A stretch of DNA of 64,000 bases, taken from Isurus oxyrinchus (lineage: Eukaryota). The notes beneath the pieces are model-generated. The model saw nothing but the letters and a program-made list of their open reading frames with translations. It did no database searches and was not told the origin of the DNA. Below are positions 1 to 64,000 of this stretch, in pieces (position 1 is the stretch's first letter; every line of letters begins with the position of its first letter). A program made the position numbers and the translations under genes. Where the stretch lies: NCBI GenBank assembly GCA_026770705.1, contig JANJGN010000102.1, positions 372,001 to 436,000 on the forward strand, in the 5' to 3' direction.

Positions 1-1111
1 GGGCCAAATGGCCTCCTTCTGTACTGTCACTATTCAGTGATTCCCTGATAATGCAGACTTCGGTGGAGGGCTGGAACGGATTTGGGGGAGGGGGGTGTCA
101 GGGGCGCTTGGTAGGTGCTGCGAAAAGATTCCGCATGAAACGCTGGTCAGAGTAGCTCATGGACAGCCCCCATGCGGCAACCAAAGGGGAGGCCATTCAG
201 CCCCTCGAGGCTGTTCCAACATTCAATCAGATCATTGACCACATTCCAAATGACACTCCAACTCAACAAAACTCTATCGATCCAAGTCTTAACTATTTCA
301 ATTGACCCGCCATCTAATTGGGAAACAGTGCCCACGTGTTCTGGATTCCTCTGCCAAGGGGAACAGTTCCTCTGCATCCACCCCCTCCCCAGCTGGTGTC
401 GCCTTCCTTAAGGAGGTCTGTGGGTAACATCCCTGCCTCTGAGCCGGAAGCCACCGGTTCAAGTCCCACTCCAGGACCTGATGATTCGTAACGCAGTCAA
501 ACAGGTTGAGTATCAACTTATAATTCCTTCCAACACACGCACCACTTAGAGTGGGAGAGATTCCTGGTCATTCATGTGGAGGAAGGAAATTAGCGCCTCT
601 GACTGCCACTATCCATACCTCTGCACTACAACATGCAGGTAACCCAGCCCTTCAGAGGGCTGGACTGCTGCTCTGGATCTGACTGGTGCAAACAGCACAG
701 TGCCAGATCCCTGTCCTGGCTGGGGTGGATTTGTGAGCTGTCCCTATCCACAATGGAGATCAGGGCACAGTGGGTCAGACAGCAAACTAGAGAAGGTAGC
801 CTTCATGAGGGTGCAGTGCCCCAAGCTGAGCAGTTACTTCAATTGGGAAGTCTGAGCAAGGCCCTTATTGGCCTGAACTACCACATCTTCCCCTTTATAA
901 CTTAGCACCCCTGCGATAAAGACTTTCTTTCAGCTTTGCCTGCTGCTTTCTGTACACGTTCACAGCTTGTAATCTTCTGCTTCACTTGAGTCCTCATGGT
1001 CATTCCCAAGCGAAGGCACTGAGAGGCCATTACAGGGGTGGTAGGGGTGGGAGACAGACTCTCCTCTCCTTTAATAACTGGCAAATTGCGGACGACATAC
1101 CATGCACTCAC

Positions 1112-1141
1112 CTTATACCGTGTCCTTTGTCAAGCCATCTC
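1112..1141 (-). pseudogene. WB cytoplasmic exon 3, GDGLTKDTV*, followed by a probable 3'UTR exon starting at 1018
   Basis: gttttgttctgtcttccag| ... TAA G|gtgagt, 30 nt; next acceptor ctctcag| at 1018. Confidence 0.6.
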
Positions 1142-1569
1142 CTGGAAGACAGAACAAAACTAAAGTCAGCGTGTGGACCGGGGTTTTGAGCTGGTACATT
1201 CTCAAACTGCTTACACCTCTACAGCGAGATCTCTGCTAACCAGTGTAATAGGGCTTGGCTAATGTTGGGCAAGCTGCTGGGCACTGGTCCTGCCCCGTAC
1301 TGTGTGGGCAATCCACTCACAGTGCAATTGTGACAAGTACAGAGGCTGAATCTGAATGTTCACGGACTGCAAGAGATGGGTGTCACTGCAGTCCTACAAG
1401 GAGAAGATGCCTTGACTAAGCTCAGCTGTTCTGCAAAACTGCCAATGTTTCAATTGACAGCAAGTATAGAGTACTTGAGAGATTCCACGGAGGCCTGGGG
1501 TGGATTAATCCAAAAGCTCTTTCTCACTCCTTCAATCGCAAACCCTTAACTTTCTGACCCAGAAGAGGC

Positions 1570-2360
1570 AACATTTACTGCCCATCCCTAGTTGCCCCTT
1601 GAGAAGATGGTGGTGAGCCACCTTCTTGAACCTCAGCAGTCTGTACGGTGTAGGTACACCGATGGTGCTGTTCGGGAGGGAGTTCCTGGATTTTGACCAA
1701 GTGACAGTGAAGAAATGGCTGATGTATTTCCAAGACAGGATGGTGAGTGACTTAGAGGGGAGATTCCAGGTGCTGGCGTTCCCATGTGTCTGCTGCCCTT
1801 GTCCTTCTAGATGGTAGCAGTTGTGGGTTTTGAATGTGCTGTCGAAGGAGCCTTGGCGAGTTCCTGCAGTGCATCTTAGAGATGGTACACGCTGCTGCTA
1901 CTGTGCGTCGGTGGTGGAGGGAGTGAATGTTTATGGATGTGGTGCCAATCAAGTGGGGCTGCTTTGTCCTGGATGGTTTCGAGCTTCTTGAGTGTTGTGG
2001 GAGCTGCACTCATCCAGGCAAGTGGGGAGTATTCCATCACACCCCTGTCTTGTGCCTTGTAGATGGTGGACAGGCTTTGGGGAGTCAGGAGGTGAGTTAC
2101 ACGCCACAGAATTCTCAGCCTCTGACCTGCTCTTGTAACCACAGTATTTATATGGCTAGTCCAGTTCAGTTTCTGGTCAACGGTAACCCCCAGGATGTTG
2201 ATAGTGGGGGATTCAGTGATGGTAATGCCATTGCTGCATTTGGACATGGACTCTTTTAGCATTTGGGGAGTTGGTAAACAATCATCAGCGAACATCGCCA
2301 ATCTGACCTTGTGATGGAGGGAAGGTCTTCAGTGAAGCAGCTGAAGACGTTTTGGCCGAG
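1570..2360 (-). mobile_element. LINE 3' fragment of the MEYSPLAW family; other copies near 12370, 21920, 35700, 41900, 52010 and 56790
   Basis: FADD...ILGVTVDQKLNW...MEYSPLAWMSAAPTTLKKL. Confidence 0.85.
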
Positions 2361-2449
2361 AACAGAATAGGACATGATGGAGTCCATCTTTCTGTGCCTA
2401 AGGCCTCCAACCTGCACTACATCTAGTCTATTGAGCATTGCTGGAAAGG

Positions 2450-3050
2450 TGAGATATATTGAGGGTCCGACTGATAATAATGGGTGCCCGTGCGATGCCA
2501 GGTATGTAGGTTGTATGTGCCAAGGACTGGCAGGTCATATCAAATAGCACGTCCCTTCAGCTGTTCGCAATAGGCAGAGTACTGAACGTCCTCAACCAGC
2601 TCGTGCTTGCAAAACTCAGAACATTAATGTCTAACATTAGATGTGATTCCATGATTGGAGAGCACTTACTGAACAAGCCTGAGCGTGCTAAGAATTATAC
2701 TGACAACCATTCTAAGATTACCAGTCAGACTTGCAATGTGGCTCACTTATACCTGCTAAAAGCTACATATATTCGTTCGCAGGGTCCTGTCCTCTGCAGG
2801 CAAAAGGAACATGTCCAGGTATTGCGGCTTTTGTTCAATTGAACAAAGGTGTGGCGGACAATAGTTCCCTGGCAATGCCTCAACCTATCAGAGATATCTG
2901 CCAACCACTCAGCACTCTTTTCTTATGCAGTATAAATTGTTGTTCCCTCTGAAATTTGGCATTCTTGCGTCTGTCATGATGAGTGCATGACAAAAAGCTT
3001 CAATAGCCTCTCTCTTTTTTTCAGCTATACTCAAGTTCTGTACTACAAAG
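2450..3050 (+). mobile_element. Degenerate Penelope-like fragment (second family); related copy at about 22905-23400
   Basis: IGEHLLN...LLKATYI...PVLCRQK C-terminus of a GIY-YIG domain; shared 3' tail. Confidence 0.7.
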
Positions 3051-3216
3051 TGACTAAGGAGACAAGTAACGGAGCTTGTTTTATAAATGTACATGCCGTT
3101 CCCTTTCTGAATGCCAGATAGATGCTGCCCTCACGCAGAGCACAATGCACAGAGGCCACAGCATGAGCCAGGCTTTTGACTATCTTGTTCCCAGGCACCG
3201 GGGGTGGGGCCATTAC

Positions 3217-3306
3217 CTGAAGTTGCACTGGAGGCTGAGGTGTTCGAATGCATGCTGGTCTGAGTGCGGTTCGACTTCCGCTGCTGTTGATTTTTCCAGA
3301 AAAGCA
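3217..3306 (-). pseudogene. WB cytoplasmic exon 2, VLFWKNQQQRKSNRTQTSMHSNTSASSATS
   Basis: cttccctacag| ... G|gtaatg, 90 nt phase 1-1; 112-nt intron from exon 1. Confidence 0.7.
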
Positions 3307-3418
3307 CTGTAGGGAAGCAAGAGTGACCAAGAGCTTTTGTGAATATAAGTGAGGTTCTCGCCATGTCGATGCCCGCGGTCATTTCTTTTTTTGTGTGTGT
3401 TTGTGTATTTACACTTAC

Positions 3419-3448
3419 CTTTTAGTCCAGGGATTCGGGGTTGGTAGC
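3419..3448 (-). pseudogene. WB cytoplasmic exon 1, GYQPRIPGLK
   Basis: tttccctttcag| ... G|gtaagt, 30 nt phase 1-1. Confidence 0.75.
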
Positions 3449-5136
3449 CTGAAAGGGAAATAAATCAGGGTTGAAATCTTGACAAGTGAATGGAACGGCC
3501 AGTTAGAAGTTAGAAACGGGGGCAGGGGTAGGCCATTTGGCCCCTCAAGCCTGCTCCATCATTTAACAAGATCATGACTGATCTTCTACCTCCACGCTAC
3601 TTCTCGGACCTGTCTCCAAATCCTTTAATTCCCTCAATGTCCAAAAATCCATCGACCTTATTACGAACTCAGGACTCTATGTATTAAATTGTCGCTTTTA
3701 ATTCAAGGTGAAGTTGATTTTCCTGGAGAGGGGGTTGTTGATCATCCTAAACTCCGCCCGGAGACAGGCCCTTGTGATCCATCGCCAAAACCTATGGATA
3801 ATGAGGCGGCAATTTTGACACAAAGGAGGGACAGCTGGTTTTCTGTGCATAGACATAGAGACCAGGAAAGAGAGACAGGAACTGCTGTGAAAAGCAGAGT
3901 TAAAGACTGACTTTTATGTTAGTCACCACAATCTGCTGGTAAGCACTGGCTCTCTGTACAAAGAGAGGGCACATGGCCTTTATTGAAAGAAGGTTGGATT
4001 ATAAAAGTAGGGAAATCTTGCTACAACTGAACAGGGCATTGGTGAGATCACACCTGGGATACTGCGTACAGCGTTGGTCTCCTTACTTAAGGACGGATAC
4101 ACTCACATTGGAAGCCGTTCAGAGAAAATTCACTCGGCTGATTCCTGGGATGAAGGGGTTTGTCTTATAGGGAAAGGTTGAGCAGGTTGGGCCTCTACCC
4201 ATTGGAGCTTAGAAGAATAAGAAGTGAAAACATTGACAATTCTGAGGTGAGAAGCTTGACGAGGTGGATGCTAAGATGTTTCCCCCTCGTGGGGGAATCT
4301 GGAACTGCTGGCGGAGGTCACAGTTTCAGAATAAGGGGTCTCCCATTGAAGGCGGAGATAAGAAGGAATTTCTTCTCTCAGATGGTCGTTCATCTCTCCC
4401 CCAGAGAGGAGTGGAGGCTGGCTCACTGAATATGTTCAAAGCCGAGTTAGACAGATTTTTGATCGACAAGGGAGTCGAGGGTTATGGAGAGGGGACAGAC
4501 AGGAAAGTGGAGTTGAGGCCACAATCAGATCAGTCAGGGTTATCCTAGGAACCAGCCGAGAGAACCTTCACTGAACTGCTTCTCATGCAGTGATATCCAT
4601 TCTTATGTAAGGAGATCACAACTGCTCTCAGTGCTCCAGGTGCATTCTAACTAAGGCACAGGACAGCTCTATAAAGATTTCTCTACTCTGATACTCCATC
4701 CCCCTCGTAATAAAGGCCAACATTCCATTTGCCTTCCCAACCACTTGCTGCATCTACGTACCAACATTTTGTGGCCGAATTAGTTTCAGTCAGAGAAGAT
4801 CCTTCCGGATTTTCTCCCCCCAGTTAGCCTGGGTTTGTAACCTGGCTCCTCACCTCTCCCAGGTGATGAGGTGTCTGTCAGGTGCAGAGGTGACTGCAGA
4901 TCCTGGGATGCACAAGCATCAGTGGGGCGGGCTGGATGTGACACGCCCATTCCAGGAAAATCCTTTTTTTAGGGTTTTGTGGAGATCCTCGAGTCTCAGG
5001 TAGTTTGCAATTCGCGGGAAAGCAGGAAGGTGCTGGGAACGACCTTGGACCTCAGAGTTGGCACAGGCAGGAACATCAATGTTCCAGTGCCCTTGGAAAA
5101 GAGCAGAATGATTTCAGCAGCCATGAGGCCCCGTAC

Positions 5137-5247
5137 CTTGACGTTTCATTCGAAAAACAGCTCCAGTTACGGCAGTCAGGATGCCACTAATTCCGAACAA
5201 TATTCCAACAATGGCCGCAGCAGACAGTGAGCTCTTACGTTGGGGGT
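5137..5247 (-). pseudogene. WB TM exon of the minus-strand copy, DPQRKSSLSAAAIVGILFGISGILTAVTGAVFRMKRQ
   Basis: Long pyrimidine tract, 111 nt phase 1-1, donor G|gtacgg; Gly-patterned class II-like TM with a basic stop-transfer. Confidence 0.82.
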
Positions 5248-5763
5248 CTTCCAAAAAGCCAAGGACACAAAGGGCAGAAAGATCGAAAAGTGAATGAAAA
5301 TAAAACAGAAAATGTCATCCACTTCAGCACAACGAAATTCCACTTTCCAATCACTGTTTCTGCACAACTTTCCGATTGTCCAGTCAGTGCTTTTCCAGGA
5401 TAAACCATTGCGCAATCCTGACCCCATCAAACACTCCCAGGACAGGTACAGCATGGGATTAGATACAGATTAAAGCTCCCCCTACATTGTCCCCATCAAA
5501 CACTCTCTGGACAGGTACAGCACGGGGTTAGATACAGAGTAAAGCTCCCTCTACACTGTCCCCATCAAACACTCCCAGGACAGATACAGCACGGGGTTAG
5601 ATACAGAGTAAAGCTCCCTCTACACTGTCCCCATCAAACACTCCCAGGACAGATACAGCACGGGGTTAGATACAGAGTAAAGCTCCCTCTACACTGTCCC
5701 CATCAAACACTCCCAGGACAGGTACAGCACGGGGTTAGATACAGAGTAAAGCTCCCTCTACAC

Positions 5764-8572
5764 CAAAGCTTCCTCTAGGACCCTCCACCCCAGCCTGTCC
5801 CTCCGTCCCCACCCCATCTTCCAATCCCAGCCCCAGCCGTGTATTCACTATACCCCCTGACCTTCCCCTCTCCGATGCTGAACGTTCAGTGCTCAGCAAA
5901 GGACTTAGTTTCATACCCTTACGCCCTCACCTCAATGAATTTCGGGCTCGGCATGATACTGAACTCTTCTTTCGCCGTCTTCGTCTCCGGGCTCACTTCT
6001 TTGGGCAGGAGTCCTCTCCCAGTTCAACGGATCCTTTTACCCATCTCCAATATTCTCCCTCCACCTGGACCCCTCCCTCTGGATTCTTACCTTCTCTTGA
6101 TCTTTTCATTGAGAACTGTCGGCGCGACATTAGTCGTCTCAATTTCTCTGCTCCTCTCACCCATTCTAACCTGTCTCTCTCTGAACTTACTGCACTCCAT
6201 TCTCTCAGGTCCAACCCTGACATTGTCATCAAACCCGCTGACAAGGGTGGTGCTGTTGTTGTCTGGCGCACTGACCTCTACCTCGCGGAGGCTGAGCGTC
6301 AACTCGCAGACACTTCCTCCTACCTCTCCCTGGACCATGACCCCACCACTGAACATCAAGCCATTGTTTCCAGGACTGTCACTGACCTCATCTCCTCTGG
6401 GGATCTCCCTCCCACAGCTTCCAACCTGATAGTCGCCCAACCTCGGACGGCCCGCTTCTATCTCCTACCTAAAATCCACAAACAGAACTGCCCCGGTAGA
6501 CCGATCGTCTCAGCTTGCTCCTGCCCCACAGAACTCATTTCTCGTTATCTTGACTCCCTTCTCTCTCCCCTTGTCCAATCCCTTCCCACCTACATCCGTG
6601 ATTCCTCTGACACCTTACGTCACATCAACAATTTCCAGTTCCCTGGCTCCAACCGCTTCCTCTTCACCATGGACGTCCAATCCCTCTACACCTCCATCCC
6701 CCACCAGGATGGTCTGAGGGCCCTTAGCTTCTTCCTCGAACAGAGGCCCGAACAATCCCCATCCACCACTACTCTCCTCCGTCTGGCTGAACTTGTTCTC
6801 ACGTTGAACAATTTCTCCTTCAACTCCTCTCACTTTCTCCAAATAAAAGGTGTGGCTATGGGTACCCGCATGGGCCCCAGCTATGCCTGTCTCTTTATGG
6901 GATATGTGGAACATTCCTTGTTGCAGTCCTACCCCGGCCCCCTTCCACAACTTTTTCTCCGGTACATCGATGATTACTTCGGTGCCGCTTCGTGCTCTCG
7001 TCGGGACTTGGAAAAATTTATTAATTTTGCTTCCAATCTCCACCCTTCCATCATTTTCACGTGGTCCATCTCTGACACTTCCCTTCCCTTCCTTGACCTC
7101 TCTGTCTCAATCTCTGGTGATAGACTGTCCACTAATATCCATTACAAACCCACCGACTCCCACAGCTACCTCGACTACAGCTCCTCACACCCCGCTTCCT
7201 GTAAGGACTCCATCCCATTCTCCCAGTTCCTTCGCCTTCGTCGCATCTGTTCCGATGATGCTACCTTCAAAAACGGTTCCTCTGACATGTCCTCCTTCTT
7301 CCTTAACCGAGGTTTTCCACCGACGGTCGTTGACAGGGCCCTCAACCGTGTCCGGCCCATCTCCCGCGCATCCGCCCTCACGCCTTCTCCTCCCTCCCAG
7401 AAACATGATAGGGTCCCCCTTGTCCTCACTTATCACCCCACCAGCCTCCGCATTCAAAGGATCATCCTCCGCCATTTCCGCCAACTCCAGCATGATGACA
7501 CCACCAAACACATCTTCCCTTCACCCCCCTTATCGGCATTCCGTAGGGATCGCTCCCTCCGGGACACCCTGGTCCACTCCTCCATCACCCCCTACTCCTC
7601 AACCCCCTCCTATGGCACCACCCCATGCCCACGCAAAAGATGTAACACCTGCCCCTTCACTTCCTCTCCTCACCGTCCAAGGGCCCAAACACTCCTTTCA
7701 AGTGAAGCAGCATTTCACTTGCATTTCCCCCAACTTAGTCTACTGCATTCGTTGCTCCCAATGTGGTCTCCTCTACATTGGAGAGACCAAACGTAAACTG
7801 GGCGACCGCTTTGCAGAACACCTGCGGTCTGTCCGCAAGAATGACCCAAACCTCCCTGTCGCTTGCCATTTTAACACTCCACCCTGCTCTCTTGCCCACA
7901 TGTCTGTCCTTGGCTTACTGCATTGTTCCAGTGAAGCCCAACGCAAACTGGAGGAACAACACCTCATCTTCCTACTAGGCACCTTACAGCCTTCCGGTCT
8001 GAATATTGAATTCAATAACTTTAGGTCGTGAGCTCCCTCCCCCATCCCCACCCCCTTTCTGTTTCCCCCTTTTTTTTCCCCCTTTTTTTTCCCTATAAAT
8101 TTTATAGATTTTTCTTTTCCCACCTATTTCCATTATTTTTAAATATTTTAAAATCTTTTATGCTCCCCCCACCCCCACTAGAGCTGTACCTTGAGTGCCC
8201 TACCATCCATTCTTAATTAGCACATTCGTTTAGATAATATCACCAACTTTAACTTTAACACCTATGTGTTCTTTTGTCCCATTGTCACTGACATCTTTTG
8301 ATGATCTGCTTCTATCACAGCTTGTTTGTCTACACAAGCACCTCTGTCTCTCTCTCTCTCTCCGCCACCCCCCCCCCGCCCGCCCCACACACCTTAAACC
8401 AGCTTATATTTCAACTCTTTCCTGGACTCGAAATCAAGTTCTGTCGAAGGGTCATGAAGACTCGAAACGTCAACTCTTTTCTTCTCCGCCGATGCTGCCA
8501 GACCTGCTGAGTTTTTCCAGGTAATTCTGTTTTTGTTTTGGATTTCCAGCATCCGCAGTTTCCTTTGTTTTA
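5764..8572 (+). mobile_element. Penelope-like retroelement (RT plus GIY-YIG endonuclease), 5'-truncated, one frameshift near 7660
   Basis: ORF 5889-7796 with KPADKG, LPKIHK, GVAMG and YIDD; overlapping frame ending 8031 with VYCIRC...YIGET...HF; inserted in the 69-bp satellite with cctctacac on both sides. Confidence 0.95.
8437..8475 (+). ncRNA. Minimal type I hammerhead ribozyme-like motif in the Penelope 3' repeat
   Basis: agtt-CTGTCGA-agggtc/gactc-GAAACGTC-aact; core is a variant of CUGAnGA; Penelope-like elements are known to carry minimal hammerheads. Confidence 0.6.
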
Positions 8573-8833
8573 CCTCTACACTGTCCCCATCAAACACTCC
8601 CAGGACAAGTACAGCACCGGGTTAGATACAGTGTAAAGCTCCCTCTGCATTGTCCCCATCAAACACTCCCAGGACAGGTACAGCACGGGGTTAGATACAG
8701 AGTAAAGCTGTGTTTACACCTTCACCCAGGGTTGATTGGTCAGTTTATGAGGCATTGTTTGTCTCCCACCCTCTTTTACTGGACACATCGAGCCTATTAC
8801 TTAATGCATGTATCGAGGGTGATCAGGACCTAC

Positions 8834-9104
8834 CCCAGTTGGTGCGGTGTCCATCTGGAAAAGTGACATGCTCCACAAAGCACGTGTACATGTCCGCTGT
8901 CTTGGGGTCAATGTTGATGAATGCAGCCGTCTGGAAGGCCTTCTCACTGTTGGGAAGGATCTGAGTCTGTACCACTTGCTCGTCAATGTTCCCATCATTT
9001 TTTAGCCAGGGCGCTTGGATCGAAGCCGGCGACTGTACACTGAAGTTGGCTGGAATGGTCAAAGTCTTCCAGATCGTAGAAGGAGATGGTCACTGAAGGG
9101 GACG
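8834..9104 (-). pseudogene. Second WB beta2 Ig C1 exon, frameshifted
   Basis: tctcag| ASPSVTIS...QLQCTVAGFDPSA / WLKNDG...ILPNSEKAFQT...YTCFVEHVTF...W G|gtaggt. 271 nt between phase-1 sites, consistent with an ~11-nt deletion before WLKN. Confidence 0.88.
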
Positions 9105-9247
9105 CTGAGAATGGACAGGGTTATTTTCAATTCAGCACTCCCTCTCACACCTGCTCCCAATATTTCCTCCAAGCCCGTCTCCCACTCTCACTGGGCTACT
9201 GCCTCCAAGGACAGTGACTGTTCTCTGCTACTTACCTTCATTAGGAA

Positions 9248-9845
9248 CACAGGAACATGAGGAGGCCCATTCAGCCCCTCCTCGAGCTTGTAACACAAGA
9301 ACAGGAGGAGGCCCATTCAGACCCTCCTCAAGCCTGTTACACAGGAACCAGAGGAGGCCCATTCAGCCCCTCGAGCCTATTACACAGGAACAGGACAAGG
9401 CTCATTCAGTCCGTCATGAAGCCTGTTGCACAGGAACAGGAGGAGACCCATTCACCCCCTCCTTAAGCCTGTTACACAGGAACGGGGGAAGCCATTCAGC
9501 CTCCATTTCGAGCCTGTTACACAGGAACAGGAGGAGGCCATTCAGCCCCTCTCGAGTCTGTTATACAGGAACAGGATGTGGCCATTCTGCCACCTCTTGA
9601 GTCTGTTACACAGGAACAGGAAGAGTCCAGCCCCCTTCTCGAGCCTGTTACACAGGAACAGGAGGAGGCCATTCAGCCCCTTTCGAGTCTGTTATACAGG
9701 AACAGGAGGTGGCCATTCTGCCACCTCTTGAGTCTGTTACACATGAACAGGAAGAGTCCAGCCCCCTTCTCGAGCCTGTTACACAGGAACAGGAGGAGGC
9801 TATTCAGACCCCTCTTGAGCCTCTAACACAGTAACAAAAAAGAGG
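9248..9845 (+). repeat. ~43-bp minisatellite derived from an inverted CR1 3' end; also at 15395-15715 and 54120-54320
   Basis: Unit acaggaacaggaggaggccattcagcccctctcgagcctgttac. Confidence 0.9.
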
Positions 9846-10344
9846 CCATTCTGCATCCTCATGCCTATTGCGCCATTCAATGAGGTCATAGCTCTTCTGT
9901 GACCTAACTTCACATACCCGCCTTCGCCTCATATCCCTTAACACCTCTGGCTTGAAAAAAATCTCTCAATCTCTCTTTTAGAATTAAGAATCGGTGCAGC
10001 ATTAAATCGCCATTTATGAGAGAGTCCCAAGCTCTCTATCACACTTTACGAGTGGAATTCCCAGGTCTAGAGACACGTGAGGCAGTCAAAGCACAAGCTT
10101 CGGTCGGTTTCCATAGCCAGTTTCTCCTGCAACAGGTTGCAGGAGGCTATAGCTCGAGGACTGCCTCTCCACATCAAGCACTCCTCACCAGGAGACCCTC
10201 GTGCCTGCCAAAGGCATAGTGGAAGGATTGACAGGTCATTAATCAACTAGCCTGGCCTTGTTATTGTTTATTGCAAGGGGAATTGAATACAAAAGGAGGG
10301 AGGTTATGCTTCAGTTGTGCAGGGCACTGGGGAGACCACACCTT

Positions 10345-10599
10345 GAGATCTTGCTGTGCACGGCACCACTGTCACATCGGTTGAGGGTAGCAGTGTTCGC
10401 TGCCGAAGGAATCAAGCTGTGTGCGAGTGAGAGGCACGCTGAGCCTGATGAGCAGGCGGTGGGAGGAGGACGGGGAAGTGTGGGAGGGCACGTGTCTCTG
10501 CGCGCTGTTTAGGGAGCTTCTCCCAACTGTCGCACGTCTTATTGCTTCCTCGCAGACGCTGAGGAGCATGACAGTGACACTTCCGTCAGCCTTAGCCAA
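10345..10599 (-). pseudogene. Degenerate paralog of the WA terminal exon/3'UTR
   Basis: Reverse-complement homolog of 34755-35000 with acceptor ttttttttgccag|; indels break the frame. Confidence 0.55.
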
Positions 10600-13239
10600 C
10601 TGGCAAAAAAAACATGTCACGTGGTGAGGGAATGGAAAGATTCTGGATTTATTGCATAGGATGAGGCCAGCCAGCACAATTGGATATTTTCCATACATTC
10701 AACAGACCCAGAGCTCTGAGATGCAGAGGAATCAGGGTGTCCCAGTGCATGAATCACATAGTAGGCAGGTACAGCAAGTCATAAGGAAAGCTAATTGAAT
10801 GTTATCGTTTATTGTGAGCTGAATTGAACGGAAAAGTAGGGAGGTTATGCTTCAGTTGTACAGGGCACTGGTGAGACCACATTTGAAGTACTGTGTACAG
10901 TATTGGTCACCTTATTTAAGGAAGGATGTAAATACATCAGAAGCGGTTCAGAGAAGGTTTACCAGACTAATACCAGGAATGGGCGGGTTGTCTAATGAGG
11001 AAAGGTTGGCTAGGCTTGTATCCGCTGGAGTTTAGAAGAGTAAGAGGTGACTTGATTGAATCCTTTAAGATCCTGAGGGGTCTTGACAGGCTGGATGTGG
11101 AGAGAATGTTTCCTCTTGTGGGAGAATCTAGAAGCAGGGGGGTCACTGTTTAAAAATAAGGGGTCACCCATTTAAGAAAGAGATAAGGAGAAATTTATTC
11201 TCTCAGAGGGTTGTGAGTCTTTGGAACTCTCTTCCTCCATAGGTGGTGGAAGCAGAGTCTTTGAATATTTTTAAGGCAGAGGTGTATAGATTCTTGATAA
11301 GCAAGGGGGTGAAAGGTTGGTGGGAATGTGTGGTTGAGGTTACAATCGGATCAGCCATGATCTTATTGAATGGCAGAGCAGGTTTGAGGGGCTGAGTGGC
11401 CTACACCTGCCCTGAATTTGTACGTTCAATACCAGTGTACCTTCGTTGGCCATCAAGTCCTGTGGTGTAGTATGGACACTACACGCTGCACCACTGGACC
11501 TGCTCTTTGTGTATAGGAATCTTTCCTCATTTCACTCCTGAAAGATCTGCCTCTCACTTTTTAGACTCTGCCCCGTCATCCCAGACTCCCCCAACTTCAA
11601 TCAAATCACCCCCTGAACTTTGTAGCATTGGAGGCGGTACAGTGAAGGTTCTCGAGATTGGTCCCTGGGATGAGGGGGGTTGTCCTATGGTGAGAGGCTG
11701 AGTAAATTGGTCCGATATTCTCTAGGGTTTAGAAGAATGAGAGGCGATCTCATTGAGACATACAAAATTCTGAAGGGGTTTGACAGGGTGGACACAGAGA
11801 GATCATTTCCACTGCTCGGGGGAATCTAAAACACGGGGGCACAGTCTCAGGCTAAGGGGCTGATCGTTTCGGACTGAGATGAGAAGTTTCTTCACTCAAA
11901 CGGTTGTGACTCTTTGGAACTCTCTCCGCCAGAGGGTTGTGGATGCTCCATTGTTGAAGACATTTAAGGCTGGGATGGACGGATGTTTGGTCTCTCAGGG
12001 AACTGAGGGGAGCAGGTGGGATAATGGAGTTGAAGCCCAAGATCAGCCATGATCATATTGAATGGCGGGCCAGGCTTAATGGGCCAAATGGTCCACTCCT
12101 GCTCCCATTTTTTGTGTTTTTGTGAATAATATTCTAGAGCAGGAACCGTCATTGAATGCCCAGCCTCCCACAGGCCATGAATGCTGAAAGGAGTTCCAGT
12201 AATAGTTCACACCAACCCAATTTGGGGTCCGCTAAAACGGTGCAGTCCTGGGATCAGGGACACTTCACAGCAATGCTTTTAACCGCAGGTACTTTAAGAG
12301 AATTAAATAGGGCTAAGAAAGTGCAATGACTTCATCGCATTGACAAGCTCTTCACATCCATATATCCCTACTGTGGCTACAAGCGCAGGTCTGAGGCTGG
12401 GAATCCCACGGTGACTACTAACTCACCTCCTGACTCCCCAAAGCCTGTCCACCATCTACAAGTCAGGAGTGTGATGGAATACTCCCCACTTGCCTGGATG
12501 AGTCTAGCTCCAACAACACTCAAGAAGCTCGACACCGTCCAGGGCAAAGCAGCCCCGCTTGATCAGCACTCTATCCACCAACATTCACTCCCTCCACCAC
12601 TGACACACAGTAATAGCAGTGCGTATCATCTCTTGCTCCAACTGGACAGGGCGTTAGTGAGGCTGCACCTGGAGTACTGTGTCAGCTTACTTAAGGGGGG
12701 ATAGACTCACACTGGAGGCCCTTCAGAGAAGGTTCACTCAGCTGATTCCTGGGATGAAGGGGGTTTGTCTTATGGGGAAAGGTTCAGCAGGTTGGGCCTG
12801 TACCCATTGGAGTTTAGAAGAATGAGAGGTGATCTTATTGAAACATATCACTGTCGCTGGGTCAAAATCCTGGAAACCCCCTTCCCAAACATCACAGTGG
12901 GTGTACCTACACCACACAGACTGCAGCGGCTCAAGAAGGCGGCTCCCCACCACCTTCTCAAGGGGCAATTAGGGATGGGCAACAAATGCTGCGCTTGGCC
13001 AGCGATGCCCACATCCCGTGAATGAGTGAAAATAAAGAAATTAAGTGACCTGCATTTTACGAGCTGCCTAATCTGATCTCTCAAAAAAAAATACCCCGGC
13101 ACACTACAAAACTGTTCTTGGCTTGCAATTGTTAAACTTCCCACAGCCAGTGGAACAGAAGTCAGTCTTAGATTTCTTCACAAAGTGAGACATTATAAAT
13201 GTACAGCTTCAGACTCGACTACCCAGTGTCTCTTTTGAG

Positions 13240-13670
13240 CACAATAAACAACTAATTAAACAAATTAACTAATTAACAGCCCCTGAAAGGGGCACTGTAA
13301 CAGAAAAATCCCCAAAAATTTAGGTTAATACTCCTGGGGCTGATGACACGCTCCAGCCCCTGTGGCTGTTGAATCTCAATCTCCTGGCTGAGACACGGGG
13401 AAGCTACCCACCCGCTTCACAAGATCACCAATGCCACCTTGCACTCTTTTAAGTAACCATTAAAAATTAAACCAATTAACAAGTAAACTAAAAGACAGGT
13501 TAATGGGGCACTGTCACAAAAAGACAAAACTTTAATGAAAAGTTAGCAACTTAAATTAAAATGTCATTTCCGTGGCTGATGAGGCACTCCAGACCCCGTG
13601 GTGCCCACTGGCTACAGAAGGCCTCAAGCGCAACGGGCAGAAAGTGCCTCTTTGTACGTGCTCGAGTAAT
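13240..13670 (-). mobile_element. Two tandem 3'-end remnants of a Tx1/L1-like element
   Basis: Minus strand reads LEAFCSQWAPRGLECLISHGNDILI* followed by a T-rich tail; diverged copy at 13250-13370. Confidence 0.5.
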
Positions 13671-16109
13671 CATTCAACCAACGCCCTCTGCTTCTATATA
13701 CTTAAGCTTAATTTACACAATTAACAACTAGAGCAGTGCATTCAATCCTGGTTGCCACACTTGAGGAAGGATGTGAAGGTCTGTGAGCGGGTGAGGAGGG
13801 GGATTTACCAGAAAAGCTCCAGGGATGAGGGATCTGTAGCTCCAGGGTTAGGTTGGAGAAGCTGGGGTTGTTCTCCTTGGAGCAAAGGAGAGATTTGGTA
13901 GAGGTGCACGAGGCTAGGACAGGTTTGGATAAGATAGACAAGGAAAAGCCATTCCCATTAGCCGACAGTACAGGAATTGGGGAGGGACACAGTTTGAAGG
14001 TTCTGGGCGAAGAGGGGATGCGAGGAGGAGCTTTATCGCGCAGCAAGCAGTAACAGCCTGGAACTCGCTGCCCACAAGGGTAGTGGAAGGGGAGATGAAT
14101 GGTTTTCGAATGGAAATTGGACAGTTTTCTTGAGGGAAATAAACTCGCAAGGGCTCGAGGGAGAGTGCGGGTGGAATGGGACTGATGGGATTGCTTTACA
14201 GAGAGATTGCATGGAGTAGATAGACCGAGAAGTCTCCTTCTGTGCTTTAATGATTATATGGCTTCACTTTCAGTGTGTTAATTTGAGGAGCAGTGGCTAC
14301 TGCAGGGGCAGTCAAAGCACTGGGTAAAGTCCCCATACAGAAGCCAGGCCACTGACCGATTGACCGGTCTTCGTTGGGTCAAATCGTGACCTGCCCTCAA
14401 AGAAAATGACACTTAACTGTTCTCGTAAGGGAACTACAGGAATTTTTAAGTCAACATGAATAAACGGTTAGGGTCTTGAATAAACAGGGGTTCCCAGGAG
14501 AGTGTGACAGTATGCACAGGGGTCCCCGAGGGACTGTGTCAGTATTTACAGGGGGTCCCCGAGGGGGTGTGTCAGTATTTACAGGTGGTCCCGGGGAGTA
14601 TGTCAGTATTTACAGGGGGTCCCCGAGGGGTGTGTCAGTATTTACAGGGGGTCCCGGGGAGTATGTCAGTATTTACAGGGGGTCCCGGGGAGCATGTCAG
14701 TATTTACAGGGGGTCCCGGGGAGTGTGTCAGTGTTTACAGGGGGTCCCGGGGTGTGTGTCAGTATTTACAGGGGGTCCCGGGGAGTGTGTCAGCTGCTGC
14801 ACTGATTGCATGTGGGAAATAACATTACCGAGAGGAGGCATGTTCGAGCACCCACTCCAACTGGGGGACACCAAAGTGCATAAATCACAGAGGTGTCACG
14901 CGAGTTTGACAAATCCTCCACCAAATCCAAAGGCTTCTCAAGAGTCCTTAAGAAAACAGCCTTTGAGTTCAGGATCACTGCTTCTGGCAATGAAAGAACA
15001 GGCCTGCTAGTATCGGTTGAATCTCAGCACAGTTAATTATTTGAGAAATGTCATCACCTTAGTTTCAGTGACAGTGGATTTGATTTGTGTTTTCAGCCTT
15101 GCTCGGGCGCAAAGAGTTCCTGGTTAGGCTCATTTGAGATTAATCACACCTCTTATGTAAAGACTCTTATGTAATTCTCTCTGGCAGCATGATACGATGC
15201 TGTGCAATTCCAAGAATTCCCCATATCTAATCCTGCACATCTGAGGGGGTTTTTTTGGGCAGTCTACCTGACCTCTGCAGGGTGCATCAGCTCGGATCAG
15301 AGTTGTGGTTGTGGGGTTTAGTTGTGTTAAGCTGTCTTGTTCCTGTAAAGGTACGGGAACTGCCTGTGGGGAAGTGGTCCAGATGGAGTTAAAAAGGAAC
15401 AGGAGGAGAACATTCAGCCCCTCACGAGCATGATACACAGGAACAGGAAGAGGCTATTCAGCACCTCTTGAGCCTGTTGCACAGGAACAGGAGAATGCCA
15501 TTCAGCCCCTCTTAAGCCTGTTTCTCAGGAACAGAAGCAGGGCATTCAGCTCCATTCGAGCCTTTTTCACAGAAACGGTAGGAGGCCATTCAGCCCCTCT
15601 CGGGCCTGTTGCACAGGAACAGGAGGAGGCCATTGAGCACCAACACCCCCTGCCTCACACCAGCCTGTTATACATAAACAGGAGGAGGCCATCCAGCCCT
15701 CTCGAGCCTATTATGCCTGGGGGAGGAATCTGTCTCTTGGCCTCGCGCAGCTGCTTGTGGGACCTTGCTGTGCGCAAAGAGGCTAAGGTGGTAACAGCAG
15801 TGACTGCAGTCCAGAAATCGTCCATGGGCTACAAAATGTGTTGGGACGTCCTGAGGTGGGAGGGGGGCAAGGGGGTGAGGTGAAAGTGTCAGTTGAGGAA
15901 GGCTCCTGACTCCCCCACCCCGCTTAAACCGACGTTTCAAATCCTGACACTCCCCCTAACCCCCTCCCGCCTCACATCAGTGAATTGACAGCTTTCTCAT
16001 CCATGGCATAAACGGAGTAATCTGATCCGTCACAGACACAATGCAGTTCCTGTAAGGAAGTGGATCTGAAAGAACAGAGGTGTGAGGAGTCCCCTGTCTG
16101 AGATGGGGG

Positions 16110-16150
<41 letters not shown>

Positions 16151-16537
16151 GGTGGGGGGCTGGGAGTTAAAAATAAAATATTACCCAACTTCATCAGAAC
16201 TGTGAGCTGCTTTGCGGTCAACCTCCTGTTTTGAGAAGAGTGGAACTGATTTTGCAGGGGTCAGCACAGACAGCTGAGCTCACAGCGCTGACACGTGCTT
16301 GCTCTCTGACAATTTATTTACCCAGCCATAAACAGAGATGCTGGGCATCTCCTGAATAAATGCAGGAGAGCAGAAGGCGTTCTCTTGCACACTCTTAATG
16401 TCACTGAGCTGTTTTGTGGCTTTTGCCAGTTGTAGTTGCATCTGAGGAAGGAATGATTTGTTGAGAGTGAGAGAGGGAGAGAGAGGTAGAGAGAGATAAG
16501 TCGTGAGCAGGAAAGAGCGACTTTAACTTGCTGGAAC

Positions 16538-16622
16538 ATGGGCTGTCCAAGGCAAAAAAATAAAGCTGGTTTTCTCTGCGCATTGCTGTTAGCATGGCTG
16601 TTGGGCTCCGCGATAGAATGTG
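16538..16622 (+). CDS. Signal-peptide (leader) exon of the MHC W-category gene, MGCPRQKNKAGFLCALLLAWLLGSAIEC
   Basis: aacATGg start, basic N-region, hydrophobic core FLCALLLAWLL, strong phase-1 donor G|gtaaga; in frame with both alpha1 (22652) and beta1 (59126). Confidence 0.85.
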
Positions 16623-16724
16623 GTAAGATGATGATTTTAATCGATTCTTTAACTCTTTTTAACCCAATGTTAGGTTGGGGCGATGTCAGAGGAAGAATGT
16701 GAAATATTTACACACTTCTGTTAC

Positions 16725-17395
16725 ATTGAACATTCCCAGGGCACATACAGCATGACGTTAGATACAGAGTAAAGCCCCCTCTACATTGTCCCCATTAGAC
16801 AGTCCCAGGACAGGTACAGCATGGGATTAGATACAGATTAAAGCTCCCTCTACACTGTCCCCATCAAACACTCCCAGGACAGATACAGCACGGGGTTAGA
16901 TACAGAGTAAAGCTCCCTCTACACTGTCCCCATCAAACACTCCCAGGACAGATACAGCACGGGGTTAGATACAGAGTAAAGCTCCCTCTACACTGTCCCC
17001 ATCAAACACTTCCAGGACAGGTACAGCACGGGGTTAGATACAGAGTAAAGCTCCCTCTACACTGTCCCCATCAAACACTCCCAGGACAGGTACAGCACGG
17101 GGTAGATACAGAGTAAAGCTCCCTCTACACCATCCCCATCAAACAATCCCAGGACAGGTACAGCACGGGATTAGACACAGAGTAAAGCTCCCCCTACACT
17201 GTCCCCATCAAACACTCCCAGGACAGGTACAGCACGAGGTTAGATACAGAGTAAAGCTCCCTCTACACCGTCCCCATCAAACACTCCCAGGACAGGTACA
17301 GCACAGAGTTAGATACTGAGTAAAGCTCCCTCTACACTGTCCCCATCAAACACTCCCAGGACAGGTACAGCACAGGGTTAGATACAGGGTAAAGC
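16725..17395 (+). repeat. 69-bp satellite array; further arrays at 5420-5763, 8573-8709 and 44100-44335
   Basis: Same unit in the opposite orientation to 29620-31530. Confidence 0.95.
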
Positions 17396-17427
17396 CATCT
17401 CAACTGGCACATTTTGGGGTTAATGGC

Positions 17428-18736
17428 TGTTGGTGAGTGGAGACTGACAGGTCTTTGTGAATTCTCAGCTCAGGTGGGAGAAAGACCAGCGTTGGTCTTG
17501 GAAACTGGAGATAGCTTAAGTTGTATTTGTATTTATAGGTGTTAGGAATAAGCTGTAGCTTTAAGTTTAAATTTAATTTTTATTTCTGTATTTGTTTTTT
17601 AAAGGAACCTGAGTTTTAATTTCGCTTTAAACTGATGCCTGCAATTTGAGGGCTTTGTTTGTATACCTGAATTCTACTGAGATTTTATGGCTCTTGAAGT
17701 AGGAAAAATTATGCTGTTGCCTAGCAACAGGGGGGTCCACAGAGACAGAATAGCAGTTTTAGTTCACTTGGAAGCAGGTGCCAGGAGAAGCTGGACACAA
17801 GAGAGGGGACTGCAGGAAGCAGGTTCGAAAGGATGAGAAGTTCCCAAACCAGGGAGTGGCTCAGGAGAAAAGTCCCAGGAAGACAGTGAAGTCAAAGGAG
17901 AAGAACAAGAATTTGAACAAGGTCCTGCCTAGTGAAGTTAAACTTAGGAGCAGAGGACAATGCTCCAAATTAAAGAGAGAAAGCTGCAGAGAACAGACTT
18001 AAAGCAAATTAGGCATGTTGGAAGGCAAAAGATCCAAGGAGACAGCTGAGGGTCGAAAACTCTTTACTATGAGCATGTGAAGCAGGCACGGCTGAGTATC
18101 GGAGAGAGAGTACAAGGAAGGCAAAGTTTGAATGCACATGGTGATCCAGAGGAGAGGAACATCAGAAGGAAAGATCGAAAGCCTGGAAGTGGACCCTTGT
18201 GGAAGGCGTCAGAGAGAAAACGTCATTTGGGAGAAGATTCTAAAGCAAATTCTTCACAAGTGGAGATTGGAAACCTTCGTATAAAAGATGAAGTTCAGTG
18301 AGCCCGGTTGGCTCACTGTGTGACAAGTGTCTGGGGGGAGCTGATGAGAGATCCTTCGCATGCATTTGGGGTGGCACTGTCACTTGGTTACAGAGTGTGG
18401 TGTGTCTGACCACAGGTCGATTATTGGTTTACATGGACTATGTACTTACAGTGAAGCTTAGAGGATAGGATAGCTTTTTAACTTGTGTTACCTTTATGAA
18501 TCTATATATATCCATGAAGGTGTAGTTGTGGGTAATGGAGTATTGTTAATATAGTTCATCTTTTCTTGCTTAATAAATGTTTTATTGTTTTGTTAAAAAT
18601 TCATCAGCTGTCTCCTGTGACTGTTCAGTGGCTGCCCTCCACGTTTCTAAATAAAAAATAAAAGTTAGGTTCTATCCAGCTGAGTTCCAACTTGGGATCT
18701 GAATTGTCCAGTAGTAACATCAGCTGGGATCGTAAC
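17428..18736 (+). mobile_element. Probable LTR-like element in WA intron 1
   Basis: AT-rich then AG-rich body, aataaa, ends gggatcgtaac; 5' boundary and TSD not identified. Confidence 0.45.
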
Positions 18737-20479
18737 TGACGCTTAGTCCGTTTTTAGGTGACAGTGGCTGTCACCCTCTAAATATCACACACCAGATGTC
18801 ATGCTGCACACATCTTAACCATTCTTGCAAATGATTATTTCAAAGCAGAGAGAAAGAGGGAGAGAGAGAGAGAGGAATTCTAGTCAAGGGTAGGAATCAG
18901 ATGGAACAGTCAGAGAATGGCTGTGGCACAGAAGGAGACATTCAGCCCATCGTGCCCTCTGCAAGAGATCTCACCCAGTCCCACTCCCAACCTTTTCCCC
19001 GTAACCCTGTACATTCTTCCTTTTCATATAACAATCCAATTCCCCTTTTGAAAGCCTCGACGGATCCTGCCTCCATCAGGCTCTCAGGCAGCACATTCCA
19101 GATCCTAACCACTCGCTGTGTGAAAAAGTTTCTCCTCATGACTCCATTGCTTAGAACCATAGAAAAGTTACAGTGCAGAAAGAGGCCATTCAGCCCATTG
19201 TGTCTGTACCGGCCATAAAGAGAAAAGAAGTTAACCTCTTTTTTAATCCCACTTTCCAGCACCTGGTCCATAGCCTTGCAGGTTACAGTACCTCAGGTGC
19301 AGATCCTGGTACCTCCTAAATGTGTTGAGTGTTTCAGCCTCAACCACTAATTTCAGGCAGTGAATTCCAGATCCCCACCACACTCTGGGTGAAGAAGTTT
19401 TTCCTCATGTCCTCTCTAATCATTCTATCAATCACCTGAAATCTGTGCCCCCTGGTAATTGACCCCTCAGCTAGGGGGAAACGGGTCTTTCCTGTCTATC
19501 CTATCTAGGCATCTCATAATTTTGTACACCTCAATTAGGTCACCCCTCAGCCTCCTCTGTTCTAAGGAAAACAACTCCAGCCAATCCAATCTTTCCCCAT
19601 AGCTGCAATTTTCCAGCTCTGGCAACATTCTTGTAAATTTCCTCTGTGCTCTCTCCAAAGCGATTATGACCTTCTTGTACAAAAAATTCCAGCTGTGGCC
19701 TAACCAGCATTTTATACAGTTCCATCATTTCATTCCTCCTTTTGTATTCAATACTTCATCCAATAAAGGAAAGCATTCCACATGCTTTCTTGATCACTTT
19801 GTCCACCTGTCCTGCCACCTTCAGGGACCTGCAGACATGCAGTCCAAGGCTTCTCACTTCCTCAACCTCTCTCAATATCCTCCCGTTTATTGAGTAGTCC
19901 CTTGTCTTTTTTGAACCCCCTCCAAATGCATCTCTGGATTAAATCCATTTGCCACTTTTCCGCCCACTCAACCAAACTTTCTTTTGCCAATTGCCTTAAA
20001 TCTGTCTCCTCTGGTTCTCGATTCTTCCACCAAGTTTCTCCCTATCTACTCTGTCCCAGGCCCCTCATGATTTTCAAAGTGGAATCGTTATATTTTATAA
20101 GATATTCCAAACCATCTTTGATTAATAAGCTAAAGCATGAATGTCTGAATATGACTGATTGCACCTATGTTATTTACCTTATTAACTACAATAGCTGAGG
20201 GAACACAATAGTTCGCTTAATATCCAAAGCACATATTTCATTCTGCTTTTTTCATTCTGCCAGTGTGCAAATAAATCATCGCAATTGAATTCCTTGGTGC
20301 AACGTTCCTTGTATACGATGGTAACCTGCACCAGCTGTCTTCTTTTATTCTGCATTATTTTCAGGATAATGTGGGTGTCCTTTACCTAGCATTCATAGCA
20401 GCAGGGAAACCAGCCAATCCCCCTCCCTTTTCTTTTCTGTTCCAGTCTCACTCAGCCAACCCCCCCCTCTGCACCCTCA

Positions 20480-21180
20480 CTTCTTCTTCCAGTACATTGA
20501 TGACAGCCGCTTCCTCTGCTGGTCCTGAACCGGAACATTTCAATCAACTTTGCTTCCAATCTCCACACTTATGTTCAGTCCACGGGCGTCACCCTGAAAT
20601 TCTGGTTGCCTGTCTCTTTAATTTTCCACCTCACTCTGACTCTGATCTCCCTGCCCTCGGTCTGCAGTGCCGTTCTGATTCTGACCTCCCTGCCCTCGGC
20701 CTGCGGCGTTGTTCTGACTCTGACTTCCATGTCCTCGGTCTGCGGTGCCGTTCTGACTCTGACCTCCCTGCCCTCGGACTGTGGCGCCATTCCAATGAAG
20801 CTCAAGGAGTAACACATCTTTTAATTAGTCGCTTTACAGCCTTCTGGACTCAACATTGAGTTCAACAATTTTAGATCATAATCTCTATTCCCATGCTTTG
20901 GGCGGCAGCTGTTGGTGATGATCCTATGTTTCCCGTTTACACCTCCTCTAGATCTATCATCCATTTCTATTTTGTCTAATTACCATCTTTTTTGTCCTTG
21001 CACCCTCCTCCCATTTGTCATTTAATCTCTCCCGTCTTCTCTACCCTATTCCAGACCTTCACTTTTGTTCTTCCTACCCCTCCCCACTCCTCTGTATTTG
21101 TTTGAAACCTGTCATCTCTCTTTCCCCAGCTCCAATGTAAGGTCTTCGAGCTTGAATGTTAACCCTGTTTCCCTCGACAG
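20480..21180 (+). mobile_element. Old Penelope fragment containing four copies of a 39-bp tandem unit (20635-20790)
   Basis: Similar to 7850-8030 (aatgaagctcaa...ggactcaacattgagttcaacaa). Confidence 0.6.
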
Positions 21181-22651
21181 CATTACTGCCTTTGCTCTGG
21201 ACCATTCCTGGCTTTTTCAGAGTCCCTTACTTATGCTTGTGTGTTTATTTTCTATTCCTTCTTGGGATGTAAGTGTTGCTGGCGAACCGGCATTTGCTGC
21301 CCACCCCAAATTGCTTCTTGAACTGAGTGTCTCACTAGAGCCACTTCAGAGGGGCCAATTAAGAGTCAGCCACATTGCTGTGGGCCTGGAGTCACATGTA
21401 GGCCAGACTGGGTAAGGATGGCAGATTTCCTTACCTGAAGGGACAGTGAACCAGATGGGGTTTTTACACCAATCCAGTAATCTCATGATTATATCAGCTT
21501 TTTAAATTCTGGGTTTATTAATGAATTTCATTTACATTTCCCCAGCTGCCATGGTGGGATTTGAATTCATGGGCAGGATTTTTTGAATGGGTCCCGCGCC
21601 ATCACCCACAGAGTCAATGGGGACACTACCTCGCTGATCCTGGCAGCCGTTGAACACTCCATGAGGCTTTCGTTGTCTAAGTTTGAGGCCATTGCCTCAC
21701 CACCACCCCCATCCCCCGCCCCCACCCACCCCCCCCCCCCCCCCCCCCCCTCCCACCCCAAACCTGGGGAGGGGGAGCCATCGTAAGAGAGCTGCTGGTT
21801 AACCTGATTGGCTGACAGAACTATAGTCCCAGCAGCGCCACGTTTGAGCGGTGCCCACTGCTAAGGCTACAGCCAGTCCTCGAAGAGGAGGTTATGAAGG
21901 CCGGTGTTTTTTTATTCTTTCATGGGATGTGGGCATCGCTGGCTAGACCAGCAACTATTGCCACCCCCTATTGACCTTGAGAAGGTGGTGGTGAGCCGCC
22001 TTCTTGAACTACTGCAATCCCTGTGCTGTAGGTACACCCACAGCACTACTAGGGAGGGAGTTCCAGGATTTTGACCCAGCGACAGTGGAGGAACGGCTGA
22101 TGTATTTCCATGTCAGATGGTGAGTGGGTCGGAGGGGAGCTCACAGGCGGTAGTGTTCCCATGTGTCTGCTGCCTTTGTCCTTCTAAGTAGTAGTGGTCG
22201 CGTGTTTGGGCGGTACTGTCACAGGAGCCTTGGTGAGTTGCTGCAGTGCATCTTGTCGATGGTACACACACTGCTGCCCCTGTGTGTTGGAGGGAGTGAA
22301 TGTTAAAGGTGTGGATGAGGTGTCGAACAAGCAGGGCTGCTTTGTCTTGGATGATGCCCATGGAGTGGCCAGGTAAAGAGCCTCAACAGGTCCAGGGGGC
22401 CCCACACCTCCACTGCCCCCCTCCCACCACCCCCACCCCCACCACCCCCCCACCCCCCTCCATAAGATAAGAGACAGCTCGGAGTGGGTGGGTACGTGGC
22501 AGACAGGCCACTTGCTGCATATCACCAGCAGTGCCACCGGGTTTGCAAGTGGGGGGGATCCATAAAACCATGGCTCTGGATTATGAGCCCAATGACATCC
22601 ACAGTAAGTTACCATCCCCTGAAGCTGATCCCAATTATTTTTCACTTCTAG

Positions 22652-22900
22652 CAGAGCAAAGAGTGCGGGGGATGATTTTCAGCGTCTCTGACAGCCGGAC
22701 CTCCATCGTCACCTCGACCACTGATGACATGACCCTCGCCTACCATAACAGCACCGAGTCCAACTTTGTGTTCCTTATCGAGGCGCTGAATGCGCTCCAT
22801 GCTGAGTCAAACAATCTCATCCAGAAATACCAGAGCTATCTGACATTGAATGAAATCTTTCTCAACGAAATGGCGAACCGCATCCCGGAGAAACAAAACG
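22652..22900 (+). CDS. W-category alpha chain (WA) alpha1 domain exon, 83 aa (AEQRVRGMIFSVSD...TTDDMTLAYHNST...NEMANRIPEKQN)
   Basis: Acceptor ttttcacttctag|cag (NAGNAG, alternative start 22655), donor G|gtaatt, 249 nt phase 1-1, open; DD matches class I alpha1 VDD; NST sequon; size of an MHC membrane-distal domain. Confidence 0.8.
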
Positions 22901-22904
22901 GTAA

Positions 22905-23400
22905 TTTGAATAGTCACTTGGTGGTACGGAATATGAGCATTGGTGAAAAACAGACATGATGTTGAAACTTTTTGTCTCACAATCATCAGGATAGATGGAA
23001 GAATGCCAAATTTCAAAGGGGAGAGAGAACAAAGAATGACACTAAGAACTACACCAATGACCATTTTTAAATTATCAGTGGGATTCGCACATACACATGC
23101 TAGAAGCTACATATATTCATATGCAGGGACCTGCCCTCTGCAGACAGAAGGAACATATCCAGCCATGGCACCTTTTTCGAACTAAATAAAAGTGTGAGGG
23201 ACAAAAGCTCCCTGGTGCATTCTCCATGGCAACACCTTGACCAATAAGAATTGACTTTCCAGCCAATCAGCACCCTATTCTCATGCAGTATAAATTGTTG
23301 CTCCCTCAGAAATTTGGCATTCTTGCTTCTGTCCTGGTGAGTCCAAGAGAAAAAGCTTTGACAGCATGTTTCTTTCTCAGCAATCCTCAAATGCTGTACT
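22905..23400 (+). mobile_element. Degenerate Penelope-like fragment directly after the WA alpha1 donor
   Basis: Homologous to 2690-3045; includes a short inverted piece near 22990-23025. Confidence 0.65.
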
Positions 23401-24348
23401 GTCAGGTGACCAGTCTTTAATTCTATGATTCCTTTCTCAATTACCTCATGCTCCCCCTCATAGAGTTAAACAGCACAGAAACAGGCCCTTCAGCCCGTAT
23501 TTGTCTCAGTTTGAGATATCCCATCCACCCCATCGCCTGCTTTATGCTCAGTTCTCAATCCTCCTCCCTTACTTATTGGAACATCCCGGGAGCTCCAAGA
23601 CGGTGAGGCACTAGGCTCGGGACACGAGTCAAGGAACAGGGGAGGCCATTCAGCCCCTTGAGCCTGCATCACCATTCAATCCAATCGTGGCTGATCTACA
23701 ACCTAACTCCATTTTAGGCCACACCTGGAGTCACTGTGAGCAGTTCTGGGCATCACACCTTCGGAAAGATATGCTGACCTCGGAGAGGGTTCTGTATTGA
23801 TTGACCAGAATGATCCCTGGACTCCAAGGGTTAAATTCTGAGGAGAGGTATCAGAAACTATGCTCATATTCCCTGGAATTGAGAAGATTAAGGGGGTGAT
23901 CTGAACAAAGTTTTCGAGATATTCATGGGAACTGATAGCTCTGATTGAGAGGGATCGTTTCTCGCTGGTCGGGGGGGGTGGGGTAGTCTGGGACAAGGGG
24001 GCAGAGTTTGAAAATGAGAGCTAGACCCTTCAGGAGTGAAGTGAGGAAAAACTCCTACACACAAAGGGTGGTTGGAGCTTGAAACTCTCTTCCCCAAATG
24101 GCCATTGATGCCGGGTCAATTGTTAATTTTAAATCTGTGAGATTGAGAGATTTTTGCTAACCAAAGGTTTTAAGGGATACTGGGCGAAGGCAGGTAGGTG
24201 GAGATAGGTGACAGATCAGACATGATCTCGCTGAATGGTCAAAGTCTTCCTGTTCTGTCTATTTGGGGGGGGGCGATCTGCTTAATTTTGAAGATGCGAG
24301 CTCTGCTGCTAACACCCCCTTTCAAGTTTTTAACCTTGTGCCTTCCAG

Positions 24349-24627
24349 ACGACCCCATAGTGTTGCTTTATCCGGGTGAACCCTTCACCTTAGGGGGGAA
24401 GAACACCCTGAATTGTTTTGTGAGTCATCTGTTTCCGCCAGTGGCCCATGTGTCCTTCCTGAAGAACGATCAGCCCCTATCTGGGCAAGTGAGGTCCTCG
24501 CAGTTCACCTTCGACAACAGCTGGACGTTTCAAATCTTGAAATATGTGCAAATTGAGCCTGCTGTCGGGGACAACTATTCGTGTGTGGTGGAGCTAGTCA
24601 CCAAGGAGCAGTTCCAAGCCTACTGGG
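24349..24627 (+). CDS. WA alpha2 Ig C1-set exon, 93 aa, beta2-microglobulin-like
   Basis: ccttccag| ... TGG G|gtacag, 279 nt phase 1-1. NTLNCFVSHLFPP and YSCVVE give the C1 disulfide. SQFTFDNSWTF aligns with b2m SDLSFSKDWSF (F56/W60); VSFLKND has no C-strand Trp, like b2m VDLLKNG. Confidence 0.92.
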
Positions 24628-25490
24628 GTACAGTCCATCATTAAAACTGGGGTACATTGATCATTAACACTGCGGTATACTTATCATTAATACTGGGGTA
24701 CAGACCATCATTAACACTGGGGTACAGATCATCATTAACACTGGGGTACAGTCCATCATTAGCACTGGGGTACAGATCATCATTAACACTGGGGTACCCT
24801 GATCATTAACACTGGGGTACAGACCATCATTAACACTGGGGTACAGATCATCATTAACACTGGGGTACAGTCCATCATTAGCACTGGGGTACAGATCATC
24901 ATTAACACTGGGTTACCCTGATCATTAACACTGGGGTACAGACCATCATTAACACTGGGGTACAGTCCATCATTAGCACTGGGATACAGTTATCATTAAC
25001 ACTGGGATATACTGATCATAAACACTGGGGTACAATTATTAACACTGGGATACACTGATCATTAACACTGGGGTACCCTGATCATTAACACTGGGGTGCA
25101 GTCCATCATTAACACTGGGGTACACTGATCATTAACACTGGAATACAATCCATCATTAACACTGGCGTACAGTCTGTCATTAACACTGGGATATACTGAT
25201 CGTTAACACTGGGATAAAGTGATCATTAACACTGGGGTACACTGACCATTAACACTGGGGTACACTGATCATTAACACTGGGGTACACTGAACCTTAGCA
25301 CTGGGATACACTGAACCTTAGCACTGGGATACACTGATCATTAGCACTGGGGTTTACTGAACATTAGCACCAGGGTACAATCCATCATTAACACTGGGAT
25401 ATACTAATCATTAACACTGGGGTACACTGATCATTAACATTTGGGTAAAGTCCATCATTCACAGTGGGATACAGTATGTCATTAACAGTG
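24621..25490 (+). repeat. 23-24-bp minisatellite beginning at the WA alpha2 splice donor
   Basis: Unit cattaacactggggtacagatcat, about 36 copies. Confidence 0.95.
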
Positions 25491-26337
25491 CGACACAGTA
25501 ACTGACAGACAAGGCACAAACTGACAGACAGACATTTACAGACTGACAGACAGGCAGAGACGAATTGACAGACATAGACTGCGAGGCAGACAGGTGCAGA
25601 CTGAGACAGATAGACACAGACTGATGGAAAGATACACAGGCAGACATTGACAGCCGGTAAAAACACACTGAAAGACAGATACACACAGGGCAGACAGGGG
25701 TTTCAGACCCATTCACAACAGCAGAGGTGAAGGTAGACACGGTCAGAGACAGACACACACACACACCACACACACAGTGACAAACACACACACACAATCA
25801 CAGAAACCCACAGTCATAAACACTCACTGTCACAAACACAGTCACAAAGATACACACTGTCATATATATGCACACAGTCGTAAATGCACACACAATCACA
25901 GACACACACTCATAACATGCAGTCACAGGCACACACATAGTCAAAGACATACACAGTCACAGACACACACAGTCATAAACACAGACAATCACAAACACAC
26001 ACAGTCACAAACACACACAGTCACAAACACACACAGTCATAAACACACACAATCACAAACACACACAGTCACAAACACACACAGTCACAAACACACACAA
26101 AGACATACACAGTCACAAACACACACAGTCACAAACACACACAGTGAAAGACATACACAGTCACAAACACACACAGTCACAAACACACACAGTGAAAGAC
26201 ATACACAGTCACAAACACACAGTCAAAGACATACACAGTCACAAACACACACAGTCACAAACACACACAGTCACAAACACACACAGTCACAGACACACAC
26301 AATTACAAACACACACACAATCAAAGACATACACACA

Positions 26338-27915
26338 GGGCAGAATTTTACATCTCGCAGATGAGTCCCCACCCGACGTGATTGGGTGTAAAATAGTGCG
26401 CGATGACATCAGGTGAGCGTCCCGACGTCATCCTGCGCTCACACGATATTTTGCTCAGTGAGCGCACATGGGAGTCGGAGCCGTGCCCATCATCAATTAG
26501 AAGGCTGCTTCAGGCCATTAAAAAGGCAATTGACCAAGGTTTCACGTTGCCTGCGATTTCATGCTCATTGCACGGGTAGGTGGGCAGCCGACATTTTGGC
26601 AAAACCTCATCCAAGGACGGGATAAAAAGGGTTAGCAGCATTGCCAGTGTGAGGACTTTGGTAGATAGTTTGCTGCCGGTTCCTTATTGGTACTTGGCAG
26701 CTTCATCTCTGTCCAGGGCTTCATTGATAGCATTTCCAGGCTGGATGTGAGGACTCCTTGATGTTTTCAAGGCTCCTGGAGGATTTTGACCGTATAGACC
26801 CTTCCAGGTGTGACCCTGGTAATGGGGATTGTGCTCCCCGCTGGAGGCACCTCCTCTGAAGAGGAAGAGAGGGGCAGAAGGGAGAGGAGGCCTGCTATCC
26901 CAATGCAGCTTCTGGGGGGGAGCGACCTGTGGGGGGAAAGGTGCAGGCACAGCGGGCACAGAGCCAGCAGGTATCCCACAGCGGAAGGGGCCTCAGTGGA
27001 CGCCACTATCCTGCTGCCAGGGTTTACAGGTGGCAGTGCAGCTACATCAATATGTCCGGCTGACCCACTGGTGCCTTGATGGCCACATGTGTGCAGTCGA
27101 TGGTACCCTGGACGCAGGGGAACCTAGCAATCATTGCAAAGCCTCTGGCTCACTCAACCTGGCTGGCCTCGTTCGTATGGAAATGAATAACTGTCAGTGC
27201 CCACCTGATCAGAGCTTCTCTCACCAGCTTCATGCAACTGTGAACAGCTGACTGGGAGACTCCACACAGATTCCCCACTGACCCCTGGAAAGTGCCAGAG
27301 GCATAGAAGTTGAGGAGCACTGTGGCCTTCAGAGCCACTGGCTTGAGGTGTCCACCCACACAACCGGAGATGATCTCAGATCCAGTCATCTGGCAAACGG
27401 AGGTCACGGTCTCCCTTGAGAGGCAGAGCCTCCTTCGGCATTGCACCTCCGACATATAGAGGTAGCTGCATCGCCGTCTGTAAACCCTAGCAGCAGGATA
27501 GTGGCATCTTCTGCAGCCCCTTCTGCCTTGGACTACCTGCTGGCCCTGCACCCCCTGTGCCTGCACCTCTCATCCCACAGGTCGCTCCCCTGGAGGCTGA
27601 ATATCGACACCTGGCCTCCTCCCCCTTCTGCCCTCTCTTCCTCCTCAGAGGAGGTGCCTCCAGCGGAGACCACAATATCCATTACCTGGGTAACAAGAGG
27701 ATGTTTGATACCTGGAAGGGTCCACATGATCTGAATTCTCCAAGGTCCTTAGAGACACCAAGGAGTCCTCAATTGAAGTCTGGAAATGCTAACAATGAAG
27801 CCCCAAACAGAGATGAAGCTGCTATATAGCAATAAGTCACCAGCAGCAAACTATCTACCAAACTCCCCACTTCTCATTTTGGCAATGCTGCTGACCCTTT
27901 TTATCCCATCCGTGG
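26338..27915 (-). mobile_element. PIF/Harbinger DNA transposon remnant (HARBI1-like transposase fragment) with an internal duplication
   Basis: LNFYASGTFQGSVGNLCGVSQSAVH...FPCVQGTIDCTHVAIKAP; gggcagaatttta terminus; 26640-27010 is repeated at 27490-27900. Confidence 0.85.
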
Positions 27916-28593
27916 ATGAGATTTTTGAAAAAAAACAGTCACAAACAAACACACACACAGTCACGCACACACACACAGTCACAAACACACTCAGTCACAA
28001 ACACAGTCACAAACAAACACCACACAGTCTCAATCACAGTCACACACGTACACACAGAGTCACAAACACGCTCAGTCACAAAGTCACGCACGCACACACA
28101 CAATCACAAACATGATTAGTCACAAACATAGTCACAAACAAACACACATATAGTCTCAAACACAGTCACGCACGCACACACACAGTCACAAATACGCTCA
28201 GTCACAAACAAAGTCACGCACGCACACACACAGTCTCAAATACGCTCAGTCACAAACAAAGTCACGCACGCACGCACACACACAGTCACAAATACGCTCA
28301 GTCACAAACAAAGTCACACACGCACACACACAGTCACAAACACGCTTAGTCACAAACACAGTCACAAACAAACACACACAGGCACAAACACGCTTAGTTA
28401 CAAACACAGTCACAAACAAACACATACACACACACAGTCACAAACACGCTCAGTCACAAACACAGTCACGCACAAACACACACACACAGTCAAAAATATG
28501 CTCAGTCACAAAAACAGTCACGCATGCACACACACACACACGATCACAAACACAGTCGCGCACAAATACACACACACACACACACACACACAC

Positions 28594-28710
28594 GGCAGAA
28601 TTTTATGACAGCGGGGATTTTACATTCCCGCTGTTGTCAATGGCATTTATAACAGCCCGCCGCATTTTACGGCTCTGTCCCCATGGTAACGGGGCCGTAA
28701 AATTCTGCCC
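28594..28710. mobile_element. Harbinger-derived MITE (~117 bp); related ends at about 48088-48410 and 52740-53048
   Basis: TIR ggcagaatttta ... taaaattctgcc. Confidence 0.75.
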
Positions 28711-28872
28711 ACACAGTCACAAACATGCTCAGTCACAAACACAGTCATGCACAAATACACATACACATTTACACACACACAGTCAAAATCATGCTTAGTC
28801 ACAAACACAGTCACGGACAAGCACACACACACAGACAAAAACATGCTCAGTTACAAACACAGTCATGCACAA

Positions 28873-28903
<31 letters not shown>

Positions 28904-29230
28904 GACAAAAACATGCTCAGTCACAAACACAGTCACGCATACACACACAGTCACAAACATGCTCAGTTACAAACACAATCACGCATTCACACAGTCACAA
29001 ACAGTTACACACACACACACACACAGTCACAAACACAATCGCAGTCACAGACATACACACACACTCACAAATCTGCTCAGTCTCAAACACAGTCAGGCAC
29101 ACACACACATACACAAAGAACGCACACACACAAACATTTACACACAGACTCATACAAACGCACACATATTACATACACATAGAGAATCAAACTAACTAAA
29201 TTAAACTAACTAATACCCTTCGATTTACAG

Positions 29231-29355
29231 AGGCAACGGCATCAGACAATCATAAAAACCCAGTACAGATTGCAATCTGCACAGTCGGCTTTGTGATTGG
29301 TGCCCTGGGGATGATGACTGGCCTCTGCCTGATTTTCTACAAGCGGGGAAATGAG
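29231..29355 (+). CDS. WA connecting peptide/transmembrane exon, EATASDNHKNPVQIAICTVGFVIGALGMMTGLCLIFYKRGNE
   Basis: ctaat branch-like motif plus tttacag| acceptor (phase 1), donor GAG|gtaaat (phase 0); CxxGxxxGxxGxxxG is the MHC class II alpha TM signature. Confidence 0.9.
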
Positions 29356-29619
29356 GTAAATCGATTTAATTGTCTCTGGGGGCGGATATCTCTGACCTTC
29401 CAGCCAAACAAATTGCTGAGAAATAGGTTTCTCTCCAAACTCCTCTTTGTTAATGAACTATGCTCAGCACCGGCAACAATCAGCACAGGAGAAATTAAAC
29501 TGTTCACGGTGGAATGAGTTTGAGGTAGTTAGTATTGATTGCTCAAATCTCACACCAAACTGCATGGGGTAGGGTAAAACTCGAATGAGACCAGTAAAGA
29601 ACTCTGTTCTCAGTTGAAA

Positions 29620-31530
29620 ATTTGATGGGGACTGTGTAGAGGAGCTTTACTCTGTACCTAGCCCCGTGCCGTACCTGTCCTGGGAGTGTTTGATGGGGAC
29701 AGTGTAGAGGGAGCTTTACTCTGTATCTAACCCCGTGCTGTACCTGTCCTGGGAGTGTTTGATGGGGACAGTGTCGAGGGAGCTTTACTCTGTATCTAAC
29801 CCCGTGCTGTACCTGTCTTGGGAGTGTTTGATGGGGACGGTGTAGAGGAGCTTTACTCTGTATCTAACCCCATGCTGTACCTGTCCTGGGAGTGTTTGAT
29901 GGGGACAGTGTAGAGGGAGCTTTACTCTGTATCTAACCCTGTGCTGTACCTGTCCTGGGAGTGTTTGATGGGGACAGTGTCGAGGGAGCTTTACTCTGTA
30001 TCTAACCCCGTGCTGTACCTGTCCTGGGAGTGTTTGATGGGGACGGTGTAGAGGGAGCTTTACTCTGTATCTAACCCCATGCTGTACCTGTCCTGGGAGT
30101 GTTTGATGGGGACAGTGTAGAGGGAGCTTTACTCTGTATCTAACCCTGCGCTGTACCTGTCCTGGGAGTGTTTGATGGGGACAATGTAGAGGGAGCTTTA
30201 CTCTGTACCTAGCCCCGTGCTGTACCTGTCCTGGGAGTGTTTGATGGGGACAGTGTACAGGGAACTTTACTCTGTATCTAACCCCGTGCTGTACCTGTCC
30301 TGGGAGTGTTTGATGGGGACGGTGTAGAGGGAGCTTTACTCTGTATCTAACCCTGTGCTGTACCTGTCCTGGGAGTGTTTGATGGGGACGGTGTAGAGGG
30401 AGCTTTACTCTGTATCTAACCCCGTGCTGTACCTGTCCTGGGAGTGTTCGATGAGAACGGTGTAGAGGAAGCTTTAAACTTTATCAAAACCCGTGCTGTA
30501 CCTGTCCTGGGAGTGTTTGATGGGGTCAGTGTACAGGGAACTTTACTCATTATCTAACCCCGTGCTGTACCTTTCCTGGGAGTGTTTGATGGGGACGGTG
30601 TAGAGGGAGCTTTACTCTGTATCTAACCCCGTGCGGTACCTGTCTTGGGAGTGTTTGATGGGGACAGTGTAGAGGGAGCTTTACTCTGTATCTAACCCCG
30701 TGCTGTACCTGTCCTGGGAGTGTTTGATGGGGACAGTGTAGAGGGAGCTTTACTCAGTATCTAACCCTGTGCTGTACCTGTCCTGGGAGTGTTCGATGAG
30801 AACGGTGTAGAGGAAGCTTTAAACTTTATCAAAACCCGTGCTGTACCTGTCCTAGGAGTGTTTGATGGGGTCAGTGTACAGGGAACTTTACTCTGTATCT
30901 AACCCCGTGCTGTACCTGTCCTGGGAGTGTTTGATGGGGACGGTGTAGAGGGAGCTTTACTCTGTATCTAACCCCGTGCTGTACCTGTCCTGGGAGTGTT
31001 TGATGGGGACGGTGTAGAGGGAGCTTTACTCTGTATCTAACCCCGTGCTGTACCTGTCCTGGGAGTGTTTGATGGGGATGGTGTAGAGGGAGCTTTACTC
31101 TGTATCTAACCCCGTGCTGTAGCTGTCCTGGGAGTGTTTGATGGGGACGGTGTAGAGGGAGCTTTACTCTGTATCTAACCCCGTGCTATACCTGTCCTGG
31201 GTGTGTTTGATGGGGATGGTGTAGAGGGAGCTTTACTCTGTATCTAACCCCGTGCTGTACCTGTCCTGGGAGTGTTTGATGGGGACGGTGTAGAGGGAGC
31301 TTTTCTCTGTATCTAACCCCGTGCTGTACCTGTTCTGGGAGTGTTTGATGGGGACAGTGTAGAGAGAGCTTTATTCTGTATCTAACCCCGTGCTGTACCT
31401 GTCCTGGGAGTGTTTGATGGGGACAGTGTAGAGGCAGCTTTATACCGTATCTAACCCCGTGCTGTATCTGTCCTGGGAGTGTTTCATGGGGACGGTGTAG
31501 AGAGAGCTTTACACTGTATCTAACCCTGTG
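29620..31530 (-). repeat. 69-bp satellite array (~28 units)
   Basis: Unit gagctttactctgtatctaaccccgtgctgtacctgtcctgggagtgtttgatggggacagtgtagagg. Confidence 0.97.
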
Positions 31531-32102
31531 CTTCAATACCCCTGGACTAAGGAGGCTTCAGACATCCTGGTTCCCTGATCTCTTTGCCAGTGAGCCCTAT
31601 CCATTTGGGACAGTTTCGGTTTGGCTATCGTGCTACCTCCAAGGTCGATTAGCCTACCGAGATCTACCACATGCATGAAGAACAGCTGCCAGGGTGTGCT
31701 ATCTGAGGCCCATGGAAACTATAGCCCTTAAAGCAGCAGGGGAGAACGGCGGGTGGGCAGAATATTGAATCTGATGGCTGGGTGCTCGGTTTGGCAGACA
31801 CCCAGCACTACAAATATCTTTTGTCACAAACAAGGTGGGGTCCAGGGATCAGCAAACCATACCTGCGGAGGAGCCACAGGACTCGATGCTGAATGGAGAA
31901 GGGGCACAAGATGAAGGGACCCGTGTGGATCGGAGTGATCCAAACCAACCAGCAGAATGTTGAGCCAATCTGTGTCCTAATCTGATCTCACACACACACT
32001 CTTGTTCCTCAAAACTGTGTTTCCTTCAAAAAAAATTACATAATTTCTGCAAACGTGATACTGTTTTATTGTTAATTTTAGACTTTGTAAATAGTGTGTG
32101 TA

Positions 32103-32182
<80 letters not shown>

Positions 32183-34754
32183 GTTTAACATTCTGCCCGT
32201 CTCTCTCTCCCTGCCACTTTGAGGTTTGGAAGCACTTCCTCATTCCAGGGATGAGGAACTTGAGTACATAGAATCGTTGGCTGGCACAGCACAGAAGGAG
32301 GTCATTCAGCTCATCGTGCCTGTGCTTACTGTTTGAAAGAGCCATCCAATTGGTCCCCTATTCTCCATGGATAAAATTTTTCCCCTTCAAGTATTTATTC
32401 AATTTCCCCTTTTTGAGCGTGAATCTGCTACCACTGCCCTTTCAGGCAGTGCCTTCCAGATCACAACAACTCGCTGCATCAAAAAAATTCTCCTCATTTC
32501 CCCCTCTGGTTCTTCTACCGATTCTCTTCAATCTGTTTGAACCCCCTCCCACCACCCCCCCTCTGGTTACCGCCCCACCTGCCACTGGAAACAGTTTCTC
32601 CTTATTTACTCAATTGAAACCTTTCATGATTTTGGATGCCTCGATTCAATCTCCCCTTTAACCTTCTCTGCACCAAGGAGAACAATCCCAGCTTCTCCAG
32701 TCCCTCCACATGAACTGAGGTCCCCTCATCCCTGGGAACCGTTCTGGTAAATCTCCTGTGCCTTCCCTGGTACAGGAGATGGTACTGAGGGAGTTCCGTG
32801 GATGGATTGGAGAAGTTGGGAGTGTTCTCCTTGGGAAGAGAAAGTTGAGAAGAGATTTGAAAGAGGTGTTCAAAATCTCAAGAGGCTCTGGGACAGAGTA
32901 GATAGGGAGAAACTGTTCCCATTGGCGGAAGGATTGAAAACCAAAGGGACACAGATTTAAGGCGGTTGGTAAAAGAAGCAATGGGGACATGAGGAGAAAC
33001 TTTTTCATGCAGTGAGTGGTTAGGATCTGGAATGTGCTGCCTGAGAATGTGGTGGAGGCAGGGTCAATCGAGGCTTTCCGAAGGGGAATTTGTTCATTAT
33101 CTGAAAAGGAAGAATGTGCAGGGTTACGGGGAGAAGCCATGGGATGGCACCAGTTGAATTGCTCATGCGGAGAGCCAGTGCAGACACGATGAGCCAAATG
33201 GCTTGCTCCCCGTGACGTAGCAATTCGGTGATTCTGATTAACTGCCCAGAGATGCTCACATCTGTGGACGGCAGCTGAAGACTATGGTTGATTCTGCTGC
33301 CTTCACATGCGTTTTGAGCGCAGAGTCGAAGACCGAGAACATAGGAGGCCATTCAGCCCCTCAGGTCTATATCCCCATTCAACAAGATCACGGCTGATCT
33401 GTGACCTATATCCAGATACCCACCTTTGCCCCAGATCCCTTAATACCTTTGGCTAACAAAAATCTCTCAATCTCAGTTTAAAATTAACTGACCCGGCATT
33501 AATTGCCATTTGGTGAAGAGAGTTCCAAACCCCGACCACCCTTTGTGTGTCGAAGTCTTTCCTCACTTCACTCTCATTTTTGGACTCTGCCCTCTCATCC
33601 CAGGCTTCCCCAACCAGCGGGAAACAGTTTCCCTCTGTCAACACTCTCAGTTCCCCTTAATGTCCTGAAAACTTTGATTAAATCACTCCCTGAATCTTCT
33701 AAATTCTGGGGAATACAACCCTTGTTTGTATAAATGGATCACCCGGGAGAGATTCTATTGGATCCAGTATCGCAATGGAATTCAAGGCCTTCGAGACAGC
33801 TGGGGCAGGTTATGCTACATGGATAAAACTGGAAGAAAGCATTTATAAACAATGAGTAAAATATACTGCGGGTGGCTATTGAACAATAAATTGGGAATAT
33901 CTTGCACATATGAACGTATGAATTAGGAACAGGAGTAGGCCACTCAGCCCCTCGAGCCTGCTCCGCCATTCAATATCATGGCTGATCTGATTGTAACCTC
34001 AACCCCACATTCCTGCCAACCCCCCGATAACCTTTCACCCCCTTGTTAATTCAGAATCTGTCCACCTCTGCCTTAAAAATATTCAAAGGCTCTGCTTCCA
34101 CTGTCATTTGAGGAAGAAAGTTCCAAAGGCACTCGAACCTCTGAGAGACAAGATTTCTCCTCATCTCCATCCTAAATGGGCGAACCCTTACATTTAAACA
34201 GTGACCCCACGTTCTAGATTCTCCCACAAGAGGAAACGTCCTCTCTACATCCACCCTGTCAAGACCACTCAGGATCTTAAAGGTTTCAATCAAGTAGCCT
34301 CTTACTCTTCTAAACTCTAGCGGATACAAGCCTAGCCTGACCAATCTTTCCTCATAAGACAATCCACCCATTCCAGGTATTACTCTGGTAAACCTTCTCT
34401 GACCTGCTTCTAACACATTTACATCCTTCCTTAAATAAGGTGACCAATACTGTACATGATACTCCAAATGTGGTCTCACCAGTGCCCTGTACAACTGAAG
34501 CAAAACCTCCCTACTTTTGTGTTCAATTTAGCTCACAAAAAAATGCTATCATTCTATTAGCTTTCCTAATGACTTGCTGTGCCTGCATATGAGCCTTCTG
34601 TGATTCATGCAGTAGGACACCCAGATCCCTCTGCACCTCAGAGCTCTGGGCCCATTGAATGTATGGAAAATATCCGATTGTGCCAGCTGGCCTCATCCTA
34701 TGCAATAAATCCAGAATCTATTCATCCCTCACCATGCAATGTGTATTTTGAGAG

Positions 34755-34884
34755 TTGGCGAAGGCTGGTGAAGGTGTCACCGCCTGCCCCTCACCGCCTG
34801 CGAGGAAGTAATGAGATGTCTGTTCTGAGAACAACAGTTCAGAGACGCTCCCTAAACAACGTGCGGAGAAACGTGTCCAACTAA
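34755..34884 (+). CDS. Probable WA terminal cytoplasmic exon, (S)WRRLVKVSPPAPHRLRGSNEMSVLRTTVQRRSLNNVRRNVSN*
   Basis: Reachable in frame via acceptor 34753 (phase 0), or via 34755 with a weak candidate 0-to-2 micro-exon at 33768-33808. Paralogous block near 10600 (-) keeps APxRLRGSN with synonymous changes; ATTAAA at 35007-35012. Confidence 0.5.
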
Positions 34885-37800
34885 AAGTCTTCAAGCCTTC
34901 CACCCCCCGCTGATCAGGTCCAATGTGCCTCTTGCGCGCACGTAGCTTGATTCCTTTAGCGACGAACACTGCTACCCCCAACTGAGACAAGATCCCGCCT
35001 GCAATCATTAAAAACTCACAGTGCCGGTCCCACCTTCCTCTATTGTCCGTAACCCTGGAAGCTCCTCATCCTCGAGAAACTGTTCAACTCCCTTTTGAAA
35101 GTATTGATTCAGCTTAGGGCGTTTTATAAGGGACATATCTTTTTAATTCTGTCGGGCTGTTGTAAAGAACATATCCTTTAAGTTTCTGTTGGACTGTCGA
35201 TTAGAATTACAACAGCTGCAGGTTGAAAGGCATGCCCACTGGGACAGGATGAGGGGTAAATACAATGTTGCAGTTCTGGGACAGAGTGTGTCATGAAAGA
35301 CAGGATGGTGCCAGAAAGAAATTCAGGACCAAGGGAGCAGACTGACAATAGCAACAGACGGTGGTATAGTGGTATTGTCACTAGATTGGTATTCTAGAGA
35401 TCCAGGGAAATGCTCTGGATACGCATGTTTGAATCTCACCATGGCAGAAAGTGAAATTTGAATTCAATAAAAATCTCCAATTAAAAGCCTGATGTTGACC
35501 ATGTTGTAAAAACCCATCTGGTTCACTAATGTCCTTTAGGAAAAGAAATCTGCTGTCCTTACATGTGTACATCCAAACCCACAGCACATGGTGGACTCTT
35601 AAAATGCTCCATGAACAAGGAGCAATTAGGGATGGGCAATAAATGCTGGCCTAGCCAGCAAAGCTTGCATGCCACAAACAAATAAAAAAACAAATCTACC
35701 ACCTTAAACATTCACTCCCTCCACCACTGATGCACAGTGGCAGCAGTGTGTGTACCATCAACAAGATGCACTGCAGGAACTCACCAAGGCTCCTTTGACA
35801 GTGCTGCCCAAACCATGACTTTTACCATCTAGAAGGACAAGGGCAGCAGAAACATAGGAACACCACCACCTGGAGGAACACCACCCCTCTGAGCCACTCG
35901 CCATCCTGACTTGGAAATATATCGGCTGTTCCTTCACTGTCGCTAGGCCAAAATCCTGGAACTCCCTCCCTAACAGAACTATGGGTGTACCTCCACCGCA
36001 AGGACTGCAGTGGTTCAAGAAGGTGGCTCACCACCACCTTCTCCAAGGGCAATAAATGCTGGGCCCAGCCAGCAATGCTTGTTGTGATGCCTTGCAGGCC
36101 CACTCAACCTGTCCGCTTAGCAGTGACAGCAGGCTGAGGGCTGTTCCGGGCCACGGTGTTTACTGATTGAGGTGGAGTGATGCTTCTGCTGAAGGCCCAG
36201 GGCAGCCTCACTGTTGCCCAGTGGCTTGCTTAAGAACCCGATCTGAGATGCCAATTAGGGGGTTGTGTACAGTGTCAGCTGGGCCGAGAGGGCCTGGGGT
36301 TGGGGGGCTGACGGGTTGGAAGCAAGAAAGAGGGGACTGATTCCTGACTTTGGGGGCTGGGTTTGTGAGGGTCTATCATATAAAACATCAGCGACCTTAT
36401 GTATAACACTTAGACCTTGTTATTCTTTCACGAAATGTGAGTGTCGCTGGTGAGGCCAGCATTTATTGCCCATCCCTAATTGCCCTCAAACTGAATGTCT
36501 TGCAAGGGCCATTTCAGTGGGCAATCAGAGGTCAACCACATTGCTGTGGGCCTGGAGTCACGTGTAGGTCAGACGGGGTAAGTAAGGCAGATTTCCCTCC
36601 CTATAGGACATTTAGTGAACCAAGTGGGTTTTTACAACAATCGATGATAATTTTCATGGGCACCGTCACAGATTCTGGCTTCTAATTACAGATTTATTCA
36701 CAGGATGTGGGCATCGCTGGCTAAGCCAGTATTTAATGCCCATCCCTAAAGGCCCTTTGGGAAGTTGCTGGTGAGCTGCCTTCTTGAACTACAGGAGTCC
36801 ATGTACTGTAGGTACATCCACAGCGCTGTGAGGGAGGGAGTTCCAGGATTCTGACCCAGCGACAGTGAAGTAATGGCTGATATATTTCCAAGTCAGGATG
36901 GTGAGTGGCTCAGAGGGGAATTTCCAGGTGGTGGTGTTCCCATGTACCTGCTGCCCTTGTCCTTTTAGATGGTAGAGGTCTTGGGTTTGGAAGGTGCTGT
37001 CTATGGAGGTGAGTTCCTGTAGTGCATCTCGCAGATGGTACACAGAAATTCACCAAGGCTCCTTTGACAGCACCTTGCAAAATTCCACCAGCTGCCGTGA
37101 TGGGATTTGAACCAGTGTGCCTAGGGCATTAGCTTGGTCCTCTGGATTACTCATCTAGTGATATTACCACAACACCACTGGCTCCCATTGTGATCTCCTG
37201 AGCTGGTTACGATCACCTGACGGGTGTTGGAGAGGAATTTTCCAGCCAAATTTGTTTTCCCTTCTGGGTCCTGCCCTTGCTTTTGTTTGCCTCTCCTAGT
37301 AGTTACATAGCTCCAGTAGGGGCGGGGTAAGTGTTTAGTCCCAAAGCTTTTGCCATCATGGTACAGGGCTGGCTTGATGGGCCAGCTAAACCCCTCCTGT
37401 TTCGTATGTAATGCAACCCAGGGCCAAGTGACAGAATTTGATGCACCGCGGTGAGACACAATACCAGCAGCTCTGGTTTCGCTCATTCACAGATGTAGCC
37501 GCAACTCGACAGGTGCAGCAAGCGATTCAGTAGCCAAATGGAATGTTGTCCTTTATAGTGAGGGGGATGGACTACAGAAGTCGGGAAGACTTGCTACAAC
37601 TGTACAGGGCGTTGGTGAGACTGCTCCTGGGGCATTGTGTACAGTTCTGGTCTCCATACTTAAGGAGGGATAGACTCGCATTGAAAGCCATTCAGAGAAT
37701 GTTCGCTTGGCTGATTCCTGGGAATGAAGGGGTTTCTCTTATGAGGAAAGGTTGAGCAGGTTGAGTCTGTATCCATTGGAGTTTAGAAGAATGAGAGGTG

Positions 37801-38099
37801 ACCTTATTGAAACATATCAGATTATGGTGGGGGGTGGGGTTGGGGGCTTGACAGGGTGGATGCTGAGAGGATATTTCCCCCTCTTGGGGGGTATCTAGAA
37901 TGGAAGGGACAGTTTCAGAACAAGGGGTCTCCCATTGAAGACGGAGATGAGAAGGAATTTCTTCTCCTAGCGGGTCATCAGTTTGTGGAATTCTCTCCCC
38001 CAGAGAGCAGTGGAGGCTGGCTGATTGAATATATTCAAGGCTGAGTTAGACAGAATTTTTGATCAACAGAGGAGTCGAGGGTTATTGGGGGGCGAAACA

Positions 38100-40280
38100 T
38101 AAGAACATAAGAACTAGGAGTAGGCAATTTAGCCCCTCGAGCCTGCCCCGCCATTCAATATGATCATGGCTGATCTCATTTCGGCCTCAACTCCAATTTC
38201 CCACCCTCTCCCCATAACCTTTCAACCTGTTACTAATTAAAAATCTGTCTATTTCCTCCTTAAATTTATTCAGCGTCCCGGCATCCACTGCACTCCAAGG
38301 TAGTGAATTCCACAAATTCACCACCCTTTGAGAAAAGTAATTCCTTCTCATCTCTGATTTAAATCTACCACCCCTTCGCCTAAAACTATGGCCTCTCATT
38401 CTAGAATGCACCAGAGGGGGAAACATCTGCTCACGTCTACTTTGTCTATCCCCTTTAGCATCTTATATACCTCAATTAGATCTCCTTTCATCCTTCTAAA
38501 CTCTAGCGAGTGTCGGCCTAAGCTGCTCAATCTCTCCTCATAAGACAAGCCCCGCATCTCTGGAATCAATCTAGTGAACCTCCTCTGAACCGTCTCCAGT
38601 GCAACTATGTCCTTCCTCAAGTAAAGGGACCAAAGCTGTGCACAGTACTTCAGGTGCAGTCTCACCAATGCCTTGTACACTTGCAACAACACTTCCCTAT
38701 TTTTATACTCTATTCCTTTAGCAAGAGATGCCAAAATTCCATTTGCCTTCCTTATTACCTGCTCCGCCTGCATACTAGCTTTCAGCGATTCATGCACAAG
38801 GACACCCAGATCCCTCTGCACTGAAGCATTCTGAAGTTTCTCTCCAATTAAGTAATAAGTCGCCTTTTTATTCTTCTGACTAAAATGGATAACCTCACAC
38901 TTATCCACGTTAAACTCCATCTGCCAAATTTTGGCCCATTCACCTAACCTGTCCATATCCATTTGTAAATTTCTTATTTCTTCACTGCAACTTACTTTCC
39001 CACCTATTTTGGTGTCATCTGCAAATTTAGCTATAGTACCTTCTATCCCTGAATTCAAGTCATTAATACAGATTGTAAATAGTTGGGGCCCAAGGACCGA
39101 ACCCCATGGCACCCCACTAGTTAAGCTTGCCATCCAGAAAAGTACCCATTTATCTCGAATCTCTGCTTTCTGTTGGTTAGCCAATCCTCTATCCAATCTA
39201 ATGTATTACCCCTAATTCCATGTGATCTTATCTTGTGTATTAATCTCTTATGTGCCACCTTGTCAAAGGCCTTCTGCAAGTCCAGATATACTAAATCTAG
39301 AGGATCCACTTGATTGTCACATCTTCAAAGAACTCTAGCAAATTAGTCGAAAACAATTTACTCTTCATAAAACCATGCTGACTCTGATGGATTGCATTTT
39401 GACCTTCCAAATGCCCCATTACTACTTCCTTAATAATGGACTCCAACAATTTCCCAATGACAGACGTTAAACTAACTGGTCTATTGTTTCCCACTTTCTG
39501 CCTTCCCCACTTTTTGAAGAAGGGCGTTACATTAGCATTTTTCCAATCCACAGGAACCTTTCCAGAACCCAGGGAATTTTGGAATATTATAGCCAATGCA
39601 TCCACTATCTCCACTGCCACTTCCTTTAAGACACTGGGATGTAGGCCATCAGGTCCAGAGGACTTGTCACCCTTTAATCCCAATAGTTTGCTCAGTACTT
39701 TTTCTCCAGTGATGATGATTGTTCTAAGTTCCTCCTTCTCGATACCCTCTGCACTACCTGTTACTATTGGGGTGGTACTAGTGTCCTGCACCGTGAAAAC
39801 TGAGGCAAAATGTTGATTGAGCGTCTCTGCCAATTCTGGTCCTCCAAGGGACCAACATTCACTTTAGCTACTCTCTTTCCTTTTATATACTTGTGGAAGC
39901 TTTTGCTATCAGTGTTTACATCTTGCGCTAGTTTTCTTTCATAATTTACCTTTGCTCTTTTTATTATTTTTTTAGTAACCCTTTGTTGATCATTAAAAAT
40001 TTCCCAATCTTCCAGCCTGCCACTGATCTTTGCAATTTGCTATGCCTTAGTTTTTGCCTTTATGTTATCTTTAACCTCCTTGCTTAGCCATGGATGTTTT
40101 TTCCCCTCTTACCAGCTTTCTTCCTCTTTAGAATATATTTTACTTGGGAGGAATTGAATATCTCCTTAAATATCTGCCACTGTTCATCAACTGTCCCACC
40201 TTGTAGTCTTCCTGCCCAGTCCACAAGGGCCAAATCTGCCCTCATGCCTATGTAGTTAACTTTGTTTAACTCCAGAACAC
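38100..40280 (-). mobile_element. CR1 LINE ORF2 (RT) fragment, degenerate
   Basis: RPVSLTS, YLDLQKAFDKV, GSVLGPQLF, FADD, split by frameshifts. Confidence 0.93.
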
Positions 40281-41789
40281 TAGGAACAGGCAGGAAAGTG
40301 TAGCTGAGGTTACAGTCAGATCAGCCATGATCTTACTGAGTGACAGAGCAGGCTCGATGGGCTGAATGGCCTACTCCAGCTCTGAATTCCTGTGTCCTTA
40401 TGGTTTGACTGATTCTTTTTATTAAACAACATAATTCATGGTGGGATGTGGATGTTGCTGCCAAGGCTGCTGATTATTGCTCATCCCCTACAGTTGCCCT
40501 ATCCTGTGCACACCCCCAACACCCCCCTACCCCCATTGCAAAAAGTGCCAGCCTGGATGATGGGCCAAAGCGGGAGCGTCTTAACGCCGAGTGAGGCTGC
40601 CCTGTGCGCACGAGTGGAATTGAGGTCGCTTCGAAAAATGCCTCGGCGAACCCGACCAACTGCATTTTGGTCGTGGCCCCAATTCGAGGCACCAGAAGTT
40701 TCTACGAGGAAAGACTTTGAGCCTTTTCACCTTTTCTAACCAGCGGGCGGAGCAAAGCTACCAGCTGAGGTTTCCTGTCACCCCAATGGCATCATTCACA
40801 CTGTAAACTGTTCTCGTTTCTGTCAATCCAGTTTACGCATCACTTTTTCTTAAGCTTTGACTTACAGTCTCTCCAATTTCACCAGTAATTTGGAAGAAGG
40901 TCATTATATTTTTTTGACGTTCCTGCTCCGCCTTTTTTTTCTGGCAATGTGTTGGGATCCACGGGGTTGTGGTGGGGAGGTGGGGCATTGAAGCGCGCAG
41001 GAAGCAGCAGGTGGTTTCACACCCTCCCTCCCACCTCGTGTCTCTCTTGTGGTCAAGCTGCACTTTTTGAAATGTAAACGGTTGCCTGTTCCTCTCCGAC
41101 AGAGAGCGAGGGAGGGGCGTTGTCGACACGTGGGTGGGGAACGAGAGAAAGACAGGCAGCATCAGAGAGCCAGAAGGGAGTCAGAGGGACAGAGACGCGC
41201 GCACTCAGAGATAGAGCAAGATGGAGAGGCACACTAACAGATAAGAAGATAAAGAAGGTAGGAAGACGGGAAGAGAGACGGGGGCACAGAGTAAGAGGGA
41301 AGCGGAGACAGAAGGAGTGAGACAGAGGGAGGCAGGGAAAGGATGGACGGATGCAGTTAGACGTTGATAGAAAGGAGACTGCGGGAGGTAAAACAGGAGT
41401 TTGACAGGTACAGGTAGCGAGGAGGATACATGGGTGTATATGAAGAGGGAAAGATACAGCAGGGCATTTAGACAGTCAGGAGTGATATCAAGCCATACCT
41501 CCGCACACTGTACTCAGGAAAGGTTGACCATCTGCAGGAATGCTCAAAGGCTCAAGAGGGCCAAAGATGCTTCTGCATTGAAAAGGCAGAAGGGACAGTC
41601 TCTGTCATCTGGATTGAAGGGCCCCGTGTGAAATGGTGATCAGGGGGGCCAGTCCACACCAGCCAAACATCAGCACCAGAAACCTGAGGTGGGGCTTCTC
41701 TGGACAGGACTGAAAACCGACCCCACATCACTTGTCAACCGACTGGGGAGAGACGGAGGCAGAGGCTGTTACGAGGGGAAGACCTGGAA

Positions 41790-41823
41790 ATGGGTGGCAC
41801 TCAGCATAACCAGAGTTGTAAAG
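41790..41823 (+). CDS. Candidate first coding exon of a type III TM adaptor, MGGTQHNQSCK
   Basis: gaaATGg Kozak context, NQS sequon, donor AAG|gtaaga in phase 1, matching 42625. Confidence 0.45.
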
Positions 41824-42624
41824 GTAAGAGATGGAACCTGCTTTAACTCTTTGGGCGGAAAGGAGAAAAGTGGGCCCTACCAGGTGGTAGGGGTTGAGGG
41901 GTTTAGAAGGTGCTGTCGAAGGAGCCTTGGCGAGTTGCTGCAGTGCATCTTGTAGATGGTACACACACTGCTGCCCCTGTGCGTCGGTGGTGGAGGGAGT
42001 GAATGTTTGTGGATGGGGTGCCGATCAATCGAGGCTGCTTTGTCCTGGATGGTGTCGAGCTTCTTGAGTGTTGTGGGAGCTGCACTCATCCAGGCAAGTG
42101 GGGAGTATTCCATCACACTCCTGACTTGTACCTTGTAGATGGTGGACAGGCTTTGGGGAGTCAGGGGGTGAGTTATTCATCGCAGGATTCCCAGCCTCTG
42201 ACCTGCTCTTGTCGCCACAACATTTATATGGCTGGTCCAGTTCCGTTTCTGGTGAAAGGTAACCCGCCCCCTTAGGATGTTAGGATGGGGGATTGAGTGA
42301 TGGTAATGACATGAAAGATGGTCATTGCCTGGCACTTGTGTGGCATGAATGTAACTGGCACCATGAGAGTGGGACTCATAGGGGTGAATTCAGGGCAATA
42401 TTTCACACCAATCCATGGCAGGACAAATGGGTGTGGGGCCAAGCTAAGGAGATGTGAACAGGGGGCCGCAAGTGCAGGACATCTCTTTGGGAGGGGAATT
42501 GGTGGAACGGAGACAAATATCCCTGTAAGGGGAGAGGAAGAATGGCTGGGTCTTTGGGGTAGGGTTAAGAAGTGACCACCTCTCCTGTGCCTGTTTAACT
42601 CTGTGAACTGTGTTGACCTGGCAG

Positions 42625-42741
42625 GGTTACAGGATCTGTGCTGCAGTTCCCTGATGTGGACCATCTTTGGGGCCACAGGATTTTTCCTGTTCCTCTCTGT
42701 GACTTGTAACATTCTCTGCTGTGCTCGGAGCTACAGAAAAG
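42625..42741 (+). CDS. Transmembrane exon of a candidate adaptor, GLQDLCCSSLMWTIFGATGFFLFLSVTCNILCCARSYRK
   Basis: cag| ... AAG|gtaaca, 117 nt phase 1-1; single hydrophobic helix with extracellular Cys, SxxxN, juxtamembrane CC and basic residues; not an MHC TM pattern. Confidence 0.65.
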
Positions 42742-43019
42742 GTAACATGTCTTGCCAGACAGCTTCTGCTATAGGTGGCTTTGGGGGAGTTGAGGAGGGC
42801 TAGGTGTGGTTAGGTTGGTTTGGTCACAGGACGAGCAGGAGTGGCTCAGTCACTGGGGCTGAAATGCTTCCCACTCGCATCTAGATTGCGCAGTCACTCA
42901 ATGTCCTGCTGAGCAAACAGCATGTGGCCTCCCGGTATCAGCTACGGCTCAGTGTGTCAAAGGGTAGTGGGGTCAAGCCCCATCCAACACACAAAATCCA
43001 GGCTGACTCTTCTATTGCA

Positions 43020-43625
43020 GTACTGTCGGATGGTCAGTGTTGAGGGAGAGCCGCACTGTCGGATGGTCAGGACTCAGCGAGTGCCACACTGTCGGAGGGT
43101 CAGTACTGAGGGAGAGCCGCACTGTCGGAGGGTCAGTGCTGAGGGAGAGCCGCACTGTCGGAGGGTCAGTACTGAGAGAGAGCCGCATTGTCGGAGGGTC
43201 AGTACTGAGGGAGAGCCGCACTATCAGAGGGTCAGTGCTGAGGGAGAGCCGCACTGTCGGAGGGTCAGTACTGAGGGAGAGCTGCACTGTCGGAGGGTCA
43301 GTACTGAGGGAGTGCCGCATTGTCGGAGGGTCAGTGTTGAGGGAGCGCCGCACTGTCGGAGGGTCAGTGTTGAGGGAGCGCCGCACTGTCGGATGGTCAG
43401 GACTGAGGGAGTGCCGCACTGTCGGAGGGTCAGTACTGAGGGAGTGCCGCATTGTCGGAGGGTCAGTGTTGAGGGAGCGCCGCACTGTCGGAGGGTCAGT
43501 GTTGAGGGAGCGCCGCACTGTCGGATGGTCAGGACTGAGGGAGTGCCGCACTGTCGGATGGTCAGTACTGAGGGAGTGCCGCATTGTCGGAGGGTTAGTG
43601 CTGAGAGAGTGCCACACTGTCAGAG
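43020..43625 (+). repeat. 33-bp minisatellite expanded from a DeuSINE-like element (5' part from about 42940)
   Basis: Unit gtcagtactgagggagtgccgcactgtcggagg. Confidence 0.85.
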
Positions 43626-44349
43626 GTGTGTACCAGAGTAAAGAGTTAGTTTATCTTGCAGCTGCTTGCCTGACACAGTTAACCCTTACATAATGCAGGC
43701 ACGTATCTGGAATCTCTCGCCAGTAACAGACTTTATGCCCAGGGCTTACTTCTGCGCTGCTCAACCGCTGCAAGTGTGGGTGGGCTCAGGAAATGCTGCA
43801 ACCAATCCTGGGTGTGTCTGAAAAGTGACCTGGGCTGCCGTTGCCTTGGAATTTGGCCTCTCTCCATGGCCGAAGTCAAACGCGGCGAGGAGGAGAGGTT
43901 GTGCCCTCTTGAGGTGAGGTGTCTCCAGAGCTGAGCTTACCTCGGACCTGCTGGGGGGGGGGGTCTGCAGTCAGCACCGCTTTGTACTGACAACCCACAA
44001 AGCCCACGGTGACCCCAGGCATGTCCAGCGAGGGCAGACAGGGGACATGGAGCGACCTACAGGAGACAAACAGGCAGAGTATGGGGAAGGTGGTGAGGGG
44101 GAGGGGACAGTGTAGAGGGAGTTTTACTCAGTATCTAACCCCGTGCTGTACCTGTCCTGGGAGTGTTTGATGGGGACAGTGTAGAGGGAGCTCTACTCTG
44201 TATCTAACCCCGTGCTGTACCTGTCCTGGGAGTGTTTGATGGGGACGGTGTAGAGGGAGCTTTACTCTGTATCTAACCCTGTGCTGTACGTGTCCTGGGA
44301 ATGTTTGATGGGGACTGTGTAGAGGCAGTTTTATGCCTGTATACTTTGG

Positions 44350-45075
44350 ACTATGTCAGTATTTACAGGCGGTCTCTAGGGAGCGTGCCAATATTTACAG
44401 GGTGTCTATGGGGAGTGTGTGAGTATTTACAGGGGGTCCCAGGGGAATGAGTCAGTAGTTAGACGGGTCCCTGTAAGTATGTCAGCATTTAGAGCGGTCC
44501 CAGGGAGTGTGTCAATGTTTACAGGGGTTTGCTGGGGAGGGTGTCAGTGTTTACAGGGGTTCCCCAGGGAGTGTGTCAGTACTTACAGGGGTTCCCCAGG
44601 GAGTGTGTCAGTACTTACAGGGGGCCCCCGGTGAGTGTGTCAGTATTTACAGGGGATACCGGGGAGTGTGTCAGTATTTACAGGGGGTACTGGGGAGTGC
44701 GTCAGTATTTACAGGGGTTCCCCGGGGAGTGTGTCAGTGTTTACAGGGGGCCCCTGGAGAGTGTGTCAGTATTTACAGGGGGTACCGGGGAGTGTGTCAG
44801 TATTTACAGGGGGTACCGGGGAGTGTGTCAGTATTTACAGCGGGTACCAGGGATGTGTCAGTATTTACAGAAGACCCCTGGAGAGTGTGTCAGTATTTGC
44901 AGGGGTACCGGGGCGTATGTCAGTATTTACAGGGGGTCCCCGGAAGTGCGTCAATATTTACAAGGGATCCCCGGGGAGTGTGTCAGTATTTACAGGGTGT
45001 CCCTGGGGTGTGTGTCAGTGTTTACAGGGGGTCCCCGGGGACTGTGTCAGTATTTACGGGGGTCCCCAGGGAGTG
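44350..45075 (+). repeat. ~29-30-bp minisatellite; second array at 14480-14792
   Basis: Unit gtgtgtcagtatttacagggggtccccggga. Confidence 0.95.
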
Positions 45076-45214
45076 AACTAAAAGGGTTCTGAAGAAGAGT
45101 CATACGGACTCAAAACGTTCACTTTGTTTTTCTCTCCACAGAAACTGCTGATTTTTCCAGCACTTTTTGTTTTCGTTTCAGATTTCCAGCATCACCAGTA
45201 TTATGCCTTTATCA

Positions 45215-47825
45215 AATGAGGACATATGGGTAGAAGTAAAACACAAAAGGAGCAAACACACTTTTGGGTGTGTACTATAGGCCCCCAAAGAGTCAGGCCG
45301 AGATAGAGGATCAAATATGCAATCAAATTTCAGAGAAGTGTAAGAATAATAAGGCAGTAATAGTGGGGGATTTTAACTACCCAAATATTAATCAGGATAG
45401 TTTTAGTGTGCAAGGTAAGGAGGGAGCAAAATTCTTAAGTTGCATCCAGGAGAAACTTTTTAGCCAGTACATAGAAAGCCCAACAAGGAAGGGAGCAGTT
45501 CTGGACCTAATATTCGGAAATTAGCCTGGGCAGATGGAAGGCATATCAGTAATGGAGCATTTTGGAGATAATGACCATAACTCAGTTAGATTTAGGATAG
45601 TTATGGAAAAGGATAAGGTTGGGCCTGGAATAAAAGTTCTAAATTGGGGAAATGCTAATTTTAATAAGATGAGATACAATTTGGCACAAGTGGACTGGGA
45701 GCAGCTACTTGCAGATAAAACTGTGTCAGAGTAGTGGAAGGCATTCAAGGAGAAAATAGTGAGAGTACAAGGCAAATATGTTCCCGTAAAGATAAAGAGG
45801 GGCTCTAAGTCTGAAGAATGCTGGATGTCAAGGGACATAAAGGTTAGGATTAAGAGAAAAAGAGAAGCTTATGGCAGATACTGAGGGCTCAATATGGCAG
45901 AGTCCCAAGAGGAGTATAAAAAGTGCAAGGGGAACTTAATGGAAACTACGAAAGCTAAGAAAGTGCATGAGAAAGCATTGATGGGTAGAATAAAGGAAAA
46001 CCCAAAGGGGTTTTTTAAATAGATAAAGAGCAATAGAATAACTAGGGGAAGAGTAGGGTTAATTAGGGACCATGGAGGTAATCTATGTGTGGACCCGGAA
46101 GATGCGGGTACAGTCCTCAATGAATACTTTGCGTCGGTCTTCACATTGGAAAAGGACGATGCAGGTATAGACATCAGGGTGGAGGAATGTGAAATATTAG
46201 AGGAAATTAACATAGAGAGAGAGGAGGTGCTTGTGGGTTTAGCGGCCTTAAAAGTGGATATTTCCACAGGCCCGGATGAGATGTATCCCAGGCTGCTGAG
46301 GGAGGCAAGGGAAGTGATATCAGGGGCCCTGGCAGTAATTTTCAATTACTCTCTGGCCACAGGTGAGGTGCCGGAGGATTGAAGGATTGCTAACGTTATC
46401 CCATTATTGAAAAAGGAAGGAAGGGATAGACCAGGAAATTACAGGCCAGCCAGTCTAACCTCTGTGGTGGAGAAGTTACTAGAAAGAATTCTGAGGGACA
46501 AAATATATCTGCACTTGGAGAGAGACGGATTAATCAGGGATAGTCAGCATGGATTTGTTAAGGAAGGTCATGTTTGACAAATTTGATCTAATTTTTTGAG
46601 GAGGTAACCAGGAGTGTTGATGAGGGTAATGCATTTGATGTGGTCTACATGGACTTTAGCAAGGCTTTTGATAAGGTCCCTCATGGCACACTGGTCAAGA
46701 AAGTAAGAGCCTATGGGATCCAAGGCAAAGTGGCACATTGGATCCAAAATTGGCTGAGAGGCAGGAAGCAGAGGGTGATGTTAGAGGGATGTTTCTGTTA
46801 CTGGAAGTCTGTTTCCAGTGGGATTCTGCAGGGCTCAGTGCTGGGGCCCTTGCTGTTTGTGATGTACATAAATGATTTGGACTTAAATGTAGGGGCTATG
46901 ATGAAGAAGTTCATGGATGACGTGAAAATTGGTAGGGTGGTAAATAGTGAGGAGGATAGCCATAAACTGCAGGAGGATATCAATGGTCAGGTCAGGTGGG
47001 CAGAGCAGTGACAAATGGAATTCAACCCGGAAAAGTGTGAACGAATGCACATGGGGAGGGCTAACAAGGCGAGGGATTACACTATGAATGGTAGGATCCT
47101 GGAAAGTACTGAAGATCAGAGGGATCTTGATGTGCATATCCAGGGATTCCTGAAGGTAGCAGGGCAGGTAGATAAGGTGGTTAAGAAAGCATATGGGATA
47201 CTTGCAATTATTAGTCGAGGCGTAGAAGAGCCAGGAGGTTATGCTGGAACTGTACGAAATGCTGGTCAGGCCACAATTGAGTACTGTGTGCAGTTCTGGC
47301 CACCACATTATAGGAAGGATATGATTGCACTGGAGAGGGTACAGAGGAGATTTACCGGGATGCCACCTGGGCTGGAGGGTCTGAGCTATGAGGAAAGATT
47401 GTATAGGCTGGTGTTGTTTCCCTTGGAGCAGCGATGTTTGAGGGGGGACCTGATAGAGGTGTATAAGATTATGAGGGGCATAGATAGGGGGGACAGGAAA
47501 GCACTTTTTCCATTAGTAGAGGGGTCAATAACCAGGGGGCATAGATTTAAGGTAAGAGGTAGAAGAGTAAGAGGCGAGCTGAGGTGAAATTTTTTCACCC
47601 AGAGGTTGGTGGAAGTCTGGAACTCACTGCCTGAAAGGGTGGTTGACTCAGAAATGCTCATAACATTTAAGAAGTATTTAGATATTCACTTGCATTGCCA
47701 TGGCCTGCAGGGTCATGGGCCAAGCGCTGGAAAATGGAATTAGTGTAGTCAGATCTTTGTTGACCAGCATGGACACGATGGGCCAAATGGCTTCCTTCTG
47801 TGCAGTAAAAGTCTATGAGTCTATG
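45215..47825 (+). mobile_element. CR1 LINE ORF2 (APE endonuclease plus RT), degenerate
   Basis: VYYRPP, GDFNYP, YMDFSKAFDKVPH, QGSVLGPLLF; multiple stops. Confidence 0.93.
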
Positions 47826-47937
47826 GGGGTGAGAGAAACTGCCATTTACTTGGAATATTTTTGGCTGTATAAGAATATTTCAGGGGTTGTGGATATATTT
47901 AACCCAGTAGTACAACTTGGTGTTTTTCTGTTTCCAG

Positions 47938-48045
47938 CAAAGTTCATTAACCGGGCAGGACCATGTCGGATGAATCCATGCAATTCCAGTATGCGGTCCA
48001 GTAGCTCAAACACTTCTAACTCCTCCAACACCAGGTGCTCTTCAG
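47938..48045 (+). CDS. Ser-rich cytoplasmic exon AKFINRAGPCRMNPCNSSMRSSSSNTSNSSNTRCSS, similar to WB cytoplasmic exon 2
   Basis: tttttctgtttccag| ... CAG|gtaact, 108 nt phase 1-1; ungapped matches to 3217-3306 at F3, N13, S18, M19, S21, S24, S27. Confidence 0.55.
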
Positions 48046-50559
48046 GTAACTGTGGTTCTATATATCTGTCAACCTGTTTTCAGTCATGGGGCAGGATTTT
48101 TCCTATGGCGGGCGGGATGGGCGGGGGTAGGCACGGAGCCAATCGTCTCCTGCAATCTGCTCCGCACTGCCATTTTACACGGGCAGACCAATTAAGGCCC
48201 GCCCAGCGTAACACACGACCAGTAGTGCTCAGTGCTACTTGCGCGGGCAGGGGGAGGAGAGAGAGTCAGGGCCAGTGCTCCTTCGCGCATGTGCGCAAAA
48301 GAGCGCAGCAATCTCCCTGAGGCACAGAGCTGCCTCACGGAGATTGAATGGATATTAAAACAATTGAATAAATGATTTAAAAATGTATTTAAACATGTCC
48401 CCTCATGTGACTGAGTAATGCTGCATTCTGTAAATAACTCGAATATTAAGTAAAAAGATTGGTGTCTGGTTTCCTGTTTCACCGTCTGGCTTTGTAATCA
48501 GTTGCCATCTAACTCTTACTGTGAGATTTTGTTAAATACAAAATGGCTTCCACAAGGCCATATTCAACCAATTCATTATCAAGTACTTTGGGCTGTTCCT
48601 CAGAAAGATGATCAGAGTGTTATATAAACTCCAACTTTTCCTCCTTAATCTCATTCTCTTTTCCTTCCTAGAATGCAAAGTCAGATATGAAAGATTGTGG
48701 GAAAATTTGAAGAATTTTAATTCCATGTTTCTATCTGTATTCACTGCAGTTTTCTGATCAAACTTTATGTTATCATTGTCGTTCAGTCTCTCAGTGTCCT
48801 GTTTGTGTGTGAGCTTTCATTGGGATTTGTCATCCCTGTGCGTGCTGAAAACTGTCAATAGATTTACTGATCACTCTCACCATTTCCCCAAAACATGTTC
48901 AGTAAATAATGGGGTCTGTTTATTTGATGCATTAAAATACATTGGAATGAAAGCTGTCCCATTGTGTTGTGAATGTCTCATCTTACACTGTATTTGTGCT
49001 ACAACTGGTTAAAATTAAAGTATTCAGGAACTCTGGCATTTTAGCAATAATAGAGAGGTAAAGGAGTTAGATTGCTCCTGAAACGGGGTTGAGATTTGGG
49101 CGCCAGGCGATGTGTACAGAGCTAAAGAGCGACCGGTGCCAGGATTTTGGAAATCAGTCCGCTGGCCTCCTTCATGTCGGACCATGAATGATGGGTTTTG
49201 TCATGACCCCAGAGGCAGCTGACTACCCTTGCTGGAAATAATGATCATAACTGTGCTCAATCTGTACACAGGTTAATGAGCCAATCCTCTGCTATGTTGG
49301 GTGCCCCTCAATCCCACACCTGCTATCTCGCTGTTGCATCTGCAGCTGAAGGTGGGCAGAAGAGAGGGGCTGTGGTGGTTTACGCCCCCACCCTCCATTG
49401 ATCGCATGCAACGCCATTGGGTCATCTTCAAGATGGCAGTAGAGGCAGGTTTTCAATGGATGAGTGGATTGGAGGACTTTCAGTAAATTCGCCCCCTTAC
49501 AGGTGGCTTACACTGAAGGAGCTGCTCTTTCTGCAAACAGTTGGCAGGTCTTTTGTCATTTCTGGTGCCAACTCTGACCAGGAGTCTGCCACCTGCACCC
49601 AAAATGTTCATCAGGGTGACTATGCGCCCCTGCTTTCCAGAGGCAGCCCCTGGCTCACGTGCCATGACCCTCACCACCTAGGCTCGACCTCTCATCCTGA
49701 AAGGCAGCCTGCAGCATGTACTCACCTCTTGGACTGGGACTTGAATCCATGGCCATCGGACTCAGAGGTGGGAGTGCTACCGCTGTGGGAAAGAGCAAGA
49801 ATGGGCCCTTGCAGCTTTAACATGGAATACGTTTCGAAGGCATTTTAGAAAAACGGCGACAGGAGAAGAATGAAGAGAATCTTTGCCAAGCCCCAGCAGA
49901 AGAATTGAAGAGGAATGACTGAACGTTTCGTTAGAGAAATCGGTTTCAGATCTTGAAAGGTGGGTTTTGAGGGAGGGTCCATAGCATGTGGGCCGAGGAG
50001 GCTGAAGGCAAGGCTGCTAATAGTGGGGGCAAGGGGGTTTTCCCTCGATCTTCCCCTCCAGTAACTGTTTCTGTCTACCATCTGCTCTAGTTATGTGACT
50101 GAAGTGTCTTATTTTTCTTGCTCTGATGTTCTGTACTAACTTCCTCTCTTCTGCCGCCATTTCCAGCGCTTCCTCATTAGCCTTTCTGTGTTGGGGTCAT
50201 GCCGAGCATTCTCCCATAAGTCCACATCTCTAACGCGTTCAGCTTATCAATAGTCTCTTGGTTTGTTGTCCATGTCTCTGAGTGATATAACATTGGTGTA
50301 TAAGAAGCAAGATTCACACTGTTGCTGTATTCTTGAGCAGGAGTTTACTAGTGCGGCTTGCTGAAAGAAACAAAGTTCCGATGCCAGTTACCCAAGGCAT
50401 GAACTGCCAACCTCCCGATGTCCTGCAACACGAACAGATCCCACGGATGTGTAATACAGAGTCTTTGGGAATTATGGCCAGGCACACCTCAAAGAAAGAT
50501 GTCATGATGCAACCCTAATATCTCAGATATAGTTATACAATAATAGTCTTTTTGTATGT

Positions 50560-51822
50560 AAGCGTGGACTACAGGACAATATAGATGGGCTGGTCAGATG
50601 GGCAGAGCAGTGGCACATGGAATTTAATCCTGGGATGTGTGAGGTGATATATTTTGGGAGGACTAATAATGCAAGGAAGTACACGACGAATGGTAGGACC
50701 GTAGGAAGTACAGAGGATCAGAGGCACCTTGGTGTGTATGTTCCTAGATCCCTGAAGACAACAGGACAAGTAGATAAGCTGGCTAGGAAGGCATATGGGA
50801 TACTTGCCTTTATTAGTCAAGGCATAGAATATAAGAGCAGAGAGGTTTTGATGGACCTGTAGAAAGCATTAGTTAGGCCACAGCTAGAGCACTATGTGCA
50901 GTTCTGGTTGCCGCCCTGTAGGAAGAATGTGATTGCACTGGAGAAGATGCAGAGGATATTCACCAGGATGTTGCCTGGGCTGGAGCTTTTCAGCTATGGA
51001 TAGGCTGGGATTGTTTTCCTTAGAGGAGAGTAAGCTGAGGGGTGACCTGATTGAGGTGCACAAATTATGAGGGGCCTAGATAGAGGAGATAGGAAGAAAC
51101 TTTTCCCCTTAGTAGTGAGGTCAATAACCAGGGGGTATAGATTTAAGGTAAGGAGCAGGAGGTTTAGAGAGAGTTTTAGGAATGATTTTTCACCCAGAGG
51201 GTGGTGGTGTATCTGGAACTCGCTGCCTGAAAGGGTGGAAGAGGCAGGAACCCACACAACATTTAAGAAGTATTTGGATGAACACTTGAAACACCACAAC
51301 ATACAGGGCTATGGGCCAAGTGCTCGAAAATGGGATTAGAATAGATAGGAGCTTGATGGCCAGCACAGACACGATGTGCCGAAGGGCTTAGAACAAAGAA
51401 GGCTGAGAGGTGACTTGATTGAGGCGTATAAAATTATGAGGGGAATAGATAGAGTGGACAGGATAAAATTGTTTCCCTTGGTGGAGAATTCTAGAACCAG
51501 GGGACATAGATTCAAGAAAAGTGGCAGAGGGTGTTGGGGGAACATGAGGAAGAACTTTTTTACGCAGAGGGTAGTGGGTGTCTGGAATTCGCTGCCAAGT
51601 TGGTGGTAGAGGCAGAAACTCTAAACTCTTTTAAAAAGTACCTGGATTTGCACCTTAAGTGCTGTAAGCTGCAGGGCTTTGGGCCCGGTGCAGGAAGGTG
51701 GGATTAGAAAGGGCACCTGGGTGTCCTCGGGCTGGCATGGACAAGATGGGCCGAATGGCCTCCTTCTGTGCTGTAACTTTTCTATGGCTTCCTTCCATGC
51801 TGCAAAACTCTATGACTCTATG
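50560..51822 (+). mobile_element. Two tandem CR1 3' fragments
   Basis: MEFNPGMCEV..., RRLRGDLIE..., FFTQRVV. Confidence 0.85.
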
Positions 51823-52382
51823 TAGCACCTCAGCATTCTGATGCTAAGATTCAGCTCCAGTTTCTTTGATGTTAAAACATCCTTCATTTTGACAAAGCCG
51901 ATCTTGGTTCTCTCAATTTTCCTTCGGACCTCACAATCTCATCTCCCAACGCCTGTGATAATCTGCTCAAGATGCATGAACCTTTTCTCTTTTTAAAAAT
52001 TCTTTCATGGTGTCACTGGCTAGCCCAGCATTTATTGCCCATCCCTAATTGCCCCTTGAGAAGGTGGTGGTGAGCTGACTCTTAAGCCGCTGCAGTCCAT
52101 GTGGTGTAGGTACACTCACCATGCTGTTAGGGAGAGGGTTCCAGGATTTTGACCCAGCGACAGTGAACAAAGGGCCAATGTATTTCCAAGTCAGGATGGT
52201 GTGTGTGGCTCGGAGGAGAACTTCCAGGCGCTGCTGTTCCCATGCGTTTGCTGCTCTTGTCCTTCGAGGTGATGGAGGTTGTGGGTTTGGAAGATTCTGG
52301 GGGAGGAGGGTGAGCGGGGCAAGTGGGGAACTTCACACATGCGTGCAAGTGCACACTGGAAAAGCTCCCTGAGGCACAGAGA

Positions 52383-52690
52383 TAAAAACAAAAAACTGCG
52401 GATGCTGGAAATCCAAAACAAAAACAGAATTACCTGGAAAAACTCAGCAGGTCTGGCAGCATCGGCGGAGAAGAAGAGTTGACATTTCGAATCCTCATGA
52501 CCCTTCAACAGAACTGAGTGAATCTAAGGAGAGGGGTGAAATATAGTTCTGTCGAAGGGTCATGAGGACTCGAAACGTCAACTCTTTTCTTCTCCGCCGA
52601 TGCTGCCAGACCTGCTGAGTTTTTCCAGGTAATTCTGTTCTTGTTTTGGGTGAAATATAAGCTGGTTTAAGGTGGGGGCTGGGGGGGGTT
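52383..52690. mobile_element. Inverted pair of Penelope terminal repeats with two opposed hammerhead-like motifs
   Basis: 52410-52514 is the reverse complement of 52546-52650; both match 8437-8560. Confidence 0.8.
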
Positions 52691-53698
52691 GGGACATGTT
52701 ACAAATGAGGTGTAAATTTTTGAATTTTATTTTTAATTGCTGTTAGAAACCTCATCACGCCCGTAGATGAGGTTTCCTAAAAAGTGCAAAGGCCGCTTGA
52801 CCTTTTCGCCTGCTCACCAACCGTAACTTGGACAGGCACTGAAAAATTTAAGTTAATTAATACTTTAATGGCCTTAATAGGCCTTCTAATTGTCAGCGGG
52901 CGCACTGCCGATTCCCGCGCGCACCCACTGACCTAACTATCGTTCGAATGCGCATTGGTGTCAGGACATTCGCCTGACGTCATCGCGCGTCATTTTACGC
53001 TCGAGCAGGTCAGGCATGTACCCACTCGGGGAGGTGAAAATTCTGCCTTCAGTAAGGGTGACCATGAAATTATCATCGATTGCTGTAAAAATCCATCTGG
53101 TTCACTAAAGTCCAAATCTGCCGTCCTTACCCGATCTGGCCTACATGTGACTATTAACTGCCCTCTGAAATGGCCCTAGCAAGTCACTCAGTTCAAGGGG
53201 CAATTAGGGATGGGAACAAATACTGGCCTGACCAGCGATGCCTGCATCCCATGAAGGAATACATCTTTTAAAAAAAAGTTTACATAACATCTTTCACATC
53301 CCCAAGACATTCCAAAACCTTTCACAGCCGGGAGGTTACGTTAGAAATGCAGTTCCTGCCGTGACACGGACAAAAGTGGCAATTCATTTTGCACAGCAGG
53401 ATCCCAGGAAAGGGGAGTGAATGAACCACCAGTCAGTTCTCTTTTGGTGACCTTGGTTGAAGGAGGAATGTTGGCCTGGAGATTGAGGACACCTTTCATA
53501 GACAACCCACGGAGAATCTTTCCCTCCTCCTCAGACTGCCAGACCTGGCGTCAGCTTAATGTCTGGTCCACAAGGCCACCCTCCGACAATACGGCACTCT
53601 CTGGGCATTGTAGTCGAGCCTCAGCCCCCTCCGGGTATATATTCAATGGGATTTGGAACAGTCGGATTGAGAGGTGACAGACCTAACAATTGAACCAG

Positions 53699-53769
53699 GC
53701 ACACTCGCCAAAAAAGATCAAGGGAAAAAGAGAAGGAAAATCAGCTCAGAGGAAATGTGCAGTTTTCCT
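53699..53769 (+). CDS. Candidate adaptor internal exon, GTLAKKDQGKKRRKISSEEMCSFP
   Basis: cctaac branch-like motif, ccag| (weak tract), donor |gtaagt; phase 1-to-0 bridges to 54367. Confidence 0.4.
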
Positions 53770-54366
53770 GTAAGTGAGGGGATAAGACGATTCGAGGATT
53801 CAATAGGGACAGTAGAGAGAAACTATTTCCCCTGGTGACAAGAGACCAGAACAAGGGGGCAAAACCTTAAACTGGGAGCCAGGCCGTTGAGGGGTGATGT
53901 CAGGAAGTGCATCTTCGCACAAAGGGGAGTGGAAATCTGGAACTCTCTCTCCTCCACCCCACCTCTCCACCACAAAAAGCTGTCAAGGCCGCAGGGTTAA
54001 CTGGAAATTTCTAAACTGAATTTAATAGATTTTTTGTTGGGTAAGGGGATTAAGGGTCACCGAGGCAGGGTGGGCGAATGGAGTTAAGATGTAGATCAGG
54101 CATGATCTTATCGGATATCTGAACAGGCTCGTGAGGCTGAAGGGCCTCATCCTGTTCCTGTGTAACATGCTCCAGAGACTGAATAGTCTCCTCCTGCTCC
54201 TGTGTAACAGACTTGTGGGGGGCTGAAGGGCCTCGTCCTGTTCCTGTGTAACAGACTCAAGAGGGGCTGAATGACCTCCTCTTGTTCCTGTGTAACAGGC
54301 TCGAGAGGGGCTGAATGGGCTCCTCCTTAACCTCATTCTGTGCCCATCTGGACCACTTCCCCACAG

Positions 54367-54507
54367 GCAGTTCCCGTACCCTCCAGCTACCCCACAGAGA
54401 TCACATCGGCTGCCAAAAAAACCCTCAGATATGCAGCATTAGATATAGGGAACTTGACAGCCCTTCCAGGAATTGTACAGCGTTGCACAGAGTATCATAT
54501 TCGCTAA
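54367..54507 (+). CDS. Candidate adaptor terminal exon with ITIM, AVPVPSSYPTEITSAAKKTLRYAALDIGNLTALPGIVQRCTEYHIR*
   Basis: ccttaac branch plus pyrimidine tract plus cacag|; phase-0 frame contains LRYAAL (LxYxxL) and a distal TEY. Confidence 0.45.
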   Translation, partial: AVPVPSSYPTEITSAAKKTLRYAALDIGNLTALPGIVQRCTEYHIR

Positions 54508-54789
54508 GAGGCATTAGCATCATGAAATCAAAGGTATAGTTAATCCCAAACAAGCGTTACCAGAAACTCTTAGTTCTGTGAGAAATGCAAAAAGCATAAA
54601 TCAAATCAACTGTGACTGAAACCATGGGGATGACGATCATAAAATAATTCACTGCGCCGGACCATGGGAGAGGGAATCTGTTCACAGCGAAGCAGGCTTT
54701 ACCATGGCTCTTTAATTCAGTATCTCACTTCGTTCTCAGGTTGCAGGATCACCATCTCCATTCACCCCAGTGAATCATCGAAACAGCTC

Positions 54790-57700
54790 TTAGCCACTCA
54801 GCCCCTTGAGTCTGCTCCCCCATTCAATAAGGTCGTGGCTGATCTGATTGTGGCCTCGACTCCACTTTCCTGCCTGTCCCTCGTAACCCCCGACTCCGTT
54901 GTCAATCAAAAATCTGTCTAACTCGGCCTTGAATATATTCAATGAGTCAGCCTCCACTTCTCTCTGGGGGAGAGAATGCCACAGACTGACAACCTGGAGA
55001 GAAGAAATTCCTCCTCATCTCCATCTTCAATGGGAAACACCTTATCCTTAAATTGTGTTTAATGAGGGGAAACATCCTCTCAGCATCCACCCTGTCAATC
55101 TCCATTTAAGAATCTGACATGTTTCAATAAGATTGCCCCTCATTCTTCTAAACTCCAATGGATAGAGGCCCGACCTGCTCAATCTTCCTTCATAAGACAA
55201 ACCCCTTCATCCCAGAATGAGACGGGTGAACCTTCTCTGAACTACTTCCATCGCAATTATATCATTTTCCAAATAAGGAGACCAAAACTGTACACAGCAC
55301 TCCAGATGCGCTCTCACCAAGGCCCTGTACGACTGCAGCAAAACTTTCCGACTTTTCTATATTGCATTCCCCTTGCAATAAACACCAACTTGCCACTTGC
55401 CTTCCTAATCACTTGCTGCATCTGCATACTAACTTTTTGTAATTCATGCACCAGGACACCCAGATCCCTCTGTACCTCAGAGTTCCACTGTCTCTTCCCA
55501 TTTAAATAATATGCTGCTTTTCAAATCTTCCTGCCAAAGTGGACAGGTTCACATTTTCCCACATATCCACCTGCCAAATCTTTGCCCACTCGCTTAACCC
55601 ACTGCCTTTGTAGAATATACCTCAACTACCCTCCTACCCATCTATTCCCCTCACTTGAATGGCTTCCTCTACCACGGTGCCATGATCAGTTTGCTCATCC
55701 ATCTTGCAGCCCCCAGAGAATTGAGTAGTTACAGCAAGGCCAAAGACCATTCAGCCCATCGAGCCCAGGTCAGTTCTCTGCGAAAACAACTCATCTAATC
55801 CCACTTTCCTGTAGCCTTGAAATTTTTACTCTTCAGTTGGTTATGCAATTCACTTTTGATAGCCTCAATTGACCCTGCCTGCGCCACTCTCAGGCAGAGC
55901 GTTCCGGATCCTAACCACTCGCTATGTGAAAAAGTTTTTCTCCGTGTCTCCGTTGCTTCTTTTGCCAATTGTCTTGAATCTGAAAACCGAATAACTACTG
56001 CTGTAGAGAGGGCTTTAAACTGATTAGGGGGTTGGGGAGGGGTAGGGCTCTGGAGAGGGGATACTTAGGCTTGCAAAGCAAAAGGATATGGCAGCGTTGC
56101 AGGGCAGCTATTTAGGTAATGACATCCCGAGTGTGACAGGAAGGGACAGTGTGTGCAAACACAAAAAAAAGCAGCAAATAGGGTCAAGGGGAGGGGTGCG
56201 GGGGAATGATTAAAAGGCAAAATTAATGGATTTTTATTTAACTGCACATAGTATTCCAAACAAAAATAAATGAATTAATGGTACAAATAGAGCTTAGTGT
56301 ATATGATCTTATAGCCGTGATGGACACATGGTTACAAGGAGATCAAAGCTGGGAACTAAATATTCAGGGGCATGTGACTTTTCGAAAGGACAAGCAGGAA
56401 GGAAAGGGTGGCAGGTAGCTTTGTTAGCATGAGGTGGAATAAGTACGTTAGCAAGAAATGATCTTGGATCGGGAGATGTGGAACCCATATGGGTGGAGGT
56501 AAGAAATAATAAGGGGAAGAAGACATTGGTGGGAGTAGTCTATAGGCCCCCTAACAGTAGCTAATCTGTAGGACAGAGAATAAATCAGGAGATAATGAGG
56601 GCATGTAAAAAAGGCAGTATATTAATCACAGGTGACTTTAATCTTCATGTAAGTTGGGTAAATCAAATTGGCAGAGGTAGCCATGAGCAAGAATTCATAG
56701 AGTGTATTTGGGACAGTTTCCTAGCACAATATGTTATGGATCTAATCAGGGATCAGGCTATTTTGGATCTGGTAATCTGTAATGAGGTGAGTTGCTGCAG
56801 TGCATCTTGTAGATGGTACACACACTGCTGCCACTGTGCGTCAGTGGTGGAGGATGTGAATGTTTGTGGATGTGGTGTCAAACAAGCGGGGTTGCTTTGT
56901 CCTGGAAGGTGTCGTGCTTCTTGAGTGTTTTTGGAGCTGCACTCATCCAGGCAAGTGGAGAGTATTCCATCACACTGCTGACTTGTGCCTTGTAGATGGT
57001 GGACAGACTTTGGGTGATCAGGAGATGAGTTACTTACCTGGTCTTGTAGCTATAGTATTTATGTGTCTGGCCCAGTTCAGTTTCGGGTCAGGATGTTGAT
57101 AGTGGGGCAATTCAGCAATAATAATGCCATTGATTGTCAAGGGCAATGGTTAGATTCTCCCTTGTTGGAGATAGCCATTGACTGGCACTTAGGTGGCACG
57201 AACATTAGTTGCCACTTATCAGCCCATTCTATGGTGTTTAGGAGAATGAGAAGTGATCTCATTGAAATGTATGAAATTCTGGGAGTGTTTGACTGGGTCG
57301 ATGCTGAGAGGCTGTTCCCCATCTTTCACCCCCCATTCCCACCTCCAGCTGGAGAGCCTAGAACAATAGAACATGCGGGGCGGCGGGAGGGCGGGTCACA
57401 GTCTCAGGGTGAGGGGTCAGCCATTTCAGACTGAGATGAGGGGAAAATTCTTCACTCCGAGGGTTATGAATCTTTGGAATTCTCAACCCCAGAGGATTGT
57501 CAGTCACATTTGATATGGAGATCGAGAGATTTCCCGGCATTGAGGGAATTAAGGGATATGGGGGTGGACAGAGAGTAGAGATAAATTTTTGATTGGGGGA
57601 TTAAGGGATACCAGGAGTGGGAGAAGGAGCGGAGGTAGATTTTTGATTGGGGGGATTAAGGGATACGGGGAGTGGGTGAAGATAGATTTTTGATTGGGGG

Positions 57701-58860
57701 ATTAAGGCATACGAGGAGTTGGCGGAAGGTGAAGATAGATTTTTGACTGGGGGATTAAGGGATGCGGGGAGTGGGTGGGAAAGTGGAGATAGGTTTTTGA
57801 TTGGGGGATTAAGGGATGCGGAGGAGTGGACGGGAAAGCGGAGATAGATTTTTGATTGGGGGATTAAGGGATACGGGGAGTTGGTAGAAGGTGAAGATAG
57901 ATTTTTGACTGGGGGATTAAGGGATGTGGGGAGTGGGTGGGAAAGTGGAGATAGGTTTTTGATTGGGGGATTAAGGGATGCGGGGGAGTGGGCGGGAAAG
58001 CGGAGATAGATTTTTGATTGGGGGATCAAGGGGTACAGGGAGCGGGCAGAGGGTGGAGATAAATTCAATAGGAGGTCTCAAAATGGAAATTGGATAAATA
58101 TTTAAGGGGGAAAAATTTGCAGGATTATGGTGGGGAGACGGGCTGGGGTGGGGATTAATTGGACAGATCTGTCAAAGAGCCAACACAGGCACAATGGGCT
58201 GAATGGCCTCCTTCTGTGCTATGTAGTTCTATGGTTCAACCTCCTTAATCTGGGGGCACTGAGGTCAATGGAATTAGCCATGAAACCTGAATAAAACACT
58301 GATTCAGCCTCAACTGGAGTATTGTGTTCAATTTTGGGCACTGGAGTTTAGGAATGATGTGAAGGCTTTAGAGAGAGAGAGAGAGTGCAGAAAAGATTCA
58401 CAAGAATGGTTCCAGGGATGAGGGACTTCAGTTCCTTGGATAGATTGGTGTAGTTGTGAGTGTTCTCCTTGGAGAAGAGAAGGTTAAGAGGAGATTTGAT
58501 CGAGGTGTTCAAAATCATGAGGGTCTCTGGGACAGAGTAGACAGGGAGAAACTGTTCCCATTGGCGGAATGGTCAAGAACCAGATGGACACAAATTTAAT
58601 GCGGTTGGCAAAAGAAGCGACGGAGACCCGAGGGGAAACTTTTTCACACAGCGAGTGGTTGGGATCTGGAATGCACTGCCTGAGAGTGTCGAGGAGGCAG
58701 AGTCAATTGAGGCTTTCAAGAGGGAATTGGGTCATTATCTGAAGAGGAAAAATGCGCAGGGTTACGGTGAGAAGGCCGGGGGTGTGGGGCTGGGTGCATT
58801 GCTCATTCGGAGAGTCAGTACAGGCCTCTTCCTGCGCTGTGGCAGTTCTGTAGTTCTGAG
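54790..58860. mobile_element. Cluster of nested LINE fragments (CR1 endonuclease and 3' ends) including an ~60-bp tandem repeat at 57580-58045
   Basis: ITGDFNLH, RRMRSDLIE, repeated agatttttgattgggggattaagggat. Confidence 0.75.
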
Positions 58861-59125
58861 AGCTCATGAGTATGAGTCAGTCATCTCCTGTGTTGCTGTG
58901 GACGAGGGGGTGACACGGAGGGAGAGAAGGATAAGGTGAGTGAGGGATGAGTTATTGAACATAGAGAAAGGAAGGAAATTGCTTGGGGGTGGGTGTGGTG
59001 TGGTGGTGGTATGCGGAGGGAGGCTGCGGGAGTGAGGAAGGGTCAATTTGACCCAGTTTGCTTCGGAATGGGCGGTTGTCAGTCTTACGTTAATGCATTA
59101 AGTGTCTGCTTTCTCTTCCTTCCAG

Positions 59126-59383
59126 GAGCACACATTTTGCAGGCACAGTTCTCCATCGAAAAATCTCATCATTCAGCAGTTAGCCTGAGGTTCGCTTATG
59201 AAGGAACAGAACTCATCCAGTTCAACTACATCACCAATCAGTTCGTGGCCACTGAGCCGCTGGCAAAGTCTTTCGCTGAGCAACTTAACAGCGACCAGAA
59301 GAAGGTCAGAAGGTACATTCGCTATGGCTCCTTTGCAAATCTGGTGTCAGATGTGGTTTTACGGGCCACTCGCCAACTGATCG
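59126..59383 (+). CDS. W-category beta chain (WB) beta1 exon, 86 aa (GAHILQAQFSIE...RFAYEGTELIQFNYITNQFVA...RATRQLI)
   Basis: Strong acceptor ttctcttccttccag|, donor G|gtaagt, 258 nt phase 1-1, open. GAHILQ and FAYEGTE match class I alpha2 GSHTLQ and YAYDGKD. No cysteines. Confidence 0.85.
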
Positions 59384-59565
59384 GTAAGTGCGGAAAAGAG
59401 CGGGTAGGGTGGGGGTGGGAGCGAGAAGTGAGATTAATTGGTTAGAACTTTCAAAGAGCTAACACGGGCATGGTGGGCAGAATGGCATCATCCTGGGCTG
59501 TGGGGTGCGGTGTGTTACCGCATCAAGCATGTACACACGTCAGGAGGCCCCAGCTGACTGAACTC

Positions 59566-60343
59566 TGTCATGAAGTTATTAATGTATACAATATTTTGGA
59601 AAATATTTTTCCTTTGAAATAGAAGTTTAGTCTGCTGGTGTGTCTTAATTGGATTACAGTCAGCTAGTCTGGGTGCTTGGATATGTACTAGTTTGAGATG
59701 TAAACAGAGGGGTAGAGTGTATTTGCATTTTTTGAATAGAGCATTGAAGAAGTGGGGTGAAACCTTGATGCCTTTCTAGCAGATACCAAGCAATATGTTT
59801 TTATTGCTAATAAAATTGGTACAATGAATGGGGTTTTATTGTTAAAAGGTAAAGTTCAAAGAGTCTGGTCAGACAATGAGAATTTGAATTCAATCAGGGG
59901 TGGTAGGTATAACTTCAGTAGTTTTTGGGTGTGAAAGCAGAGGCAATGTGAGATCAAAAGGCAGCTGCAAGCCTCCAGCTGGCTCCAGAGTGAAAGGAGC
60001 CTCATTTTGAATTTGTAAGGTGAAAATGCTTTGCCTGGTGTTTGGTTAAGTCTATGGGTTGCTGTTGCCCTAATGGAGATTAGTTTGGGAATTTGTTAAA
60101 AGATGTGATAGTAGTAATTTGCCGCCATGTGTATATATATATATATATATTCTAAACCTGTGCAAATTAATAAAATGTTTCAATTAGTTTAATGTAAACC
60201 CTGAAGAACTGATGGTCTGATTCCTGAATTTAGAGTCGCATCTCGAACATAACACTTAAAATTATAGCTTATGACAGTTGTTTAAAGTTTCCCTCTGGGA
60301 TTTTTTAAATAACTCCATTTTACCAACAGCATTGGTCATAACA
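59566..60343. mobile_element. Solo LTR (Gypsy-like) in the WB beta1-beta2 intron
   Basis: TGTCATGA...TCATAACA termini, 4-bp TSD actc at 59562-59565 and 60344-60347, internal aataaa. Confidence 0.8.
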
Positions 60344-60829
60344 ACTCTGCGCATGTAAAGAGTTGTGAGCACTTGGCCGGCCGGCAACAGTGGTGGGGGG
60401 AGTCATTGATGTTGTTCACAGCTTGAGCTAATCGAGCAACTTTCCGAACCTCTCTGCATTTCCCTGCAGAGAGTGTCTTTTGCAGTCCACCTCGCTTGAG
60501 ATCCTTCCTGTCAAAACTACAACATTTTAACTGTTTATATATAATGTCTTTAACACAAGAAAAACATCCCTGAGGCACAACGTGCCAGGATTATGAAGCA
60601 ACCTTTGACCCTGAGACACGCCAGGAGATATAAGGGATGGGTGACCAAAAGCTTGCTCACAGAGGTCAATTTTTAAGGAGCATCTTAAAGGAGGAGAGAG
60701 AGGGAGAGGGAGAAGTTTAGGGAGGAAATTTAGGGCCCCAGGCAGCTGAAGGCACAGCCGTCAATAGTGGAGCGATAGAAATCGGGGGATGCTCAAAAAA
60801 ACAGGTCTGGAGGGACACAGAGATCTCGA

Positions 60830-61110
60830 AGGGTTATAGGAGGTTACAGAGATAGGGTGGGTTGTTGGGGCTGGAAGAGGTCACAGAGGAAGGGAGGGTT
60901 GTAAAGGCTGGAGGAGGTTACAGAAGTAGGGAGGGGTGTAGGGGCTGGAGGAGGTTACAGAGATAGGGAGGGTTGTAGGGGCTGGAGGAGGTTACAGAGA
61001 TAGGGAGGGTTGTAGGGGCTGGAGGAGGTTACAGAGATAGGGAGGGTTGTAGGGGCTGGAGGAGGTTACAAAGGTAGGGAGGGTTGTAAGGCTTGGAGGA
61101 GGTTAAAGAG
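60830..61110 (+). repeat. 37-bp purine-rich minisatellite
   Basis: Unit ggaggaggttacagagatagggagggttgtaggggct. Confidence 0.9.
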
Positions 61111-62192
61111 GTTAAATTGGCTGTCTGGCAGGAGGCAGAGAGTGGGGATAAGGGGGTCCTTCTCAGGATGGTGGCCGGTGACTAGTGGACTTCTGCAGGG
61201 CTCAGTGTTGGGAGCACAACTTTTCACATTATACATTAATGATCTAGATGAAGGAACTGAGGGCATTCTGGCTAAGTTTGCAGATGATACTAAGATAGGT
61301 GGAGGGACAGGTAGTATTGAGGAAGCAGGGAGGCTGCAGAAGGAGTTAGACAGGTTAGGAGAATGGGCAAAGAAGTGGCAGATGGAATACAATGTAGGGA
61401 AGTGTGAGGTCATGTACTTTGGTAGAAGAATAGAGGCATAGACTATTTTCTAAATGGGGAGGGAATTCAGAAATCTGGAGTGCAAAGGGACTTGGGAATC
61501 CTAGTCCAGGATTTTCTTAAGGTTAACTTGCAGGTTGACGTGGTAGTTAGGAAGGCAAATGCAATGTTGGCATTTATTTCGAGAGGACTAGAACATAAAA
61601 GCAGGGATGTGCTGCTGAGGCTTTATAAGGCTCTGGTCAGACCACATTTAGAATATTGTGAGCAATTTTAGGCCCCGTATCTCAGGAAGGATGTGCTGGC
61701 CCTAGAGAGGATCCAGAGGAGGTTCATGAGAATGATCTCAGGAATGAAAGGCTTAACATATGAGGACTCTGGGTCTATACTCAATGGAGTTTAGAAGGAT
61801 ATGGGGGGATCTGATTGAAACTTACAGAATACTGAAAGGCCTGGATAGAGTGGATGTGGGGAAGATGGTTCCATTAGTAGGAGAGACTAGGACCTGAGTG
61901 CACAGCCTCAGAGTAAAGGGAAGACCTTTTAGAACAGAGATGAGGAGAAACTTCTTTAGCCAGAGAGTGGTGAATCTATGGAATTCATTGCCACAGAAGG
62001 CTGTGGAGGCCAGGTCATTGAGTGTATTTAAGACCAAGATAGATAGGTTCTTGATTGGTAAGGGGATCAGAGGTTACGAGGAGAAGGTGGGAGAATGAAG
62101 TTGAGAAACATTTTATGCCATGATTGAATGGCGGAGCAGACTCGATGGGCCGATTGGCCTAATTTCTGCTTCTATGTCTTATGGTCTTATGG
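61110..62192 (+). mobile_element. CR1 LINE 3' fragment inserted into a 37-bp minisatellite
   Basis: QGSVLGAQLF, FADD, (tatggtct)n tail; the minisatellite resumes at 62196. Confidence 0.9.
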
Positions 62193-62622
62193 TCTAAGAG
62201 ATAGGGAGGGTTGTAGGAGCTGCAGGAGGTTGCCATAAGATGTAGGAGCACAAGTAGGTCATTCGGCCCATCCAATCTGCTCTGCCATTCAATGAGATTA
62301 TGGCTGATCTGATAAACCTCAAATCCGCTTCCCTGCCTTTTCCCCATAACCCTTGATTCCCTTATTGGTTAAAAGTCTGACACTTCCCTCCATGTCCAGC
62401 CACACAGCAAAGATGCTCTCAGGCGGTGTACTTGAATGATAGAATTTTGCAGCACCAAAGGAGGCCATTCAGCCCATTGACTCTGTGCTATAAATCTGCT
62501 GAGGCCACTGGAATTTTCATTAATCTGGATTGAGGAAATCTGGGTGATTTTATCTGAAGTCTTTTCTGCTCTGCCGCATTTTCTGAGGAGTTTTGAATCC
62601 ATTGGCCTTCCATCTTCTGTAG

Positions 62623-62701
62623 CCAAGCCTTCCATCAACATAACCACCCTCCGCTTGCACCCTTACTTCTGATCTGCCGTGTGGATGGATTTTATCCAAG
62701 A
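62623..62701 (+). pseudogene. Disrupted WB beta2 exon (5' fragment only)
   Basis: Acceptor ccatcttctgtag| then AKPSINITT; LLLICRVDGFYPR follows in a shifted frame (in-frame TGA 62670-62672); the rest of the C1 domain was not found before 63942. Confidence 0.75.
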
Positions 62702-63941
62702 GTATAGCTCAGTATAGTTTTCTTATTTGTAAATAAATCTACCCATTAGTTTTAGCCTGAACGGAATGATTTACTTATAGTATCTACAATGTTTAAAGTC
62801 AGGAGGAGGATTATTTTGGAACTAAAGGGTGATTGTTAATGTACGAGCTTTCAGGGTGTGAGCAAAGGCGTAGGCTTTGACTCACAGGGCGCTTAAACTT
62901 CATTTAAATAAAATGTCATTCTGTCTCACAAGAGGCTCTTCAGTGCCTTTGGTCTACAAAGGGAGGATGGCGATTCCTGCCTATTTCAATTCTGCAATTA
63001 ACGGGTGTTTGCTTAGGCAAGGGTAGGTGTACAGGTCAGCCATGAGCTAACTGAACGGCAGGTGGAACAGGCTCAAGACACAGAATGGCCTGTTCCTGTG
63101 CTCTGATCAACATTCAGTTACACAACATTGAGCTTGGCAATGGGCCCTCCGCTGTTGAAAACCTTGCTGATGTTCACATGAGGAGGAGGAGTGGGCCAGA
63201 GGGCAACCAGCACCCATGGAGCGTAAGCCCTATTGACTTCAGGGAGAGAGGTGAGAAGACTTGGCAGAATCTGTTACATTAGCCAGCGTCCATGTTGATC
63301 TGACTTGTTAACACAGATCTGTAATAAAAATGCAGCAAAGTCTTTGTGAAGTTCTGGGGAAGAAACAGAGGAAGCATTCAAAAGCAAAACTGCATGTATT
63401 GTTAAAACATGGATTCATTTCTTTTCATTTCCTTCTAGACTCCTTCTAGACTCCTTCTAGTGGTACATGTTTGTATGGTAGCCTTGAGCAGACAAAATGC
63501 ACATTGCAATTTTCAATACACTGCGGTCATGTATATCCAAAGCCACTGATTAATGAGTGGTGTCTATTAACAGTGCATAGCACCAGAGAGTGCTGGGGCT
63601 TTAGCCTGCATATGCACAAGAGCCTCTTGTGAGACAGAATGACATTTTATTTAATGAAGTTGTTCCTCTCATTGGCAAGCTTAGTTGCATCCCTGGGGCA
63701 GCAATGTGCAGGGACGGGTGCAGCAGAAACGTCACTTGATTGGTTTCTGGCACTTTGTAGAAGCAAGATGCCAGGGATGTAGATGCCCGCCTGACAGCAG
63801 CCATGCCTGCCCACCCGCCCTCCCGTCTGTGTTGTGGCCCATAATCTCAAGGTGCCCAAGGGCCTGGGGAAAGAAACAAAGTTGTTCATACTAACCCGGC
63901 GCTGTGATATCTTCCGACCCTAATTCTACTTCGTTCCCCAG

Positions 63942-64000
63942 CTCCTAAGATGAAAAGCTGGCCGACTTACGGATACGTGACCGGGATAGTATTCATGATA
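63942..64000 (+). CDS. Start of WB connecting peptide/TM exon, APKMKSWPTYGYVTGIVFMI (cut by window edge)
   Basis: ccctaat branch plus pyrimidine tract plus cag|, phase 1; VTGIVF resembles IVGILF of the minus-strand WB TM. Confidence 0.65.

Follow-up and report, generated by a model that had tools for sequence, protein, structure and literature searches.

A probable chimeric remnant of SIT1 and WB Nds5L at a tandem duplication junction in the W gene cluster of Isurus oxyrinchus

Five short segments between positions 41790 and 54507 of a 64,000-nucleotide window of Isurus oxyrinchus DNA (contig JANJGN010000102.1, positions 372,001 to 436,000) had been proposed to form an unannotated gene for an inhibitory transmembrane adaptor. 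They are not one new gene but a patchwork left by tandem duplication. Probably the stretch spans a junction made by tandem segmental duplication, at which the upstream region and exons 1 and 2 of SIT1 (signaling threshold-regulating transmembrane adapter 1) became fused, within intron 2, to the 3′ part of the W gene WB Nds5L, leaving what is likely a non-functional chimeric remnant. As a description of the letters the original prediction was accurate: the five segments have AG/GT ends, their joined frame is of 120 or 156 amino acids, and the joined product has an NQS sequon beside a cysteine, a single transmembrane (TM) segment with SxxxN, a CC pair with basic residues and the motif LRYAAL. 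Exons 1 to 3 are genuine exon sequences; the proposed exons 4 and 5 amount to no more than chance.

The start methionine and the sequon beside the cysteine belong to a duplicate of the coding part of SIT1 exon 1 (41790..41823, plus strand), which is identical to the intact gene (C102:483910), and the 1.5 kb upstream is about 98.7% identical to the upstream region of that gene (20 differences in 1499 sites). The duplicate of SIT1 exon 2 (42625..42741, plus strand), with the TM, SxxxN, the CC pair and the basic residues, differs from the intact gene by one silent change. Three copies of this exon are present in the genome, and in a protein search it matched shark SIT1-like proteins at 85-97% identity. 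Its low divergence reaches both flanking introns, which differ from the older copy at 0 sites in 87 and at 1 in 254, and points to homogenization; coding selection on the duplicated exon was rejected for that reason. The intact SIT1 gene is a 206-amino acid ORF about 48 kb to the right of the window (C102:483910-491548), with five conserved tyrosine motifs in the order YGNL, YTSL, the ITIM tyrosine, YASV and YANS. All five tyrosines are invariant in the 16 relatives aligned, and their order matches that of the five human SIT motifs (PMC2193021). None of the five motifs is in the window copy, from which SIT1 exons 3-6 are absent; exons 3 and 6 each occur once within the 664 kb examined, and in a genome search exons 4 and 6 each turned up in a single copy. 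Exons 1 and 2 nevertheless keep the SIT1 arrangement of a short ectodomain with a sequon beside a cysteine (NQS-C) and then one TM, and the short ectodomain of human SIT also has its N-glycosylation sequon next to a cysteine (PMC2193021).

In a tree of 23 proteins, the proteins of sharks and rays fall together with tetrapod SIT1 and apart from TRAT1 (100/100); the tree took in the full-length shark proteins from which exons 1 and 2 derive, and the window copy was left out of it. The Pfam family PF15330 scored 24 bits with P0001 and 25.9 bits with P0003, the curated cut-off being 27.6, and gave no match to the window exons alone. No solved structural relative of the SIT1 profile was found, the best candidate, an orexin receptor TM at E 0.048, being equivalent to chance. 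Two other identities were considered and rejected: LST1, as there was no PF05083 match at E up to 1 among five sequences scanned and an atlas lead of only 0.84, and TRAT1, which is a separate locus on contig C18 as well as a separate clade in the tree. SIT1 was among the names that the original prediction had offered, and exons 1 and 2 are indeed part of a leaderless type III transmembrane adaptor. The gene is hardly unannotated, however, as other sharks have annotated relatives (3 of 11 proteins carry SIT1-like annotation) and the intact SIT1 gene adjoins.

The segment proposed as an optional exon 3 (47938..48045, plus strand) has a different origin. It was copied from WB Nds5L, as the second of the cytoplasmic exons of that gene (Dataset S3 of PMC8713811), and is 91% identical to the ancestral copy at C102:256837-256944, and by eye 31 of its 35 residues are the same as in the published white shark WB Nds5L tail (PMC8713811). 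It is followed by the retained terminal (3′ UTR) exon of WB Nds5L (48672..48951, plus strand), with an acceptor of 8.9 bits, ATTAAA at 48931 and a further signal at 49014; in phase 1 it reads for 28 codons, VRYERL among them. The leader, β1, β2 and TM exons of WB Nds5L were not found upstream in the window copy; the ancestral copy alone has them (C102:245.7-252.5 kb). The duplication junction was placed at 44106..45075 by blastn against C102:478-500 kb and 230-300 kb and by its own sequence: homology to SIT1 intron 2 stops about 100 nt before SIT1 exon 3 and gives way to a minisatellite stretch and then to intron sequence of WB Nds5L.

The ancestral order was three head-to-head WA/WB pairs and then SIT1, three W pairs having also been described in white shark (Okamura et al. 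2021, PMC8713811). An old event duplicated the segment that runs from the tail of WB Nds5L into SIT1 intron 2, a recent duplication of about 70 kb reproduced the junction, and exons were then lost piecemeal from the copies. Adjacent duplication blocks are 98.3-99.6% identical at a shift of about 70 kb, the older copy is mostly at 90-97%, and the exon losses among copies are complementary. Within the window WA Nds3L (16538..31950, plus strand) has open leader, α1, α2, TM and cytoplasmic exons, α1 and α2 being frameshifted in its left copy. Its head-to-head partner is a broken WB DS3L copy (1136..9083, minus strand) with β1 deleted and an 11-nt deletion in β2. To the right is a WB DS1L remnant (59126..64000, plus strand) that retains the β1 exon (59126-59383) and a TM exon starting at 63942, its leader and β2 exon having been deleted; it is not the partner of WA. 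The adaptor had been described as nested between WA and WB, and by position it is, yet the two are not a pair: WA is Nds3L and the WB on the right is the DS1L remnant of the next repeat unit. Splicing of a W leader (16622) to the TM exon, also suggested, found no support: WA Nds3L continues into downstream exons of its own, with six AATAAA sites to pass before SIT1 exon 1 is reached, and WB DS1L owns a leader in the ancestral copy that the window copy has lost. The scan of neighbors around SIT1 covered 145 of 772 candidate ORFs. About 190-215 kb beyond SIT1 there is a HECT/UBM gene, presumably HUWE1-like.

As the SIT1 upstream region has been kept, the window copy may be transcribed. Exon 2 would then be spliced to the WB tail exon, and the simplest end for the transcript would be near 48951, in the terminal exon retained from WB Nds5L, which lies before the proposed exons 4 and 5. 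The product would have the ectodomain and TM of SIT1 and zero of its five tyrosine motifs, and so would not signal as SIT1 does. Several observations count against the window copy being a remnant. Both duplicates keep the splice sites of exons 1-3, and neither has a stop or a frameshift in these exons, and the junction is old enough to be common to white shark, where a RefSeq model (P0002) joins exons 1-2-3 to WB DS1L. Exon 3, with 5 silent and 5 replacement changes relative to its parent, is not clearly neutral. A contig from run X1 over 41163-41821 has 29 mismatches and 2 gaps, as against 27 and 1 for the older truncated copy and 10 and 1 for the intact gene, and is thus by count nearer the truncated copy; the label of X1, however, names another organism than the label of X2 and X9. 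That contig stops at 41821, 2 nt short of the exon 1 donor, a hint from a single run. The read assembly took in 4 of the 12 listed runs, at 82% likeness and over 19.9 kb, and is dominated by repeats, so that its depth and its joints, 15 listed and a further 2471, are uninformative on the proposed junctions. X2 and X9 are one sample of guessed RNA type, none being on record as RNA. In favor of a remnant, three low-depth contigs from them have mismatch/gap counts (4/0, 9/15 and 29/7) that, as counts, equal those of the parental copies and not of the window copy, and indicate the presence of parental transcripts only.

It is unlikely, though the best of the other readings, that the duplicate is a functional SIT1 with a swapped tail. 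Exons 1-2-3 and the WB terminal exon would give a type III protein of 114 amino acids, with its stop in the last exon, that would pair with full-length SIT1 via the common ectodomain cysteine and TM, diluting the tyrosine motifs and contributing an ITIM-consensus VRYERL of its own. The retained SIT1 upstream region, acceptors of 5.6 and 8.9 bits, an open frame and a poly(A) signal are all in keeping with such a product, as is the disulfide-linked dimer known for human SIT (PMC2193021), and VRYERL is present in both duplicates where the parental copy has VRYERS. Yet the last exon is a former 3′ UTR that the white shark model does not use, ITIM consensus occurs at chance level in this locus, there is no selection signal, and the contig displayed over the terminal exon is of the parental type. 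An X2 contig (record 21) begins at 48670 and is preceded by 216 unplaced letters. The fuller proposal, also doubtful, is of a chimeric gene born at the junction in lamnid sharks, with the SIT1 promoter, ectodomain and TM capturing a W-chain cytoplasmic exon and an exonized 3′ UTR of ITIM consensus; the gene would be present here in two copies and partly common to white shark, and its product would serve lymphocytes as an adaptor, pairing with SIT1 and retuning the thresholds of antigen receptors.

Less credible still is that read-through driven by the SIT1 start reaches the remnant of WB DS1L, in the manner of the white shark model XP_041035582, and yields a chimera with two TMs. The RefSeq model exists, every exon of it maps in order at this locus, and the remnant is without its own leader; set against this, a type III first TM would be expected to put the β1 domain in the cytosol, β2 is missing and XP_041035582 may be a prediction artefact.

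The chain as first proposed, in which exons 4 and 5 would have been recruited after the fusion to give the SIT1 TM a new inhibitory LRYAAL tail, is very improbable. It is in frame, but exon 3 belongs to WB Nds5L, and the last two exons are beyond the retained terminal exon of that gene, which is stronger and would have to be bypassed together with its poly(A) signals. The proposed exon 4 (53699..53769, plus strand) is unsupported: it has no polypyrimidine tract, its donor is at the edge of a dispersed repeat, and its acceptor, at −5.7 bits, is the weakest scored; the frame of LRYAAL is unreachable without it. All 16 reference acceptors of the locus score 3.1-11.3 bits, values biased upward since in each case the best-scoring AG in a range of 30 nt was used, and the matrix is a simple one of our own that gives authentic exon 2 only −1.6 bits. 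The genome has only two full copies of exon 4, both 100% identical, and 14 partial matches that all begin at or after the donor. The proposed exon 5 (54367..54507, plus strand) is likely non-coding. Its acceptor is plausible (4.3 bits) and the 30-nt core of this is kept in five of five copies, but both diverged homologue types have TGT in place of TAT, so that the ITIM tyrosine is not conserved, and carry frame-breaking indels. Frameshifted homologues of the LRYAAL stretch, with cysteine replacing tyrosine, are in a WB DS3L intron, so named from position as the WB DS3L leader was missed by the leader scan. An old inverted homologue of the region (about 68%; 15027..15385, minus strand) has the exons of WB DS3L on one side and the leader of WA on the other, and its frames are not conserved. 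A terminal frame with ITIM consensus and an acceptor at least equal to that of exon 5 occurred in 36 of 56 control tiles of 16.4 kb, which puts the motif at chance level; with a second tyrosine the combination was rarer (14 of 56), the tiles including duplicated units and so not being independent. No protein relative was found, the exon 5 peptide having no match among 25 candidates in a weak search limited to proteins of 82 amino acids or more, and, again as weak negatives, no Pfam match and a best atlas score of 0.77. A dispersed-repeat origin of exon 5 was rejected, its acceptor core occurring five times, all inside the W cluster, as was the idea that exons 4 and 5 form the tail of some other receptor encoded elsewhere, the genome having only the two identical full copies. 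Both exons are in a repeat-rich segment of 4.35 kb (50252..54604) that the ancestral left copy lacks; nor had that copy any 5′ exons to feed into it. Short ATCAA homology at both edges suggests that the segment was likely deleted from that copy, and homology with the old inverted copy crosses its right edge. Of the words of 54300-54900, 41-43% are present in DNA runs X3-X8.

That the 70-kb unit of the window is an assembly duplicate, a retained haplotype with only the older left junction real, is suggested by the 98.3-99.6% identity of adjacent units but is highly improbable given that differences of up to 1.7% are seen upstream of exon 1, and would leave the exon identities unchanged, as the junction recurs in the older unit and in the white shark model.

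As it stands, the chimeric remnant is nothing unusual: part of a gene, duplicated, at the boundary of a tandem duplication. Its recognition corrects an annotation, the odd white shark model XP_041035582 being a SIT1/WB mosaic, and places SIT1 immediately beside the W-category cluster of this shark, a small datum on where W genes arose; no statement of this was found in the literature searched, though Fig. S11 of PMC8713811, on the white shark cluster, may show SIT1 or remnants. Were the tail-swapped product both expressed and under selection, it would offer a dated example of how SIT1 and an MHC chain tail were put together into a new immune adaptor.

Among known systems the closest is SIT1 itself (PF15330; e.g. 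XP_067880248 of horn shark and XP_078391011 of basking shark), as exons 1 and 2 are near-identical to the 5′ end of the SIT1 of this genome and include the sequon beside the cysteine, the TM and the juxtamembrane CC, whereas SIT1 exons 3-6 and with them all five tyrosine motifs are lacking. Human SIT has a 22-amino acid leader (PMC2193021), whereas the shark proteins start without one. Further hallmarks of SIT1 are a homodimer linked by disulfide, recruitment of SHP2 and expression in lymphocytes. TRAT1 (TRIM) and LST1 are alike in general type III adaptor layout, PF15330 being common to TRAT1 and SIT1. From the W genes (PMC8713811) come exon 3 and the exon at 48672, the 3′ exons of WB Nds5L, and the downstream β1 and TM exons of WB DS1L, in each case as remnants without their own 5′ end. 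Where the white shark cluster has three pairs (PMC8713811), extra degenerate units here reach as far as SIT1. White shark XP_041035582.1 (LOC121272835, uncharacterized) has the same exons 1-2-3 in the same order but runs on into the β1 and TM of WB DS1L, using neither proposed exon 4 nor 5.

The first two segments of the proposed adaptor gene (window 41790-41823 and 42625-42741, the latter encoding the transmembrane segment) are SIT1. Of four candidate proteins, the transmembrane exon as query matched three: XP_067880248 of horn shark, annotated 'SIT1-like', XP_078391011 of basking shark and XP_041035582 of white shark. In the 4.98-Gb assembly, tblastn with the basking shark protein placed exons 1-2 at 340.6, 413.8 and 483.9 kb of the contig, C102 (the window is G000:C102:372001-436000); for the further SIT1 exons the one location was 486.0-491.5 kb, which gives the copy at 483.9 kb an intact ORF of 206 aa. 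This SIT1 orthologue (G000:C102:483910-491548, stretches L016-L017, plus strand) is leaderless, bears the ITIM-consensus ICYAKL and directly adjoins the W-category cluster. Some 190-215 kb to its right are exons with HECT and UBM domain matches, presumably HUWE1-like (L083:1531-1887, L085:7290-7769 and L086:1367-1828; C102 ~677-708 kb, minus strand). In a tree of 23 proteins, nine from sharks and rays cluster with SIT1-named proteins (gar, tetra, axolotl, caecilian, alligator and turtle), away from two TRAT1 proteins; Pfam SIT matched slightly below cut-off. A TRAT1-like locus is on a contig separate from the SIT1/W cluster (G000:C18:77593976-77611137, minus strand). Five tyrosines are invariant in 16/16 aligned relatives, and the five human SIT motifs given in PMC2193021 have the same order.

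The locus is a tandem duplication. Left of the window, the ancestral cluster is arranged head-to-head as WA DS5L/WB Nds5L, WA DS10L/WB DS1L and WB DS3L/WA Nds3L, an arrangement in agreement with the three white shark WA/WB pairs of PMC8713811, and the W proteins of the window are similar to those of white shark, pointing to a lamniform shark. By self-alignment a recent copy of ~70 kb has 98.3-99.6% identity and an older one mostly 90-97%. SIT1 homology stops in the window at ~44106, some 100 nt short of SIT1 exon 3, and is followed by a minisatellite and then by WB Nds5L intron sequence starting at 45075. Segment 3 (47938-48045), taken in the original prediction for an optional exon of the adaptor, is instead the published WB Nds5L cytoplasmic exon (31/35 residues). 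The next WB Nds5L exon, bearing the stop, is deleted in the window, and the terminal 3′ UTR exon is retained (48672 onward, plus strand; acceptor 8.9 bits, ATTAAA at 48931). WA DS10L coding exons are absent from the window unit, its WB DS1L is without leader and beta2 exon, and in its WB DS3L beta1 is missing and beta2 has lost 11 nt. Because of this copied and deleted exon make-up of the repeat units, the adaptor exons are not nested within a WA/WB pair, as had been supposed, and are the end of one repeat unit.

Decay of WB DS3L/WA Nds3L is complementary between units (window 1136-31950 versus C102:296-333 kb). WA Nds3L is open in the window and right copies only and frameshifted in the left copy, which alone keeps WB beta1 plus an undeleted beta2 of WB DS3L, so that the two chains of a heterodimer would have to come from separate units. 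Within the older duplication junction the WA Nds3L cytoplasmic exon occurs once more, in inverted orientation (C102:343648-343738, minus strand, L009). The broken WB DS3L copy contains a long reverse-transcriptase-like ORF (685 aa), overlapped by a 3′ ORF and putatively Penelope-like (window 5739-8031, plus strand). Domain matches also reveal a LINE-like element (L043:751-5674, C102 ~103-108 kb, plus strand) that carries, in separate frames, an ORF1 with ZCCHC3-type RNA-binding and zinc-knuckle domains, and endonuclease, RT and zf-RVT domains.

The first chimera probably arose by an illegitimate junction within SIT1 intron 2 before the split from white shark; the junction would afterwards have been copied by unequal crossing-over, and gene conversion may have maintained the likeness of exon 2 and its flanks among the copies. 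The white shark model XP_041035582 has exons 1-2-3 in the same order, with an exon 3 that differs from the white shark WB Nds5L tail. As 1.5 kb upstream is retained (20 differences at 1499 sites), transcription is plausible. The simplest mRNA would join exons 1-2-3 to the retained terminal exon and encode 114 aa, with no SIT1 tyrosine motif and one VRYERL of former UTR origin. The parental copy has VRYERS (C102:258735) versus VRYERL in both duplicates (window 48672-48756), a 3-nt block difference. The duplicated chimera is probably non-functional, against which count the open exons 1-3 and intact splice sites of both duplicates, the persistence of the junction in two species, and the 5 silent and 5 replacement changes that separate exon 3 from its parent. 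The main rival, in which a decoy product would pair with SIT1, is unlikely, and read-through of the white shark type is less likely again.

Repeats swamped the read mapping; of the 32 pieces listed, four lie outside repeats within the feature. The mismatch and gap counts of three of these, from runs X2 and X9 (one sample, guessed to be RNA), equal those of the parental copies of SIT1 and WB Nds5L. One X2/X9 piece begins at the 48672 acceptor with 216 unplaced letters ahead of it, as would be seen were the parental gene, which it matches by counts alone, spliced into that exon. Counts for the X1 piece, which carries another organism label, are nearer the older truncated copy than intact SIT1, without assigning it to either. 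At most, the pieces indicate parental transcripts, and silence of the duplicates does not follow from them.

Segments 1-5 do exist where the original prediction put them, with AG/GT boundaries, and join in frame to give 120 or 156 aa with the expected motifs; as a gene, the five-exon chain is very improbable. Exons 4 (53699-53769) and 5 (54367-54507) are both within a 4.35-kb segment absent from the ancestral copy, and their only two full copies are identical. On a matrix of generic frequencies, the acceptor of exon 4 reaches -5.7 bits, versus 3.1-11.3 for 16 reference acceptors; the authentic exon 2 acceptor is also weak (-1.6), so that the exon 4 score alone is not decisive. The LRYAAL frame of exon 5 is unreachable without exon 4, and the alternative frame has another ITIM consensus, IRYREL. 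Homologues of the exon 5 region (~68%), which lie on the minus strand in the interval from WB DS3L to the WA leader, have Cys in place of Tyr, and indels disrupt the frame between copies. An ITIM-consensus terminal frame after an equally good acceptor occurs in 36/56 control tiles (14/56 with a second Tyr) and, for the exon 2-WB beta1 interval, in 4/29 candidates. Weak searches for protein relatives of exons 4-5 found none. That the recent ~70-kb copy is an assembly duplicate is as improbable as the five-exon chain.

Annotated SIT1 already existed for other sharks, the W genes had been published and the chimera stood in RefSeq as an uncharacterized model. A title-level literature search found no paper on SIT1/W-category linkage, which the SI Appendix of PMC8713811 may show. 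The feature adds one more case of something ordinary, a partial duplicate lying where a segmental duplication was joined.
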